DNA of 64,000 nucleotides from Myxococcota bacterium (GTDB lineage: Bacteria > Myxococcota_A > UBA9160 > UBA6930), in the NCBI GenBank assembly GCA_965223415.1, contig OZ245002.1:3264001-3328000 (forward strand). Reading direction: 5' to 3'. Below the pieces are notes generated by a model, which did no database searches, was not told the origin of the DNA, and saw only the letters and a program-made list of their open reading frames with translations. Positions within the stretch are counted from its first letter, which is position 1. Every line of letters begins with the position of its first letter. A program made the translations under genes and the position numbers. Positions 1 to 64,000 of the stretch are shown piece after piece.

Positions 1-386
1 TGACGCCCGGCGACTTCGGCCTCGCCGCCTTCGACGCGGCCTACTCGATGGCGCCCTTCGTGCTCGGGCCCGACGACGCGCTCGCCATGACGGGCCGCTG
101 GCCCACCTGCCGCTGCGCGAACGTCTCCCTGTGGAACCGCCACATGCAGACCTTCGACTACGCGAACCGCCAGGTGTCGCGCAATCGGGCCCAGACGACT
201 CTCGAGCCCGACGGGAGCTTTCGCATGGTGCTGGCCCACCGGGACCCGGGCGTGCCGAACTGGATCGACACCGAGGGGCGGCCCTTCGGCATGGTCTTCT
301 GGCGCTTCATGCTCGCCGAGGGCCCGATCGAGACGCCTCGCACCGAGGTCGTGCCCTTCGCATCCCTGGCAGGATCCGCCTCGTGA
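1..386 (+). CDS. DUF1214-like domain protein, 5'-truncated by window edge
   Basis: Frame open from window start; C-terminal motif DGSFRMVLAHRDPGVPNWIDT..G..FWR is typical of DUF1214 C-terminal domains. Confidence 0.6.
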   Translation, partial: TPGDFGLAAFDAAYSMAPFVLGPDDALAMTGRWPTCRCANVSLWNRHMQTFDYANRQVSRNRAQTTLEPDGSFRMVLAHRDPGVPNWIDTEGRPFGMVFWRFMLAEGPIETPRTEVVPFASLAGSAS

Positions 387-1321
387 CGGATCTCTTCGAC
401 TGCCCGATCCGCCTCACCGGCCCGTGGCGGACCCCGGCCCAGATGCTCGAGAAGCAGGACGTGGGGGGAGGGCGCACCTCCATCCACGACGACGCCACCG
501 CCCAGAAGGTCGGCTTCCAGGGCGGCACCATCGAGGGGCCGACCCACTTCAGCCAGTTCGTGCCCCTGGGCCATCGCCTGTTCGGGGACGCCTGGTTCGA
601 GCGCGGCTGTCTCTCGGCCCACTACCAGACCGCCTGCATGGAGGGCGAGGAGGTCCAGGCCTGGGCGGAGGAGCCGGCGGTGGGGGCCGGCGTCGCCCGG
701 GCCGGTATGCACAAGCGCGACGGCTCGCCGGTGCTCTCGGCGACGCTCTCCGTCGGGCCGGACCACGGCGAGACCGAGCTCGACGCACTGCTCTCGCGCA
801 TCCGGCCGGCGCAGAAGCTGGTCATCCTCCATGACGTGCGCGTTGGCATGAAGGGCGCCGAGGTCGAGCGCGTGCGCATGGACTTCGACCGGGAGATGGG
901 CGCGCTCTATCCCTTCAGCCTGGCGGACAAGCTCGCGGTGATCACCGAGCCCTGCGCCTGGTACACCGCCGATGGCGCCAAGGACTCGCCCTGGGGCCGC
1001 CCCCCGATTCCGCTGGAGATGATCAGCGTCCTCACCCAGTACTCGTCGCGCCAGGCCGCCTTCCCGGTACGCCCGGCGGTGGGCCTCTTCGCCAACCAGG
1101 AGATCCGGCTGCTGGAGGGCCCGCTCTTCGTCGGCGAGGAGTACCGGCTCGAGCGGGAGGTGGTGGCGCTCAGCGAGAGCCGGCGGGCGGAGTCGATGTG
1201 GGTGCGGACCTCCGTGAGCGAGGCCGCGAGCGGCACCCTGGTCGCGACCACCCTGCTGAACAGCGCCGTGATGAAGGCGTCCTACCCGGATTACGAGGCC
1301 GAGCGCGAGGCGCGGGGCTGA
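383..1321 (+). CDS. Hypothetical protein, probable MaoC-like/hot-dog fold dehydratase
   Basis: GTG overlaps upstream TGA (GTGA); SIHDDATAQKVGFQGGTIEG resembles the MaoC hydratase motif. Confidence 0.5.
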   Translation: MTDLFDCPIRLTGPWRTPAQMLEKQDVGGGRTSIHDDATAQKVGFQGGTIEGPTHFSQFVPLGHRLFGDAWFERGCLSAHYQTACMEGEEVQAWAEEPAVGAGVARAGMHKRDGSPVLSATLSVGPDHGETELDALLSRIRPAQKLVILHDVRVGMKGAEVERVRMDFDREMGALYPFSLADKLAVITEPCAWYTADGAKDSPWGRPPIPLEMISVLTQYSSRQAAFPVRPAVGLFANQEIRLLEGPLFVGEEYRLEREVVALSESRRAESMWVRTSVSEAASGTLVATTLLNSAVMKASYPDYEAEREARG

Positions 1322-2574
1322 CTTCGCCCCATCGCTCGCTGCCGCGTCTGCACCGCCTGCTGCCCGGCGTCTTCTACGGCTGGATCGTGGCGATCGGCTG
1401 CGGGCTGCTCTCCTTCGTGGTGGTGGGCATCGGCTTCTACGGCCTGGTCGTCTTCCTCGATGCCCTGGTGGCGGAGCACGGCTGGGATCGGGAGTCCGTG
1501 GCCGCTGCGACCAGTCTCTACTGGGTCGTGACGGGCTTCGCGGGCATTCCGATCGGCCGCGGCGTGGATCGCTTCGGCGCCCGCGGCTTCCTGCTCGCCG
1601 GCGTCCTGGTGATGGCGGTGAGCCTCGTCCTGATCGGCCGGGTCCAGGCGCCCTGGCAGATCTTCCCCCTCTACGTCGTGCTGGCGATCGGCTTCTCCCT
1701 GGCCGGGTCGATCCCGAGCGGTGCGATCATCACCCGCTGGTTCGCGGCCCGCCGCGGCGTTGCGATGATGCTGGCCCACACCGGCGTGTCCCTCGGTGGA
1801 ATGCTGCTCGTTCCCCTCTTCAGCGGATGGATCGCGGACGACGGGCTCACGGTTGCGACCGACCGGCTCGCCCTCCTTCTGCTCGCGGTGGCTGTCCCGG
1901 TGATCGCGTGGGTCCTCCGCAGCGAGCCCCGCTCCCACGGCCTCGCACCGGACGGCCTCCCGAACGAGCCGGCGAGCCCGGCGCCCCTCCCGCCCTCCGA
2001 CGCGGCCCCGAGATCCCAGTCCGACATCCTCCGGAGCCCCGCTTTCCTGCGCCTGGCCGCCGCCTTCGGATTGATGCTCTTCTGCCAGGTCGCCTTCGCG
2101 ATGCACGAGCTCGCCTACCTACGGGGGCGCATCGGCCCCGAGCTGGCCGCCCTCGCCGTGAGCGCGACGGCGGCCGGCAGCCTCGTGGGCCGCCTGGTCG
2201 TCGGGAGCTTCGCCGACCGGGTCGATCGCCGTCACCTCGCCGCCGGCCTCTTCCTGCTCCAGGCCGCCATGGTGGCGCTTGCCGCCCTCGGTGAGGGAGA
2301 GACGGTGCTCCTCGTGGCCGCGGCAGGCGTCGGCCTCACCATCGGCAACATCTTCCTCTTCCAGTCGTTGCTGGTGGCAGAGCTCTTCGGCATGGCCTCC
2401 TTCGGCTCCGCCCTGGGGCTGCTCCAGCTCGTCACCCAGGTCGCCAGCGGCCTCGGCCCCCTGGCGCTCGGCTTGCTGCGCGGGATCCACGGCGGGTACG
2501 AGCCGGCGCTCGCGTGGCTGGTGGGCGGTGCGTGTGTAGCAGCGGGGTTGGTGTGGGGGGTGCGGCGGGAGTAG
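1318..2574 (+). CDS. MFS transporter (MCT/OFA-like); exact start uncertain
   Basis: FYGWIV N-terminus, about 12 hydrophobic segments, GRGVDRFGAR and GSFADRVDRR MFS motif-A copies. Confidence 0.85.
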   Translation: MTSPHRSLPRLHRLLPGVFYGWIVAIGCGLLSFVVVGIGFYGLVVFLDALVAEHGWDRESVAAATSLYWVVTGFAGIPIGRGVDRFGARGFLLAGVLVMAVSLVLIGRVQAPWQIFPLYVVLAIGFSLAGSIPSGAIITRWFAARRGVAMMLAHTGVSLGGMLLVPLFSGWIADDGLTVATDRLALLLLAVAVPVIAWVLRSEPRSHGLAPDGLPNEPASPAPLPPSDAAPRSQSDILRSPAFLRLAAAFGLMLFCQVAFAMHELAYLRGRIGPELAALAVSATAAGSLVGRLVVGSFADRVDRRHLAAGLFLLQAAMVALAALGEGETVLLVAAAGVGLTIGNIFLFQSLLVAELFGMASFGSALGLLQLVTQVASGLGPLALGLLRGIHGGYEPALAWLVGGACVAAGLVWGVRRE

Positions 2575-2585
2575 CCGGGCTCGGC

Positions 2586-2752
2586 GGTCGATCGGGTCCT
2601 GGGAGGGGTGCGGGGCTTGGGTCTGGCTGGGATGGGGGCGCGTTGGGTGTCTCGCGGCTTCCTCCGCTCGCGCGTCGCAGCTGCGAAACACCCCGAACGC
2701 GCCCCCATCCCAACCGAACCCAAACTCGCATCACCCCACCGCCCGATCGACC
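2586..2752. repeat. Long imperfect inverted repeat (about 170-nt hairpin), intergenic
   Basis: Perfect 17-bp core arms 2628-2644 and 2696-2712; outer arms GGTCGATCGGG / CCCGATCGACC. Confidence 0.75.
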
Positions 2753-2795
2753 TCCCCCCTACCCACGCACGCCTCCGTCCGACATCCTCCTCCCG

Positions 2796-3596
2796 GTGCC
2801 CCAACCCCCTCTCGACCTCTCCAGCGTCTTCCAGCTCGAGAGCCACGGTCCGGACACCTTCGTCGGAGAGAGCCCCGCCTACAGCTGGGGTGCGATCTAC
2901 GGCGGGCTCGCCGTGGCCCAGGCGCTGTGGGCCGCCACGCAGACCGTGGTGCCCGAGCACGGCGTCCACTCCCTCCACGCCTACTTCATCCGCGGCGGCG
3001 AGCTCGGCGAGCCGGTGCGCTACGAGGTGGACCGGGTGCGCAACGGCCGCTCCTTCACGACGCGCCGGGTGGTCGCGCGCCAGAGCGGCGGCGCCATCCT
3101 GACGGTGGGGTGCTCGTTCCAGGTGGAGGAGCGGGGCGCGGACGTGCAGGCGGGCTCGCTGCCGGAGGTGTCGGCGCCCGAGGAGCTGCGCGAGGAGTTC
3201 GATGCGGGAGCACCGCGTCGCGACGTTCCGAGCGGCGAGGATGCGCCCCGTTCCCGCATCTGGACCCGCTACCCGGTGCCGCTCGGAGGAGATCCGCGAT
3301 CGCAGGCCTGCGGGCTCGCCTATCTCTCGGATCTCAATCCGATGAGTGCCATCGGAAGCGCCTATCCGGAGCCGGTTCCGGAGGAGGAGGTGATGGCGGT
3401 GAGCCTGGACCATGCGGTCTGGTTCCACCGGCCGGCCCGTGTCGACGACGAGTGGCTGCTCCTCGATCTCGAGGGCCACGGCTTCGTCGGGACGCGGGGC
3501 CTCGCGACCGGGCTCGTGTTCAGCCGTGACGGTGTTCACGTCGCGACGATCGCCCAGGAGGGTCTGTTTCGGGATCGCCGGCGCCGCGGCGCCTGA
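2796..3596 (+). CDS. tesB: Acyl-CoA thioesterase II
   Basis: IYGGLAVAQAL, HSLHAYFIRGG, RNGRSFTTRRV, SLDHAVWFH and AQEGL motifs. Confidence 0.9.
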   Translation: MPQPPLDLSSVFQLESHGPDTFVGESPAYSWGAIYGGLAVAQALWAATQTVVPEHGVHSLHAYFIRGGELGEPVRYEVDRVRNGRSFTTRRVVARQSGGAILTVGCSFQVEERGADVQAGSLPEVSAPEELREEFDAGAPRRDVPSGEDAPRSRIWTRYPVPLGGDPRSQACGLAYLSDLNPMSAIGSAYPEPVPEEEVMAVSLDHAVWFHRPARVDDEWLLLDLEGHGFVGTRGLATGLVFSRDGVHVATIAQEGLFRDRRRRGA

Positions 3597-3639
3597 GGCG
3601 CCGCCCGATGGGGTAGGCTTCGCCCGGAACGGAGGCAGC

Positions 3640-4218
3640 ATGCGACGCCGGCTGGCCGGAGGACTCCTGCACATCCTGGGATGGCGAGCCGTGGAGGGCG
3701 AGGGCGTCCCCGCCCGCGCCGTCGTCGTGGCCGCGCCTCACACGTCGAACTGGGACTTCTTCTACCTGATCCTGTTCGCCTGGAAGTTCGGCGTCTCACT
3801 GGCCTTCGTCGGCAAGCACACCCTCTTCCTCGGGCCGATGGGACCGGTGATGCGCAGCCTCGGCGGTGTCTCGGTGGACCGCTCGCGTCCGGGCGGCATG
3901 GTCGGCCAGCTGGCCGAGGCCATGAAGCGCACCGATCGCCTGGCCCTGGTGATCCCCGCCGAGGGCTCGCGCGCCTGGCGGCCGCGCTGGAAGTCCGGCT
4001 TCTACCGCGTCGCCCAGGTGGCGGGGGTGCCCGTCAGCCTCTCGTTCCTCGACTACGAGCAGCGGGTCGGCGGGTTCGGCCCGTGCTTCGAGGTGACCGG
4101 GGACGTGAAGCGGGACATGGACCGCGTGCGTGCCTTCTACGCGGACAAGCAGGGGCGCTTCCCGGAGCGCTTCGGACCGATCGCACTGGAGGACGAGGAG
4201 GCCTCGACGACGTCGTGA
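3640..4218 (+). CDS. Lysophospholipid acyltransferase (PlsC family)
   Basis: HTSNWD (HxxxxD) and PAEGSR motifs; GGAGG RBS. Confidence 0.9.
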   Translation: MRRRLAGGLLHILGWRAVEGEGVPARAVVVAAPHTSNWDFFYLILFAWKFGVSLAFVGKHTLFLGPMGPVMRSLGGVSVDRSRPGGMVGQLAEAMKRTDRLALVIPAEGSRAWRPRWKSGFYRVAQVAGVPVSLSFLDYEQRVGGFGPCFEVTGDVKRDMDRVRAFYADKQGRFPERFGPIALEDEEASTTS

Positions 4219-6449
4219 CGGCGGAGGTCTTCAAGAAGACCTGTCCCCTGTGCGAAGCCATGTGCGGCCTCGAGGTCACCGTGGCGGACGGCCGGGTCGA
4301 GAAGATCCGGGCCAACCGGGACGACGTCTGGAGCCGCGGCTACCTGTGTCCGAAGGGCACGGCCCTGGGCGAGCTGCACCACGATCCGGACCGTCTGCGC
4401 CGGCCCCTCGTGAAGCGCGGCGACGGCTTCGTCGAGGTCGATTGGGACGAGGCCTTCGCCGAGGTCGAGCGCCGCTTGCGGCCGGTGATCGAGAGGCACG
4501 GCCTGGCGGCGGTGACCGCCTACATCGGCAACCCGACGGCCCACAACTACTCCCTCTCGCGCTACGTCGCGGCCTTCACGCCGATGGCCCAGCTGCCCGT
4601 CGTCTACTCGGCGGGCACCGTGGACCAGTGGCCGAAGAACGTGTCGAGTGCGCTGCTCTTCGGAGGCATGTGGACTTTCCCGATTCCCGACGTGGACCGC
4701 TGTGACTTCCTCGTCGTGATGGGCGCGAACCCGCACGCGTCCCAGGGCAGCCTGCTCGCCTGCGCGGACGTGCTGGGGCGCCTCGACGCCATTCGGGCCC
4801 GGGGCGGCAAGGTGGTGGTGGTCGATCCGCGGCGCACCGGGACCGTGAGCCACGCGGACGAGTGGCTGCCGGTTCGGCCGGGCGGCGACGCGGCGCTCCT
4901 GATGGCGATCGTCCAGGTGCTCTTCGCGGAAGGGCGGGTCGACCTCGGTGAGCTCGAGGGCCGGGTGGCCGGTTTGGCGGAGATCGAGGCCCTGTGTCGC
5001 GACTTCACGCCCGATGCCGTCGAGGGGCGCACGGGCCTGCCGGCCGAAGACGTGCGGCGGCTGGCGCGCGAGCTGGCGGGCGCACCGCGCGCCGCCGTCT
5101 ACGGACGCATCGGCACCTGCAACCAAGAGTTCGGCACGCTCGCCTCTTGGCTCGTGGACGTGGTGAACGTGCTCACCGGCAACCTCGACCGGCCGGGGGG
5201 CGCGATGTTCGCGAAGCCCATCGCGTGGTCGCTCACGTCGTTGACGCCGCCGGAGTTCGCCGACGGCTACCGCTTTCATCGCTGGCGCACGCGGGTGCGC
5301 GGAGCACCGGAGATCCTGGGGCAGGTGCCGGTCTCGTGCCTGGCCGAGGAGATCGCGACGCCCGGCGCGGGCCAGCTGAAGGCGCTCGTCACCATCGCCG
5401 GCAATCCGGTGCTCTCGTCACCGGGGGGCGATCGGCTCGACCGGGTGCTTCCCGAGCTCGAGTGCATGGTGTCGGTGGACAACTGGCTGAACGAGACCAC
5501 GCGCCACGCGCACGTGATCCTGCCGGGCCTCTCGGTGCTCGAGCAGCCCCACTACGACGAGATGCTGTGGAGCTGGGCGGTGCGTAGCGCCGGCAAGTGG
5601 TCGCCGCCGGTGTTCGAGCCCGAGCCCGGGCGGCCCGAGGAGTGGGAGATCCTGCTCACCCTCGCGGCGATCCTCCAGGGCCAGAAGGCCGCGGACGTCG
5701 ACACCGCCGCCCTCGATCAGCTGTTCTTCTCGGGTCTCGTCGCGGGTCTCTGCCAGATGCCCGGCTTCCCCACCGCGGGTCGCGATCCGGCGGAGATCGT
5801 CGCGGCCACGCCGGGCCGCGGCCCATCGCGGGTGCTCGACTTCCAGATCCGTACCGGGCCCTGGGGAGAGGGCTACGGGGCGAACCCGGACGGCCTCACC
5901 CTGGAACGCCTCGCCGCGGAGCCCGACGGCCTCGACTTCGGGCCCATGGTGCCGCGGCTGGACGCGGTGCTGACCACGCCGTCGGGTCGGATCGAGCTCG
6001 CGCCGGAGCATCTGGTGGCCGACGTGCCGCGCCTGCGGGACGCGCTGGCGGAGGGGGGTGCCGGGCTCGTGCTGGTGAGCCGCCGCCACGTCCGCTCGAA
6101 CAACTCGTGGATGCACAACGCGCCGTCCCTGGTGACCGGCCGGGATCGCTGCACCCTGCTCGTTCATCCGGACGACGCGGCAGGCCTGGGGCTCGTGGCG
6201 GGGCGCAAGGCGCGCGTCGCCTCGAGCGCGGGAAGCCTCGAGGTGCCGATCGAGATCAGCGACGAGATGCGGCCCGGCGTCGTGTGCCTGCCCCACGGCT
6301 GGGGCCACGACAAGCCCGGAACGCGGCAGGCCGTGGCCTCCCGGCACGCGGGCGTGTGCAACAACGTACTCGCGCCCGGCGAGCTGGTGGATCCCGCCTC
6401 GGGCAACGCGGTCGTGAACGGCATCCCCGTCGAGGTGACGCCGGTCTGA
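4215..6449 (+). CDS. Molybdopterin (DMSO reductase family) oxidoreductase
   Basis: N-terminal CPLCEAMCG...CPKG 4Fe-4S motif, VVVDPRRT, C-terminal molybdopterin dinucleotide-binding domain (SNNSWMHN, PHGWGH); GTGA overlap with upstream gene. Confidence 0.9.
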   Translation: MTAEVFKKTCPLCEAMCGLEVTVADGRVEKIRANRDDVWSRGYLCPKGTALGELHHDPDRLRRPLVKRGDGFVEVDWDEAFAEVERRLRPVIERHGLAAVTAYIGNPTAHNYSLSRYVAAFTPMAQLPVVYSAGTVDQWPKNVSSALLFGGMWTFPIPDVDRCDFLVVMGANPHASQGSLLACADVLGRLDAIRARGGKVVVVDPRRTGTVSHADEWLPVRPGGDAALLMAIVQVLFAEGRVDLGELEGRVAGLAEIEALCRDFTPDAVEGRTGLPAEDVRRLARELAGAPRAAVYGRIGTCNQEFGTLASWLVDVVNVLTGNLDRPGGAMFAKPIAWSLTSLTPPEFADGYRFHRWRTRVRGAPEILGQVPVSCLAEEIATPGAGQLKALVTIAGNPVLSSPGGDRLDRVLPELECMVSVDNWLNETTRHAHVILPGLSVLEQPHYDEMLWSWAVRSAGKWSPPVFEPEPGRPEEWEILLTLAAILQGQKAADVDTAALDQLFFSGLVAGLCQMPGFPTAGRDPAEIVAATPGRGPSRVLDFQIRTGPWGEGYGANPDGLTLERLAAEPDGLDFGPMVPRLDAVLTTPSGRIELAPEHLVADVPRLRDALAEGGAGLVLVSRRHVRSNNSWMHNAPSLVTGRDRCTLLVHPDDAAGLGLVAGRKARVASSAGSLEVPIEISDEMRPGVVCLPHGWGHDKPGTRQAVASRHAGVCNNVLAPGELVDPASGNAVVNGIPVEVTPV

Positions 6450-8524
6450 GGGTCCGCGGACTCGCCGTGCTCCTGCTCCTCGCCGCGACACCGTCCGCCG
6501 CGGCGGATGGGGACTGGCCCCTGCACGGGCGCACCCACGACGAGCAACGTTTCAGCCCCCTCGCCCAGATCCACCGGCGCAACGTCGGCGGGCTCGGCCT
6601 GGGCTGGTCGCTGCCGACGGGGACGACCCGCGGCATGGAGGCGACGCCCATCGTCGTCGACGGCACGATGTATGTCACCACGGCGTGGAGCCGAGTACTC
6701 GCCCTCGACCCGGCCAGCGGCGCCGTGCGCTGGCGTTACGACCCGAAGGTGCCCGGCTGGAAGGCGCGGCATGCGTGCTGCGACGTGGTGAATCGCGGCG
6801 TCGCGGTCTGGAAGGGCCGCGTGTACCTGGGGACGCTCGACGGGCGCCTCGTGGCGCTCGATGCGAAGACCGGCCAGGTGGTCTGGGAGGTGCGCACGAC
6901 GCCGCTGGGCGAGCCCTACACGATCACCGGCGCGCCACGCGTCGTGAAGGGCAGGGTGGTGATCGGCAATGGCGGCGCCGAGTTTGGCGTGCGTGGCTAC
7001 GTCTCGGCCTACGACGCGGAGAGCGGCGCGCTGGTTTGGCGCTTCTACACGGTGCCGGCCAGCAAGGAGGGGCCGCACGAGCATCCGGAGCTGGAGCGGG
7101 CGGCCGAGACCTGGTCCGCCGATTCGGTGTGGGCGTCGGGGCTCGGCGGCACCGTGTGGGACGCCATGACATGGGACCCGGAGCTCGACCTGCTCTACGT
7201 GGGCGTGGGCAACTCGTCCATCTATCACCGGGAGACGCGGAGCCCGGGCGGAGGCGACAACCTCTTCCTCGCTTCCATCCTCGCACTGCGGCCGGATACC
7301 GGCCGTCTGGTCTGGCACTACCAGACGACGCCCGGTGAGCAGTGGGACTACACGGCGACCCAGCACCTGATGCTCGCGAACCTCGAGATCGACGGGCGCC
7401 TGCGCAAGGTGTTGATGCAGGCGCCGAAGAACGGCTTCTTCTACGTGCTGGATCGTGCGACCGGAGAGCTCCTCTCCGCCGAGAAGTACGTGTTCGTGAG
7501 CTGGGCGAGCCGCGTCGACCTGGCGACGGGACGACCGATGGAACGGCCCGAGGCGAGCTGGAACGACGAGGACGCCGCCGTGGCCCCGGCGGTGGTCGGC
7601 GGACATAGCTGGCATCCGATGGCGTTCAGCCCGCGCACCGGGTGGGTCTACGTGCCGGCGATCGAGCTCGCCTACATCTTCCGGCCCGATCCCGGCTACC
7701 GCTTCGTTCCGGGGAAGTTCAATACGGCGGAGGACGTGGCGGGCCTCTCCGAGTCGATCGAGGGCTACGAGGCGCTGAACGACGCGCCCTGCTCGCCGAC
7801 CCGGCTGGTCGCCTGGGATCCGGTGGCGGCCCGCAAGGTCTGGGAGGTGCGCCGCGACACGGCGCTTCCGGCGGGCGTGCTGGCGACGGCTGGCGATCTC
7901 GTGTTCCAGGGAGGCGACGGCGGGCGCCTGGCCGCCTACGATGCGCGCAGCGGGGTGCGGCTCTGGGTCTCGGCGCCCGGCGTGCGCATCATGGCTCCGC
8001 CGATCAGCTACCTGGCGGGCGGCGAGCAGTACGTGGCGGTGGTGGCCGGTGCCGGTGGCAGCTCCGGCGGCCACTTCGAGCGCATCGACGATGCGAACGA
8101 AGGCCGCATCCTCGCCTGGAAGCTGGGCGGAACGGCGATCCGTCCGCCGGCGCGGGCGCGCCCGGCGCCCAGGGTGGAGGCCCCGGAAATCGAGCTCTCC
8201 CCCGAGGCCGTCACGCGAGGTCGCGAGCTCTACGCCCGGTACTGCTTCAACTGCCACGGCATCGGGGTGCGGGCGAGCGGCCTCTACCCAGATCTCCGCT
8301 TCGCGAGCCGCGAGGTGCACGAGCAGTGGAACGACATCGTGCTGGGCGGCCTGCGCCAGGCCAAGGGCATGGCGAGCTTCGCCGACGCCCTCACCCCCGC
8401 CGACGCCGAGGCGATCCACGCCTACGTCATCCAACGCGCCCTCGCCGAGCCCAACCTCCCCCAGCGCCTCCTCCGCTGGGCCACCCATCACGCCTGTATC
8501 CCCGCCCGCTGGCTCACCGACTGA
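6446..8524 (+). CDS. PQQ-dependent quinohemoprotein alcohol dehydrogenase (type II); start approximate
   Basis: Signal peptide, CCDVVNRG vicinal cysteines, PQQ beta-propeller tryptophan motifs, WDYTAT, C-terminal heme c motif CFNCH. Confidence 0.9.
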   Translation: MRVRGLAVLLLLAATPSAAADGDWPLHGRTHDEQRFSPLAQIHRRNVGGLGLGWSLPTGTTRGMEATPIVVDGTMYVTTAWSRVLALDPASGAVRWRYDPKVPGWKARHACCDVVNRGVAVWKGRVYLGTLDGRLVALDAKTGQVVWEVRTTPLGEPYTITGAPRVVKGRVVIGNGGAEFGVRGYVSAYDAESGALVWRFYTVPASKEGPHEHPELERAAETWSADSVWASGLGGTVWDAMTWDPELDLLYVGVGNSSIYHRETRSPGGGDNLFLASILALRPDTGRLVWHYQTTPGEQWDYTATQHLMLANLEIDGRLRKVLMQAPKNGFFYVLDRATGELLSAEKYVFVSWASRVDLATGRPMERPEASWNDEDAAVAPAVVGGHSWHPMAFSPRTGWVYVPAIELAYIFRPDPGYRFVPGKFNTAEDVAGLSESIEGYEALNDAPCSPTRLVAWDPVAARKVWEVRRDTALPAGVLATAGDLVFQGGDGGRLAAYDARSGVRLWVSAPGVRIMAPPISYLAGGEQYVAVVAGAGGSSGGHFERIDDANEGRILAWKLGGTAIRPPARARPAPRVEAPEIELSPEAVTRGRELYARYCFNCHGIGVRASGLYPDLRFASREVHEQWNDIVLGGLRQAKGMASFADALTPADAEAIHAYVIQRALAEPNLPQRLLRWATHHACIPARWLTD

Positions 8525-9735
8525 GTTGTGGATCGAAGATTGGGTCTGGGGGGGGGGGAGGTGCCCCCTCGTTCACGGGGATCGGTCGCTCAGTCCGCGT
8601 AGCGAAGTCGGTGCGTCCTCTGCCTCGCGAGGCATCGCGTGCGGATCCGGCCGCGGTAGCAGGCCGTGAGCCAGGGCGCGAGCTCCTGGCGCCACGGGAA
8701 GAGGCGACGCGAGAGGATCTCGTTCACCGAGAGCCGTGTCGGGACGATCCCGAGCTGCACCGCCGGGGGATCGCTGCGCTTGCCCTCGGCGCTCCACTTC
8801 ACGTAGTTCCGCCACACCACCCAGATCGCCGCCCGGTACAGCGCCCCCTGCCTCCGCTTCGAGAACGCGATCGTCTCCCGCTTGTGGTTCGCGCTGCCGT
8901 GGCGCAAGAGCAGGTCCGCCAGGTTGATCGGGAAGAGCGGGTTCTTCGCCGTCCTCGCCTTGCGCGACGACGTCGTCTCGTGGACGATCCTCCGCCCCGG
9001 GAGCCGGCGAAGGGCCCCGGGGTAGCTCGGATGCTCGTCCGAGCGCACGACGACCTCCGCGCCCTCCGGCACGATCCGGCCCACGAGCTCCTGGACGGCC
9101 TTGCCCGTGGCCCCGGGGTCCGGACGCCCGTGGGCCTGCTCCAACCGCTCGCGCTTCGCCCGCTGGGCCTTCGTCATCGTCCCGCTCCTCCGCAGCTCGG
9201 CCTCGTTGAAGCCGTAGACGTAGTGGGACGCGCCCACCACCAGGTTCAGGTCGAAGGGCCAGTACTGGCCGGACTCGACGCTGCGGAAGCCGTCGAGGGC
9301 CAGGGGCTCGGCCGGCACCCGGGGCCGGAGGCGCTCGTGGAAGAGCAGGCAGTGGCGCCCCAGGCGCTCGACCTGGCGCTGGAGGGTCGCGTGGGAGACG
9401 CCCAGCTCCTGGGCGATCTGGCGCAGGCCACTGCAGCCGCGCATGCGGAAAAACAGCGTCTCCAGGAGGTCGGGGGCGCGGAGCCAGTAGGTGGGGGAGA
9501 ACGTCGGTTCACTGAACGAGCGGCGGCAGTGTTGACAGAGGTACCGCTGGACGCGGTCGCCGCGGCGGGGGCGGGAGAAGAAGCCCTTCTTCTTGAACCG
9601 CCAAGGGCCCGAATTCGTGTGGGAATCACATGTGGGGTTCGGACAGTGCGGGGGAACGAAGGTAGCGCCGGCGGTCGGCATGACCGCCCTTCACCGCACG
9701 TTTCATGCCGGACCCATTCTTCGATCCACAACTCA
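8522..9735. mobile_element. Insertion sequence (IS1/IS1595-like DDE type) with 25-bp terminal inverted repeats
   Basis: IRs 8522-8546 TGAGTTGTGGATCGAAGATTGGGTC and 9711-9735 (1 mismatch) enclose a transposase ORF. Confidence 0.8.
8590..9681 (-). CDS. Transposase (Zn-ribbon + HTH + DDE-like; IS1/IS1595-like)
   Basis: CPNPTC...CQHC zinc finger, LRQIAQELGVSHATL HTH, acidic motifs LDGF and RSDEHPSY; flanked by IRs. Confidence 0.75.
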   Translation of the reverse strand: MPTAGATFVPPHCPNPTCDSHTNSGPWRFKKKGFFSRPRRGDRVQRYLCQHCRRSFSEPTFSPTYWLRAPDLLETLFFRMRGCSGLRQIAQELGVSHATLQRQVERLGRHCLLFHERLRPRVPAEPLALDGFRSVESGQYWPFDLNLVVGASHYVYGFNEAELRRSGTMTKAQRAKRERLEQAHGRPDPGATGKAVQELVGRIVPEGAEVVVRSDEHPSYPGALRRLPGRRIVHETTSSRKARTAKNPLFPINLADLLLRHGSANHKRETIAFSKRRQGALYRAAIWVVWRNYVKWSAEGKRSDPPAVQLGIVPTRLSVNEILSRRLFPWRQELAPWLTACYRGRIRTRCLARQRTHRLRYAD

Positions 9736-9785
9736 TGGAGTGAGCGCGATGGCCCCATGGCGGACCTCACGGATCTCGAGGCCGG

Positions 9786-10370
9786 CTAGCGGCGGAGCTC
9801 GCGGATCTCGTCGCGGGCGTTTCTGAGGATCGTGCGGACCTGGTCGCGGATGTCCGGGTCGTCGGAGGCGCCGACGGTGCGGATGGCTTCCTGCATCAGC
9901 CGGAAGGCGGGGCGGATCAGCTCGGCGGCGTCCGGGTCGTGGGCGTGGCCCCAGCCTCCCCAGTCGTCCTCCTCGAGTCGGCCCCAGATGCGTTCGACGC
10001 TCTCCGCCTCCTCCTCCAGGTGGGCGCGGCCGGCGTCGGTGAGCTCGTAGGTGCGGCGGCCGCCTTCCTCCTCGCGGGAGTGCACGAGGCCTTGGTCCTG
10101 GAGCTGCTGCAGGGTCGGGTAGATCGTGCCGGCACTCGGCTGGTAGCAGCCGTCGGTGCGCTCCTCGAGCAGGGTCATCAGCTCGTAGCCGTGCTTCGGG
10201 CCGTCCTCGAGGAGGGACAGGAGCGCCAGCGGCACCTCCCCCCGATCGAAGAAGCGCCCCTGCCAGGACCAGGGTCCGAAGCGCTCGCCGCGGCCATGGC
10301 GGCCGCGCCGCCGACGGCGGTGGTGACGTCCGAGGTGTCGATAGTGGTGTCGCCTCATGGATCTCAACAT
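9786..10370 (-). CDS. PadR-family transcriptional regulator
   Basis: LLSLLEDGPKHGYELM...PSAGTIYPTLQQL..G...Y.LT.AG PadR signature; alternative start at 10358. Confidence 0.9.
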   Translation of the reverse strand: MLRSMRRHHYRHLGRHHRRRRRGRHGRGERFGPWSWQGRFFDRGEVPLALLSLLEDGPKHGYELMTLLEERTDGCYQPSAGTIYPTLQQLQDQGLVHSREEEGGRRTYELTDAGRAHLEEEAESVERIWGRLEEDDWGGWGHAHDPDAAELIRPAFRLMQEAIRTVGASDDPDIRDQVRTILRNARDEIRELRR

Positions 10371-10386
10371 ATATCGTGCGATATAT
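10369..10386. promoter_or_regulatory. Palindromic operator, probably for PadR autoregulation
   Basis: ATATATCG-TG-CGATATAT, perfect 8-bp AT-rich arms in GC-rich DNA, in the divergent padR/amidohydrolase gap. Confidence 0.65.
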
Positions 10387-10440
10387 TCCGCAAGGCTCGT
10401 ATTGCAGGCTCTCCACCTTCCGGCGTAGCGTGGCCCTCCG

Positions 10441-12168
10441 GTGGGCTACGACCTGGTCATTCGAGGTGGCACGGTGGTGGACGGCACGGGGCTGGCCCGG
10501 CGCCGCGCAGACGTGGCGGTGTCCGCCGGGCGCATTGCCGCGGTCGGCCACTTGCCCGGCGGCGCCGGGGACGCTCGGGTGATCGATGCGGGCGGCTGCA
10601 TCGTCGCCCCGGGCATCATCGACCTCCACACCCACTACGACCCGCAGCTCACCTTCGATCCCTGGGCCACCTGCTCCTGCTACCACGGCGTGACCTCGGT
10701 CCTGGCCGGCAACTGCGGCTTCTCGATCGCCCCCACCCGCCCGGAAGGCCGCGACTACATCAAGGCGATGTTCGCCAAGGTCGAAGGCATGGCCCCGGTC
10801 GCGCTGGACGGCGTGCGGTGGGACTTCGAGAGCTTCCCGGAGTACCTGGCGGCGCGCCGTGGCCGGCTCGGCGTGAACCTGGCCTGCTACGTCGGCCATT
10901 CGACCCTGCGCCGTTTCGTCATGGGCGCCGACGGGTCGCAGCGGGGGGCGAGCACGGAGGAGGTGGCCCAGATGGCGGCCCTGGTCCGCGAGGCGATCGC
11001 CGCTGGAGCCGCCGGCTTCTCGTCCTCCGACGTGCCGACCCAGGTGGACGGTGACGAGCGGCCCATCCCCAGCCGCTTCGCGGCGAAGGAGGAGCTGAAG
11101 GCGTTGGTCGAGGCGGCCGGTCGGGCCGGGGCGGGCAGCATCGCTTACCTGCCGGAGAGCGTCATCGGCGGTCTCGACGCCGAGGACGAGGATCTCCTGA
11201 TCGAGCTGGGCCGACTCGCCCGCGCACCCATCGTGATCCAGGGCGTGGGCGGGCGCGACAAGGTCGACGCCCCCACCGCCGGCTGGGACCACGCCAAGGC
11301 GTTCCTGGATGCGGCGGCCCGGCGCGGCGCCGCCCTCTTCTCCATCCTGCGCACCCACCCCTTCGACCGGCCCATCGACCTGGCCGCAGGCTGCCCGCTC
11401 TACGCGGGCGTCTTCCCCTGGGCCGAGATCATGGACCTCCCGCACGAGGAGAAGCTCGCTCGGCTCCGCGATCCCGCCCAGCGCGAGCGCATGCGATACG
11501 CCGTCGAGCACCCGAACCGCGATCCGCAGGCCGGCTCGACGCTGCCGCCTCCCCATTGGGACGTCACCTTCGTCGAGGAGGTGCGCGACGCCGTCCACGA
11601 GCCGCTCGTCGGCCGCACGATCGCGGACCTAGCTGCCGAGCGGGGCGAAGCGCCCGCCGACGTGCTCCTCGACCTGGCCCTCACCGAGGACCTGGAGACG
11701 AAGTTCCGCTGGCAGAACCGCACGGGGGCGTGGGCCGAAGCCGTGCGCGAGAGCATGAAACACCCCTCGATGTTGATGGGCATCTCCGACGGCGGCGCGC
11801 ATCTCGACCGGGACGACGGCAGCGACTGGTCGAGCTTCTTCCTGCGCCACTGGGTGCTCGATCGGGGGGAGTGGACCCTCGAGGAAGGCGTCCGCCAGCT
11901 GACCCAGGTACCGGCAGCGCTCGCGGGCTTCGCCGACCGCGGCGTCGTGATGCCCGGCTTCGCCGCCGACCTGATGATCTTCGACCCGGAGACGATCGGG
12001 CCCGGCACCAAGCGCCTGGAGCACGACCTGCCCGGCGGCCAGGGCCGCTTCTGCGCGCGTCCGCGGGGCCTGCGCGCCACGATCGTGAACGGAGAGTCCA
12101 TCGTCCTCGAAGGCAAGCTCACCGGCGCCCTGCCCGGGCAGCTGCTGGCGCCCCACGGCGGATCGTGA
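10441..12168 (+). CDS. N-acyl-D-amino-acid deacylase family amidohydrolase
   Basis: IRGGTVVDGTG, PGIIDLHTHYD, GNCGFS, SDGGAH motifs. Confidence 0.9.
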   Translation: MGYDLVIRGGTVVDGTGLARRRADVAVSAGRIAAVGHLPGGAGDARVIDAGGCIVAPGIIDLHTHYDPQLTFDPWATCSCYHGVTSVLAGNCGFSIAPTRPEGRDYIKAMFAKVEGMAPVALDGVRWDFESFPEYLAARRGRLGVNLACYVGHSTLRRFVMGADGSQRGASTEEVAQMAALVREAIAAGAAGFSSSDVPTQVDGDERPIPSRFAAKEELKALVEAAGRAGAGSIAYLPESVIGGLDAEDEDLLIELGRLARAPIVIQGVGGRDKVDAPTAGWDHAKAFLDAAARRGAALFSILRTHPFDRPIDLAAGCPLYAGVFPWAEIMDLPHEEKLARLRDPAQRERMRYAVEHPNRDPQAGSTLPPPHWDVTFVEEVRDAVHEPLVGRTIADLAAERGEAPADVLLDLALTEDLETKFRWQNRTGAWAEAVRESMKHPSMLMGISDGGAHLDRDDGSDWSSFFLRHWVLDRGEWTLEEGVRQLTQVPAALAGFADRGVVMPGFAADLMIFDPETIGPGTKRLEHDLPGGQGRFCARPRGLRATIVNGESIVLEGKLTGALPGQLLAPHGGS

Positions 12169-12237
12169 GACAAGGGGACGTTCCTTTCTGTCTCACGGCT
12201 TCGCCGTGAGACAGAAAGGAACGTCCCCTTGTCTCAC
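12165..12237. repeat. Perfect 35-bp palindrome (REP/REPIN-like) between convergent genes
   Basis: Arms 12165-12199 and 12203-12237 are exact reverse complements with a 3-nt loop; contains GGGGACGTTCCTT. Confidence 0.9.
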
Positions 12238-13115
12238 TAGATGCCCTTCAGCCAGTCGGCGACCGCCTGGCCGATCTCGTCGGGCGAGTCCTCCTGCACG
12301 AAGTGGATGCCCTTCACCGTCACCTCGCTGGTGCGGGGCCAGCTGCGGCAGAGCTCGCGCTGCTCGCCGCGCAGGATGGCGCCGGGCTCGGCGTTGATGA
12401 AGAGCTTGGGCACGTCGCAGCCCGCGAGCCACTCGCCGTAGGCCTTCACGATCTCCACCACGTCCTCGGGTTCGCCCTCGATCGGGATCTGGCGCGGCCA
12501 GGTGAGGGTGGGGCGGCGGCCCTCGCCGGGCTCGCGGAAGGGCCGGCGGTAGACCTCCATCTCCGCGTCGCTGAGCTCGCGCATCACCGAGGTGGGCAGG
12601 ACCTGCTCGATGAAAGCGTTGCCCTCCAGGATCATCTCTTCGCCAGCGGGGGAGCGGAAGCCCTGGAAGACGGCGGTGGCGGCCCCCGGCCACTGGTCCC
12701 AGGTCATGGGGGCGACGATCCCCTCCATGTAGGCGATACCGCGCACCGCGTCGCGGTGGCGGTTGGCCCAGTCGAAGCCGAGCGCGGAGCCCCAGTCGTG
12801 GATCACGAGGGTGACCCGCGAGTCGACGCCCAGCTGCTCGAGCAACGCGTCCAAGTACTCGCGGTGCTCGACGAAGCGGTAGCGCTCGGGCCCGCTGTCC
12901 TCGAGCTTGTCCGAATCGCCCATGCCGATCAGGTCCGGCGCGATGCAACGGCCGAGCCCCTCCAGGTGGGGAATCACGTTCCGCCACAGGTAGGACGAGG
13001 TCGGATTGCCGTGCAGCAGGACGATCGGGTCGCCGCTGCCGACGTCGACGTAGGCCATCGTCTTGCCCCGCACCGTGGCGGTCTGCTTCGGGTAGCGCTC
13101 TTCGGCCGAGATCAC
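12237..13115 (-). CDS. dhaA: Haloalkane dehalogenase (HLD-II, LinB/DhaA-like)
   Basis: [12 protein letters not shown], nucleophile HDWG, catalytic acid in YMEG, base in GIHFVQED. Confidence 0.9.
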
Positions 13116-13166
13116 GGGGAGTCCTCCTCGAGGGGAGGCGATAGGGTCCCCGCGCGGAGGCGCCTG

Positions 13167-13958
13167 TCAATCCTGGGCGACGAGCCGCCCCTCGCGCTTG
13201 AGCTCACCGGTCACGTGCACCTTCGCCAGCACGTCGTCGAGATAGCCCGGGCCCTCGGCCGTGGGGACGAACCAGCCCGTCGGGCACATGGTCAGGATCT
13301 CGACGAAGGAGAAGCCCTCGCCGCGCATCTGGTGCTCGAAGGCGCGCTTCAGCAAGCGGCGCGTCTGCTGGATGGCCTTGGCGTCGTGCACGGAGCCGCG
13401 GGCGGCGTAGCCGGTGCCGCCGAGGCCGGCGACCAGGTCGGTGACGAGGATGGGATGGCCGTGGTAGCCCGCGTCGCGGCCCTCGAGGGTGTTCTTGGTG
13501 CGCTGGCCCAGCACGGTGGTCGCGGTCATGTGGCCTCCGGTCTCCCCGAAGACCCCGTTGTTCAGCAGCACGCAGGTGACGCCCTCGCCCCGGGCCGCCG
13601 TGTGGAGAACTTCCTGCAAGCCCTCGTTCACCATGTCGCCGTCGCCCTGGAGCGTGAAGAGCAGGCTCTCCGGTCGCATCCGCTTCGCCCCGGTGGCGAC
13701 GGAGGGGGCGCGCCCGTGCAGCGCCTGGATCAGGTCCACGTCGATGAGCGAGGTCAACGCCGTGTAGCAGCCGATGCCTACCACGCCGATCGCCCGCTCG
13801 GCCAGGCCGAGCTCCTCGATGCACTCGAGCAGGAGCCTGAGCGCCACCGGCTCTCCGCAGCCCGGGCACAGGTCGTGGTCCCCGCTCAGCTGGAGGCGCG
13901 GGTGGAAGGGGCCGGTCCGGCGCGCGGGTCGCTCGGGCGGGGCGTCGGTATCGATCAC
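13167..13958 (-). CDS. 2-oxoacid:ferredoxin oxidoreductase beta (TPP-binding) subunit
   Basis: LCPGCG, GIGC, HGRA, QGDGD...NN TPP motif, TMCPT. Confidence 0.9.
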   Translation of the reverse strand: MIDTDAPPERPARRTGPFHPRLQLSGDHDLCPGCGEPVALRLLLECIEELGLAERAIGVVGIGCYTALTSLIDVDLIQALHGRAPSVATGAKRMRPESLLFTLQGDGDMVNEGLQEVLHTAARGEGVTCVLLNNGVFGETGGHMTATTVLGQRTKNTLEGRDAGYHGHPILVTDLVAGLGGTGYAARGSVHDAKAIQQTRRLLKRAFEHQMRGEGFSFVEILTMCPTGWFVPTAEGPGYLDDVLAKVHVTGELKREGRLVAQD

Positions 13959-15028
13959 CGGGGTGTCTCCTGCAGGGCGTCCAGGGTCCGGCGGCGGATC
14001 TCGCCCGGATCGAGCAGGGGCCCGATGCCGAAGCCCGCCGCGTCGGTAGAGATGCCGCCGATGGGGACGACGGGCGCACGGCCGAGCACGGCGAGGCGCA
14101 CGTCGTCGATCATCTGTCCCGCGTTCTGCTCGAGGCAAGCGACCCGCGCGACGCCCTCCGCTGCACGAGCCAGGGCCTCGGTCGGGAAGGGCCACAGGGT
14201 GATCGGGCGGAACAAGCCGACCCGCACGCCCTCCGCCCGCAGCTCGCCCACCACGTAGCGAGCGAAGCGCGCCAGGGTGCCGAAGGCGACGATCAGGAGC
14301 TCCGCGTCCTCGATCCACGAGGCCTCCCAGCGCGTCTCCTCCCGCTCGATGCGATCGGCCTTGTCCTGGAGCCGGCCCCAGAAGGCGTCCGGGTCGATGC
14401 CCTTCGCCCCCTTCGTCATGCCGATCGAGTTGACATTGCGCGAGCGTCCGCTCCCGCCGAGCGATCCGTCCACGGCCCAGTCCTTGGGGGGCAGCAGCCC
14501 GAGGTCGACGGGCTCGACCTCGACCGCCTCGCTGGTGTGGGCCAGCAGGTAGTCGCCGTAGACGAGCACCGGATGGCGCCAGCGGTCGGCGAGGTGGAAG
14601 GCGAGCTGGGTGTGCTCCACCGCTTCCGCGGCGTCGATCGGCGCGAGCACCAGGTGCCGGTAGTCGCCGTGTCCCCCGCCGCGGGTGGCCTGGAAGTAGT
14701 CGCCCTGGCCGCGGGCCATGTTGAAGACGACCAGCGGAACCTCGGCGCGGGTGATCTCCGAGAGCGACTCCTGCATCAGGGACAGACCCTGCCCCGTGGA
14801 GCCGGTGGCGGCCCGCGCGCCGGTGGCGGCGGCGCCCCAGGCCATGCCCACCGCCTCGATCTCGCTCTCGGCGTTGACGCACACGCCGCCTTCGGGCGGC
14901 AGCAGCTTCGCCATGCCCTCGAGCAGCTCGGTGAACGGCGTCATCGGGTAGCCGGCGAAGAACCGGCAGCCCGCCGCAACCGCAGCGCGGGCGATGGCCT
15001 CCGAGCCCTCCATGAGCTGGCGGGTCAC
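13955..15028 (-). CDS. 2-oxoacid:ferredoxin oxidoreductase alpha subunit (VorB-like)
   Basis: FFAGYPMTP, AESEIEAVGMAWGAA, EQNAGQM motifs; 4-nt overlaps with neighbours. Confidence 0.9.
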   Translation of the reverse strand: MTRQLMEGSEAIARAAVAAGCRFFAGYPMTPFTELLEGMAKLLPPEGGVCVNAESEIEAVGMAWGAAATGARAATGSTGQGLSLMQESLSEITRAEVPLVVFNMARGQGDYFQATRGGGHGDYRHLVLAPIDAAEAVEHTQLAFHLADRWRHPVLVYGDYLLAHTSEAVEVEPVDLGLLPPKDWAVDGSLGGSGRSRNVNSIGMTKGAKGIDPDAFWGRLQDKADRIEREETRWEASWIEDAELLIVAFGTLARFARYVVGELRAEGVRVGLFRPITLWPFPTEALARAAEGVARVACLEQNAGQMIDDVRLAVLGRAPVVPIGGISTDAAGFGIGPLLDPGEIRRRTLDALQETPR

Positions 15029-15270
15029 GGTGCCTCCCCGTGTCGGAGGGGTTCCTCGTAGCGGAAGACCTCGAAGCAGAAGTCCGGGCACACGAGCAGG
15101 CAGGCGCCGCAGCCGGTACAGCCGGGCAGGAGCTCCGGGTAGGGGACGCCCAGGCCGTTGCGCTGCTTCGACATCTGCAGCACCGCGGGCGGACAGGCCG
15201 GGACGCACAGCTCGCAGCCCTTGCAGCGCTCGCGATCGATCACAACGGTGCCTCGCGACACCACGCTCAC
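15025..15270 (-). CDS. 2x[4Fe-4S] ferredoxin (delta subunit)
   Basis: CKGCELCVPACP and CTGCGACLLVCP. Confidence 0.9.
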   Translation of the reverse strand: MSVVSRGTVVIDRERCKGCELCVPACPPAVLQMSKQRNGLGVPYPELLPGCTGCGACLLVCPDFCFEVFRYEEPLRHGEAP

Positions 15271-15839
15271 GCGGCGGCCTCCTGCCACGCGGCCGGCACG
15301 TCCGCGGGCGCGGCGGCGAAGCCCGCGCGCAGGGCCTCTCGGTTGTTCGGCAGCTGCGGGTGTCGGTAGGGAGGCAGGCACTCGGCGATGGCGTCGCAGA
15401 GCGCGTCGATGCCGACCAGGCCGGTTCCGCCGCAGAAGGCCGCCAGGAGCACCAGCGCCGCCGCCAACGGCACGCCGAGCTCACCTGCGATCTGCGACGC
15501 GGGCACCGGGAGGATGCGAACGCCCTGCGGCACCTCCTCGTCGAAGCGGGCCGGGTCCGTCCAGACGAGGGAGCCGGCCGTGAGCTTCGCGCGCACCGGG
15601 GCCCAGAAGCGGGGGTGCACGACCAGCGCCGACCACACCCGCGAGACGATCGGCGGCGATTGGATCGGTCCGTTCCCCACCACGACCACCGATTCGGTGT
15701 TGCCGCCGCGCATGGTGCCGCCGTAGGTGCCGAGGGAGAGCACGTGACGGCCCTCGAGGGTGGCCGCGCGGGCCAGCAGGCCTGCGGCGAGCTGCACGCC
15801 CTGGCCGCCGATCCCGGCGAGCATCACCTCACGCTCCAC
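15267..15839 (-). CDS. 2-oxoacid:ferredoxin oxidoreductase gamma subunit
   Basis: AGIGGQGVQ and YGGTMRGG motifs. Confidence 0.9.
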   Translation of the reverse strand: MEREVMLAGIGGQGVQLAAGLLARAATLEGRHVLSLGTYGGTMRGGNTESVVVVGNGPIQSPPIVSRVWSALVVHPRFWAPVRAKLTAGSLVWTDPARFDEEVPQGVRILPVPASQIAGELGVPLAAALVLLAAFCGGTGLVGIDALCDAIAECLPPYRHPQLPNNREALRAGFAAAPADVPAAWQEAAA

Positions 15840-16491
15840 GGTCGGTGTCTCCGGCGCCGAGGCCCGCCAGGGCGAAGCGCTCCAGGCGTGCGGCACTCCC
15901 GGCGTCCACCGGCCGGGGCTCCAGCAGGCGCGCCTGCATCCAGCCCATCGCCAGGTGGTAGAGGGCCTCGGCGTCGTGGGCCGGGTCCGCGCCCGGGAAG
16001 CGTCCATCGGCCTGGCCTCGGGCGATCGCCGCGCGCAGCGGTTCGGTGAGGCGGCGCTCCGAGAGGGCGACCTCCTCGGGGAAGCGCTCGGCCAGCCGGC
16101 CGCGGGCCAGGGCGAAGGGCCGGGTCGCCGCGGCGGCCTCCGGGTCGAGGGCCTGCTGCAGCATGCCGCGGATCCAGGCGCGCACCGCCTCCACCGGCTC
16201 CGCCGCCTCCGCCATGCGGTGCTCCAGGTAGCTCGCGAGCTGGCTGATGCCGGCGTCGAGCACGGCCACCAGCAGCTCGTGCTTCGAGCGGAAGTGCTTG
16301 TAGAAGGCCTGGTTCGAGAGGCCCGCCCCGTGAACGATCTCGCTCACCCGGGGCTCCAGCTCGCCGGAGCGGCGGATCAACCCGAAGGTCGCGGAGACCA
16401 GGCGCTCGATCTCGTCTGCGACCACCGCCCGGCGCCCCGCGAGCGAGCGCTCGACGGCGCGATCGGCTGCGGAGGGAACATTGATCTGCAT
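15829..16491 (-). CDS. TetR/AcrR-family regulator
   Basis: HTH VSEIVHGAGLSNQAFYKHFRSKHELL. Confidence 0.9.
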   Translation of the reverse strand: MQINVPSAADRAVERSLAGRRAVVADEIERLVSATFGLIRRSGELEPRVSEIVHGAGLSNQAFYKHFRSKHELLVAVLDAGISQLASYLEHRMAEAAEPVEAVRAWIRGMLQQALDPEAAAATRPFALARGRLAERFPEEVALSERRLTEPLRAAIARGQADGRFPGADPAHDAEALYHLAMGWMQARLLEPRPVDAGSAARLERFALAGLGAGDTDRGA

Positions 16492-16517
16492 CGCGAGAAC
16501 GATATTCTGTCCCCGCC

Positions 16518-18065
16518 ATGGCCGCCAGCGCTGCGCCTCCGCCGCTCCCGCCTCTGCCGCTCCTGATCGGCGACGTCTTCCGCCGCAACGCCGCCCTGCT
16601 GCCGAGCCGGGTGGCCGCATCCCTCGGCGAGGCCACCCTCACCCACGGCGAGCTCGACCGGCTCGGAAACCGCATGGCATGGGCGCTGCGGGGGCTCGGC
16701 ATCGGTCACGGCGACCGCATCGTCACCTGGGCGGACACATGCCTCCAGGTGCTGCCGCTCTTCGTCGCCGCGGCGAAGCTGGGCGCGGCCTTTGCGCCGG
16801 TGAACGCGCGGCTCGGCGCCGAGGAAGCCGGGCAGGTCGCCCGGCTGGCGCGGCCCGCGCTGCTGGCGGTCGATGGCGAGCGCGCCGCGGCCGCGGCGGA
16901 CGTGGCGGAGGCGGCCGGCGTGAAGCGGGTGGCCCTGCTCCAGGACGGCGAGGCTCGGGGCGACGTCCTGGACTTCCGCGCCAGCGCGCTCCCGGGTCGA
17001 GACGAGGATCCCCACGAGCCCGCCCTGCGCGAGACCGATCCCCACGTCCTCTTCTTCACGAGCGGCAGCACGGGTCGTCCCAAGGGCGTGGTGCTGAGTC
17101 ACCGAGCCAACGCCCTGCGCACCTTCCAGGGCGTGTTCCGGGACGTACCGGAGCGCTCGGTGTGCATGTTCCCCCTGTTCCACATGGCGGCCTTCACCCT
17201 CGGTCTCTCCGCGTGGCAGACCCGTGGCGAGATCGCCTTCGTGCAGGCCGCGACCGCCGAAGCGATCCTCTCCGCCGTCGAGCGGCGGCGCGCCAACCGG
17301 CTCTACTGCATCCCGCTCGTGTGGAGCCGTATCCTCGAGATCTCCGAGGATCGCTACGACCTCTCGAGCCTTCGCGAGCTCGACACCGGCACCCAGGCGG
17401 TTCCCATCGAGCTGGTGCGCGCCCTGAAGGAGCGCTTCCCCGGCACCGCCACGCGCATCTACTACGGCAGCACCGAGGTGGGCTCGGGCACGACGCTCCC
17501 CGACGCGGACGTGCTGCGCAAGCCGGGGAGCGTGGGCCCGGCCTCGCCCGGCGTCGAGCTCCGGCTCGCGGAGGACGGGGAGATCTGCCTGCGCAGCGCC
17601 TACCTTACCGACGGCTACTTCGACGATCCCGAGGCCACGGCCAAGGCACTCCGAGAGGGCTGGTTCCACAGCGGCGATCTGGGGGTCCTCGACGACGAGG
17701 GCTACCTGACCGTCACCGGTCGGAAGAAGGACGTGATTCGCAGCGGCGGGGAGAGCGTGGCGCCGACCGAGGTGGAGGCGGCGCTGGCGGACCACCCGGG
17801 CATCGCCGACGTGGCCGTGGTCGGCGTTCCGGATCCGGACTGGGGTGAGGTGGTGTGCGCCGTAGTCGTGCCCGCTGAAAGAGAGGCTCCCGATCTCGCC
17901 TCCGTGCAGAACCACTGCGAGACCCGGCTCGCCGGCTTCAAGAAGCCCCGCCGCCTGGCGACGACGGACGCGATTCCGCGAACCGCGGCGACGGCGCAGA
18001 TCCAGCGCCCGCTCCTGATCGAGCAGCTCCAGAGCGGCGCACTCCCTATGGAGCGCGAGCGGTGA
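16518..18065 (+). CDS. AMP-dependent acyl-CoA synthetase
   Basis: FTSGSTGRPKG P-loop, YGSTE, SGDLG, FKKPR motifs. Confidence 0.9.
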   Translation: MAASAAPPPLPPLPLLIGDVFRRNAALLPSRVAASLGEATLTHGELDRLGNRMAWALRGLGIGHGDRIVTWADTCLQVLPLFVAAAKLGAAFAPVNARLGAEEAGQVARLARPALLAVDGERAAAAADVAEAAGVKRVALLQDGEARGDVLDFRASALPGRDEDPHEPALRETDPHVLFFTSGSTGRPKGVVLSHRANALRTFQGVFRDVPERSVCMFPLFHMAAFTLGLSAWQTRGEIAFVQAATAEAILSAVERRRANRLYCIPLVWSRILEISEDRYDLSSLRELDTGTQAVPIELVRALKERFPGTATRIYYGSTEVGSGTTLPDADVLRKPGSVGPASPGVELRLAEDGEICLRSAYLTDGYFDDPEATAKALREGWFHSGDLGVLDDEGYLTVTGRKKDVIRSGGESVAPTEVEAALADHPGIADVAVVGVPDPDWGEVVCAVVVPAEREAPDLASVQNHCETRLAGFKKPRRLATTDAIPRTAATAQIQRPLLIEQLQSGALPMERER

Positions 18066-19000
18066 GTGGGCCGCGCGTGCTGAGTCACCTGCCCGACGGG
18101 CTGCTGGGCCCGCTTCACGAGCGCTTCTCGGACGTCGCCGTGGAGGTCGTACCGGAGGAGGGCCCGGTTCCGGAGGGCCCGGCCGCCGAGATCCTGCTCA
18201 CCCAGGCCTGGGGCAGCCCCAACCTCGGCGACGTGATGGGCCGTGGGGTGCGCTGGGTGCATGCCTACGGCACCGGCGTGAACGATTTTCCCTTCCACGA
18301 GCTGGGCGACGCCGTTCTCACCTGCTCCCGCGGCGCCAGCGCGGTGCCGATCGCCGAGTGGGTGATGGCCGTGATCCTCGCAGCCGAGAAGCAGCTTCCG
18401 GACGCCTGGATCCACGCGCCGCCGGAGCGCTGGAACACCACGCGCTTCCTCGGGGGGCTGGCCGGCCGCACGCTCGGCCTGATCGGTCTCGGCGGCATCG
18501 GTCTCGCGGTGGCGCGCCGCGCCCTGGTCTTCGGCATGCGCGTGATCGGCCTGCGCCGCCGCGCGGCGAAGAGCCCCCTGGCCGGCGTCGAGCTGGCGCC
18601 GGACCTCGCGACCCTGATGGCGAGCTCGGACCACGTGGTGGTCGCGGCGCCCGCGACGAAGGAGAGCCGTCACCTGATCGGGCGCGAGTCGCTGGCCGCC
18701 GCGAAACCGGGACTCCACCTCGTGAACGTCGCGCGGGGCCAGCTCGTCGATCAGGACGCGCTGCGCGCCGCCCTCGACGACGAGCGCGTTGCTCTCGCTT
18801 CCCTCGACACGGTCGAGCCCGAGCCCCTGCCCGACGGACACTGGATGTATTCCCATCCCAGGGTCCGGCTGAGCCCGCACATCTCCTGGAGCGGGCCGGG
18901 CGCCCTCGAGATGCTGCTCGATCCGTTCCTCGAGAACCTCGCGCGCTACCGCAGCGGCGAGCCGCTGACCGACCTCGTGGACCTCGAGCTGGGCTATTAG
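18062..19000 (+). CDS. D-isomer-specific 2-hydroxyacid dehydrogenase
   Basis: GLIGLGGIG Rossmann motif, VNVARG, EPEPLP, SPHIS. Confidence 0.9.
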   Translation: MSGPRVLSHLPDGLLGPLHERFSDVAVEVVPEEGPVPEGPAAEILLTQAWGSPNLGDVMGRGVRWVHAYGTGVNDFPFHELGDAVLTCSRGASAVPIAEWVMAVILAAEKQLPDAWIHAPPERWNTTRFLGGLAGRTLGLIGLGGIGLAVARRALVFGMRVIGLRRRAAKSPLAGVELAPDLATLMASSDHVVVAAPATKESRHLIGRESLAAAKPGLHLVNVARGQLVDQDALRAALDDERVALASLDTVEPEPLPDGHWMYSHPRVRLSPHISWSGPGALEMLLDPFLENLARYRSGEPLTDLVDLELGY

Positions 19001-20665
19001 CTACTTCCCGTCCAAGAACTCGTAAGTCACTGAGAAGAAAAGGAATTGGCGCAAACGCGCCTCCCGATCGAGTTGCGATTGGTGTATGTTAGGTGGTGCC
19101 AACCTACCGAACATACACAGCAATTCGCCAACCGGGGGGTGAAGCGATGCGCCAATTCCGAGAAACTCAGCTCTCACTCACGCCCACATGGGGTCCGCAT
19201 CAACATACCCGAGAGCTGCAGATGATCGCCAGGATCCTCGGGGCGGATCCGCGCTTGGGTGCTGTTGTGCACGGAGATCTGATCGGGGAACGTCGCGCCG
19301 ATACCGGCCGTCGGGGCCTCAGCGGCGATCAGGTCCTTCGAATCGCCCTACTCAAGCAGATCCACGGGCTGAGCTACCGGGAGTTGGAGTTTCACCTCCA
19401 GGACTCGGCCGCCTTCCGCAGCTTCGTAGGACTCGGGCTTGGTGACTGGCCCCGCTTCCAGACCCTTCAGGACAACGTCAAACGGATCCGGCCCGAGACG
19501 TGGGAAGCCATCCACCGTGCGTTGATCGGCCTGGCTCGCCGGGAAGGAATCGAACGAGGCGAGACGATTCGGGCGGATACGACGGTCGTCGAGGCGAACA
19601 TCCACGAGCCCGCCGACTCGGCCCTGCTCTGGGACAGCGTTCGGGTGATGACGCGGATTTTGCGAAGGATGGCGAAGCAACGCCCTTCGCTGCGCAAGAT
19701 GTTCCCGGATCGTCGTCGTTGCGTGAAGCGACGCGCCTACGCGATCAAGTTCCACCGGCGGTCGATCAACCTGGTCGCGAGCTATCGGTGCATGATCCGG
19801 GCCACGGAAGAGGTCTGCCAAGCGGCCCGTAGCGTCGCGGAGAGGGTCGCCCGAGTCGAAGACACGACGCCGCTTCGCGAAGAGCTCCTCGCGGTGCTTC
19901 CCCTCGTCGAGCGCGTCATCGATCAGAGCCGTCGCCGTGTCCTCGAAGGCGAGCGCGTCCCTGCAGCCGAGAAGATCGTGTCGATCTTCGAGCCGCACTC
20001 GGACATCCTCGTGAAGGACAATCGAGGCACCTACTACGGTCACAAGGTCTGTCTGACTGGCGGCAGGTCGTCACTCGTCCTCGACTGTGTCATCGAGGAA
20101 GGAAACCCTACGGACTCGACGCTGGTCGAACGTACGCTCGAGCGCCATGCAGATCTCTTCGGCAAGGCACCCCGCCAAGTGGCGATGGACGGAGGCTTCG
20201 CGTCCATGGACAACGTTGCCAAGGCCAAGGCGCTCGGCGTGGAAGACATGGCCTTCAACAAGAAGAGCGGACTCGAGGTCCACGAGATGGTGCGCAGCGC
20301 CTGGGTCTTCCGGCGCCTTCGTGACTTCCGCTCGGGGATCGAGGGCGTGATCTCGACGCTCAAGCGAGCGTTCCAGATGGACCGATGCACCTGGCGGGGC
20401 CTGGCGTCCTTCAAGGCCTATGTCTGGGCCAGTGTGACGAGCTTCAACCTCGTCGCCTTGGCCCGCCACCTGCTGACTCGCGAGTTCGCCTGAACCCCTG
20501 AGAGTGGTTCGGTCGGTGGACACGTGCGCCCGCGCATCGGAACACGGTCGCTCACTCACCCCGACGGCTCCGGGACTGCTGTGACATCGCTACTCTCAAC
20601 GCCCGCGAAGACCGCCAACGATCCACTAAGAGGCCGACGAACGGCTCTTCTCGGACGGGAAGTAG
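19001..20665. mobile_element. ISNCY-type insertion sequence
   Basis: IRs CTACTTCCCGTCCAAGAA (19001-19018) and TTCTCGGACGGGAAGTAG (20648-20665), 1 mismatch; TAGCTA at both junctions makes the ends ambiguous by 3 nt. Confidence 0.85.
19147..20493 (+). CDS. ISNCY/IS5-clan DDE transposase
   Basis: LSYRELEFHLQDS (DUF772-like), RADTTVVE, KIVSIFEPH, MDGGF, FRSGIEG motifs. Confidence 0.9.
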   Translation: MRQFRETQLSLTPTWGPHQHTRELQMIARILGADPRLGAVVHGDLIGERRADTGRRGLSGDQVLRIALLKQIHGLSYRELEFHLQDSAAFRSFVGLGLGDWPRFQTLQDNVKRIRPETWEAIHRALIGLARREGIERGETIRADTTVVEANIHEPADSALLWDSVRVMTRILRRMAKQRPSLRKMFPDRRRCVKRRAYAIKFHRRSINLVASYRCMIRATEEVCQAARSVAERVARVEDTTPLREELLAVLPLVERVIDQSRRRVLEGERVPAAEKIVSIFEPHSDILVKDNRGTYYGHKVCLTGGRSSLVLDCVIEEGNPTDSTLVERTLERHADLFGKAPRQVAMDGGFASMDNVAKAKALGVEDMAFNKKSGLEVHEMVRSAWVFRRLRDFRSGIEGVISTLKRAFQMDRCTWRGLASFKAYVWASVTSFNLVALARHLLTREFA

Positions 20666-21232
20666 CTACGGGGCGCACGCCCGGGCGAAGAGCTCGCAGT
20701 AGAGCGCCGGCTCCTCCGGCGGCGCACGGTCGCCGCGGGCGAGAAAGCCGAGCAGACCGGTCAGGAACACGCTGGCGAGCTCGTCGGCGGGCCGGTCGCT
20801 GCGGATCCGCCCTTGCTCCTGCAGCGCGGCGATCGGTGCCGCAACGCCTTGCACGTGGGGATGCTCGGCGCTGCTCGCCGCCTGCCGGACCGTCGCGCTC
20901 CACACCTCGTCGCGCAGCTCCGGGGCCTCGAGCTCGGCCTCGGCATGAACGGAGGCGATGGCACGGAACAACGCGGCAGCCGAGTCGGGGGGCGGATCCA
21001 ACGCGGTGGCCAACCGCTCCCACACCCGGCCGGCCAGGCGCCGCGCGCACTCGAGCAGCACCGCGTCCTTGTTCTCGAAGTGGGTGTAGAAGCTGCCGTA
21101 GGCCACGCCGGCCGCGCGGGCGATGGCGGCCACCTGGGCGGCCTCCACCCCGCGCTCCCGGAACTCCGCGAGGGCGGCCTGGTAGAGCCGCTCCCTCGTG
21201 GCTCGGCTCCGCTCGGCGCGGGTCGGGGCCAT
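20666..21232 (-). CDS. TetR/AcrR-family regulator
   Basis: IARAAGVAYGSFYTHFENKDAVL HTH. Confidence 0.9.
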   Translation of the reverse strand: MAPTRAERSRATRERLYQAALAEFRERGVEAAQVAAIARAAGVAYGSFYTHFENKDAVLLECARRLAGRVWERLATALDPPPDSAAALFRAIASVHAEAELEAPELRDEVWSATVRQAASSAEHPHVQGVAAPIAALQEQGRIRSDRPADELASVFLTGLLGFLARGDRAPPEEPALYCELFARACAP

Positions 21233-21360
21233 GCCGGGACCCTATCCACCTCCCGGTGGGATGACAATCGTCACTGACAGGAATCGGTCGCTGGGATTCT
21301 CGTTCTCGCGGGTCCCCTATGGGAAGATCGCGCTGCTTCTAGGGCACGGGGTGCCGGTCG

Positions 21361-21714
21361 ATGCCCGAATGGCCGTTCGTCGTGTGGTTCCTTTCCATCC
21401 TCGTGGGCGGGGCTCTGTGGCTCATCCTGATGTTCTTCGTCCTCTAGAGATGGCGACGCCATCATCAGCAGATCGACCCGGACCTGGGTCGATCCTCCAT
21501 TGTCGCCGGCAACTCGATGGGAGGTGCGCGTCTCCTCGGCTTCTTCTTCTCGCGTGGACCTGAAGCGACGAACGACCGAACTCTCGTTGCCGCCGCGTGG
21601 CGCATCCGCATCCGCGGGCCGGTGATCTTGCCGTGGGTGCTGGTACCCCTGGGTTTCATGCTGTGCCCTAGGTCTCGAGGCGGCCCGGGTGGAGCAGAGG
21701 GCCGCCCCGGGTGA
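21361..21714 (+). pseudogene. Small membrane protein gene interrupted by an in-frame TAG
   Basis: ATG 21361 gives MPEWPFVVWFLSILVGGALWLILMFFVL, TAG at 21445-21447, and the same frame continues RWRRHHQQIDPDLGRSSIVAGNSMGGARLLGFFFSR... to TGA 21714. Confidence 0.45.
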
Positions 21715-21766
21715 AGCCGGATCGGGCCGGGCGGTGCGCTGACCGATCGGCGATGATGGGGAGCCG

Positions 21767-22330
21767 ATGGACGATCGCACGGATCGCCGTGCCGCGGAGG
21801 AGGCGCGCTGGGCCGCAGCCATGCGCCGTGCCCAGGAGGGCGACGCGGTCGCCTACCGGGGCCTGCTCTCGGAGCTCGACGGTGTCCTCCGGGCGTTCCT
21901 GACGCGCCTGATCGGCGAGCCCAGCCTGGTCGAGGACGGCGTACAGGAGACCCTGATCGCCGTGCACAAGGCCCGCCACACCTGGGACCCGGCGCGCGCC
22001 TTTCGTCCGTGGCTGATGGCGATCGCCCGTCACAAGGCGGTGGATCTGCTGCGGCGGGGCCGCAACCCGGCCGAGGCCGCGGCATCCCAAGCCGAGGAAG
22101 AGCCCGCAGCCGCGGGCGACGAGAATCGGCCCGAGGCCGCGCTCGAGGTGGCGCGTCTGCTGGCCGGGCTTCCGGAAGCCTTTCGGGAGGCCGTCGTGCT
22201 GACCAAGCTGCAGGGTCGAACCGTGGACGACGCCGCCCGCCAGGCCGGCGTCAGTGCCACCGCGATGCGCTCGCGAGTGCACCGGGCGATGCGCCTCCTG
22301 CGCCGGCGGATCGCCGAGGAGCCCCTGTGA
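21767..22330 (+). CDS. ECF sigma factor (SigF/NrsF-associated type)
   Basis: Region 2 EDGVQETLIAVH...F.PWLMAIARHK and region 4 HTH; coupled to NrsF-like gene. Confidence 0.9.
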   Translation: MDDRTDRRAAEEARWAAAMRRAQEGDAVAYRGLLSELDGVLRAFLTRLIGEPSLVEDGVQETLIAVHKARHTWDPARAFRPWLMAIARHKAVDLLRRGRNPAEAAASQAEEEPAAAGDENRPEAALEVARLLAGLPEAFREAVVLTKLQGRTVDDAARQAGVSATAMRSRVHRAMRLLRRRIAEEPL

Positions 22331-22971
22331 GCGCACCGGGGGGGCGACGCCTGGTCGACGAGCTGGCGGCCCAGCTCGAGCCGGTGCGGCGGCCCGCGCC
22401 TCCGGCTCTCGTGCTGGGGGTCTGGCTCGCGGCGGGCTGGGCCGTCGTCCTGCTCCTCACCTGGCTGACCGGCCCGTTCCGGCCCGGCGCGGGGGAGCAG
22501 CTCCTCGGGGTGCCACGCTTCGCCTTCGAGTGCCTGCTGGGCCTCGGCGTCGGTGTGGCCGCCGCCAGCGGGAGCTTCGCCCTCGGGACGCCGGGCCGCC
22601 CCGCGGCGGCCTCCCTGCGCGCCGGAGCCGCCCTGGCCGCCGCGTGGATCGGGCTCCTCGGCGTGGGTCTACTCTGGCCGGCCCTCTCCCCTTCCTCCGT
22701 GGGGGCTCGGGCGTTCTGCGACCTGCAGACTGCGCTGTTTGCGATGCCTCCGCTGGGCTTGGGCCTCTGGGCACTGCGCCGCCGGGCCACCCTCGACCGC
22801 CGCCGGGCCGGCCTGTGGCTGGGCCTCGCCGCCGGATCCCTGCCGGCGCTGGTCATGCAGTGGGCTTGCATGTACGACCCGGGCCACGCCCTCGTCTTCC
22901 ACCTCGGTCCGGTAGCGCTCGTGGCGGTGGCCGGGCTCCTCCTGGCTCCCCGCCTGCTGCCCCGAATCTGA
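22327..22971 (+). CDS. nrsF: NrsF/DUF1109-family membrane anti-sigma factor
   Basis: LVDELAAQLEPVRR N-terminus, about 6 TM segments, Cys in FCDLQ and WACMYD, H...FH motif; GTGA overlap with sigma gene. Confidence 0.8.
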   Translation: MSAPGGRRLVDELAAQLEPVRRPAPPALVLGVWLAAGWAVVLLLTWLTGPFRPGAGEQLLGVPRFAFECLLGLGVGVAAASGSFALGTPGRPAAASLRAGAALAAAWIGLLGVGLLWPALSPSSVGARAFCDLQTALFAMPPLGLGLWALRRRATLDRRRAGLWLGLAAGSLPALVMQWACMYDPGHALVFHLGPVALVAVAGLLLAPRLLPRI

Positions 22972-23040
22972 AGAAAATCGTCCCTTCGCTGCGACGATCT
23001 TCGCGTCTCTCGCGAACAGGGCTGCGAGGAGGACGATTCG

Positions 23041-23586
23041 ATGGACGCAGCGACCCCCGACCTGGAGCTCGTCGAGGCCGCCCGCCAGGGCGACGCCGAG
23101 GCCTTCCGGGCGCTCCACGACCGCTATCGACCTCGTGTGCAGCGCTACGTGCAGTCCCACATGCGCGATGCCGCCGAAGCCGACGACGTGACCCAGGAGG
23201 TCTTCCTGCGCATGCACCGCGGTCTCGATCGCTTCGAGGGCCGGTCGTCCTTCTCCACCTGGATCCTGGGCATCGCCCGGCACGAGAGCCTCTTCCGGCT
23301 GCGCACCCTGCGGCGGCGGCGGGCGCGGGAGGTGGCCACCGAGCACGATGCCCCCGCCGACGTGGTGCCCCTGGACCGGGCCCTCCACGCCCGCCGCACC
23401 CTGCGGGCGACGACCCGCGTGCTCGAGACCCTGGAGCCCGACCGCCTCGACCTGGTCGTCGCGCCGGTGGTCACCGACGTCTCCGTGGCCGAGCTGGCAC
23501 GCCGCCGCGGCATTCGCACCGGGGCGGTGAAGTCCCGGCAGCATCGCGTCCGGCACGCCGTTCGCACGGCGGTGGGTGACGCCTGA
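23041..23586 (+). CDS. Second ECF sigma factor
   Basis: DLELVEAARQGDAEAF...DDVTQEVFLR...FEGRSSFSTWI; C-terminal GAVKSRQHR; AGGAGG RBS. Confidence 0.85.
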   Translation: MDAATPDLELVEAARQGDAEAFRALHDRYRPRVQRYVQSHMRDAAEADDVTQEVFLRMHRGLDRFEGRSSFSTWILGIARHESLFRLRTLRRRRAREVATEHDAPADVVPLDRALHARRTLRATTRVLETLEPDRLDLVVAPVVTDVSVAELARRRGIRTGAVKSRQHRVRHAVRTAVGDA

Positions 23587-23589
23587 CGC

Positions 23590-23654
23590 CTAGCAGGCTG
23601 CGGAAGAACGCCGATGGTACGCAGAGAACGGTGCCTTGGAGGCGCTTTGGCTAG
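23590..23654. repeat. 65-bp direct repeat copy 1 (orphan IS5 end bounded by CTAG sites)
   Basis: Identical to 24865-24929. Confidence 0.9.
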
Positions 23655-24868
23655 TGTCCTGTTTCGGAAAAAAATACGCAAAATAGTGCGAACTCCCAAC
23701 GTGCAGGGGGCATCTTACCGGCATCACGTTGGGGGGACGTATGGCGAATCGTGGCCGGCCCAAGACGCCGATTGTGCTGACGGATGCGGAGCGAGAAGAG
23801 CTCCAGACGCACGCCAGAAGGCGGAAGAGCGCGCATCAGTTGGCCTACCGCTCGCGCATTGTATTGCTCGCAGAGCAGGGGCTGACGAATGGGGAAATCG
23901 CGGAACGCGTAGGCAAGCGACGAGAGACCGTCGGGATCTGGCGCAAGCGCTTCGTCGAAAAGCGGATCGCTGGGCTCTACGACGAGCCCAAGCCGGGAGC
24001 GCCCCGGACGGTGACCGACGAGCAGGTCGATGAGGTCGTGCGCTTGACGCTAGAGGAAACGCCCACGGGAGCGACGCACTGGTCCGTTCGCCTGATGGCG
24101 AAGCGGGTAGGCCTCCCGACGACGACGGTTCATCGCATCTGGCGAGCATTCAGCCTCCAGCCGCACCGAGTCGAGCGCTTCCGGCTCTCCAACGATCCCC
24201 ATTTTGTGGACAAGGTGGTGGATATCGTCGGCCTGTACATGTCTCCGCCGGCGAACGCGGTCGTCCTCTGCGTCGACGAGAAATCGCAGATCCAAGCGCT
24301 GGAACGGAACCAGCCTGTCTTGCCGATGCAACCGGGCCGGGCGGAGCAGCGCACACACGGATACCTACGCCATGGCACGACGACACTCTTTGCCGCACTC
24401 AACATCGCAACGGGCGAAGTGATCGGATCCCTCCATCGCCGGCACCGCACGGAGGAGTTCCTGAAGTTCCTCAGGACGATCGACGACAACGTACCCGCCG
24501 AACTCGACATCCATCTCGTGCTCGACAACTACACCACGCACAAGACGAAGCGAACTCGGAGCTGGCTCGCGCGCCACCCTCGTTTCCACGTGCACTTCAC
24601 CCCGACGTACAGCTCATGGCTGAATCAGGTCGAGCGGTTCTTTGCACTCATCACCGAGCGTTGCATCCGTCGCGGCGTGCATCGCAGCACGAGGGCGCTC
24701 GAGAACGACATCCGGAGCTTCCTGAAGACGACGAACGACGATCCGAGACCCTTCGTCTGGACCAAGACCGCGGATCAGATCCTCGCGAGTGTGCGGCGCT
24801 ACTGTGGTCGCGTCCTCGACGTCCACTCCGATTCTAATCGAGTGGTTTCTTCTGGAACAGGACACTAG
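23651..24868. mobile_element. IS630-family insertion sequence (coordinates include the CTAG target sites)
   Basis: IRs CTAGTGTCCTGTTTCGGAA and TTCTGGAACAGGACACTAG (2 mismatches); TA target within CTAG. Confidence 0.9.
23741..24868 (+). CDS. IS630-family transposase
   Basis: Paired [35 protein letters not shown] (DDE). Confidence 0.95.
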
Positions 24869-26159
24869 CAGGCTGCGGAAGAACGCCGATGGTACGCAGA
24901 GAACGGTGCCTTGGAGGCGCTTTGGCTAGGAAAGGAGCGCGGAATCGAGGCCTTGCCGCCGGTTGACGCCCGGCTCGCTGCCAACGGGGCCCTCCACTCG
25001 ACCCGACAAGCTACGTGGGGCATAGCAGGTTCCTCATCCTCACAAGGTTGTAGGCCGCCTGGGTGAACGTGAACATCCAGCCCACCCGCTCCTTGCCGCG
25101 ATGCTTCACCTTGCGAATCGGGCCTACCGTCTTCCCCCAGCCGAAGACCTGCTCGATCGCCTTGCGTTTGCGCTGGCTGATCTCGTAGCCCACGTGCGTC
25201 GTCGTTCGATCATCGATCGCGCTGCGGCGGCCCTTGTCGTTCTGCGCAACGTGCGGGGTCACGCCCAGCTCTCGAAGCTCTTCGACATGCGACACCGTGT
25301 CGTAGCCCTTGTCTCCGCCCAACGTCGATCGCCGTCCGCGTGGCACCCGCTTCACCATCGCCACCGAGGCCTCGCGCTCCGCCGTGCCCGTGGCCAGCGT
25401 CGTCTTGGCCGCCACCACCAGGCCATGCCGGTTCTCCGTCACCACGTGGCCCATGAAGCACAGCTTCGCTTCCTTCCCCTTCCCCTTGCGGTAGAGCCGG
25501 GACTCCGGGTCCGTCGTCGAGGCGTGCGTGTCGTTCTTCCTACGCTCACCGTGGAAGTCCCGCTCCGTCGCCTTCCGTCCACCCCCGCGGCCGCCCCGGT
25601 CCTCGTCCTTCGGCCGAAAGCTCTTCTGCCCCGCCCATGCCTCGATCAGCGTGCCGTCCACCGTGAAGTGCTCGTCCGACAGAAGCCCCTCCTCGCGGGC
25701 CTCCGCCAACACGGCCTGAAAGAACCCCTCCGCGATCTCTCCCCGAAGCAACCGATCCCGATTCTTCGTGAACACCGTCACGTCCCAGACCCGGTCGTCC
25801 ATCTCGAGCCCCACGAACCAGCGGAACAGCAGGTTGTACTCGAGCTGCTCCATCAGCATCCGCTCGCTTCGCACCGAGTAGAGCACCTGCAGCAGCAGGG
25901 CCCGCAACAGGTGCTCGGGCGGAATCGACGGCCGACCCGTCCGCGAGTACAGCTTCCGCAACCTCCCGTCCAGCCGGACCAGGGCGCGATTCGTCATCTC
26001 CCGCGTCACGCGCAGTGGATGATCGGCGGGGACACGCGCCTCCGGCGACACGTAGCTGAACATCGTGGACTGCGTTCGATCGGTTCCGCGCATCTCCATC
26101 CCCCCGGTATGCCTGTACCAACCGATTCGACCCGTCGCACGGGGTTTTTCCGCAGCCTG
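24869..26159. mobile_element. IS5-family insertion sequence with CTAG target duplication
   Basis: IRs CAGGCTGCGGAAGAACGCC and GGGGTTTTTCCGCAGCCTG (2 mismatches); CTAG at 24865-24868 and 26160-26163. Confidence 0.9.
25011..26093 (-). CDS. IS5-family transposase
   Basis: MFSYVSPEARVPADHPLR, GRPSIPPE, YNLLFRWFVG, HFTVDGTLIEAWA, GDKGYD, IEQVFGWGK. Confidence 0.95.
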   Translation of the reverse strand: MRGTDRTQSTMFSYVSPEARVPADHPLRVTREMTNRALVRLDGRLRKLYSRTGRPSIPPEHLLRALLLQVLYSVRSERMLMEQLEYNLLFRWFVGLEMDDRVWDVTVFTKNRDRLLRGEIAEGFFQAVLAEAREEGLLSDEHFTVDGTLIEAWAGQKSFRPKDEDRGGRGGGRKATERDFHGERRKNDTHASTTDPESRLYRKGKGKEAKLCFMGHVVTENRHGLVVAAKTTLATGTAEREASVAMVKRVPRGRRSTLGGDKGYDTVSHVEELRELGVTPHVAQNDKGRRSAIDDRTTTHVGYEISQRKRKAIEQVFGWGKTVGPIRKVKHRGKERVGWMFTFTQAAYNLVRMRNLLCPT

Positions 26160-26239
26160 CTAGGAGTTCCTCCGTTCGCGCCGGCGCGAGCGCGCCAGCT
26201 CGTTCGATCACGACGTGTCGGCTTGGCTAGGTTGTCGCC

Positions 26240-26962
26240 GTGATCTACGGGGTCCGGTACTTCCTGATCGTGGTCTACACCGTGCTGTGGGGAACGCTCG
26301 GCAGCGCCATGGCGTTCTTCGACCGGGAAGGGCGCTTCACCTGCTGGGTGGCGCGAAGCTGGATCCGTTGGGTGGTCGTGACCTGCGGCGTGCGCATCCA
26401 GTGCGAGGGGCTCGAGAACTTCGATCACGAGCGACCCTTCGTGCTGATGACGAACCACCAGAGCGTCTTCGACATCGCTGCCATCGTGCTGACCCTTCCC
26501 ACGGAGTTCCACTTCGTCGCCAAGAAGGAGCTGGCCTACATCCCCTTCTTCGGATGGGCCCTCGCGTGGTCCGGCGTCGGCGTCATGGTGGACCGCAGCA
26601 ACCACGACCGCGCCGTCGCGAGCCTCAAGGCCGCCGCCGAGCGGGTCCGCGGCGGCGCCCGCGTGATCATCTTCCCGGAAGGCACGCGCAGCCCGACCGG
26701 CGAGCTCCAGGCCTTCAAGAGCGGCGGCTTCCACCTGGCGATCCAGGCCGGCGTGCCGATCGTTCCCGCCACCGTCTCGGGCACCTTGAAGGTCACGCCG
26801 CGGCGAAGCCTGCGGGTGGACAGCGGCACGATCAAGATCGTCTACGGCAAGCCCATCGAGACCGAGGGCCTCGACACCGATGCCCGCAGCGCGCTCAAGG
26901 ACCGGGTGCGTGAGGCGATCCAGGCGGGCTTCGACTGGGAGCTGCAGGCGCCGGCGGGCTAG
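26240..26962 (+). CDS. plsC: 1-acyl-sn-glycerol-3-phosphate acyltransferase
   Basis: NHQSVFD and IFPEGTRS motifs. Confidence 0.9.
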   Translation: MIYGVRYFLIVVYTVLWGTLGSAMAFFDREGRFTCWVARSWIRWVVVTCGVRIQCEGLENFDHERPFVLMTNHQSVFDIAAIVLTLPTEFHFVAKKELAYIPFFGWALAWSGVGVMVDRSNHDRAVASLKAAAERVRGGARVIIFPEGTRSPTGELQAFKSGGFHLAIQAGVPIVPATVSGTLKVTPRRSLRVDSGTIKIVYGKPIETEGLDTDARSALKDRVREAIQAGFDWELQAPAG

Positions 26963-27212
26963 AGCCCCTCTCGCGACTCCTCCCGTCGCCAGGCACGCGC
27001 CTGCAGCCTCCCGGCCGCGTTGCGCTCCCTGCGCCGTGGGCTCCGCGACGCCTCGGTCGCCCGCCTTGTCAGGAGGCCGCAGGCGCGCACCTGGCTCGGT
27101 CCGGATTCGTGGGGTGGGCTCAAGGACGCTGCCCTCGGAGGCGTGCTTGCCGACGCCCCCCGGCCGACTACGCTTGCTTCATTGCCCGTCCCACGGGGTG
27201 AGGGACTCGGGA

Positions 27213-29630
27213 ATGGCCGAGGCTGCGCGCGGATCGCGCCGCAGGAAAAGACGAAGCGGGCGTGCCCGCCGCTCCGGGAGGGGCGCCATCGAGACCGTCG
27301 GCCGCGAGATCGCGGGCGTCGCGCTGGTCGCCCTCGCCCTGCTGGCGGGTATCGCGCTCATCACCTACGACGCCGCCGATCCGATCGGCGTCTGGCAGCC
27401 CGTTCACAACGGCGGTGGCGTGGCCGGCGCCACCGTCGCCGGGCTGCTGGTGCGGGCGATGGGCGCCGGTGCGGCGGTTCCGGTGGCGGGGCTGCTGCTG
27501 CTCGGCCTCCGCCTGCTCCTGCCCGGGACGATCCAGCTTCCGGCCACGCGCTTCTGGGTCGGGGCGGCGCTCCTGCTCCTCTCCCTCTCCGCCCTGCCGG
27601 AGCTGCTGGCCTCCCTGGCGCCGCACCTGGCGGTGGGGAGCGGCGGCTGGCTCGGGGGGATCCTGGCACCCGCCGAGCGCATGCTGCTCTCGGGCCCCGG
27701 GGCGCTCGCCCTGAACGCGCTGGCCCTCCTGGTGGGTGTGCTCGGGGTGGTGGGGGTTCCGCCGGGCGTGGCCCTCGCCCGGCTCGGACGCGGCGCCGCC
27801 CTCGCGGCCCAGCGGACCGGGGCAATCCTCGCAGGCGGGCTGGCCGCCGCCCGGGAGGCGACCGGGCGGGCGGGGCGCCGGCTGGCGCGGTTTCCCGCGG
27901 CCTTCACCGTGTGGCGGGAGCAGCGCGCCCGGCGCGCCCGGCGTCACTCGAGGGAGGAGGCTCCGGAGACGCAGATCGCCGACGCGCCCGTGCCGGCGGA
28001 AGCGCTGCCGGCCCCGGAGCTGCCGAAGCCGCCCCGGGCCAAGAAGGGCGCTCCGCCGGACATCGTCGACCACCGCGACCGGCGCAAGCCGGAGCCGGAG
28101 CAGGAGGCCTTCACCTTCTCGGAACGGACCTCCTTCGGCCCCTACACGCCGCCGGACGTGTCCGAGATCTTCCAGGCGCCGCCGGCGGGCGGGCGCCGCT
28201 ACGACCGCGACAGCCTGATCATGAACTCGCGGATCCTCGAGAAGAAGCTCGCCGATTTCGGGGTGAACGGGCGCGTGGTGACGGTGCACCCGGGTCCGGT
28301 GATCACGATGTACGAGTTCGAGCCCGCACCCGGGGTCAAGGTCAACCGCATCACGAACCTGTCGGACGATCTGGCTCTCGCGCTGCGGGCGCTCTCGATC
28401 CGCATCATCGCGCCGATTCCCGGCAAGTCCGTGGTCGGTATCGAGGTCCCGAACCCGGACCGCGAGGTCGTCTACATCCGCGACCTGCTCGAGTCGAAGT
28501 CGTTCCGGAGCGGTGGCTCCAAGCTCACCCTGGCCCTCGGCAAGGACATCTTCGGCAACCCGGTCGAGGGCGATCTGGCGGTGATGCCCCACCTGCTGGT
28601 GGCCGGCGCCACCGGTACCGGCAAGAGCGTGTTCCTGAACTCGCTCCTGTGCTCGATCCTCACCCGCGCCACGCCCGACGAGGTGAAGCTCCTGCTCGTC
28701 GATCCCAAGCTCCTCGAGCTGTCGATCTACGAGGGCATTCCGCACCTGATCGCCGAGGTGGTGACCCAGCCGAAGCGCGCGGCGGCGGCGCTCCAGGGCA
28801 TCGTCCAGAAGATGGAGGAGCGCTACCAGATGATGGCGGCGCTCGGCGTGCGCAACATCCGCCAGTACAACGCGCGGGTCGAGGAGGCCCTCGCGGAGGG
28901 CGAGAAGACCTTCCGGCTGAAGCCGCTGCCCGGCGAGGAAGAGGGCCGCGAGGTCGAGTACCAGACCATCCCCTACATCGTCGTGGTGATCGACGAGCTG
29001 GCGGACCTGATGGTCGTGAGTGCGCGCGACGTGGAGGAGAGCCTCCAGCGTCTGGCCCAGATGGCGCGGGCCGCCGGCATCCACCTGGTGCTCGCGACCC
29101 AGCGTCCGAGCGTCGACGTGCTGACCGGCATCATCAAGGCGAACTTCCCCTCGCGCATCTCCTTCCAGGTCTCGTCGCGCACCGATTCCCGGACCGTCCT
29201 CGACCAGGGCGGCGCCGACGCCCTGCTCGGCCAGGGCGACATGCTGTTTCTGCCGCCCGGCACCTCCAAGATCCAGCGGCTGCACGGCTCCTACGTCTCC
29301 GAGAAGGAGGTGACCGAGCTCGTCCGACATCTCCGCGCCCAGGGAGCGCCGAAGTTCGACGACGATCTCGTGCGCCTCGAGGCGTTGGCCGACGCGGGCG
29401 AAGGCGGAATGCCCGATGAGGAGGCGGACGAGCACTACGACCTGGCGGTTCAGATCGTCGCCGAGACGCGCAACGCCTCCATCTCCTACATCCAGCGGCG
29501 GCTCAAGGTCGGCTACAACCGGGCGGCGCGGATGATCGAGCAGATGGAGCGCGAGGGCGTCGTCGGGCCGCAGATCGGCACCCGTCCCCGCGAGGTCTTC
29601 GTCCAGCAGCTCGGCGGCGAGGAGGAGTGA
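27213..29630 (+). CDS. ftsK: DNA translocase FtsK
   Basis: N-terminal TM region, MPHLLVAGATGTGKSV, IDELADLM, ATQRPSVD, gamma domain SISYIQRRLKVGYNRAAR. Confidence 0.97.
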   Translation: MAEAARGSRRRKRRSGRARRSGRGAIETVGREIAGVALVALALLAGIALITYDAADPIGVWQPVHNGGGVAGATVAGLLVRAMGAGAAVPVAGLLLLGLRLLLPGTIQLPATRFWVGAALLLLSLSALPELLASLAPHLAVGSGGWLGGILAPAERMLLSGPGALALNALALLVGVLGVVGVPPGVALARLGRGAALAAQRTGAILAGGLAAAREATGRAGRRLARFPAAFTVWREQRARRARRHSREEAPETQIADAPVPAEALPAPELPKPPRAKKGAPPDIVDHRDRRKPEPEQEAFTFSERTSFGPYTPPDVSEIFQAPPAGGRRYDRDSLIMNSRILEKKLADFGVNGRVVTVHPGPVITMYEFEPAPGVKVNRITNLSDDLALALRALSIRIIAPIPGKSVVGIEVPNPDREVVYIRDLLESKSFRSGGSKLTLALGKDIFGNPVEGDLAVMPHLLVAGATGTGKSVFLNSLLCSILTRATPDEVKLLLVDPKLLELSIYEGIPHLIAEVVTQPKRAAAALQGIVQKMEERYQMMAALGVRNIRQYNARVEEALAEGEKTFRLKPLPGEEEGREVEYQTIPYIVVVIDELADLMVVSARDVEESLQRLAQMARAAGIHLVLATQRPSVDVLTGIIKANFPSRISFQVSSRTDSRTVLDQGGADALLGQGDMLFLPPGTSKIQRLHGSYVSEKEVTELVRHLRAQGAPKFDDDLVRLEALADAGEGGMPDEEADEHYDLAVQIVAETRNASISYIQRRLKVGYNRAARMIEQMEREGVVGPQIGTRPREVFVQQLGGEEE

Positions 29631-30412
29631 GGCGCTCCTGCGGGCTGGCGCTCGCCGGCGCCCTGGCCTGGGTGCTGGCGGCGAGCTCCGCTGCCGGCGG
29701 CGACCCGGCGGCACCGCCCGCGGAACCGCCTGCGGAGACTGCGGCGCCGCCCGCGGCACCGCCCGCGGAGACTGCGGCGCCGCCCACACCGACCGCCGAA
29801 CCCCCGGCGGACGGTGCGGCGTGCGCGGAGGCAGCGGCCGGCAGGGTGCAGAGCTACTACGACGACGTGCAGGACCTGGCGGCCGCGTTCCGCCAGACCA
29901 GCCGCAGCGTCGCCTTCGGAGGCGCAGCGGGTCCGGACCAGCTCGCCGCCGGCCGGGTCGAGTTCGCGAAGCCGGGCAAGATGCGCTGGAGCTACACCGA
30001 GCCGGAGCCCAGCGAGGTCGTGAGCGACGGCTCCACCCTCTGGATCTACGACCCGGCGGCGAAGGAGGTGCAGGTCCTCGAGGTGGGGGAGGCCTTCCTG
30101 TCCGCCGCCGCCATCCAGTTCCTGCTCGGCTCCGGCCGGATCCTGGAGACCTTCTCGGTCGCCGCGCGAGATTGCGCCGCCTCGCCGCTGCAGCTCGTGC
30201 TGACGCCGAAGCAGCCCGCCAGCTACGAGCGTCTCGAGCTCCATGTCGATCCCCAGAGCGGCGTGATCGCCCGCACCGTCGTGCTGGATCTGCTCGGCAA
30301 TCGCACCGAGGTGGCCTTCGACGATCTCGAGACGAACCGCTCGCCGCCGGCGGAGCGGTTCGTCTTCCAGGTGCCGGAAGGCGTTCGAGAGCTCCGGCTT
30401 CCCGGGCGCTGA
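29627..30412 (+). CDS. lolA: Outer-membrane lipoprotein carrier protein LolA
   Basis: KPGKMRWSY..P....VSDG..LWIYDP; canonical ftsK-lolA order; Pro/Ala-rich repeat after the signal peptide. Confidence 0.9.
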   Translation: MRRSCGLALAGALAWVLAASSAAGGDPAAPPAEPPAETAAPPAAPPAETAAPPTPTAEPPADGAACAEAAAGRVQSYYDDVQDLAAAFRQTSRSVAFGGAAGPDQLAAGRVEFAKPGKMRWSYTEPEPSEVVSDGSTLWIYDPAAKEVQVLEVGEAFLSAAAIQFLLGSGRILETFSVAARDCAASPLQLVLTPKQPASYERLELHVDPQSGVIARTVVLDLLGNRTEVAFDDLETNRSPPAERFVFQVPEGVRELRLPGR

Positions 30413-30760
30413 GTTCGATCACTCGGTTGGCGGCAGCACGCCGAATTGCGGGCCGGTGCGCAGCCGGTGCGCAATCCGCCCTCCCCGTGCTCAGTTCGGG
30501 AAGAGCGTCTCCACGCTTCCGCTGTCCCTGCAACGGCGCGCGTAGCGTCGGCGGAGCGACACCAGCGTCAAGAACACGGCGTCGCGACGGCGCAGCGATG
30601 CCTCGCGGAGCGGCACCCGGGGGGCAGCTTCCAGCGGAATTCCGCTCGCGGAAAGGGGTTTGTCCGGGCCCTTCCCCGGGGTCTTCGCCCTGCGGGTGGG
30701 TGAAGGAAGGGAAGCGGCGTGGCGGCGCGGACCTGGGCGCTCGCTTGCACACGCGAGTGC

Positions 30761-30788
30761 TTGACACCCCTGGGGCCTGTCCTATGCT
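30761..30788 (+). promoter_or_regulatory. Putative sigma70 promoter for the proteasome operon
   Basis: TTGACA (30761-30766), 16-nt spacer, TATGCT (30783-30788). Confidence 0.6.
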
Positions 30789-31111
30789 CGATCGGTGAAA
30801 ATGCACGTGAAAACAAGGGGTTCGGGGATTTTGATGCACCCCCCGGGCCGACCCGCGGCGGGGCGCAATGGGTGTGCGGGTCACCCGCATGCGAGCGTCC
30901 ATCGCCGCGAGGGCGAAGCCGAAGCGCCGGCGCACGGGGCTGCCACTTCCTCTTCGATGAGGCGACGCCCCCTCGCACCTGCCGGTCCCCTCCCGCGTTC
31001 CTCTCGCTTCGACGCACCGACCCCCCGGGCGGCCTCCGGGCCGCGGCATGGGCTTTGCAGTCTCCCGGAGCAGCTCCGTGGTGGGCACGGAGTCAACCAG
31101 GAGAGGGCGCA

Positions 31112-32974
31112 ATGAGCGAGTTCGAATCCGATGGTGGCCGGCGGGGTCTCATGAGAGACGTCATGCGACGGATCTCCCCGAACGGTCCCCGCCCCGGAGA
31201 CGAGGACTCGCAGGCGTCCACGGAAGCGGAAACGGAGCGTGGGCAGGCGATGGCACGATCCCTTCACGACGAGATCGAAGACCTTCGAGAGGCGCTGCGC
31301 TTCTTCGGAGGGGACTCGGCGGAGTTCCGCCGCCGGCTCGATCGGCTGCTCGCCGAGTACGAGGCGATCCGTCGCCGGTTCCATCTCACGCGCGACCAGC
31401 TGACCGACGCCGAGCGGCAGAACGAGAAGCTGGTCGGCACGCTGCAGGAAGCCAAGCAGCAGATCGAGCTCCTCAAGGAGGAGGTCGACAAGCTGTGCGC
31501 CCCGCCGAACGGCTACGGCGTCTTCCAGCGCTCCAACAAGGACGGCACTGCCGAGATCGTCGTCGACGGCAAGTCGATGCGCGTCAACGTGCATCCGAAC
31601 GTCGACACCTCCCACTTCGAGGAGGGGCAGCTCGTCGTCCTGAACGAGGCCTTCAACATCGTCGAAGGTGCCGGCTTCACGGCGCGTGGCGAGATCATGT
31701 CGATCGTGGACATGCTGGGCGACGGCCGCGCCGTCGTGCTCGGCCACACCGACGACGAGCGGGTCGTGACCCTCTCGGACCCGCTGCGCCGGGAGCGCCT
31801 CAAGGTCGGCGACCACATCCTGGTCGATCCGCGCACCCAGTATGCCTTCGAGAAGATGCCGAAGTCGTCGGTGGAAGAGGTGGCCCTCGAAGAGGTCCCC
31901 GACATCACCTACGACCGCATCGGCGGCCTCGGCGAGCAGGTCGAGATCCTGCGCGACGCGATCGAGCTGCCCTACCTGCACCCGGACATCTTCGCGGAGC
32001 ATAAACTCTCGCCGCCGAAGGGCATCCTGCTCTACGGCCCTCCGGGCTGCGGCAAGACCCTCATCGCGAAGGCGGTGGCGAACGCCCTGGCCAAGCGCAT
32101 CGAGGAGCGGACCGGTCGCGAGACGCCGGCCTACTTCCTCAACGTGAAGGGCCCGGAGCTCCTCAACAAGTACGTCGGCGAGACCGAGCACAAGATCCGC
32201 GAGGTCTTCAAGCGCGCGCGAGAGAAGGCCAGCGAGGACGTGCCCGTCGTGATCTTCTTCGACGAGATGGACTCGCTCTTCCGCATGCGCGGCTCCGGAA
32301 TCTCCTCGGACATGGAGGCCACCGTGGTGGCCCAGTTCCTCTCGGAGATCGACGGCGTCGAGTCGCTGAAGAACGTGATCGTGATCGGCGCCTCGAACCG
32401 GCAGGATCTGATCGATCCCGCCGTGCTGCGCCCCGGCCGCCTCGACCTGAAGGTCAAGGTGAACCGCCCGGATCGCGAGGCTGCCTACGAGATCTTCACC
32501 AAGTACCTGGTGGAGGACCTGCCCTTCCACGCCGATTCCGAGCAGCGCTACGGAAGCGATCCCTCGAAGATCGTCGACGGCATGATCCGCGACACCATCG
32601 ACGACATGTACAACACGGGCGAGGACAACAAGTTCCTCGAGGTGACCTACGCCAAGGGCGAGCGCGAGATCTTCTACTTCAAGGATTTCGCCAGTGGCGC
32701 CATGATCGAGAACATCGTCGCCCGCGCCAAGAAGATGGCGGTGAAGCGATTCATCGACCACCAGGAGCGCGGGATCCGGGTGAACGACCTGAAGCAGGCC
32801 GTCCAGGACGAGTTCAAGGAGAACGAGGACCTCCCGAACACGACCAACCCGGACGATTGGGCGCGCATTTCCGGCCGCAAGGGCGAGCGCATCATCAACG
32901 TCCGCACCCTGATCAGCGGGATCAGCCGCAAGGAGCGGTCGATCGAGAACATCGATTCCGGTCAGTACCTGTAG
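31112..32974 (+). CDS. arc: Proteasome-associated AAA+ ATPase ARC/Mpa
   Basis: Coiled coil NEKLVGTLQEAKQQIELLKEEVDKLCAPP, Walker A GPPGCGKT, KGPELLNKYVGETE, Walker B FFDEMD, LPNTTNPDDWARISG, C-terminal GQYL; AGGAGA RBS. Confidence 0.97.
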   Translation: MSEFESDGGRRGLMRDVMRRISPNGPRPGDEDSQASTEAETERGQAMARSLHDEIEDLREALRFFGGDSAEFRRRLDRLLAEYEAIRRRFHLTRDQLTDAERQNEKLVGTLQEAKQQIELLKEEVDKLCAPPNGYGVFQRSNKDGTAEIVVDGKSMRVNVHPNVDTSHFEEGQLVVLNEAFNIVEGAGFTARGEIMSIVDMLGDGRAVVLGHTDDERVVTLSDPLRRERLKVGDHILVDPRTQYAFEKMPKSSVEEVALEEVPDITYDRIGGLGEQVEILRDAIELPYLHPDIFAEHKLSPPKGILLYGPPGCGKTLIAKAVANALAKRIEERTGRETPAYFLNVKGPELLNKYVGETEHKIREVFKRAREKASEDVPVVIFFDEMDSLFRMRGSGISSDMEATVVAQFLSEIDGVESLKNVIVIGASNRQDLIDPAVLRPGRLDLKVKVNRPDREAAYEIFTKYLVEDLPFHADSEQRYGSDPSKIVDGMIRDTIDDMYNTGEDNKFLEVTYAKGEREIFYFKDFASGAMIENIVARAKKMAVKRFIDHQERGIRVNDLKQAVQDEFKENEDLPNTTNPDDWARISGRKGERIINVRTLISGISRKERSIENIDSGQYL

Positions 32975-33009
32975 GAGGATCTCGCGTCCCCGCGGCGCCA
33001 GGCACGTTT

Positions 33010-34494
33010 ATGGCGATTCCGAAGGTGATGGGGACCGAGATCGAGTACGGGATCACGGTCAAGAACGACCGGGACTTCGATCCGATCTCGAGCTGCGTGC
33101 TGCTGGTGAACGCCTACCGCGAGGAGCGGGTGGCGAAGATCCTGTGGGACTACGACCAGGAGAACCCGCTGGCGGATGCCCGCGGCTTCCAGGTCGACGG
33201 CGAGAAGTACACGCCGAACCAGCAGGAGAACATCGCCCGCAACAAGACCCTCGAGAACGGTGCCCGCTACTACGTGGACCACGCGCACCCCGAGTACTCG
33301 TGCCCGGAGGTGACCAATCCCCACGAGCTGGTCGTTCACGAGAAGGCCGGCGAGCGGATCGTCGAGTTCTCGCGTCGCGAGGCCACGGCCCTGCTGCCCG
33401 AGGGCACGCAGATGCTGCTCCACAAGAACAACAGCGACCACAAGGGAAACAGCTACGGCTCCCACGAGAACTACCTGATGGACCGCCGGACGTCCTTCAA
33501 GCAGATCGTGGAGCACCTGATGCCGTTCTTCGTGAGCCGTCAGGTCTACACCGGCGCCGGCAAGGTGGGCAGCGAGAACCGGGCCCAGCCCTGCGACTAC
33601 CAGCTCTCCCAGCGGGCCGATTTCTTCGAGACCGAGGTCGCCCTCGACACGATGGTGAAGCGGCCCATCATCAACACCCGCGACGAGCCCCACGCCGATC
33701 GCGAGAAGTACCGGCGCCTCCACGTGATCGTGGGCGACGCGAACATGAGTGAGTACACGATCTACCTGCGCCAGGGCGCCACGGCGATCGTGCTGGCCAT
33801 GATCGAGGACGGCGCCATCGACCGGGATCTCTCGCTCCGCGACCCGGTACGGGCGATCAAGGAGGTCTCCCACGATCGCAGCTGCGCCCGCGAGGTCGAG
33901 CTCGCCACCGGCAAGAAGATGAGCGCCGTGCAGATGCAGCTCGAGTACCTGGAGATGGCCCGGAAGTACTGCGGGACGAGGGAGGTCGGCCCCTGGGCCG
34001 GGGACGTGCTCCAGAAGTGGGGCGAGGTGCTCGACGCCCTCGAGCGCGACCCCCTGGAGCTCGCGGACCGCATCGACTGGGTGATCAAGCAGGTGATGAT
34101 CGAGCGCTTCATGGAGCGGAAGTCGCTCGCGTGGGGTGATCCCCAGGTGCAGCTGCTCGACCTGCAGTACCACGACCTTCGCCCCGAGAAGGGCCTGTAC
34201 TATCTTCTCGAGAGACAGGGTCAGGTGGAACGGATCGTGACGGACCAGGAGATCACGAAGGCGATTACCGAGCCGCCCGAGGACACGCGGGCCTACTTCC
34301 GCGGACAATGCCTGAAGCGCTACGGCGAGGAGGTGTTCGGCGTCAACTGGGACTCGATCTCGTTCGGCATCGGAGACGAGCCGATCAAGCGGGTCCTGAT
34401 GGCGGAGCCGCTCAAGGGCTCCAAGCAGCACGTCGACGACCTGCTCGACCGCTCCTCCAGCGCAGCCGAGCTCGTCAAGAACCTTCGCGCCTGA
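33010..34494 (+). CDS. dop: Pup deamidase/depupylase Dop
   Basis: GTEIEYG, Dop-loop WDYDQENPLADARG, NGARYYVDHAHPEYS, SYGSHENY, RPIINTRDEPHAD, RRLHVIVGD. Confidence 0.93.
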   Translation: MAIPKVMGTEIEYGITVKNDRDFDPISSCVLLVNAYREERVAKILWDYDQENPLADARGFQVDGEKYTPNQQENIARNKTLENGARYYVDHAHPEYSCPEVTNPHELVVHEKAGERIVEFSRREATALLPEGTQMLLHKNNSDHKGNSYGSHENYLMDRRTSFKQIVEHLMPFFVSRQVYTGAGKVGSENRAQPCDYQLSQRADFFETEVALDTMVKRPIINTRDEPHADREKYRRLHVIVGDANMSEYTIYLRQGATAIVLAMIEDGAIDRDLSLRDPVRAIKEVSHDRSCAREVELATGKKMSAVQMQLEYLEMARKYCGTREVGPWAGDVLQKWGEVLDALERDPLELADRIDWVIKQVMIERFMERKSLAWGDPQVQLLDLQYHDLRPEKGLYYLLERQGQVERIVTDQEITKAITEPPEDTRAYFRGQCLKRYGEEVFGVNWDSISFGIGDEPIKRVLMAEPLKGSKQHVDDLLDRSSSAAELVKNLRA

Positions 34495-34548
34495 TCGATC
34501 GCCAGGAGTATCCTCGCTTCTCGCCTGCCCCCCGCCAGGAGACATCCC

Positions 34549-34830
34549 ATGATTCGCCGAACCGAACGACGGAACGACTTCGGAAACGAAGCCGACGCGG
34601 AGCTGCTGCTCCGCACGGCCCACGCCGCCGAGAGCACCCAGAAGCAGAAGACCGGAGACGGCGGCGGCGACGAGGGCGGCGAGAAGGCCGGCGACGGCAG
34701 CAAGAAGCTCGCCAAGAAGGGCGAGGCCCTGAAGGAAGAGATGGACGCCCTCGTCGACGAGATCGACGAGGTCCTCGAGGAGAACGCCGAGGAGTTCGTG
34801 AAGAACTACGTCCAGCGCGGGGGCGAGTAG
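34549..34830 (+). CDS. pup: Prokaryotic ubiquitin-like protein Pup (C-terminal GGE)
   Basis: DALVDEIDEVLEENAEEFVKNYVQRGGE; lies between dop and prcB; AGGAGA RBS. Confidence 0.97.
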   Translation: MIRRTERRNDFGNEADAELLLRTAHAAESTQKQKTGDGGGDEGGEKAGDGSKKLAKKGEALKEEMDALVDEIDEVLEENAEEFVKNYVQRGGE

Positions 34831-34873
34831 GCCGCTTCCCGTCCGACACCATCACGCACACCGGGGGGGTTCC

Positions 34874-35668
34874 GTGCGGTTCTGGGATGGATACAAGGGC
34901 AGCAGCTTCATGGAGCTGCTCGACGTCGACTTTCCGCAGCTGAAGCCCGACGTCGGCGCTTGGCTGGCGAGCAGTGGGGAGATGCCGGAGACGGCTCACG
35001 GCACCACCTGCGTGGCGCTGCGCTTCGGCGACGGCGCCCTGGTGGCCGGTGATCGTCTCGCCACCATGGGCCACCAGGTGGCGAATCGCGACATCGAGAA
35101 GGTCTACGCCACCGACGACTTCTCGCTCATGGCGATCGCCGGTGCCGCCGGCCCCGCCATCGAGATGGCGCGGCTCCTCGGCATCCAGTTCGAGCACCAC
35201 GAGAAGATCGAGGGCGAGCCCCTCGAGCTCGAGGGCAAGGCCAACACCCTGGCCTCGCTGATCAAGCAGAACCTCCCGGCGGCCATGCAGGGCCTGGTGG
35301 TCGTGCCGCTCTTCGCCGGCTACGACCGGCGCCGCCGGACCGGGCGCGTCTGGAAGTACGAGGTGACCGGCGGCCGCTACGAGGAGCTCGAGTTCGACAG
35401 CATTGGCTCCGGCTCGATCTTCGCCAAGGAATCCCTCAAGAAGTCGTACGCCTCCGGCGCGAGCCGCGAGGAGGCGATCCGCATGGCCATCCAGGCGCTC
35501 ACCGACGCCGCCGACGAGGACACGGCGACCGGCGGCGTCGACCTGCACCGGCAGATCTTCCCCCGCGTGAAGCTCGTGGGTTCCCGGGGCGTGGATGAGG
35601 TGGGTGACGAGGAGATCGCCCAGGTGTACCAGGGCGTCATCGACGCCCGCCGCCGGCCGGGAGCGTAG
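34874..35668 (+). CDS. prcB: 20S proteasome beta subunit
   Basis: 43-aa propeptide with SSFMELL, autocleavage site HG/TT (Thr at nt 35003), AGDRLATMG, GSGSIFAK, DEDTATGG. Confidence 0.96.
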   Translation: MRFWDGYKGSSFMELLDVDFPQLKPDVGAWLASSGEMPETAHGTTCVALRFGDGALVAGDRLATMGHQVANRDIEKVYATDDFSLMAIAGAAGPAIEMARLLGIQFEHHEKIEGEPLELEGKANTLASLIKQNLPAAMQGLVVVPLFAGYDRRRRTGRVWKYEVTGGRYEELEFDSIGSGSIFAKESLKKSYASGASREEAIRMAIQALTDAADEDTATGGVDLHRQIFPRVKLVGSRGVDEVGDEEIAQVYQGVIDARRRPGA

Positions 35669-35670
35669 TC

Positions 35671-36363
35671 ATGTCCTTTCCGTTCTACGTCAACCCGGAG
35701 CAGATGACCCAGGACAAGGCCGAGTTCGCCCGCAAGGGCATCGCTCGGGGCAAGTCCATCGTCACCGTCGAATACGACCAGGGCGTCGTGATGGTGGCCG
35801 AGAACCCGACCCGGCTGCACAAGCTGGGCGAAGTCTACGACCGGGTGGCCTTCGCCGGCGTCGGCAAGTTCAGCGAGTTCGATCGTCTCCGGAAGATGGG
35901 CGTGCAGTGGGCCGACGTGGAGGGCTACCGCTTCAGCCGCGACGACGTGCGCGGCAAGGCCCTGGCCAACGTCTACTCCCAGATCCTGGGCGAGGAGTTC
36001 AGCCGCTCGATGAAGCCCTTCGAGGTGGAGATCGTGGTGGCCGAGGTCGGCGATCCGGAGCTCGTGGGCCACGAGAACAACGCGCTCTTCAAGATCGGCT
36101 TCGACGGCACCGTCCAGGACCAGGAAGGCTTCTGCGTGATCGGCGGCTCCGAGGGCAACCTCCAGAACCACATGCAGTCGAACTACCGGGACGGCCTCGA
36201 CCTCGCGCAGGCCCTTGCCCTCGGGCGTGAGGCGCTCCAGCGGGCCGAGAACGGCACGCCGGACCTGCCGGCCAAGAGCCTCGAGGTCTGCGCGCTCGAT
36301 CGCAGCCGCCCGGGTCGCAAGTTCAAGCGGCTCACCACCGAGGAGGTGGCCGGGCTCATCTAG
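35671..36363 (+). CDS. prcA: 20S proteasome alpha subunit
   Basis: MSFPFYVNPEQMTQDKAEFARKGIARGKS, YDRVAFAGVGKFSEF, KPFEVEI. Confidence 0.96.
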   Translation: MSFPFYVNPEQMTQDKAEFARKGIARGKSIVTVEYDQGVVMVAENPTRLHKLGEVYDRVAFAGVGKFSEFDRLRKMGVQWADVEGYRFSRDDVRGKALANVYSQILGEEFSRSMKPFEVEIVVAEVGDPELVGHENNALFKIGFDGTVQDQEGFCVIGGSEGNLQNHMQSNYRDGLDLAQALALGREALQRAENGTPDLPAKSLEVCALDRSRPGRKFKRLTTEEVAGLI

Positions 36364-37232
36364 GCGCCGGCCGTCCGTCCCTTCAGGTAGGCGTAGCCCG
36401 CCCTCGCCGTGGCGAGCGGATCGGGCGCCGTGTCATGCTCGACGAAGTAGTGGCGGAGCCCGGCCTGTCCGGCCCGGGCGAAGATCGCCTCGAAGGGCAC
36501 CGTGCCTTCGCCCGGGTCGACGAAGGTGCCGTCCGCCAGCACATCCTTCACGTGGCAGACGGGGAAGCGTCCCGGGAAGCGGGCGAAGGCCGGCAGCGGA
36601 TCGAAGCCCGCCGCCTTCGCCCAGCCGAGATCGATTTCCAGGCGCACCCGCTCCGGATCCGTCTCCTCGAGGATCACGTCGTAGGGGAGGCGGCCCTCCA
36701 CCGGCGTGAACTCGAAGTGGTGGTTGTGATAGCCGAAGACGAGGCCGGCCTTCGAGAAGGCCTCGCCCATGGCGTTCAGCTCAGAGGCGATCGCCTTCCA
36801 GTCGTCGAGGGAGAGGTCGGTGCGGATGCGCCACTCGCCCTTCTCCTGGTAGACGACCTGGCGCGGCGCCGAGAGGAAGACGTACCTCGCGCCCAGGGCG
36901 TGGGCCGCTTCGATCTCCTGCTCCGGCGGACCCTCCAGGTGCGTCGACGGCGCGCGCAGGCCGAGGCCGTCGAGCATTGACCGGATCTCGCCGGGAGCGT
37001 GACCGGCGCGTCCGGAGACCTGCACCTCCCGGTAGCCGATCGCCGCGACCTTCTCGAGGGTGCCGCGGTAGTCCTTCGCCAGGAGCTCTCGCAGGGTGTA
37101 GAGCTGGAGTCCGGGCTCGATCGGGGTCTCGGTGGATGTCATGGCGGCTCCTGGGCCGAGGGCCGCGCTCCCGGCACCGAGCGCAGCCGCGGTATGCAGG
37201 AAGTGCCGCCGGGTGAAGCCTCGATCGCCCAC
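36360..37232 (-). CDS. Tat-exported sugar phosphate isomerase/epimerase (xylose-isomerase-like TIM barrel)
   Basis: TRRHFL twin-arginine signal, GLQLYTLR, GYHNHHFEF, EIDLGW, HVKD, YFVEHD. Confidence 0.9.
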   Translation of the reverse strand: MGDRGFTRRHFLHTAAALGAGSAALGPGAAMTSTETPIEPGLQLYTLRELLAKDYRGTLEKVAAIGYREVQVSGRAGHAPGEIRSMLDGLGLRAPSTHLEGPPEQEIEAAHALGARYVFLSAPRQVVYQEKGEWRIRTDLSLDDWKAIASELNAMGEAFSKAGLVFGYHNHHFEFTPVEGRLPYDVILEETDPERVRLEIDLGWAKAAGFDPLPAFARFPGRFPVCHVKDVLADGTFVDPGEGTVPFEAIFARAGQAGLRHYFVEHDTAPDPLATARAGYAYLKGRTAGA

Positions 37233-37353
37233 GAGAGCGACGCTACCGCCTCCCCGCGGGGCCGGCCAGTCCCGCGGAACGCACCGAAAGCTCCCGGCCG
37301 TACCTGCCGATAGAGGAAGGGCTACATTGGCCCTCCGGACCGGGTGGGAGCGC

Positions 37354-38760
37354 GTGCAGAAGCGAATCTACGGAGTCGAGACCGAGTACGGGATCATCTT
37401 CACCCCTGAGGGGCGGAAGACCCTGCCGGTCGAGAAGGCGATCCGCTTCCTGTTCGAGAAGCTGATCACCACGGAGCACTTCCTGAACGTGTTCCTGGAG
37501 AACGGCGCGCGCTTCTACCAGGACACGGGCTGTCACCCGGAGTACGCGACGCCGGAGTGCGCCTCGCCCCGCCAGCTGATCGTCTACGACCGGGCCGGCG
37601 AGCGGATCCTGGAAGACCTCCAGGACTATGCCGAGGAGAAGATCCGCGAAGAGCGGATCGCCGGAAAGCTCTCGATCTTCAAGAACAACACCGACTTCGT
37701 CGGGAACTCCTACGGCTGCCACGAGAACTACCTCGTCGACCGCGACGTGGACTTCTACTACCTGGCCGAGCAGCTGATCCCGTTCCTGGTCACCCGCCAG
37801 ATCTACACCGGCGCGGGCAAGGTCTTCCAGACCCAGGACGGCGTGCACTACTGCATCAGTCAGCGCGCCCAGCACATCTACCAGAAGATCTCGGGCACGA
37901 CGACGAACGACCGCTCGATCATCAACACTCGCGACGAGCCCCACGCCGACCGGGAGCGCTATCGGCGCCTCCACGTCATCGTCGGTGATTCGAACATGAG
38001 CGAGTACACGAACTTCGTGAAGATCGGCTCGTGTGCGGTGGTCCTCCAGATGATCGAGGACAACTACATCAACAAGGACTTCACGCTCCGCAACCCGGTC
38101 AAGGCGATCAAGGACATCTCCTACGACACGACCTGCAAGCGGAAGCTGCGCCTCGACAACGGGCGCGAGTACTCGCCCATCGAGATCCAGCGCGAGTACT
38201 GCGAGATGGCCCAGAAGTACATCGAGCAGTACCCGGTTTCCGACGAGCTCAAGGAGAGCGTCGGCATGTGGCAGTACGTGCTCGACTGCCTCGACGACGA
38301 TCCCAACAGGCTCGACCGCAAGATCGACTGGGTAATCAAGCGCCGGCTGATCGAGAGCTACGTGGAGCGCCACGGCTCCCGCTGGAGCGATCCGCGGGTA
38401 TTCATGCTCGACCTCCAATACCACGACATCCGCGTGAGCCGCGGCCTCTACTACCTCCTCGAGCGCAAGGGCGCGGTGGATCGCATCCTGAACGACGAGG
38501 AGATCATCAAGGCCAAGACCGAGCCGCCCCCGGACACCCGGGCGCGGATGCGCGGCGAGTTCATCAAGCTCGCGCGCCAGAACGGCATCCAGTACGACCT
38601 GGACTGGTCGAACATCCGGCTCGGCAACCTGCTCAACGTCCGCGTGATCTGCAACAATCCCTTCGAGACGGACACGGAGAAGGTGGCCGAGCTGGTGCGC
38701 ACGATCCAGAAGACGAACCTGCGCAAGACCAGCCTGTCGAAGCTAGTGATCCAGTCTTGA
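37354..38760 (+). CDS. pafA: Pup--protein ligase PafA
   Basis: RIYGVETEYG, NVFLENGARFYQDTGCHPEYATPEC (no Dop loop), GNSYGCHENY, SQRAQHI, IINTRDEPHAD, TRARMRGEFI. Confidence 0.95.
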   Translation: MQKRIYGVETEYGIIFTPEGRKTLPVEKAIRFLFEKLITTEHFLNVFLENGARFYQDTGCHPEYATPECASPRQLIVYDRAGERILEDLQDYAEEKIREERIAGKLSIFKNNTDFVGNSYGCHENYLVDRDVDFYYLAEQLIPFLVTRQIYTGAGKVFQTQDGVHYCISQRAQHIYQKISGTTTNDRSIINTRDEPHADRERYRRLHVIVGDSNMSEYTNFVKIGSCAVVLQMIEDNYINKDFTLRNPVKAIKDISYDTTCKRKLRLDNGREYSPIEIQREYCEMAQKYIEQYPVSDELKESVGMWQYVLDCLDDDPNRLDRKIDWVIKRRLIESYVERHGSRWSDPRVFMLDLQYHDIRVSRGLYYLLERKGAVDRILNDEEIIKAKTEPPPDTRARMRGEFIKLARQNGIQYDLDWSNIRLGNLLNVRVICNNPFETDTEKVAELVRTIQKTNLRKTSLSKLVIQS

Positions 38761-38782
38761 TCCAGACCCGCGGAGGCCCCCC

Positions 38783-39208
38783 ATGACCGACGCACGTCCG
38801 CATCTCGTCGCCCTGGACCCGGACGCAACGCCGCCGGAAGCCGGCGGAGCGCCGGCGCCGGCTCCCTCCGAAGGACCGCCCGCCCTCGGCCGCTACGGCT
38901 GGGTCGCCGCCGCCCTGGCGCTGGTCTGTGCGATCGGCTGGGGCGTCATGGCCAACCGCGCCTCGCAGCTCGAGGGCGAGCTCGCGGCCTCCCAGGCGGC
39001 CCTGGCCGCCGCCGAGGGCCGTATCGAGGACTACCAGGCACACTTGGGCCAGGTCCGAGAGCGCACCGAAGGGCTCGTGGCCGGCATGGACGCGCTGGTC
39101 GGACAGCTCGGCTCCCTGGCCACGGACCTCGAGAGCCTGGGCGGCCTCGTGGGCGACGACCCCACAGCCGCCGGCAACGAGCCCGGCGAAGCACCCGCCG
39201 GGCCTTAG
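38783..39208 (+). CDS. Hypothetical single-TM coiled-coil protein
   Basis: GGAGG RBS; one hydrophobic helix followed by a heptad-like region. Confidence 0.6.
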   Translation: MTDARPHLVALDPDATPPEAGGAPAPAPSEGPPALGRYGWVAAALALVCAIGWGVMANRASQLEGELAASQAALAAAEGRIEDYQAHLGQVRERTEGLVAGMDALVGQLGSLATDLESLGGLVGDDPTAAGNEPGEAPAGP

Positions 39209-39372
39209 CTCTTCCGGCCGCCCGCGTCCTCGAGGCGCACCCGGGGTGCGCTCATTTCCCGCGCAATTCCGGCGGCTTCCGGCCGTCCGTCACTCAACTC
39301 CTGCCGCCTCGTGCCGATAGGGGAAAGGCCGGCCCGGTCCATGCCGGACGGGCCCTGCGCGAGGCGACCTTC

Positions 39373-40407
39373 ATGCTCGACGCCATTGCCGGCCTGTTCA
39401 GTAGCGACCTGGCCATCGATCTGGGCACGGCCAACACCCTGGTCTACGTGAAGGGCAAGGGCCTGATCTGCTCGGAGCCGTCGGTCGTCGCCGTGGCGAA
39501 GGACTCGAGCGGTCGCGGCGACAAGGTGCTGGCGGTCGGCCACGAGGCCAAGGAGATGCTCGGCCGCACGCCCGGCGGCATCCGCGCCATCCGCCCGATC
39601 AAGGACGGCGTCATCGCCGACTTCGAGATCACCGAGGCGATGCTCCGCTACTTCATCCAGCGCGCCCACAACCGGCGCAAGCTGGTCCGCCCGCGCATCG
39701 CGATCTGCGTGCCGCCCTGCATCACCAGCGTCGAGAAGCGCGCGGTGCGCGAGAGCGCGCTCAGCGCCGGCGCCCGCGAGGTGTACCTGATCGAGGAGCC
39801 GATGGCGGCGGCGATCGGCGCCGGCCTCGACGTGACGGCGGCGACGGGCAACATGGTCGTCGACATCGGCGGCGGCACCACCGACGTCGCAGTGATCTCG
39901 CTCTCGGGCATCGTCACCAGCCGATCGATCCGCTGCGGCGGCGACGCCATGGACGACGCCGTCGTCAACTACGTGAAGCGCAAGTACAACATGCTGATCG
40001 GCGAGCGTACCGCCGAAGGCTGCAAGGTGAACATCGCCACGGCTTCGCCGACGGCGAAGACCGAGACGATGGAGATCAAGGGCCGCGACCTCGTCGCCGG
40101 CATCCCGAAGGTCGTCGTCACGACCAGCGAGGAGATCCGCGAGGCGCTGCTCGAGCCGATCGGCCAGATCGTCGAGACCGTCCACCTCACCCTCGAGCGC
40201 ACCCCGCCGGAGCTGGCCGCCGACATCGTCGACCGCGGCATCATGCTCGTTGGCGGCGGCAGCCTGCTGAACGATCTCGACCAGGTCCTCCGCCAGGAGA
40301 CCAAGCTCCCGATCCTGCGCAGCGAGGATCCCTTCACGGCAGTGGTCCACGGCGCCGGCCGCGCGCTGGACAATCTGGACCTGCTGAAGGAAGTGGCGAT
40401 CCAGTAG
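39373..40407 (+). CDS. mreB: Rod shape-determining protein MreB
   Basis: AIDLGTANT, RPIKDGVIADF, IEEPMAAAIGAG, VVDIGGGTT, TPPELAADI. Confidence 0.97.
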   Translation: MLDAIAGLFSSDLAIDLGTANTLVYVKGKGLICSEPSVVAVAKDSSGRGDKVLAVGHEAKEMLGRTPGGIRAIRPIKDGVIADFEITEAMLRYFIQRAHNRRKLVRPRIAICVPPCITSVEKRAVRESALSAGAREVYLIEEPMAAAIGAGLDVTAATGNMVVDIGGGTTDVAVISLSGIVTSRSIRCGGDAMDDAVVNYVKRKYNMLIGERTAEGCKVNIATASPTAKTETMEIKGRDLVAGIPKVVVTTSEEIREALLEPIGQIVETVHLTLERTPPELAADIVDRGIMLVGGGSLLNDLDQVLRQETKLPILRSEDPFTAVVHGAGRALDNLDLLKEVAIQ

Positions 40408-40465
40408 TCGCCCCGGCGGGAACAGAACCGGGGGGCGGCCGGGATTCGCTACATCAGGGCGACCG

Positions 40466-41881
40466 GTGCTGTTCACCCAGTCGACGTTCTTCCTGTTCTT
40501 CGGCCTCGTCTTCGCGGGGGCGTGGGCTCTTCCCGGCCATCGGCTCCACAAGCTCTGGCTCCTCGGAGCGAGCTACGCCTTCTATGCGGGCTGGGACTGG
40601 CGGTTCCTGGGGCTCATCCTGCTCTCGACGGGCGTGGACTACGTCGCGGCCCAGCGCATCCACCACGGCCCGACGCCCCGGGCGAGGCGCGCCTGGCTGG
40701 TTGCCAGCCTCGTGGCGAACCTCGGCATCCTGTTCACGTTCAAGTACCTGGACTTCTTCGCCGCCTCGGCGGCGGCGCTGCTCGAGGCCCTGGGCGCGAC
40801 CGCGAGCTGGACGACGCTCCACCTGGCGCTCCCGGTCGGGATCAGCTTCTTCACCTTCCAGTCGATGAGCTACACGATCGACGTCTACCGGCGTGAGCTC
40901 GCCCCCCATCGCAGCCCGTTGGACTTCGCGCTGTTCGTCGCCTTCTTCCCGCAGCTCGTGGCAGGCCCGATCGTGCGCGCCCGGGACTTCCTCCCGCAGC
41001 TCCGTGAGCGGCCGCGGCTCTCGGCGGTGCCGGTGCGCGCGTGTCTCACGCTCTTCTGGATCGGCTTCTTCAAGAAGGCCTGCGTGGCCGACAACCTGGC
41101 GCTCTGGATCGACCCGGTCTACGCGGAGCCGGCCGCCCACACGGCGGGAGCGCTGGTCGGTGCCGCCTGGCTCTACGCCGTGCAGATCTATTGCGACTTC
41201 TCGGGCTACTCGGACATGGCGATCGCCACCGCCGGCCTGCTCGGCTACCGCCTTCCGCGCAACTTCGCCGCGCCCGCCTTCAGCGTGTCCGTCACCGAGT
41301 TCTGGCGCCGCTGGCACATCTCCCTCTCGAGCTGGCTGCGCGACTACCTCTACATCCCCCTCGGCGGCAACCGGCGCGGAGCGGGCCGCACGCGGCTGAA
41401 CCTGATGGCGACCATGCTCCTCGGCGGGCTCTGGCACGGAGCCGCCTGGACCTTCCTGCTCTGGGGCGCGCTCCACGGGCTCGCCCTGATCCTGCACCGG
41501 GTGTGGCGGGAGCTCGTGGGCACCCGCCGGGCTCCGGGTCGTCTGCGACCCCTCGCCCGGCTGGCCGCCATGGCGCTCACCGCCTGGTGGGTGGTCTTCG
41601 CCTTCGTCTTCTTCCGGGCGGAGAGCCTGCCCGACGCCGCCGTGGCTGCGCGCGCCTTCGTTACCTTCGCCTCGCCCGGGTCGGCGGGCCTGCCCGCCAG
41701 CCCCTGGCCGGTGCTCGCGCTGCTGATCGCGGTCCACGCCCTGTGCTGGAGGTTGCGGCCGGAGGAGCGGGTGGAGGCGCTGCCGCCCGCGGCCTTCGCG
41801 CCCGCCTACGGACTGGCCTGGAGCCTCGCCCTGCTCTGGATCCCGCTCGAGGCGCGACCCTTCATCTACTTCCAGTTCTGA
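40466..41881 (+). CDS. MBOAT family O-acyltransferase (AlgI/PatA-like)
   Basis: LPVGISFFTFQ, FFPQLVAGPI, YCDFSGYSD, FWRRWHISLS, GLWHGA, C-terminal FIYFQF. Confidence 0.93.
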   Translation: MLFTQSTFFLFFGLVFAGAWALPGHRLHKLWLLGASYAFYAGWDWRFLGLILLSTGVDYVAAQRIHHGPTPRARRAWLVASLVANLGILFTFKYLDFFAASAAALLEALGATASWTTLHLALPVGISFFTFQSMSYTIDVYRRELAPHRSPLDFALFVAFFPQLVAGPIVRARDFLPQLRERPRLSAVPVRACLTLFWIGFFKKACVADNLALWIDPVYAEPAAHTAGALVGAAWLYAVQIYCDFSGYSDMAIATAGLLGYRLPRNFAAPAFSVSVTEFWRRWHISLSSWLRDYLYIPLGGNRRGAGRTRLNLMATMLLGGLWHGAAWTFLLWGALHGLALILHRVWRELVGTRRAPGRLRPLARLAAMALTAWWVVFAFVFFRAESLPDAAVAARAFVTFASPGSAGLPASPWPVLALLIAVHALCWRLRPEERVEALPPAAFAPAYGLAWSLALLWIPLEARPFIYFQF

Positions 41882-43061
41882 CGCCGCGAGGCTGGAGGCT
41901 CTCGAGCACCGCGGGGCAGAGGTCGCGCGCCACGGCCCGGGAGAAGAGCCGGGCGCCGGCGTCGCCCAGGTGGCCGCGATCGAACCACCGCCCCATCGCG
42001 TAGAGCGGGCGCAGATCTTCGGGCGGGGCGAAGGCCACGGGTCGCTCGGGAGCTCGGCTCTCGAGGTGGTGCACGACCCGCCGGGACCACAGGAGGCCGT
42101 CCGCACGCAGGATCGGGGGCAGCAGCGCGCCCGCTCGCGTCCGCGGGCCCTCCGCGGCGGCCAGGAGCCCCTCGACGAATCGCGCCTCCAGGGCCGATAG
42201 GGGCGCACGCTCGCCGGCCTTCGCCCTCTCGAGGTCGCTCACCCACCCCGCGAAGGCCGCGGCGTCACGGCTGCGATCGAGGCGCCGCTTCTCCAGCAGT
42301 GCGCGCACCTCCGGGTCGCCGGTGCGGACTGCCTGCTCGAGCCCGTGATATCCGCGCTGAGCCCGAAGCAGTTCGTCCGGCGGCTCCGGAAGCGGCGCCT
42401 CCGCGAACGCGGCCCGCTGGGCGCTTCCCACCGGCAGGCTGCTGGCGAGCAGGGTGGCCAGGTAGCGGAGCGAGAGGCGGAGCTGGGTCAGCCGGGCCGG
42501 GAGGCGGGAAGACGCGAGCTGCTCGGCCGGCGGACGCACCCAGAGCTGCAGGAAGCCCAGCGGCGCGGTGGCTGCAGAGTTGGCGAAGCGTGCGTGCGGG
42601 TGCGCCGCCAGCTGGAGCGCGGGTCCGTGGGCACCGACCGGCTCGATCAGCACCACCCGGTGCCGCTCGCCCGGAGCCCGGGAGACCCTCTGCGCCACCC
42701 GCGCCATCATCGGCGCCGACATGCCGGGCCAGCCCAGGTTGTAGGAGCGCAAGCCGACGCAGCCGAGCCGGGCGGCCTCGGCGTCCACCACGTCGGGGAC
42801 GATGGCGCGGAACACCCGGCTCGAGCCTACGAACACCAGGTCGAGCTCGGCGCGATGCTCGTCCAGGTAGGCCAGTTTGTCCGAGAGCCGCCCCAGGGTC
42901 TCCAGCGGGAATCGCTCGGCCGGCTCCGACGCCAGGAGCAGCCCGACGAGGAGCGCGGCGGCGAAGGCCGCGGCGAGAGCGGCCAGCAGCAGCGGGCCCG
43001 GGCGCGCCGGCCGTTGGCCGCCGGGAAGGGGCGGCTCGTCCCACCCTCTCCCGGGGCTCAT
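41862..43061 (-). CDS. Membrane-anchored SGNH-like protein (AlgJ/DltD/DUF1574-like MBOAT partner)
   Basis: N-terminal TM, FVGSSR block I, YNLG..G, C-terminal FDRGHL (DxxH). Confidence 0.65.
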   Translation of the reverse strand: MSPGRGWDEPPLPGGQRPARPGPLLLAALAAAFAAALLVGLLLASEPAERFPLETLGRLSDKLAYLDEHRAELDLVFVGSSRVFRAIVPDVVDAEAARLGCVGLRSYNLGWPGMSAPMMARVAQRVSRAPGERHRVVLIEPVGAHGPALQLAAHPHARFANSAATAPLGFLQLWVRPPAEQLASSRLPARLTQLRLSLRYLATLLASSLPVGSAQRAAFAEAPLPEPPDELLRAQRGYHGLEQAVRTGDPEVRALLEKRRLDRSRDAAAFAGWVSDLERAKAGERAPLSALEARFVEGLLAAAEGPRTRAGALLPPILRADGLLWSRRVVHHLESRAPERPVAFAPPEDLRPLYAMGRWFDRGHLGDAGARLFSRAVARDLCPAVLESLQPRGVRTGSR

Positions 43062-43690
43062 TCCGGCGACAGCACCGCCAGGGCGAGCTGCATGGCGAGC
43101 TGCATGTCGCCCTCCAGCTCGATCAGGCCCGAGAGGAAGGCGTCCTGGGCCGCCACCTCCCCGTTCTTCAGGGCCTCGTAGGCGCCGCGGTCGACCCGGA
43201 TCACGGTGGTGGGCTCGGCGGGAATGGGCTCCTTGCCGAAGTGGGCGAGGAGGGCGAAGCCGCCCGCGCCGGCGAGCTCGAAGCGGAGCGTGCCGGTGAT
43301 GAGCTCCAGGTTCTGCAGGCGCGGCGCGGTGAGCTTGAGGTCGCCGCCCTGGCTGGCCAGAGCGCCCAGGAAGCCCAGCGGCGAGTCGCCGGCCTCTCGC
43401 GCCAGCTGCTCGAAGTCCGGTCGCTCGAGCACGAGGGTGAGGAAGGGCGCGTGCGCCGCCTCGTCGCTCGGCGTCATCGCGCCGCCTTCCACGTTCAGCG
43501 CGAAGCGTCCGCCGCCCTCGCCGCGCACCTCGACCTGGAGGGTTCCGTTCACGTCGCGCATCTCGTCGAGGACGCGCTGGGCCGTCTCCACGGCGCGCTC
43601 CTGCTCGCGCAGGGTGCGCGCCCACTGGGCCGGGAACAGCTCGGTGAAGTAGGTGCGGGGGTCGGGGCCGGACTCGGAGGGCGCGCTCAT
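43058..43690 (-). CDS. SCP2 sterol/lipid-binding domain protein
   Basis: C-terminal AFLSGLIELEGDMQLAMQL SCP2 signature; ATGA overlap with mltG. Confidence 0.75.
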   Translation of the reverse strand: MSAPSESGPDPRTYFTELFPAQWARTLREQERAVETAQRVLDEMRDVNGTLQVEVRGEGGGRFALNVEGGAMTPSDEAAHAPFLTLVLERPDFEQLAREAGDSPLGFLGALASQGGDLKLTAPRLQNLELITGTLRFELAGAGGFALLAHFGKEPIPAEPTTVIRVDRGAYEALKNGEVAAQDAFLSGLIELEGDMQLAMQLALAVLSPE

Positions 43691-44685
43691 CGGATGCCTC
43701 GCTGGTAGCGGTCCACGGCTCGGGCGTGCTCGGCGTAGGTGCGCGAGAAGTGGTGGGTGCCGTCGTTCTTCGAGACGAAGAAGAGCGCCTGCTCGCCCTC
43801 CGCCGGCTCGATCACGGCGCGCAGGGCCGCCTCGCCCGGATTCGCGATCGGTCCCGGCGGAAGGCCCGGGATCCGGTAGGTGTTGTAGGGGTTCGACTCG
43901 TCTTCCAGGTGGACGCGTCGCAGGTTGCCGTCGAAGTCCGCGATGCCGTAGATCACTGCCGGATCCGTCTCCAGGCGCATACCCTTCGCCAGCCGGTTCA
44001 GGAACACCGCCGCGATGCGCGGCCGTTCCTCGGGCGCGCCGGTCTCCTTCTCGACGATCGACGCCAGCACCACCACCGCGCGCATCGACAGCTCCCGGGC
44101 GGCGGCGCGCTCGGCGAGCGGCGCCCAGGCGATGCGGAACTGGCCGACGAGGTCTTCGATCATCTCCCGCGGCCCGATGCCCCGGGCCCAGCGATAGGTC
44201 TCGGGGAAGAGGTAGCCCTCCAGATCCTCGCCTTCGACGCCGAGGGCGCTGGCCACCTCCGGATCCCGGACCAGGGCGAGGATCTCCTCGGCGCGGGCCC
44301 AGCCCTCCTCCTCGAAGCGCGTCGCGATCTCCACGGCGGTCAGTCCTTCCGGAAACGAGAACGCGTGGGTCCGCACCTCGCCGCGGGCCAGGCGGCCGAG
44401 GATTTCGGCCGGCGACATGGCCGCGGAGAGCTCGTACTCGCCGGCGCGGAGCCCGCGCCCCTGCTCGCGCCAACGAGCGAGCCCTTCGAAGGCCCAGGCC
44501 CGGCGCACGAGCCCGGCCTCCTCCAGCGAGCGCGCCACCCGGGAGAGGGTGGCGCCTTCCGGCACCTCGAAGACCTCGGCCTCCGCCAGGGGCTTCGGCG
44601 CGGTGAGCGCGCGGCGCACGGTGAAGCCGCCGGCGATCGCCGCGGCCAGCACCAGCACGACGAGCGGGATCGCGACCCGCTTCAC
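43687..44685 (-). CDS. mltG: Endolytic murein transglycosylase MltG
   Basis: EGYLFPETY, LASIVEKET, VFLNRL, SNPYNTY..PGLPPGPIANPG. Confidence 0.95.
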   Translation of the reverse strand: MKRVAIPLVVLVLAAAIAGGFTVRRALTAPKPLAEAEVFEVPEGATLSRVARSLEEAGLVRRAWAFEGLARWREQGRGLRAGEYELSAAMSPAEILGRLARGEVRTHAFSFPEGLTAVEIATRFEEEGWARAEEILALVRDPEVASALGVEGEDLEGYLFPETYRWARGIGPREMIEDLVGQFRIAWAPLAERAAARELSMRAVVVLASIVEKETGAPEERPRIAAVFLNRLAKGMRLETDPAVIYGIADFDGNLRRVHLEDESNPYNTYRIPGLPPGPIANPGEAALRAVIEPAEGEQALFFVSKNDGTHHFSRTYAEHARAVDRYQRGIR

Positions 44686-45107
44686 GCTGGCCCCACCGCC
44701 CGGCGCTCCAGGTAGGTGCGCAGCAGCACCGTCGCAGCGACCGAGTCGACCACGGCCTTCTTCTTGCGCCGTCCCTTGCGGCCGGTGGCCTCGAGGGCGC
44801 GCTCGGCCTCGCGGGTGGTGAAGCGCTCGTCGAGCAAATCGACGGGCAGGGCCAGCGCCGTGCGCAGTCGCTCGGCAAAGCGATCCGCGGCCTCGGCCTG
44901 GGCGCCGCGGGTGCCGTCGAGGTGGATCGGCAGGCCGATCACGATCCGCGACACGTCGCGGCTCTGCACCAGCTCGCCGATCGCGGCCACGTCCTTCTCG
45001 GCCCCGCGGCTCTCGACCGGATCGAGGGGAAAGGCGATGCGGTCGTCCCGATCCGACACGGCGAGGCCGAGCCGTCGGCTCCCGTAGTCGATCCCGAGCA
45101 CCGGCAT
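44682..45107 (-). CDS. ruvX: Pre-16S rRNA nuclease YqgF/RuvX
   Basis: LGIDYGSRRLGLAVSD, IVIGLP, DERFTT, VDSVAA. Confidence 0.95.
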   Translation of the reverse strand: MPVLGIDYGSRRLGLAVSDRDDRIAFPLDPVESRGAEKDVAAIGELVQSRDVSRIVIGLPIHLDGTRGAQAEAADRFAERLRTALALPVDLLDERFTTREAERALEATGRKGRRKKKAVVDSVAATVLLRTYLERRAVGPA

Positions 45108-45116
45108 GGAGGGAGG

Positions 45117-47057
45117 CTAACGACTCCGCCGTTCCAGCGCGGTCTGGGCCGCGTCGCGCACCTGGGTGTCCCGCAGCCGGGCGGCCTGGGAGAGCACGCC
45201 CACCGCCTCCTCACCGGGCAGCTGGGCCAGGGCGCGGGTGGCGGCGAGCTTGAGCTCACGCAGGCGCCGCCGGCCCAGGAGGTCCCGACGCAGCACGAGG
45301 GTGCCCAGCTCTCCTGCGGCCTCGGGCCTTCCCAGCTCGCCCAGGGCGCCGATCAAGTCGCGGGCGATCTCCGGGTCCCGGGCCTCCACCGCGGCGTGGA
45401 GGGCGCTGGCGAGGGGGCCCACGGCCCGCGGGCTGCCGGTGCTGGCCAGGCAGGCCATCGCCAGGGGCGGCAGCTGGGGATCGTCGGCGGACAGCGCGCG
45501 GGCCAGGGCGCGCAAGGCCTGGGCGTCGTCCCGGCCGTCGGGCCGGGCCAGCCGCGCGAGGGCGCCGCCGGCGGCTTCCCGGACGAAGGCGTCGGCGCTG
45601 CGCAGCTGGTCGGCGATGCGGGCCACCGCCTCCGGCGACCCCATCCGCTCCGCCAGCTCGATGGCGCGCTCGGCGGTCTCCCGCTCCGGCGAGCCGATGG
45701 CTTCCAGGATCGGCGGCCCGGCGGCCGGGCCGAGGCCGAGCAGCCGCGCGGACAGCCGCTCCGCCCGCTCCGGCGACGTCTCGGTGAGCGCGCAGACCGC
45801 CAGGGCGCGCGCGCCCTCGCCGCCGAGCTGGGGCAGCACCGCCGCCGCCTGCTCCGCGTCTGGACCGCCTTCCGCCATCTGGTCGATCACCGCGTCGAGG
45901 CGCTCGCCGGTCGTCAGGCGCTCCAGGGCCACGCGCGCGATGTCCCGATCGGCCTCGCTGCGCTTGGCATCGCACTCGGCGGCCAGGGCGGCCAGGATGC
46001 GCAGGGTCGGGGCCCGCCCGAGGCCGTGGGTATCGCTCGCCACCAGGCGGAAGAGACCGTCGATCAGCTGGGAGTAGGCGGGCCCGCCCGGCGAGCTCTC
46101 GATCTCGCGCAGCAGGGTCGCCGCCGCGTCGCTGGGTGGTAGGCCGTCGGCGCCCGACGCGGTGGTCTCTCCGCTGCTCTCGGCCAGGGGCAGCACGACC
46201 GGCTGGGTGTCTTCCTCCGCCGTCTCGCCCGGCGGCGGGTCCGGGAGCGTCTGCTCGGTGTCGCTTCCGGCGTGCATCGGCTCGTCGATCGGGTCCGTCG
46301 GGTCGCCGGTGTCCACGCTCCGGGTGACGACGCTCTGGAGGGTCGGCTCGTCGTCTTCGGCGGGCGGCGCCGGACTCCGGGCCGGCTGCGGCTCGGTCTC
46401 GTCGGGCGGATCCGCGACGGGCAGGGGAGGGGACGTCTCGGCCGACGCCGCGACGGGCTGGGGGCCGGACGGCGTCTCGGCAGGCGCCGCGACGTGCGCT
46501 TCCCGGGGCGCAGCGACGGGCAGGGGCACCGGGGTCGGCGCCTCCTCGATCTCCGGTGCGGGGGCCACCCGCGCCGGTGCGGCCGGTCGAGGCATGGGCG
46601 TCTTCGGGACCGGCAGCCCCGGCGCGTCGTCGGGCATCTCGATGCGCACCCCGTCCGGCACGCGTCGCGCGAGGGCCGGGCCCACGCCGCCCTCATCCGC
46701 GACGGTCTCGTCCGGCAACGCCAGCACCTCGACCAGGCCCGCCAGGGCCTCCGCATCCGCGCCGGGCTCGACCCGCAGGCGCCAGACGCCCCGGGCCTGC
46801 CACTCCGAGAGCGGAGCGGCCAGCCGCCCGTCGATGGGAACGCTGCGTCCGCCCTGCTCGAGGCGATCCGGCTCGATGGCCAGCTCGATCGCACCGTGTC
46901 GCTGCAGGTCCGCGGTCCAGGCCCGCCGTGTGTGCTCGAAGACCGGGCCCAGGCGCGGATCGCCGGGCGAGAAGTAGGTGCGTGCCTTCACGACGCGGGC
47001 CAGCTCGAGCAGGAGCGAGACCAGCTCCGGAGTGCTGCGGGGTTCGGTGGCGGCCAT
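45117..47057 (-). CDS. HEAT-repeat protein with Pro/acidic low-complexity linker
   Basis: C-terminal repeats such as VREAAGGALARL, ALGELG, VRDAAQTAL. Confidence 0.7.
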   Translation of the reverse strand: MAATEPRSTPELVSLLLELARVVKARTYFSPGDPRLGPVFEHTRRAWTADLQRHGAIELAIEPDRLEQGGRSVPIDGRLAAPLSEWQARGVWRLRVEPGADAEALAGLVEVLALPDETVADEGGVGPALARRVPDGVRIEMPDDAPGLPVPKTPMPRPAAPARVAPAPEIEEAPTPVPLPVAAPREAHVAAPAETPSGPQPVAASAETSPPLPVADPPDETEPQPARSPAPPAEDDEPTLQSVVTRSVDTGDPTDPIDEPMHAGSDTEQTLPDPPPGETAEEDTQPVVLPLAESSGETTASGADGLPPSDAAATLLREIESSPGGPAYSQLIDGLFRLVASDTHGLGRAPTLRILAALAAECDAKRSEADRDIARVALERLTTGERLDAVIDQMAEGGPDAEQAAAVLPQLGGEGARALAVCALTETSPERAERLSARLLGLGPAAGPPILEAIGSPERETAERAIELAERMGSPEAVARIADQLRSADAFVREAAGGALARLARPDGRDDAQALRALARALSADDPQLPPLAMACLASTGSPRAVGPLASALHAAVEARDPEIARDLIGALGELGRPEAAGELGTLVLRRDLLGRRRLRELKLAATRALAQLPGEEAVGVLSQAARLRDTQVRDAAQTALERRSR

Positions 47058-47175
47058 GGACGGCGGGAGGATAGGCGGTCGGCACCTCCCGGCATCCGGT
47101 GGTATCCTCGACCGGTCGCCCGGCTCCCCCCACCGAGGCGAGCCCCACCCTCCTCCGGTCCCCGGCCCCTCATCC

Positions 47176-47718
47176 ATGGGAACCGATCAACACGGCGCCG
47201 CTGGGCCCCGAGGTCCGGTGCGGTGGGTCGCTCTGGCTTCGTCCACAGGTTTCGGCGTGGGGTTTCTCCCCTGGGCGCCCGGAACCTGGGGATCGGCCCT
47301 TGCGGTGCTGATTTTCGTGTTATTTTCGCCCTTGCCCGGGTGGCTGCTCCTGGCCAGCGGGCTGGCGCTCTTCGCGCTGGGGGTGTGGTCGGCGGACGTG
47401 AGCGAGGCGGTCTTCGAGCGGGCCGACGACGGCCGGATCGTCGTCGACGAGGTGGTGGGCCAGCTGCTGGCCCTCGCGCCGGTCCGCCTGGCCTTCGGCC
47501 CCGAGCGGGCGGGCCAGGAAATCTTCTGGCTCGTGACCGGATTCGTCGCGTTCCGGCTGTTGGATATCCGAAAGCCCGGGCCCGTCGGATGGGTCGAGCG
47601 GCGCACCAGCGGAGGTTTCGGCGTGATGGCGGATGACGTGGTGGCCGGCGTCCTCGCGGCCGTGATCGTCTATCTCGGCCTCGAGCTCGGTCCCGCGACC
47701 CTCGGAGGTGCCGGGTGA
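47176..47718 (+). CDS. pgpA: Phosphatidylglycerophosphatase A
   Basis: APGTWGS, IVVDEVVG, FRLLDIRKP, GVMADDVVAG. Confidence 0.93.
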   Translation: MGTDQHGAAGPRGPVRWVALASSTGFGVGFLPWAPGTWGSALAVLIFVLFSPLPGWLLLASGLALFALGVWSADVSEAVFERADDGRIVVDEVVGQLLALAPVRLAFGPERAGQEIFWLVTGFVAFRLLDIRKPGPVGWVERRTSGGFGVMADDVVAGVLAAVIVYLGLELGPATLGGAG

Positions 47719-49013
47719 TCGCCGAGGTGCTGACCATCGGAGACGAGCTCCTGCGCGGCGAGATCGTCGACTCGAACAAGTCGTTCCTGTCGGAGCGGCT
47801 GCTGCGCATCGACGTCCACACCCGTTTCCACGCCTCGGTCCGCGACGACCCGGCCGACATGACCGACGCCTTCCTGCGCGCGGCCGGACGCGCCGGCGTG
47901 GTGCTCGTGTCCGGCGGCCTCGGGCCGACCCGCGACGACCTCACGATCGAGGTGCTGGCCAAGACCTTCGGGCGCACGATGCAGCTCCACGAGCCCACGC
48001 TCCGCACCCTCGAGGCCTTCTTCGAGCGCTTCGGCCGCAAGATGGCCGAGAGCAACGCCAAGCAGGCCTGGTTCCCGGAAGGGTCGGACGTGCTGCCCAA
48101 CCCGATCGGCACCGCCCCCGGCTGTCTGCTCGAGGCCGAGGACACGCTCTTCTTCTGCATGCCCGGCGTGCCCCGTGAGCTCTACCAGATGATGGACGAG
48201 CAGGTGGTGCCGCGGATCGCGGCGCGCATCCCGGGCGGGGGCGGCGTGGTGCGCGCCACCCTGCTGCGCACCTTCGGCATCGGCGAGTCGAACCTGGACG
48301 ACGAGCTCGCGGACCTGGCCCGGGACGAGCACGTCAGCCTGGGCTTCCGCACCACCTTCCCGGACAACTTCCTGCGCCCGGTCGCCCGGGGGGCCAGCGA
48401 GGCCGAGGCGGAGGAGCGGCTCGCCAAGCTGTGCACCGCGATCCGCGAGCGCCTGGGCTCGCTGGTCTACGGCGAGGGCGACGAGCAGAGCCTCGAGGCG
48501 GTCGTCGTGCACGGTCTCGTGGAGCGGGGCCTGCGCGTGGCCACCGCCGAGAGCTGCACCGGCGGGCTCGTCGGCGCGAAGCTCACGGCGGTGCCCGGCT
48601 CCTCTGCCGCCTACCAGGGCAGCGTGGTCGCCTACGCCAACGAGGCGAAGGTCGCGCACCTGGGTGTCCCGGAGGCGCTGCTCGAGGCCCACGGCGCGGT
48701 CTCCGAGCCGGTGGCCGTGTCCATGGCCCAGGGCGCCCGGGAGCGCTTCGGGGCGGACGTGGCGATCTCCACCACCGGCATCTCGGGGCCCGACGGCGGG
48801 ACGGAGGAGAAGCCGGTGGGCCTCGTCTGGATCGGCTTCGCCACGGCGGCCGAAGCCGAGGCCCGGGATTTCGTCTTCCCGTTCGACCGCGAGCGCCACC
48901 GGCAGATCACGACCCAGGTGGCCCTCGACTGGATCCGCCGCCACCTGCTCGGCGAGGAGCGGGTGGCGCCGCGCTATCTGCAACGGGCGACATCGCGGGG
49001 AGGGATCGCATGA
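47715..49013 (+). CDS. cinA: CinA (MoCF domain + NMN deamidase PncC)
   Basis: IGDELLRG, GGLGPTRDD, PGVPRE, TAESCTGG, TTGISGPDGG. Confidence 0.95.
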   Translation: MIAEVLTIGDELLRGEIVDSNKSFLSERLLRIDVHTRFHASVRDDPADMTDAFLRAAGRAGVVLVSGGLGPTRDDLTIEVLAKTFGRTMQLHEPTLRTLEAFFERFGRKMAESNAKQAWFPEGSDVLPNPIGTAPGCLLEAEDTLFFCMPGVPRELYQMMDEQVVPRIAARIPGGGGVVRATLLRTFGIGESNLDDELADLARDEHVSLGFRTTFPDNFLRPVARGASEAEAEERLAKLCTAIRERLGSLVYGEGDEQSLEAVVVHGLVERGLRVATAESCTGGLVGAKLTAVPGSSAAYQGSVVAYANEAKVAHLGVPEALLEAHGAVSEPVAVSMAQGARERFGADVAISTTGISGPDGGTEEKPVGLVWIGFATAAEAEARDFVFPFDRERHRQITTQVALDWIRRHLLGEERVAPRYLQRATSRGGIA

Positions 49014-49038
49014 GCGGTCGCCGCCCGGGAGGGATCGT

Positions 49039-49656
49039 ATGAGCTTCGGCCGCAAGCAGGGATCGCTGGTGAGGAGCTTCGTCGCCGTCTCGCTTCCGGA
49101 GCCGGCGCGGGTGGCCTGCGCGGCGCTGGCCTGCGAGCTGGCGGGCGCGAGCGGCGGGGAGGGCGTCCGCTGGGTGCGCAGCGAGGGCTACCACGTGACC
49201 CTGCGCTTCCTGGGCAACGTCGCCTGCGAGGAGCTGCCGGAGCTGGGCGAGCGGCTGGCGGACGCGGTGGCGGGCGTCGCGCCCTTCGAGCTCAGCCTGG
49301 GCGCGCCGTACCTGTTTCCGAAGGGACGGCGGGCCAAGGTCGTTGCCCTGGGGCTCGCGCCGGAGGAGCCGCTTCAGGAGCTTCAGGCGCGCGTGGAGCA
49401 GGCGGTGGTGGCCCACGGCTTCGAGCCCGAGACGCGGGCCTTCCATCCGCACCTCACCCTCGGCCGCATCCGCAACCGCCGGGTGCCCTCCCTGGACCGG
49501 GTGCCCGCCCCGGCCGCACCGGCCCTTCCCGTTTCCGAGGTCGCGCTCTACCGCAGCGATCTCGCCCGTGACGGCGCCCGCTACACGGCGCTCGCGCGGT
49601 GTCCGCTCGCCGCGGAGCCCGCGCACTCGTTTTCTCACCCTGAGATTCATCGATAG
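49039..49656 (+). CDS. thpR: RNA 2',3'-cyclic phosphodiesterase (2H family)
   Basis: Two HxT motifs (HVTL, HLTLGR); cinA-thpR-recA synteny. Confidence 0.9.
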
Positions 49657-49667
49657 GAGAGGTGGAC

Positions 49668-50777
<1,110 letters not shown>

Positions 50778-50810
50778 GCCGCTTCGCTCCTCTTGCGGAC
50801 ACCCAGGCTG

Positions 50811-50985
50811 CGCCGGTCCCGGGCGCCGGCCGGGCGGAATGGCTCGGCCGGGGATCCGGGGCCGCGTACCGGCTCGCATGGAGGGGTCGCCGCTTCTGGC
50901 CTTCGGCCGGCGGCAACCTGAGCGCACGACGGTCGTCGTGCCTGCCTGCGCTTGATTTCCGCCCGGCCGGCGCCCGGAACCGGCG
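50811..50985. repeat. About 175-bp MITE-like repeat, copy 1
   Basis: 29-bp terminal inverted repeats (1 mismatch); highly similar to 52497-52670. Confidence 0.85.
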
Positions 50986-51261
50986 CGGCGATGGGTTGGT
51001 GTGCTCGTGCCGCGGTGCGAGGAGGGTCGACTCGGGTCTGCTCGGAAGGAGGAGTGGGGGCAACGCGGGGCGTTCGCGTTGCCCCCGACCATTCCCTCAT
51101 GCGAACCGGCGCGCCCCGGAGCAACGGGGCCTCCCAACTGGTTGATATTCCAGCTCTTTTCCGGGCGTCCGTCTCGCACACCCAGCCTGCTCAAGGAGAG
51201 GCCCAGGGCGGTCGAAACACAGGCGAAGCCCCGGCGAACCCGGGAGAGGATTTCTGCGCGA

Positions 51262-52458
51262 ATGCCCATCCAGCTCGACGACATCCTGAAGGTGGCCCTG
51301 AAAGGCGGCGCGTCCGACATCCACTTGAAGTCCGGTCTCCCGCCGATGTTCCGGGTCGACGGCGCTCTCGTTCCGCTGAAGAACGGCGAGCGGATCCTGC
51401 CCGACGAGATGCAGAAGCTGGCGCTCAGCATCATGAACCCGGTGCAAAAGGCGCGCTTCGAGGAATACCGCGAGGCGGATCTGGCCTACGGCATTCCGGG
51501 GCTCGGCCGCTTCCGCGTCAACGTCTTCCAGCAGCGCGGAACCGTTGGCATCGTCTTCCGGGTCATTCCCTTCGGCGTGAAGACGATCGAGCAGCTGCTT
51601 CTGCCGCGGGTGATCGAGAAGATCGCGATGGAGCATCGCGGGCTCGTGCTCGTGACCGGGACGACGGGCTCCGGCAAGTCGACCAGCCTCGCGGCCATGA
51701 TCGACTACATCAACTCGAACCGGACCTCGCACATCATCACCATCGAGGACCCGATCGAGTTCCTGATCCGCGATCGCCGCTCGATCGTGAACCAGCGCGA
51801 GATCGGCGTCGACACCCAGAGCTTCGCCAACGCCCTGCGCGCGGCCCTGCGCCAGGACCCGGACGTCATCCTGGTCGGCGAGATGCGCGATTTCGAGACC
51901 ATCGAGACCGCCATCACCGCCGCCGAGACCGGCCACCTGGTGATGAGCACGCTCCACACCCTCGACGCCACGGAGACGATCAACCGCATCATTTCCGTCT
52001 TCCCGCCCTACCAGCAGAAGCAGGTGCGGCTGCAGCTGGCGTCGATCCTGAAGGCGGTCATCTCCCAGCGCCTGGTGCCCCGTGCCGACGGCAAGGGCCG
52101 GGTGCCCGCCCTCGAGGTGATGGTCTCCACCGCCCGCGTGCGCGAGTGCATCGGCGACAAGGATCGCACCAAGGAGCTCCACGACGCCATCTCGAAGGGC
52201 TTCACGACCTACGGCATGCAGACCTTCGACCAGTCGCTGATGCACCTGGTGAAGCAGGAGCTCGTCACCTACGACGAGGCGCTCAAGCACGTCTCGAACC
52301 CCGACGACTTCGCCCTGCGCTTCCGCGGCATCGCCTCCACCTCCGACGGCACCTGGGACGACTTCGAGTCCGACGAAGAGGGGGAGGAGGCCAAGGCCGA
52401 AGAGGAGGCGCCGGCTTCCGAGTCCTCCTCCGAAGACGACTTCATCGAGAGGTTCTAG
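51262..52458 (+). CDS. pilT: PilT/PilU-family type IV pilus ATPase
   Basis: [62 protein letters not shown]. Confidence 0.9.
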
Positions 52459-52496
52459 GGGAGGGGGGGGGCGCTCCTCTTCCGCGGGCTGGGAGA

Positions 52497-52670
52497 CGCC
52501 GGTCCCGGGCGCCGGCCGGGCGGAATGGCTCGGCCGGGACACGGGGGCCGCGTAGGGCTCGCATGGAGGGGTCACCGCTTCCGGCCTTCGGCCGGCGGCG
52601 ACCTGAGCGCACGACGATCATGGTGCCTGCCTGCGCTTGATTTCCGCCCGGCCGGCGCCCGGGACCGGCG
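52497..52670. repeat. About 175-bp MITE-like repeat, copy 2
   Basis: Perfect 29-bp TIR CGCCGGTCCCGGGCGCCGGCCGGGCGGAA. Confidence 0.85.
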
Positions 52671-52948
52671 TTCGCGTCTTCATGGACGGACGCCGATCCC
52701 TTCGTGATGGGGCGCTTGGGCGGGCGGGCGTGGCTGAGAGGAGAGGGTGGAGCCGCCTCGGGGTTCGGAGGGGCGCGTTGCACGCGTTGCCTCCACCCCC
52801 TTCTTCTCTTCGTCGCTGGGTGGTGGTCCGAGTCCCCTCCCGATGTAGGGATCGCGGGGCCCACCCGCCGCCCCGCGATCTCGCACCGAGGAGCGAAGCG
52901 GCCCCCCTCCGGTATCTTCCCCGCCTTCCACCCCCAGGAGGTCCGGCC

Positions 52949-55587
52949 GTGGCGTGGTCTGCGCGAGACGTGCGCGAGACGTTTCTCTCGTTCTTCGAGG
53001 AGCGGGGGCATGCCCGTGTCCCCAGTGCGTCGCTGGTGCCGGAGAACGATGCCACGCTGCTCTTCGTCAACGCGGGGATGGTGCAGTTCAAGCGGACCCT
53101 CACCGGCGAGGAGACGCGGCCGTACTCCCGGGCGGTGACGACCCAGAAGTGCATGCGGGTCTCGGGCAAGCACAACGATCTCGAGGAGGTCGGGCGGAGC
53201 CCGCGGCACCACACCTTCTTCGAGATGCTCGGGAACTTCTCCTTCGGCGACTACTTCAAGCAGGACGCGATCCGCTACGCCTGGGAGCTGGTCACCGAGC
53301 ACTACCGGATCGACCCGGCAGACCTGGTCGTCTCGGTGTTCCGCGAGGACGACGAGGCGGCGGATATCTGGGAGCGGGAGATCGGCCTACCGCCCGGCAG
53401 GATCTACCGGCTCGACGAGGCCGAGAACTTCTGGAGCATGGGAGACACGGGGCCCTGCGGGCCGTGCACGGAGATCCACCTGGACCGGGGGCCGGTCGCG
53501 GGCTGGGACGACGACGATCCCTCCAGCGAGTCCGGGCGCTTCCTCGAGTTCTGGAACCTGGTGTTCATGCAGTTCAACCGGGAGGCCTCGGGGAAGATGG
53601 AGCCGCTGCCGAAGCCTTCGGTCGATACCGGCGCCGGCCTGGAGCGCGTCACCACCGTCCTGAACGGGATGGAGAGCACCTACCAGACGGACCTCTTCAC
53701 CCGGATCCTGGCGCGGGCCCAGGAGCTCGCCGGCGTGAGCCTCGGCAGCGCCGCCGAGAGCGACGTCTCGCTCAAGGTCGTGGCGGACCACGCGCGGGCG
53801 GTCTCCTTCCTGATCGGCGACGGGGTGCTGCCGTCGAACGAAGGGCGCGGCTACGTGCTGCGGCGGATCCTGCGGCGCGCGTCACGCCACGGCGTCCTGC
53901 TCGGCATCGAAGGCCCCTTCCTCCACGCGGTGGCCGACGCGGTGATCGACGAGATGGGCCCGGTCTTCCCGGAGCTGGTCGAGCGCCGGGCCTACGTGAC
54001 CGATCGGGTGAAGCGGGAGGAGGAGCGCTTCCTCGAGACCCTGAGCAAGGGCCTCTCGCTCCTCGAGGAGGAGATCACCGAGGTGAAGGCCGGCGGCGGG
54101 GACATCCTCCCCGGGCCGGTCGTGTTCCGTCTCTACGACACCTTCGGCTTCCCGGTCGACCTGACCCAGGACATCCTGCGCGGCCACGACCTGCGCACCG
54201 ACGACGCGGGCTTCCAGGCGGAGATGGAGGCCCAGCGCTCGCGCTCGCGCCAGGCGTGGAAGGGCAGTGGCGACGCCGGCGTGTACGAGATCTACGGCCG
54301 CATGGCGGCGGATCTCTGCACCAGCTTCGTCGGCTACGAGACCCTCGAGCACGGCGCCCCGGTGACGGCCCTGCTGCGCGGCGGCGAGCCGGTGGAGGAG
54401 GCCGGCACGGGCGACGAGATCGAGCTCGTCGTGGCGGAGACGCCCTTCTACGCCGAGAGCGGCGGCCAGGTCGGTGACATCGGCACCATCGCCACGCCCT
54501 CCGGCCGCATGGAGGTCGAGGACGTGCAGCGGCCCTCCGGCGAGCTGGTGGTACACCGGGGCAAGGTCGCGTCCGGGACGATCCACGTGGGCGAGGCGGC
54601 GGAGCTGGCCGTCGACGCGGAGGCCCGGGCGGCGACGGTGCGCAACCACACGGGAACCCACCTCCTCCACGCGGCCCTGCGCCAGGTGATCGGCCCCCAG
54701 GCGATGCAGAAGGGCTCGCTCGTCGCGCCGGATCGCCTGCGCTTCGACTTCACCCACGACGCGCCGCTCAGCGACGACGAGATCGAGCGCATCGAGGATC
54801 TGGCGAACGCCTGGATCGAGGCGAACGCCTCCGGTGCCGTGCGCACGATGGACTACAAGAGCGCGGTCGAGGCGGGCGCGATCGCGCTGTTCGGCGAGAA
54901 GTACGGCGACGACGTCCGCGTGGTCTCCTTCGGCGACGTCTCCACCGAGCTCTGCGGCGGAACCCACGCCAGGGCGACCGGGGACATCGGCCTGCTCAAG
55001 GTGGTTTCGGAGTCCGGCATCGCCGCCGGCGTGCGGCGCATCGAGGCGCTGACGGGCCTCGGCGCCCTGCATCACCTGCGCGAGCAGGGGCGCACCCTGC
55101 GCCAGCTCGGCGAGCTCCTGAAGGTGCCGGCGGAGCAGGCGCCGGACCGGATCCGCAAGCTCCTCGACGAGCGCAAGGCGGCAGAGAAGGAGATCGCCGA
55201 TCTGAAGCGCGCCCAGCTCTCCGGGGGCGGCGGGGCGGATGGCGGCGGCTGGGAGCAGGCCGGCGAGCTGTGGCGCTACGGCCGCAAGCTCAGCGGCGCC
55301 AGCGGCAAGGAGCTGCGCGGGATGGTCGACGACCTGCGTAACCAGAAGTCGCCGGCGGTGGTGTGCCTCATCTCCGACGCCGGCGAAGGCAAGGTGGCCG
55401 TGGCGATCGGCGTGACGCCGGACCTGCGCGAGCGCCTGCCCGCCGGCGCGCTGATGAAGGACGTGGCGCCGATCGTCGGCGGCAAGGGGGGAGGGCGGCC
55501 CGACTTCGCCCAGGGTGGCGGCAGCGACGCCTCCCGGATCGACGACGCGCTGGCCGCGTTCGAAGCCGCGGTGGCCTCGAGGCTCGG

Positions 55588-55591
<4 letters not shown>
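52949..55591 (+). CDS. alaS: Alanine--tRNA ligase
   Basis: LLFVNAGMVQFK, RHHTFFEMLGNFSFGDYFK, NHTGTHLLH, ELCGGTH, GGKGGGRP; AGGAGG RBS. Confidence 0.98.
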
Positions 55592-57549
<1,958 letters not shown>

Positions 57550-57567
57550 CCGCGAAAGCGGCAGATC

Positions 57568-57630
57568 GGGGACGTTCCTTGCAACTTGCGCTTTCCCGCA
57601 GGGAAAGCGCAAGTTGCAAGGAACGTCCCC
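57568..57630. repeat. Perfect 30-bp palindrome (REP/REPIN-like) between convergent genes
   Basis: Arms 57568-57597 and 57601-57630, loop GCA; starts with GGGGACGTTCCTT. Confidence 0.9.
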
Positions 57631-57648
57631 ACTCTTGCGTTCCGGGGG

Positions 57649-58167
57649 TCAGTTGCGGGGTGGGGCGGCGACGTCCGGGGCGGTGGGGCGGAGGGTGTCG
57701 GCGGCGCTGTCGAGGAGGGCCAGGGTCTGGGTGTCGCGCAGGGCGGGATGGTCGGTGCCCAGGAGGCTGCTGGCGAGCAGCATGGCGAGGGTCACCACCA
57801 GCGCTCCTTCCGCCGCGCCTAGCGCGCCGCCGCCGAGGCGGTCGGCGAAGCCGAGCCCGACGGCCCGCGCTCCCCGGCGAAGGGCGCGACCGATCGCGCG
57901 CACACCCACCCACGCGGCGATGCCGACCAGCAAGCCCGCGAGGGCCCGCGCGACCAGCGGCGCCAGCTCCCAGCCCGTCGCGTCCAGGAGCCAGGCCGCG
58001 AAGGGAACGCTGCCGAAGCGGATCGCCAGGCAGGCGGCGGCCACCGCCGCCAGGGAGAAGGCCATGCGGATCATGCCGAGCCCGAGGCCCCGCAGGATCG
58101 CGACGGCCAGCACCAGCAGCGCGGCTGCGTCCACCGAGCCTAGCTCGCCTATCCAGTCCCCAAGCAT
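57649..58167 (-). CDS. cvpA: CvpA (colicin V production) family membrane protein
   Basis: D...L....LRG...G, GLGFADRLGGGALG motif, about 4 TM segments; start approximate. Confidence 0.8.
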   Translation of the reverse strand: MLGDWIGELGSVDAAALLVLAVAILRGLGLGMIRMAFSLAAVAAACLAIRFGSVPFAAWLLDATGWELAPLVARALAGLLVGIAAWVGVRAIGRALRRGARAVGLGFADRLGGGALGAAEGALVVTLAMLLASSLLGTDHPALRDTQTLALLDSAADTLRPTAPDVAAPPRN

Positions 58168-58191
58168 CGAGGCGAAGTCTACACTGCGGCG

Positions 58192-59784
58192 ATGGGGGGC
58201 GGTCGGTACGACACGATCGTGGTCGGGGCCGGCCACAACGGCCTGACCGCCGCCGCCTATCTGGCCCGGGCCGGGCGGCGCACCCTCGTGCTCGAGCGGC
58301 GGGCCGTCGTCGGCGGCGCCTGCGTGACCGAGGAGCTCTGGCCGGGCTTCCACGTGTCCCGCGCCGCCTACGTGGCGGGCCTGATCCGCCCGGCCGTCGT
58401 GCACGAGCTCGACCTGGCCCGACACGGCCTCGTGTTCCTGCCCCGCGATCCCTCGTCCTTCACGCCGCTGCCCGACGGCGGCAGCCTTCTGATGGGTCGC
58501 GACGCCGCGGCCACCGCCGCCTCCGTCGCGCGCTTCTCACCCCGCGACGCCGATGCGCTGCCCCGCTACGAGGCCTTTCTCGACCGCATCGCCCGGGTGA
58601 TCGAGCCCCTGCTCGACGCACCGGCCCCGGACCCGGCGCGGCCGCGCCTCACGGACCTGCCGCCTCTGGGCCGGGCCCTGCGCGCCGCCTGGCGGCTCCG
58701 GCGCGAGCTCCCGGAGGCCCTGTCCCTCCTGCTCGGCCCGGCCCGCCCCACCCTCGAAACCTGGTTCGAGAGCGAGCCCCTGCGCGGCACCCTCGCCACC
58801 GACGCCCTGATCGGCGCCTTCGCCTCCCCGTCCACGCCGGGCAGCGGCTACGTGCTGTTCCACCACGTGATGGGGGAGACCGGCGGCGCCCGCGGCGTGT
58901 GGGCCTACGTGCGCGGCGGCATGGGCGCCTTCTCGGCGGCGCTGGCCGCCGCGGCGCGAGAGGCCGGCGCCGAGATCCGCACCGACGCACCGGTGGCGCG
59001 CATCGAGATCGCGGACGGACGCGTCCGCGGCGTGACGCTCGCGGATGGCACGGTCTTCGAAGCGGCCCAGGTGGTGTCCGGCGCCGATCCCCGTTGCACC
59101 TTCCTCGACCTGGTCGGCCGCGAGGCACTATCCGACCCGTTCGTGCGGAGCGTCGAAGCCATCGACTTCCGCAGCCCGGTCGTGAAGATCAATGCGGCCC
59201 TCGACCGCCTGCCCGTCTTCCGCGGCCACTCCCCCGGCCCGGAGCCCGGCCCCGAGCACCGCGGCACCATCCACGTCGGCGCCCTCGACCTGGACGCGCT
59301 CGAGGCCTCCTACGGCGCGGCGGCCGGGGGCGAGCTGCCCGGGTGTCCGATGATCGAGCTCACGCTGCCCTCGGCGGTGGACCCCAGCATCGCTCCCGCC
59401 GGCCGGCACGTGGCCTCCCTCTTCGTGCAGCACGTTCCGCCGGAGCTGCCGGCCGCGGAGTGGGACGCCCTGCGCCCGCGCATCGCCGAGCGCGTCTTCG
59501 CCCTCGTCGACGAGGTCGCACCGGGCTTCTCGGAGAGCGTGCTTCACCACGAGGTGCTGGCGCCGCCGGACCTGGAGCGCATCTTCGGGCTCGCGGGAGG
59601 CAACATCTTCCACGGCGCCATGAGCCTCGACCGCCTGGCCTTCCTGCGCCCGGTGCCCGGGCACGGCCGCTACGCCACCCCGATCGCCGGCCTCACCCTC
59701 TGCGGTGCCGGTGCCCATCCGGGCGGCGGCGTGATGGGCGCCTGCGGCCGCAACGCAGCGGCGATCGTCCTGCGCGGGCCCTAG
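58192..59784 (+). CDS. FAD-dependent oxidoreductase, phytoene-dehydrogenase-like (PYROXD2-type)
   Basis: GAGHNGL, GGACVTEE, YVLFHHVMG, GGNIFHG, GAGAHPGGGVMG. Confidence 0.85.
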   Translation: MGGGRYDTIVVGAGHNGLTAAAYLARAGRRTLVLERRAVVGGACVTEELWPGFHVSRAAYVAGLIRPAVVHELDLARHGLVFLPRDPSSFTPLPDGGSLLMGRDAAATAASVARFSPRDADALPRYEAFLDRIARVIEPLLDAPAPDPARPRLTDLPPLGRALRAAWRLRRELPEALSLLLGPARPTLETWFESEPLRGTLATDALIGAFASPSTPGSGYVLFHHVMGETGGARGVWAYVRGGMGAFSAALAAAAREAGAEIRTDAPVARIEIADGRVRGVTLADGTVFEAAQVVSGADPRCTFLDLVGREALSDPFVRSVEAIDFRSPVVKINAALDRLPVFRGHSPGPEPGPEHRGTIHVGALDLDALEASYGAAAGGELPGCPMIELTLPSAVDPSIAPAGRHVASLFVQHVPPELPAAEWDALRPRIAERVFALVDEVAPGFSESVLHHEVLAPPDLERIFGLAGGNIFHGAMSLDRLAFLRPVPGHGRYATPIAGLTLCGAGAHPGGGVMGACGRNAAAIVLRGP

Positions 59785-60506
59785 GGCACCATCCGCAGGT
59801 ACATCCGCGCGTCGCTGCGTGACGGCTCGCGCTCCAGCACTTCGGCCCAGGCGCGGCGGGCGTCGTCGATGCGGCCGAGCGTGTAGGACGTCAACCCGAG
59901 CTGGACCTGGGCCTCCAGGTAGTCCGGGTGCACGCGGAGGATGCGCCGGAACTCGGCCAGGCTCTGGCTGGGCAGGCCGGCCTCGCGGAGCGCGATGCCC
60001 AGGCGGTAGCGGATGTCGTGGAAGCCCGGCGCCCGGTCGAGTGCCTTGCGGTAGGCGTCGACCGCTTCGCGCCAGTCGCCCACCTCGGCGTAGGCGTCGC
60101 CGATCGCCGCGTGGAGGTTCGCCAGCTTCGCGCGGGTGGTGGCGTCGACCCGCTCCGGTCCCTCGTTGCGGAGCGGCTGATCGGCGCTCCGCTCGATCAG
60201 CGAGCGGGATTCGTCGAACATGCCGCGCTGCTCGTAGACCCCGGCCAGGGCCAGCACCGCCTCCGAGTAGCCCGGGTTGATCGCAAGGGCGCGCTCGAGG
60301 GCGTCCGTGGCCGGCTCCAGGGCACCTTGCCGCTCGTGCAGCAGGCCCACCATGTAGTGCACGTCGGCGAAGCGCGGGTGGTTCTCGAGGAGGGGCTGGA
60401 AGGCGCGCAGGGCGCCCACATCGTCACCGCTCTCGAAGCGCTGACGGCCCAGCAGGAAGGTCTCCCGCTCTCGGGCCGTCATGCGGCTCGCATGCCGCAT
60501 GGCCAT
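59781..60506 (-). CDS. Tetratricopeptide repeat protein
   Basis: Several TPR units (ADVHYMVG, ALAINPGY, AVDAYRKAL, IRYRLG). Confidence 0.85.
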   Translation of the reverse strand: MAMRHASRMTARERETFLLGRQRFESGDDVGALRAFQPLLENHPRFADVHYMVGLLHERQGALEPATDALERALAINPGYSEAVLALAGVYEQRGMFDESRSLIERSADQPLRNEGPERVDATTRAKLANLHAAIGDAYAEVGDWREAVDAYRKALDRAPGFHDIRYRLGIALREAGLPSQSLAEFRRILRVHPDYLEAQVQLGLTSYTLGRIDDARRAWAEVLEREPSRSDARMYLRMVP

Positions 60507-60507
60507 G

Positions 60508-61323
60508 CTAGTTCGGGGTGGCCGGCAGTCGGTCCTGGGCGGCCTTGGCCACGTCGCTACCTTCGTAGTTCTCGAGCAGGACTTCGAAGATGTGCGTGGC
60601 CTGGTCGTCGCGGTTCAGGTTCTGGTAGCAGACACCGAGCTTGTAGAGGGCGTCCGCGTCGAGGCCGAGGCCCGGGTACTCGTTCAGCACCGAGCGGAAC
60701 CGGTTCGCCGCACTCTGGAACTCTCCGCGCTCGAAGTAGAAATCACCGATGCCCATCACGTGGGTGCCGAGCTTGGTGCGCAGCTCCTTCCAGAGCGTCT
60801 CTGCCTCGGTGGCCTCCGGGGCGTAGGGGAAGCGGGTGATCACCGCGTCGAGCTGGGCCAGGGCGTCGCGGGTGGCGGTCTGGTCGCGGCCGGGCTCGCG
60901 GCTCTGGTTCTGGTGGCACTTGGCGGCGCGGAGCAGCGCGTAGGGCACCGAGCGGTGGTCCGGGTGGAGCTCGGCGAAGTCCCGGTAGTAGGTGAGCGCC
61001 TCTTCGTAGGATTCCTGCTGGTAGAAGGCGTCGGCGATCTTCAGCTCCGCGTCCGCCACGAGATCGCTGTAGGGGTAGTTGTCGATGATGTCCTGGAACT
61101 TCTGGATCGCGCCGGCATAGTCGGTCACGTCCATGGTCATGAAGCTCTTGCGGTCGGCGAGCAGCGCCTTGCCTTCCTCGAAGAGCTGCTCCGCGGTCGG
61201 CATCTCCTCGAGCTCGGCGTCGGGCGTCGACGCGCAGCCGGCGAGGCCGGCCAACGAGAGGGTCATGACGAGAACGATCGCCGCCCGGTGGGCCAGGCGA
61301 GTGGTTCGAAGCGCGGAAGACAT
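60508..61323 (-). CDS. bamD: Outer-membrane protein assembly factor BamD
   Basis: Lipobox LAGC, YPYS, F..LHP, RDQTAT, FY......SA.NRF motifs. Confidence 0.9.
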   Translation of the reverse strand: MSSALRTTRLAHRAAIVLVMTLSLAGLAGCASTPDAELEEMPTAEQLFEEGKALLADRKSFMTMDVTDYAGAIQKFQDIIDNYPYSDLVADAELKIADAFYQQESYEEALTYYRDFAELHPDHRSVPYALLRAAKCHQNQSREPGRDQTATRDALAQLDAVITRFPYAPEATEAETLWKELRTKLGTHVMGIGDFYFERGEFQSAANRFRSVLNEYPGLGLDADALYKLGVCYQNLNRDDQATHIFEVLLENYEGSDVAKAAQDRLPATPN

Positions 61324-61479
61324 GCGGCACACCCCCGAAGGTCGTCCGGAAGATCCCCGATTTGGAAGGGTTTTCCGAGACGCCCCGGCAAGCTACCCGA
61401 AGCGTGAAGGCGGTGTCAATTTGCTAGGGTCCGCGGCCTCGCACGGCCCACCTCGCCGTGCCCACACCCCGGGGGAGTC

Positions 61480-61725
61480 ATGGTCCACGATTCAATGAAG
61501 AACCTGCAGTTCGATCGCCGTCTCCGCAGCCGCCGCGGCTGGGTCGCACCCGATGCCTTCGAGACCCATCTCGAGCAGCTCCCCGACGTCACCGACAAGG
61601 GCGAGATGCTGGGCGAGGAGGAGCCCCAGGCGGCCGCCCTGGCGTCGGCGCAGCCCGACATGGTGGCCGAGCCCCCCGCTGCGGCGCCCGCGCCGGGCTC
61701 GGGGTTCCCGCCCTCCGAGGGCTAG
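61480..61725 (+). CDS. Small hypothetical protein
   Basis: GGGGGAG RBS; D.RL..R.G......ETHLEQLPDV.DK pattern; fits the gap before the next gene. Confidence 0.6.
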   Translation: MVHDSMKNLQFDRRLRSRRGWVAPDAFETHLEQLPDVTDKGEMLGEEEPQAAALASAQPDMVAEPPAAAPAPGSGFPPSEG

Positions 61726-61740
61726 GAGGCGGCGGGCCTC

Positions 61741-62328
61741 GTGATCAAGTCGCAGTTCGGCGAGGGCCTCGACGACCGCATCCAGCGGATCTTCCCCTTC
61801 CTGTTCAAGCGGCCGATCGATCCCAACCTGCTCTCGGTGCTGGGCGTCCTGGTCTCCTTCGCGGGCGCCTGGGCCTGGGCCGAGGGCCAGCTGCGGCTCG
61901 GGGCGGTCGCGGTGCTGCTCGGCGGCGCCTTCGACCTGGTCGACGGCGTGGTCGCCCGGCACAACGGCACCGCCAGCCCGTTCGGCGCCTTCCTGGACTC
62001 GACCCTCGATCGGGTCGTGGACGGGGCGCTGCTGCTCGCCCTGGTGATGCACTTCGCCCGCGCCGATGCCTTCGCGATGGCATGGGTCGCCGGCGTGGCG
62101 CTCGTCGCGACCCAGCTCGTCTCCTACACGAAGGCGCGGGCCGAATCGGTGGTGCCGGACTTCAAGGGCGGCATCCTCGAGCGCGCCGAGCGGGTGGTCA
62201 TCCTGGTGCTCGGTGCCGTGCTCGGGCTGATGGCCCTGGCCGTGGGCATCGTGGCCGTCGGCTCGACCTGGACCGCCGGCCAGCGCATCGCCATCGCCCG
62301 TCGCCGCATGGCCGGGCTTCACGCCTGA
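61741..62328 (+). CDS. CDP-alcohol phosphatidyltransferase
   Basis: PN.LS, DLVDGVVAR...S.FGAFLDSTLDRVVD, SYTKARAE. Confidence 0.92.
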   Translation: MIKSQFGEGLDDRIQRIFPFLFKRPIDPNLLSVLGVLVSFAGAWAWAEGQLRLGAVAVLLGGAFDLVDGVVARHNGTASPFGAFLDSTLDRVVDGALLLALVMHFARADAFAMAWVAGVALVATQLVSYTKARAESVVPDFKGGILERAERVVILVLGAVLGLMALAVGIVAVGSTWTAGQRIAIARRRMAGLHA

Positions 62329-62339
62329 GGAGGACACCC

Positions 62340-62699
62340 GTGCCCGACGAGGACCCGAACGAGAAGGGCTTCACGATCATCGATCGGCGAGGCGAGAAGA
62401 GCGACGAGCCCGAAGCGCCCGCCGAGGAGGCGGCCGCCGGTCCCGCCGACCTGCCCGGGGTCGACTTCGCGAGCTTCTGCCTCTCGCTGGCGACCTCCGC
62501 CCTCTACCACCTGGGCATGGTCGCCGACCCGGAGAGCGGCGAGCAGGGCGAGAAGAACCTGCCGGTGGCGCGGCACACCATCGACACCCTGGCGCTCCTG
62601 CAGGACAAGACCCAGGGCAACCTCACCCCCGAGGAGCAGGAGCTGCTCACGAACCTGCTGACCGAGCTCCGCATGCGGTTCGTGGAAGCCTCCAAGTAG
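62340..62699 (+). CDS. DUF1844 domain protein
   Basis: F..F..SL..SA..HLG...P......NL..AR..ID.L..LQ.KTQGNL..EE..LL...L.ELRMRFV; GAGGAGG RBS. Confidence 0.85.
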   Translation: MPDEDPNEKGFTIIDRRGEKSDEPEAPAEEAAAGPADLPGVDFASFCLSLATSALYHLGMVADPESGEQGEKNLPVARHTIDTLALLQDKTQGNLTPEEQELLTNLLTELRMRFVEASK

Positions 62700-62706
62700 C
62701 GCCGGG

Positions 62707-63600
62707 GTGGAGCTTCGCGCGCCGGCCAAGATCAATCTGGGCCTGCGCGTCATCGGGCGCCGCGACGACGGCTACCACCTCCTCGATAGCCTCTTCCTCC
62801 CGCTCGAGTGGGCCGACGAGCTGGAGCTCGCCCCCGCCCCGCCCGGCGAGATCCGCTTCGAGCTCTCGGGAGCGCCGGCCCCGGACGTCCCCAGCGGCGA
62901 CGACAACCTGGCGGTGCGCGCGGCCCGGGCCTTTCGCGAGGCCGCCGGCCCGGGCCCCGGCGTGGCGATCCGTCTCCGCAAGCGGCTGCCCTCCGGGGCG
63001 GGCCTGGGAGGCGGCTCCAGCGATGCCGGAGCTGTGCTGCGGGGCCTCGCCGCCGAGGAGCCGGGGGCCCTGGCGCCCGCCGCTCTGGCCGAGCTGGCCC
63101 TCGGGCTCGGCGCCGACGTGCCCTTCTTCCTCGACCCGCGCCCGGCCCGGGTGACCGGGATCGGCGAGCACATCCAGCCCGTGGACGGCGTCGTCGCCTT
63201 CCCGGTGCTGCTGGCCCGGCTCGGTCCGCCCCTCACCACCGCCGAGGTCTTCCGGGCCTATGACCAGGCCCCGGCTTCGTTGACGCCCGGGGGGGCACAA
63301 CCTACGATCCGCCCGCTCTGGGCCCTGAGGGAAGAAGGGGGTCTGGTCCGGGCGGGCCCGCGGCTTCGCGGCCTCCTCCGGAACGACCTCGAGCCGGTGG
63401 CCGGCTCGCTTCGCCCCGCCGTGGCCCGGTTGCGAAGGGAGATCGAAGACAGCGGGGCCCTGGCCGCCGCCATGTCCGGGAGCGGGCCCGTCGTCTACGG
63501 GCTCTACGCGGACGAGGGCAGCGCCGAGCGAGCGGCCGTCCGGGTCCGGGAGCGAAGTGGTGCCGACGTCACGGTGACGCGCACGCTGGCCTCCCCCTGA
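62707..63600 (+). CDS. ispE: 4-diphosphocytidyl-2-C-methyl-D-erythritol kinase
   Basis: APAKINLGL, RRDDGYH, PSGAGLGGGSSDA, GADVPFF, MSGSG. Confidence 0.96.
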   Translation: MELRAPAKINLGLRVIGRRDDGYHLLDSLFLPLEWADELELAPAPPGEIRFELSGAPAPDVPSGDDNLAVRAARAFREAAGPGPGVAIRLRKRLPSGAGLGGGSSDAGAVLRGLAAEEPGALAPAALAELALGLGADVPFFLDPRPARVTGIGEHIQPVDGVVAFPVLLARLGPPLTTAEVFRAYDQAPASLTPGGAQPTIRPLWALREEGGLVRAGPRLRGLLRNDLEPVAGSLRPAVARLRREIEDSGALAAAMSGSGPVVYGLYADEGSAERAAVRVRERSGADVTVTRTLASP

Positions 63601-63609
63601 CGAGTTCAC

Positions 63610-63684
<75 letters not shown>

Positions 63685-63718
63685 GCTTCGGGATCCTCCA
63701 TCCAAGAGGGAGAGCATC

Positions 63719-64000
63719 GTGGCCGACAACGCACTCGCCGCGGAAGTCCGCACCGCCACCGGGAAGGGCGTCGCCCGCAAGCTGCGCGCGGCCGGTCGCG
63801 TCCCCGCCGTGATGTACGGCCGCGGGACCGATTCCGCCGTGCTGGCCATCGACCCCAAGGCCCTGGACGAGGTGCTCCACAAGAGTGGTGCCGGCCGCAA
63901 CACGCTGATCAGCCTGGGCGTCGACGGCGCGACCCACACGGTGCTGCTGAAGGACCTGCAACGGGACCCGATCCACGGGCAGACGCTGCACGCGGACTTC
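63719..64000 (+). CDS. rplY: 50S ribosomal protein L25/Ctc, 3'-truncated
   Basis: GTG start, MADNALAAEVRTATGKGVARKLRAAGRVPAVMYG...LQRDPIHG..LHADF; absent from the ORF track because it has no stop in the window. Confidence 0.93.
   Translation, partial: MADNALAAEVRTATGKGVARKLRAAGRVPAVMYGRGTDSAVLAIDPKALDEVLHKSGAGRNTLISLGVDGATHTVLLKDLQRDPIHGQTLHADF

Follow-up and report, generated by a model that had tools for sequence, protein, structure and literature searches.

A probable, vertically inherited Pup-proteasome system with a sigma-54-type promoter motif in an uncultured, diderm, Myxococcota-labelled lineage

A set of genes for tagging proteins with Pup and degrading them in a proteasome lies here among neighbours typical of a diderm bacterium. 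The question is whether these genes form a working system that belongs to its host. We analysed a 64-kb window, which is the whole stretch of DNA under study, and recorded gene content, motifs, synteny, co-divergence and a promoter motif directly. On this evidence, it is highly probable that the locus encodes a functional, vertically inherited Pup-proteasome system in an uncultured, diderm, Myxococcota-labelled lineage. The six genes are complete and intact within positions 31112-38760, as the preliminary description had reported, and their order is arc-dop-pup-prcB-prcA-(...)-pafA, as the definition of a Pup-proteasome locus requires:

31112..32974, + strand: arc/mpa, proteasomal AAA+ ATPase, 620 aa (TIGR03689, PF17758, PF16450, PF00004)
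33010..34494, + strand: dop, depupylase/deamidase, 494 aa (TIGR03688, alignment to 4b0r)
34549..34830, + strand: pup, ubiquitin-like tag, 93 aa (PF05639, TIGR03687)
34874..35668, + strand: prcB, 20S beta subunit, 264 aa (TIGR03690; HG/TT site)
35671..36363, + strand: prcA, 20S alpha subunit, 230 aa (TIGR03691)
37354..38760, + strand: pafA, Pup ligase, 468 aa, GTG start (TIGR03686, PF03136)

All six proteins exceeded their NCBIfam equivalog cut-offs. The structure comparison took in five of them (Arc, Dop, Pup, PrcB and PafA), and each could be aligned with solved actinobacterial structures over most or all of its length. For the distribution across the clade, which the preliminary description had proposed to check, 185,579 species genomes were scanned. 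The scan resulted in 411 pattern matches, of which 299 encode a relative, and the best 80 loci were analysed. The loci were gathered through PafA, so their counts are uninformative on clade members without the system. All six genes were found in 68 of the best 80 loci, and the cluster was incomplete only where a contig end truncated it.

Arc scored 744.7 bits against TIGR03689 (cut-off 504.75) and showed a coiled coil, two OB domains (both OB Pfam matches), an AAA domain and a C-terminal GQYL. The Walker A sequence GPPGCGKT, the Walker B motif and the YVG pore loop were all located, and the Mpa chain 7px9 aligned with residues 67-620, including the GQYL end. The C-terminal GQYL of Mpa/ARC is a docking motif. 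Among 69 relatives, 62 end in GQYL, four more in GQYV and three in unrelated residues; in addition, one locus (L004) has frameshifts in arc and dop. The three odd ends and these frameshifts are probably assembly errors, although they could be decay. Dop scored 587.1 against TIGR03688 (cut-off 492.3), and its residues 5-492 aligned with residues 3-499 of 4b0r, including the Dop-loop region that PafA lacks. The Dop active-site motif was retained in 69/69 relatives, and Dop and PafA occupy separate clades in trees.

Pup scored 66 against PF05639 (cut-off 27) and 56.3 against TIGR03687 (cut-off 41.45). It ends in FVKNYVQRGGE, that is, with a GGE end, and AGGAGA lies 7 nt upstream of its ATG. Residues 31-93 aligned with the Pup of 3m9d and 7px9; the protein is a long form, extended at its N-terminus by about 30 aa. 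Such extended proteins form the majority in the clade, where 56 of 74 Pups are 84-100 aa long; the C-terminus is GGQ in 32 of the 74.

For the 20S core, PrcB scored 296.7 against TIGR03690 (cut-off 191.9) and carries the HG/TT site with Thr1 at residue 44, as well as Asp17 and Lys33. In the alignment, the first residue of the mature 1q5q and 2fhg chains falls on PrcB residue 44, and a propeptide of 43 aa is predicted, with cleavage between Gly43 and Thr44. T1, D/E17 and K33 were retained in all 73 PrcB relatives. PrcA scored 279.2 over residues 1-229 against TIGR03691 (cut-off 139.05), and prcA was found in every one of the best 80 of 299 loci.

PafA scored 509.5 against PF03136 and passed TIGR03686 narrowly, by 5 bits (556.4, cut-off 551.3). 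Its residues 2-449 aligned with the soluble PafA 4b0t with short gaps only. It lacks the Dop loop, and ahead of the core shared with Dop it is some 37 residues shorter. The catalytic Asp, within YQDTGCHPEY, is conserved relative to 4b0t, whereas Asn occupies this position in the variant chain 4bjr. This motif was retained in 80/80 relatives. Most PafA relatives among the matches listed are likewise 468 aa long, and identity ranges from 79 to 94% across the best 80 of 299 loci. Among the labelled groups compared, those nearest to the clade in PafA carried candidate division KSB3 and Candidatus Entotheonellaceae labels (62-66% identical; 467 and 464 aa, respectively), and the nearest actinobacterial group, labelled Acidimicrobiia, was at most 48% identical. 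The named records behind the KSB3 and Entotheonellaceae labels number 2, 1 and 1, and one of these conflicts, with a Saccharimonadia label on a near-identical PafA sequence. In the PafA tree, the Myxococcota-labelled clade was supported by 100/100 and the grouping of KSB3 with Entotheonellaceae by 81/79, and the basal branching was without resolution.

We infer every enzymatic step from the homologous system of mycobacteria and corynebacteria. With ATP, PafA would activate the gamma-carboxylate of the C-terminal Glu of Pup and ligate the tag to substrate lysines; since Pup here ends in GGE, deamidation would not be needed. Dop would strip Pup from substrates, and it may also deamidate Pup in the clade members with a GGQ end. 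The Arc hexamer would capture Pup with its N-terminal coiled coils and feed it into the OB rings and AAA pore, with the GQYL tail presumably docked on the alpha ring. The 20S core of PrcA and PrcB, freed of the propeptide, would then degrade the substrate.

The surroundings of the cluster contain the following features:

19093-20493: ISNCY transposase gene, 5-12 kb upstream of the cluster
23729-24868: IS630 transposase gene, in the same upstream range
25011-26099, - strand: IS5 transposase gene, in the same upstream range
26880-29630, + strand: ftsK, upstream flank (Pfam/NCBIfam matches)
29627-30412, + strand: lolA, upstream flank (TIGR00547, 120.2, cut-off 112)
36360..37232, - strand: xylose-isomerase-like TIM-barrel gene, 290 aa (PF01261, 54.6 bits)
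38783..39208, + strand: small conserved ORF, 141 aa, in a conserved position after pafA
39373..40407, + strand: mreB, downstream flank (PF06723, 478.6 bits)

The preliminary description had deduced a Gram-negative, non-actinobacterial host from its neighbour genes. LolA, BamD (TIGR03302, 192.3, cut-off 81.4) and PilT (TIGR01420, 485, cut-off 319.1) were recovered by NCBIfam, whereas DUF1844, also named there, had no match in the ORF translations covered by a non-exhaustive scan. RecA and AlaS are also encoded in the window. The host labels agree with the deduction: 61 of the best 80 loci are labelled Myxococcota, Myxococcales, Myxococcaceae or (delta)proteobacteria, and the remainder carry inconsistent MAG labels. 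All hosts of the related loci are uncultured MAGs.

The placement between ftsK-lolA and mreB proved to be conserved. Nine genes, ftsK-lolA-arc-dop-pup-prcB-prcA-pafA-mreB, were present in 52 of the best 80 loci and were collinear in all 52; the other loci have contig ends or rearranged flanks (upstream in L002; no mreB nearby in seven loci). Counted separately, upstream ftsK was found in 62/80 and lolA in 63/80, with absences at contig ends except in L002, and mreB lies downstream of pafA in 68/80. The gene list of the preliminary description was incomplete, as it overlooked the minus-strand TIM-barrel gene between prcA and pafA. The product of this gene has a weak TAT-signal match (17.8, below cut-off), and its GC3 is 0.90. 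No tblastn match to it was obtained in the best 80 of 299 related loci, and the median prcA-pafA gap in the other loci is 55 nt. The gene is a lineage-specific insertion outside the Pup-proteasome system that parts pafA from the operon, an arrangement particular to this genome.

The product of the 141-aa ORF immediately after pafA carries an RPHLVA-like motif at the N-terminal end and a single hydrophobic stretch, and its C-terminal half resembles a coiled coil; the GC3 of the ORF is 0.87. Under a strict filter, a profile search recovered the ORF from this position in 49 of the 79 eligible loci, and in about eight further loci the ORF call overlaps pafA. It had no Pfam or NCBIfam match, and an Atlas search gave no useful match.

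Co-divergence was measured in 36 genomes with a Mantel test on Arc, Dop, PrcB, PrcA and PafA (Pup excluded). The distances of these enzymes correlated with the FtsK+MreB distances at r 0.90, a value reached by none of 2000 permutations. In the same genomes, mean pairwise identity was 89.9 percent for PafA, 82.8 for MreB, 77.2 for Arc and 76.6 for Dop, and at the lower end 65.5 for PrcA, 64.1 for PrcB and 62.0 for FtsK. These identities indicate strong purifying selection, and we regard the cluster as vertically inherited in a large uncultured clade.

Upstream of arc, a further conserved element was found:

31045..31059, + strand: sigma-54-type -24/-12 promoter motif, GGCATGGGCTTTGCA, with GG-N10-GC geometry, 67 nt before the arc ATG

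The pattern GGCA-N6-TTGCW has a single match in the 64-kb window (chance mean 0.34). In an unsupervised MAFFT alignment of 62 arc-upstream regions, the motif was the sole conserved block besides the ribosome-binding site and the start codon. Upstream of arc, 57 of 61 loci have the exact motif in a fixed orientation and at a distance of 63-177 nt, mostly 67-82 nt, and the remaining four loci carry variants with one mismatch. Across 1.17 Mb of loci there were 67 matches, 57 of them at this arc-upstream position. The sigma-54 consensus is given in PMC12316311 as TGGCAC-N5-7-TTGCT, and the spacing and invariant positions of GG and GC are exactly as published. The same source and PMC3162934 describe sigma-54 as effectively absent from Actinomycetota and Myxococcota as rich in its activators. 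Because the window contains neither rpoN nor an activator gene, the sigma-54 reading is motif-based. From the motif we infer that transcription would start at a sigma-54-dependent promoter, and hence would need an enhancer-binding activator; the cluster has apparently been rewired to a host-type promoter. Conserved position, co-divergence, host-like GC3 and this motif support the earlier proposal that the cluster is old and domesticated.

Three other explanations bear on these results. The cluster could have arrived recently as an island by horizontal transfer, or it could be a chimera, with actinobacterial DNA joined to a Gram-negative contig during assembly or binning. Its total G+C (0.65-0.69) is lower than that of the flanks (0.71-0.75), and transfer from Actinobacteria to other phyla is favoured in PMC7947786. 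However, the six genes match ftsK, lolA and mreB in GC3 (0.88-0.95 against 0.90-0.96), so the lower cluster G+C resides in codon positions 1 and 2, and the host-like codon usage described earlier is upheld. The three IS genes would fit an island, and they qualify the earlier claim of no adjacent IS, which is true of the immediate neighbours but not of the region 5-12 kb upstream; they sit, however, outside the conserved plsC-ftsK-lolA block. The lolA-arc and pafA-mreB junctions recur in independent assemblies, and the chimeric contig that the preliminary description had raised as a danger is excluded, since related loci have the same gene order. The co-divergence with FtsK+MreB also opposes a recent arrival, as does the distance of PafA from other groups (62% identical to the nearest outside-group representative, 48% to Acidimicrobiia). 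Island and chimera are already largely refuted, and we consider either extremely improbable.

A resident cluster of intact genes might nevertheless serve mainly for reversible regulatory modification, or mainly as a Pup-independent proteasome, rather than for tagging and degradation. Pupylation without a proteasome is described for some Actinobacteria and the deltaproteobacterium Plesiocystis (PMC2588565, PMC3511204), and clade PafA (89.9%) is far more conserved than PrcA and PrcB (about 65%). Against this, the ATPase, both 20S subunits and Pup are clustered in all 68-69 sufficiently long loci, Arc has kept its docking tail and PrcB its catalytic triad, and no alternative activator was seen within the window; we judge such a use unlikely. 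Somewhat less unlikely, but still not favoured, is that the GGCA-N6-TTGCW element is an RNA element or binds a different regulator. Neither rpoN nor an activator gene was found within the window, no conserved enhancer site was found for the arc promoter motif, the base before GG departs from the consensus T (C in 48 of 60 copies), and the lolA-arc spacer also holds a sigma-70-like site, TTGACA-16-TATGCT (10/12), at 30761-30788. On the other side, Rfam found no RNA family at the motif, and the exact GG/GC geometry (PMC12316311), the fixed orientation and the narrow distance to the start codon speak for a sigma-54-type promoter.

Compared with the actinobacterial system (Mycobacterium tuberculosis Mpa-Dop-Pup-PrcBA-PafA, Corynebacterium glutamicum PafA and Acidothermus Dop), the locus shares all six components and also their order, which PMC3511204 describes as rigidly conserved. 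The GQYL tail, the GG[EQ] end of Pup, Thr1/Asp17/Lys33, the catalytic Asp of PafA and the Dop loop are common to both. Unlike in the actinobacterial system, the host is a diderm with LolA and BamD, Pup is mostly 84-100 aa and N-terminally extended, and pafA is followed by a small membrane-type ORF and mreB, with no pafB, pafC or bpa-like gene seen there. The putative sigma-54 promoter is a further difference, given the account of Actinomycetota in PMC3162934 and PMC12316311.

Complete systems in Gram-negative Nitrospirae and a sporadic occurrence in 'Proteobacteria' drafts are already known from PMC3511204 and PMC7947786. The same sources regard the Nitrospirota system, as in Leptospirillum, as conserved in that phylum; it is likewise complete, but the host lineage differs. 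As summarised in bioRxiv 10.64898/2026.04.10.717840, the field currently lists Actinomycetota and Nitrospirota only. In the account of Iyer, Burroughs and Aravind 2008 (PMC2588565), Plesiocystis pacifica provides the only earlier deltaproteobacterial (now Myxococcota) Pup and PafA homologue, and the Plesiocystis/Rhodopirellula type has a ligase with a four-helix transmembrane insertion and unlinked proteasome genes. We rejected this membrane-anchored type for the present locus, where PafA aligns with the soluble 4b0t and has no insertion of this kind, and the proteasome genes are adjacent. Our full-text search found no paper describing a Myxococcota-labelled Pup-proteasome system, which agrees with the earlier view of an uncharacterised pathway. 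Public annotation already names the clade PafA proteins Pup--protein ligase.

KSB3 and Entotheonellaceae are also Gram-negative candidate lineages, with a PafA of nearly equal length in separate tree clades. Outside Actinobacteria, UBact represents a Pup-like tag that occurs with a proteasome and PafA/Dop-like enzymes, and Lehmann et al. 2017 reportedly found this Pup homologue in several Gram-negative phyla. The protein described here differs from UBact in that it passes the Pup models themselves and ends in QRGGE. UBact is named in passing in PMC11354881. New here are the sigma-54-type motif, the N-terminally extended Pups and the KSB3/Entotheonellaceae groups as closest PafA relatives. It is the host embedding that would set this system apart from the actinobacterial one: the site between ftsK-lolA and mreB, the candidate sigma-54-type promoter and, in most members, an extended Pup.

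For the Pup-proteasome system (PPS), we compared the six predicted products of window 31112-38760 (+) with curated NCBIfam models. Each product scored above the cut-off of its own model, and the Pfam matches were concordant.

Scores of the six PPS products against their NCBIfam models
arc: TIGR03689, score 744.7, cut-off 504.75
dop: TIGR03688, score 587.1, cut-off 492.3
pup: TIGR03687, score 56.3, cut-off 41.45
prcB: TIGR03690, score 296.7, cut-off 191.9
prcA: TIGR03691, score 279.2, cut-off 139.05
pafA: TIGR03686, score 556.4, cut-off 551.3 (narrow pass)

The arc gene occupies 31112-32974 (620 aa). The start codons of dop and pup are the ATGs at 33010 and 34549, the latter with AGGAGA before it; that of pafA is the GTG at 37354, which gives 468 aa, the same length as most of the listed database relatives. 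A 131-codon in-frame stretch 5' of arc (from 30719) was rejected as coding sequence, with a GC3 of 0.62-0.74 versus 0.93 within arc. A longer arc start was also ruled out, as the alignments of the relatives begin at residue 1 of the 620-aa form.

Arc residues 67-620 aligned to the Mpa chain 7px9 up to the C-terminal GQYL, and the GPPGCGKT, DEMD, and YVG pore loop motifs were located. Dop residues 5-492 aligned to Dop 4b0r, including the loop missing from PafA, and PafA has the catalytic Asp, which an Asn replaces in the mutant chain 4bjr. The PrcB propeptide has 43 residues and ends in HG|TT; the mature chains 1q5q and 2fhg align with their first residue at Thr44, and Asp17 and Lys33 are present further along the chain. 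Residues 31-93 of the window Pup align to mycobacterial Pup, with GGE at the C-terminal end. As the six products exceed their cut-offs, the genes contain no internal stops, and the catalytic and docking motifs are present, the system is complete and intact, as the preliminary description had stated. Public annotation already names the relatives Pup--protein ligase or PafA2 family.

We scanned 185,579 species, one genome each, with the window's PafA. The scan resulted in 299 stretches encoding a relative, of which the best 80 (79-94% identical) were kept as loci L001-L080. All except L025 are titled as metagenome-assembled genomes (MAGs), and none belongs to a named cultured species. All six PPS genes occur in 68 of the 80 loci (69 counting prcA of L021), a count that, like all others here, rests on loci chosen via PafA and leaves lineage members without the PPS invisible. 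Each of the 11 loci without arc ends at a contig edge within the cluster. The order ftsK-lolA-arc-dop-pup-prcB-prcA-pafA-mreB was recovered in 52 loci, all collinear. Different genes lie upstream of arc in L002, seven loci (L013, L018, L021, L025, L036, L046, and L060) lack mreB in the available 2.5-10 kb downstream, and five further loci are cut by contig ends on the mreB side. Also shared within the best 80 are plsC upstream (16 loci) and yceG (57) and ruvX (53) downstream. In L004, at about 4500-7800 of a long contig, the arc and dop matches are split across several frames, which suggests frameshift errors or decay.

The record labels of the 80 loci vary: 37 are Myxococcota, Myxococcales, or Myxococcaceae, 24 are Deltaproteobacteria or "delta proteobacterium", 14 are Spirochaetales or Spirochaetaceae (L006, L010, L015, L033, L034, L038, L040, L041, L046, L049, L057, L060, L068, and L073), and five are other. 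One locus labelled Spirochaetales or Spirochaetaceae has an isolate name that includes MYXO. The loci do not separate by label in the trees and have flanks in common, and the sampled Spirochaetales/Spirochaetaceae loci (L046, L060, and L068) intermingle with Myxococcota-labelled genomes. We read the varied labels as inconsistent names of one uncultured lineage, and the labels look unreliable.

For the window and 35 loci with seven complete proteins, the concatenated Arc, Dop, PrcB, PrcA, and PafA distances followed those of FtsK and MreB with a Mantel r of 0.90, a value reached by none of 2000 permutations. The catalytic and docking motifs are also kept: PrcB T1/D17/K33 is intact in 73/73 proteins, the PafA motif in 80/80, and the Dop motif in 69/69, and the Arc tail is GQYL in 62 of 69, GQYV in four, and aberrant in three. 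Mean pairwise identity was 77.2% for Arc, 76.6% for Dop, 65.5% for PrcA, and 64.1% for PrcB. The highest value in the block is that of PafA (89.9%), above MreB (82.8%) and far above FtsK (62.0%). Together with the synteny, co-divergence and motif retention exclude chimerism as well as a recent island, and indicate vertical descent under purifying selection, which agrees with the old, domesticated system proposed previously.

The chromosomal context points the same way as the earlier reading of a diderm host. LolA, BamD, and PilT score above the cut-offs of their models; thus, the host has an outer membrane. The presence of RecA, AlaS, FtsK, MreB, YceG, and RuvX places the cluster in the core chromosome. 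The G+C content of the window is approximately 71%, with a dip over the cluster; since the six genes match ftsK, lolA, and mreB in GC3 (0.88-0.95 and 0.90-0.96, respectively), the dip reflects amino-acid composition and not foreign codon usage, and the claim of host-like codon usage was borne out. A DUF1844 protein, also named as a neighbour, had no match among the ORFs scanned in the window. The absence of adjacent insertion sequences is true for the immediate neighbours only, as three transposase genes lie 5-12 kb upstream:

19093-20493: ISNCY transposase
23729-24868: IS630 transposase
25011-26099 (-): IS5 transposase

The stretch 19093-26099 has a G+C of 0.64-0.68, holds these three genes and two ECF-type sigma factor genes, and borders the conserved plsC-ftsK block on its upstream side. 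Elsewhere in the window, a tRNA-Gln at 63610-63684 (+) was found by both ARAGORN and Rfam, and a tRNA-His at 58197-58267 (-), which overlaps the start of an amine-oxidase-like ORF, by ARAGORN without Rfam confirmation.

Two genes around the cluster are local insertions. The first, overlooked in the preliminary description, is a minus-strand gene (36360-37232) between prcA and pafA that encodes a 290-aa xylose-isomerase-like TIM barrel and occurs in none of the best 80 of 299 related loci. Its product has a weak TAT-signal match, and its GC3 (0.90) is host-like. The ORF at 36435-36980 (+), with no family match and a GC3 of 0.73, was dismissed as an antisense artefact of this gene. The prcA-pafA gap elsewhere has a median of 55 nt, so pafA normally closes the operon; in the source genome, the intervening opposite-strand gene means that pafA must be served by a separate promoter. 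Inserts of 0.9-1.9 kb occur at the same junction in L008, L012, and L058. The second is an MBOAT/DltB-like acyltransferase gene (40466-41881, +) directly after mreB, which was found in one of the best 80 of 299 loci, at a different place and on the other strand.

Directly 3' of pafA lies a small ORF (38783-39208, +; 141 aa) with an RPHLVA-like N-terminus, a single hydrophobic stretch, and a coiled-coil-like half. A profile search restricted to the position after pafA recovered it at this place in at least 49 of 79 loci. It matched no known family, and an ESM Atlas search returned only unnamed clusters with scores of 0.88 or lower.

The Pup proteins of the clade are almost invariant over the C-terminal 26 residues. 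They end in GGE in 42 of 74 loci and in GGQ in 32, both inside one clade; the GGQ ends imply that some clade members need Dop as a deamidase. A long Pup of 84-100 aa, the form found in the window, was observed in 56 of 74 loci; its ATG follows a GGAG-like site 15-60 nt past the dop stop, and the extra residues, about 25-30 of them, are basic at the start and include a hydrophobic patch. Ten loci have a short Pup of 66-68 aa, and eight have other lengths.

The lolA-arc spacer (30413-31111), 700 nt in the window, is unusually long (median over 63 loci, 786 nt), and it has no coding signature. We aligned the 260 nt 5' of arc from 62 genomes without supervision. As a result, CGGCA-N6-TTGCA emerged as the sole conserved block besides the ribosome-binding site. 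The window copy, GGCATGGGCTTTGCA (31045-31059, 67 nt 5' of the arc ATG), is the only match in the 64 kb, and at least one match occurred in 27 of 100 shuffles. An exact same-strand match lies 63-177 nt (mostly 67-82 nt) 5' of arc in 57 of the 61 loci with enough upstream sequence, and the remaining four carry one-mismatch variants at 85-98 nt; both strands of the loci (1.17 Mb) hold 67 matches in all, mostly these 57 copies.

The available part of PMC12316311 gives the sigma-54 consensus as TGGCAC-N5-7-TTGCT, with the same GG/GC dinucleotide spacing as the arc motif. According to excerpts of PMC3162934 and PMC12316311, the sigma-54 system is missing in Actinobacteria and its activators are abundant in Myxococcota. 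From the motif spacing and this distribution, we infer that the PPS operon is probably read by sigma-54 RNA polymerase under an enhancer-binding protein. Several observations speak against sigma-54. A sigma-70-like site is also present in the spacer at 30761-30788, 48 of 60 copies have C before GG where the consensus has T, rpoN and activator genes are absent from the window, and no convincing enhancer site emerged from a k-mer search upstream of the motif. PPS expression would probably be gated by a sigma-54 activator. By homology, PafA would attach Pup-GGE to lysines and Dop would undo the ligation, while Arc would capture Pup, unfold the substrate, and dock through GQYL onto the 20S core, where self-processed PrcB Thr1 sites would degrade it.

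For the wider relationships, we searched 1.84 billion representative proteins and obtained 6503 relatives (E <=0.001), whose taxon labels are record source names only. The best full-length representative, P0005, is 62% identical, and the next full-length ones are at most 48%. Close relatives of P0005 include two records named candidate division KSB3, and a 464-aa group of about 63% identity contains one Candidatus Entotheonellaceae record and a near-identical record labelled Saccharimonadia. The representative P0008 (48%) groups with Ilumatobacteraceae and Acidimicrobiales records. A Dop-rooted maximum-likelihood PafA tree (LG+G4, 43 rows) recovered the Myxococcota-labelled clade with a support of 100/100, the KSB3 group with the Entotheonellaceae group at 81/79, and Acidimicrobiia with further unlabelled representatives, without the Myxococcota-labelled clade, at 99/97. 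The Dop tree agrees (clade support 98, with representative P0016 as sister). The branching order at the PafA base has no resolution in the Dop-rooted tree. Because most tree rows carry no taxon label, no donor is nameable.

A broader reading would join the Myxococcota-labelled clade and its KSB3- and Entotheonellaceae-labelled relatives into an old "diderm-type" PPS branch that is not nested in the sampled actinobacterial PafA. This branch would be inherited vertically in the core genome beside cell-division and cell-shape genes. Peculiar to it would be control by sigma-54 and an enhancer, a Pup with an extended N-terminus, and possibly a small membrane-anchored partner after pafA. We consider this combined reading tentative and rather improbable. 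If true, the view of an actinobacterial invention followed by a few late, sporadic transfers would be too narrow, and regulated pupylation would be used by hundreds of uncultured diderm species. Apart from this reading, the PPS belongs to the core genome of a large clade of uncultured diderms, where it is stable and strongly conserved, with putative host-type regulation. Its scale is at least 80 species-level genomes with PafA relatives, 68 of them with contigs of sufficient length to show all six genes, out of 299 relatives detected. The clade provides a comparison set for universal features of pupylation, such as the near-invariant Pup end and a PafA of about 90% identity, a testable connection of sigma-54 signalling with regulated proteolysis, and a source of soluble, non-pathogen proteins for biochemistry.

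Our literature searches on pupylation, Pup, or PafA in Myxococcota, Plesiocystis, or deltaproteobacteria gave no description of this system, in line with the earlier suggestion of a probably uncharacterised pathway, and the preliminary description's overall interpretation holds: the finding is real. Searches on the proteasome in Entotheonella returned nothing relevant, those on UBact nothing relevant beyond passing mention of the name, and one supplement of PMC7947786 does not mention Deltaproteobacteria, Myxococc*, KSB3, or Entotheonella. In the portions available, Barandun et al. 2012 (PMC3511204) and Hecht et al. 2020 (PMC7947786) describe the PPS as conserved in Actinobacteria and Nitrospirae, and treat other phyla, including Proteobacteria, as sporadic draft-genome matches read as transfers from Actinobacteria. 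The hosts named in the accessible part of a 2026 preprint (bioRxiv 10.64898/2026.04.10.717840) are only Nitrospirota and Actinomycetota. The machinery itself is of an already known kind; what is new is a stable, widespread PPS in an uncultured diderm clade, with a putative sigma-54-type promoter, a predicted extended Pup, and an apparent affinity to KSB3 and Entotheonellaceae. In 2008, Iyer et al. (PMC2588565) reported Pup and its ligase from Plesiocystis, a deltaproteobacterium. According to an excerpt of that paper, the Plesiocystis type differs from the present cluster in that the proteasome genes are not linked and the ligase is membrane-inserted.
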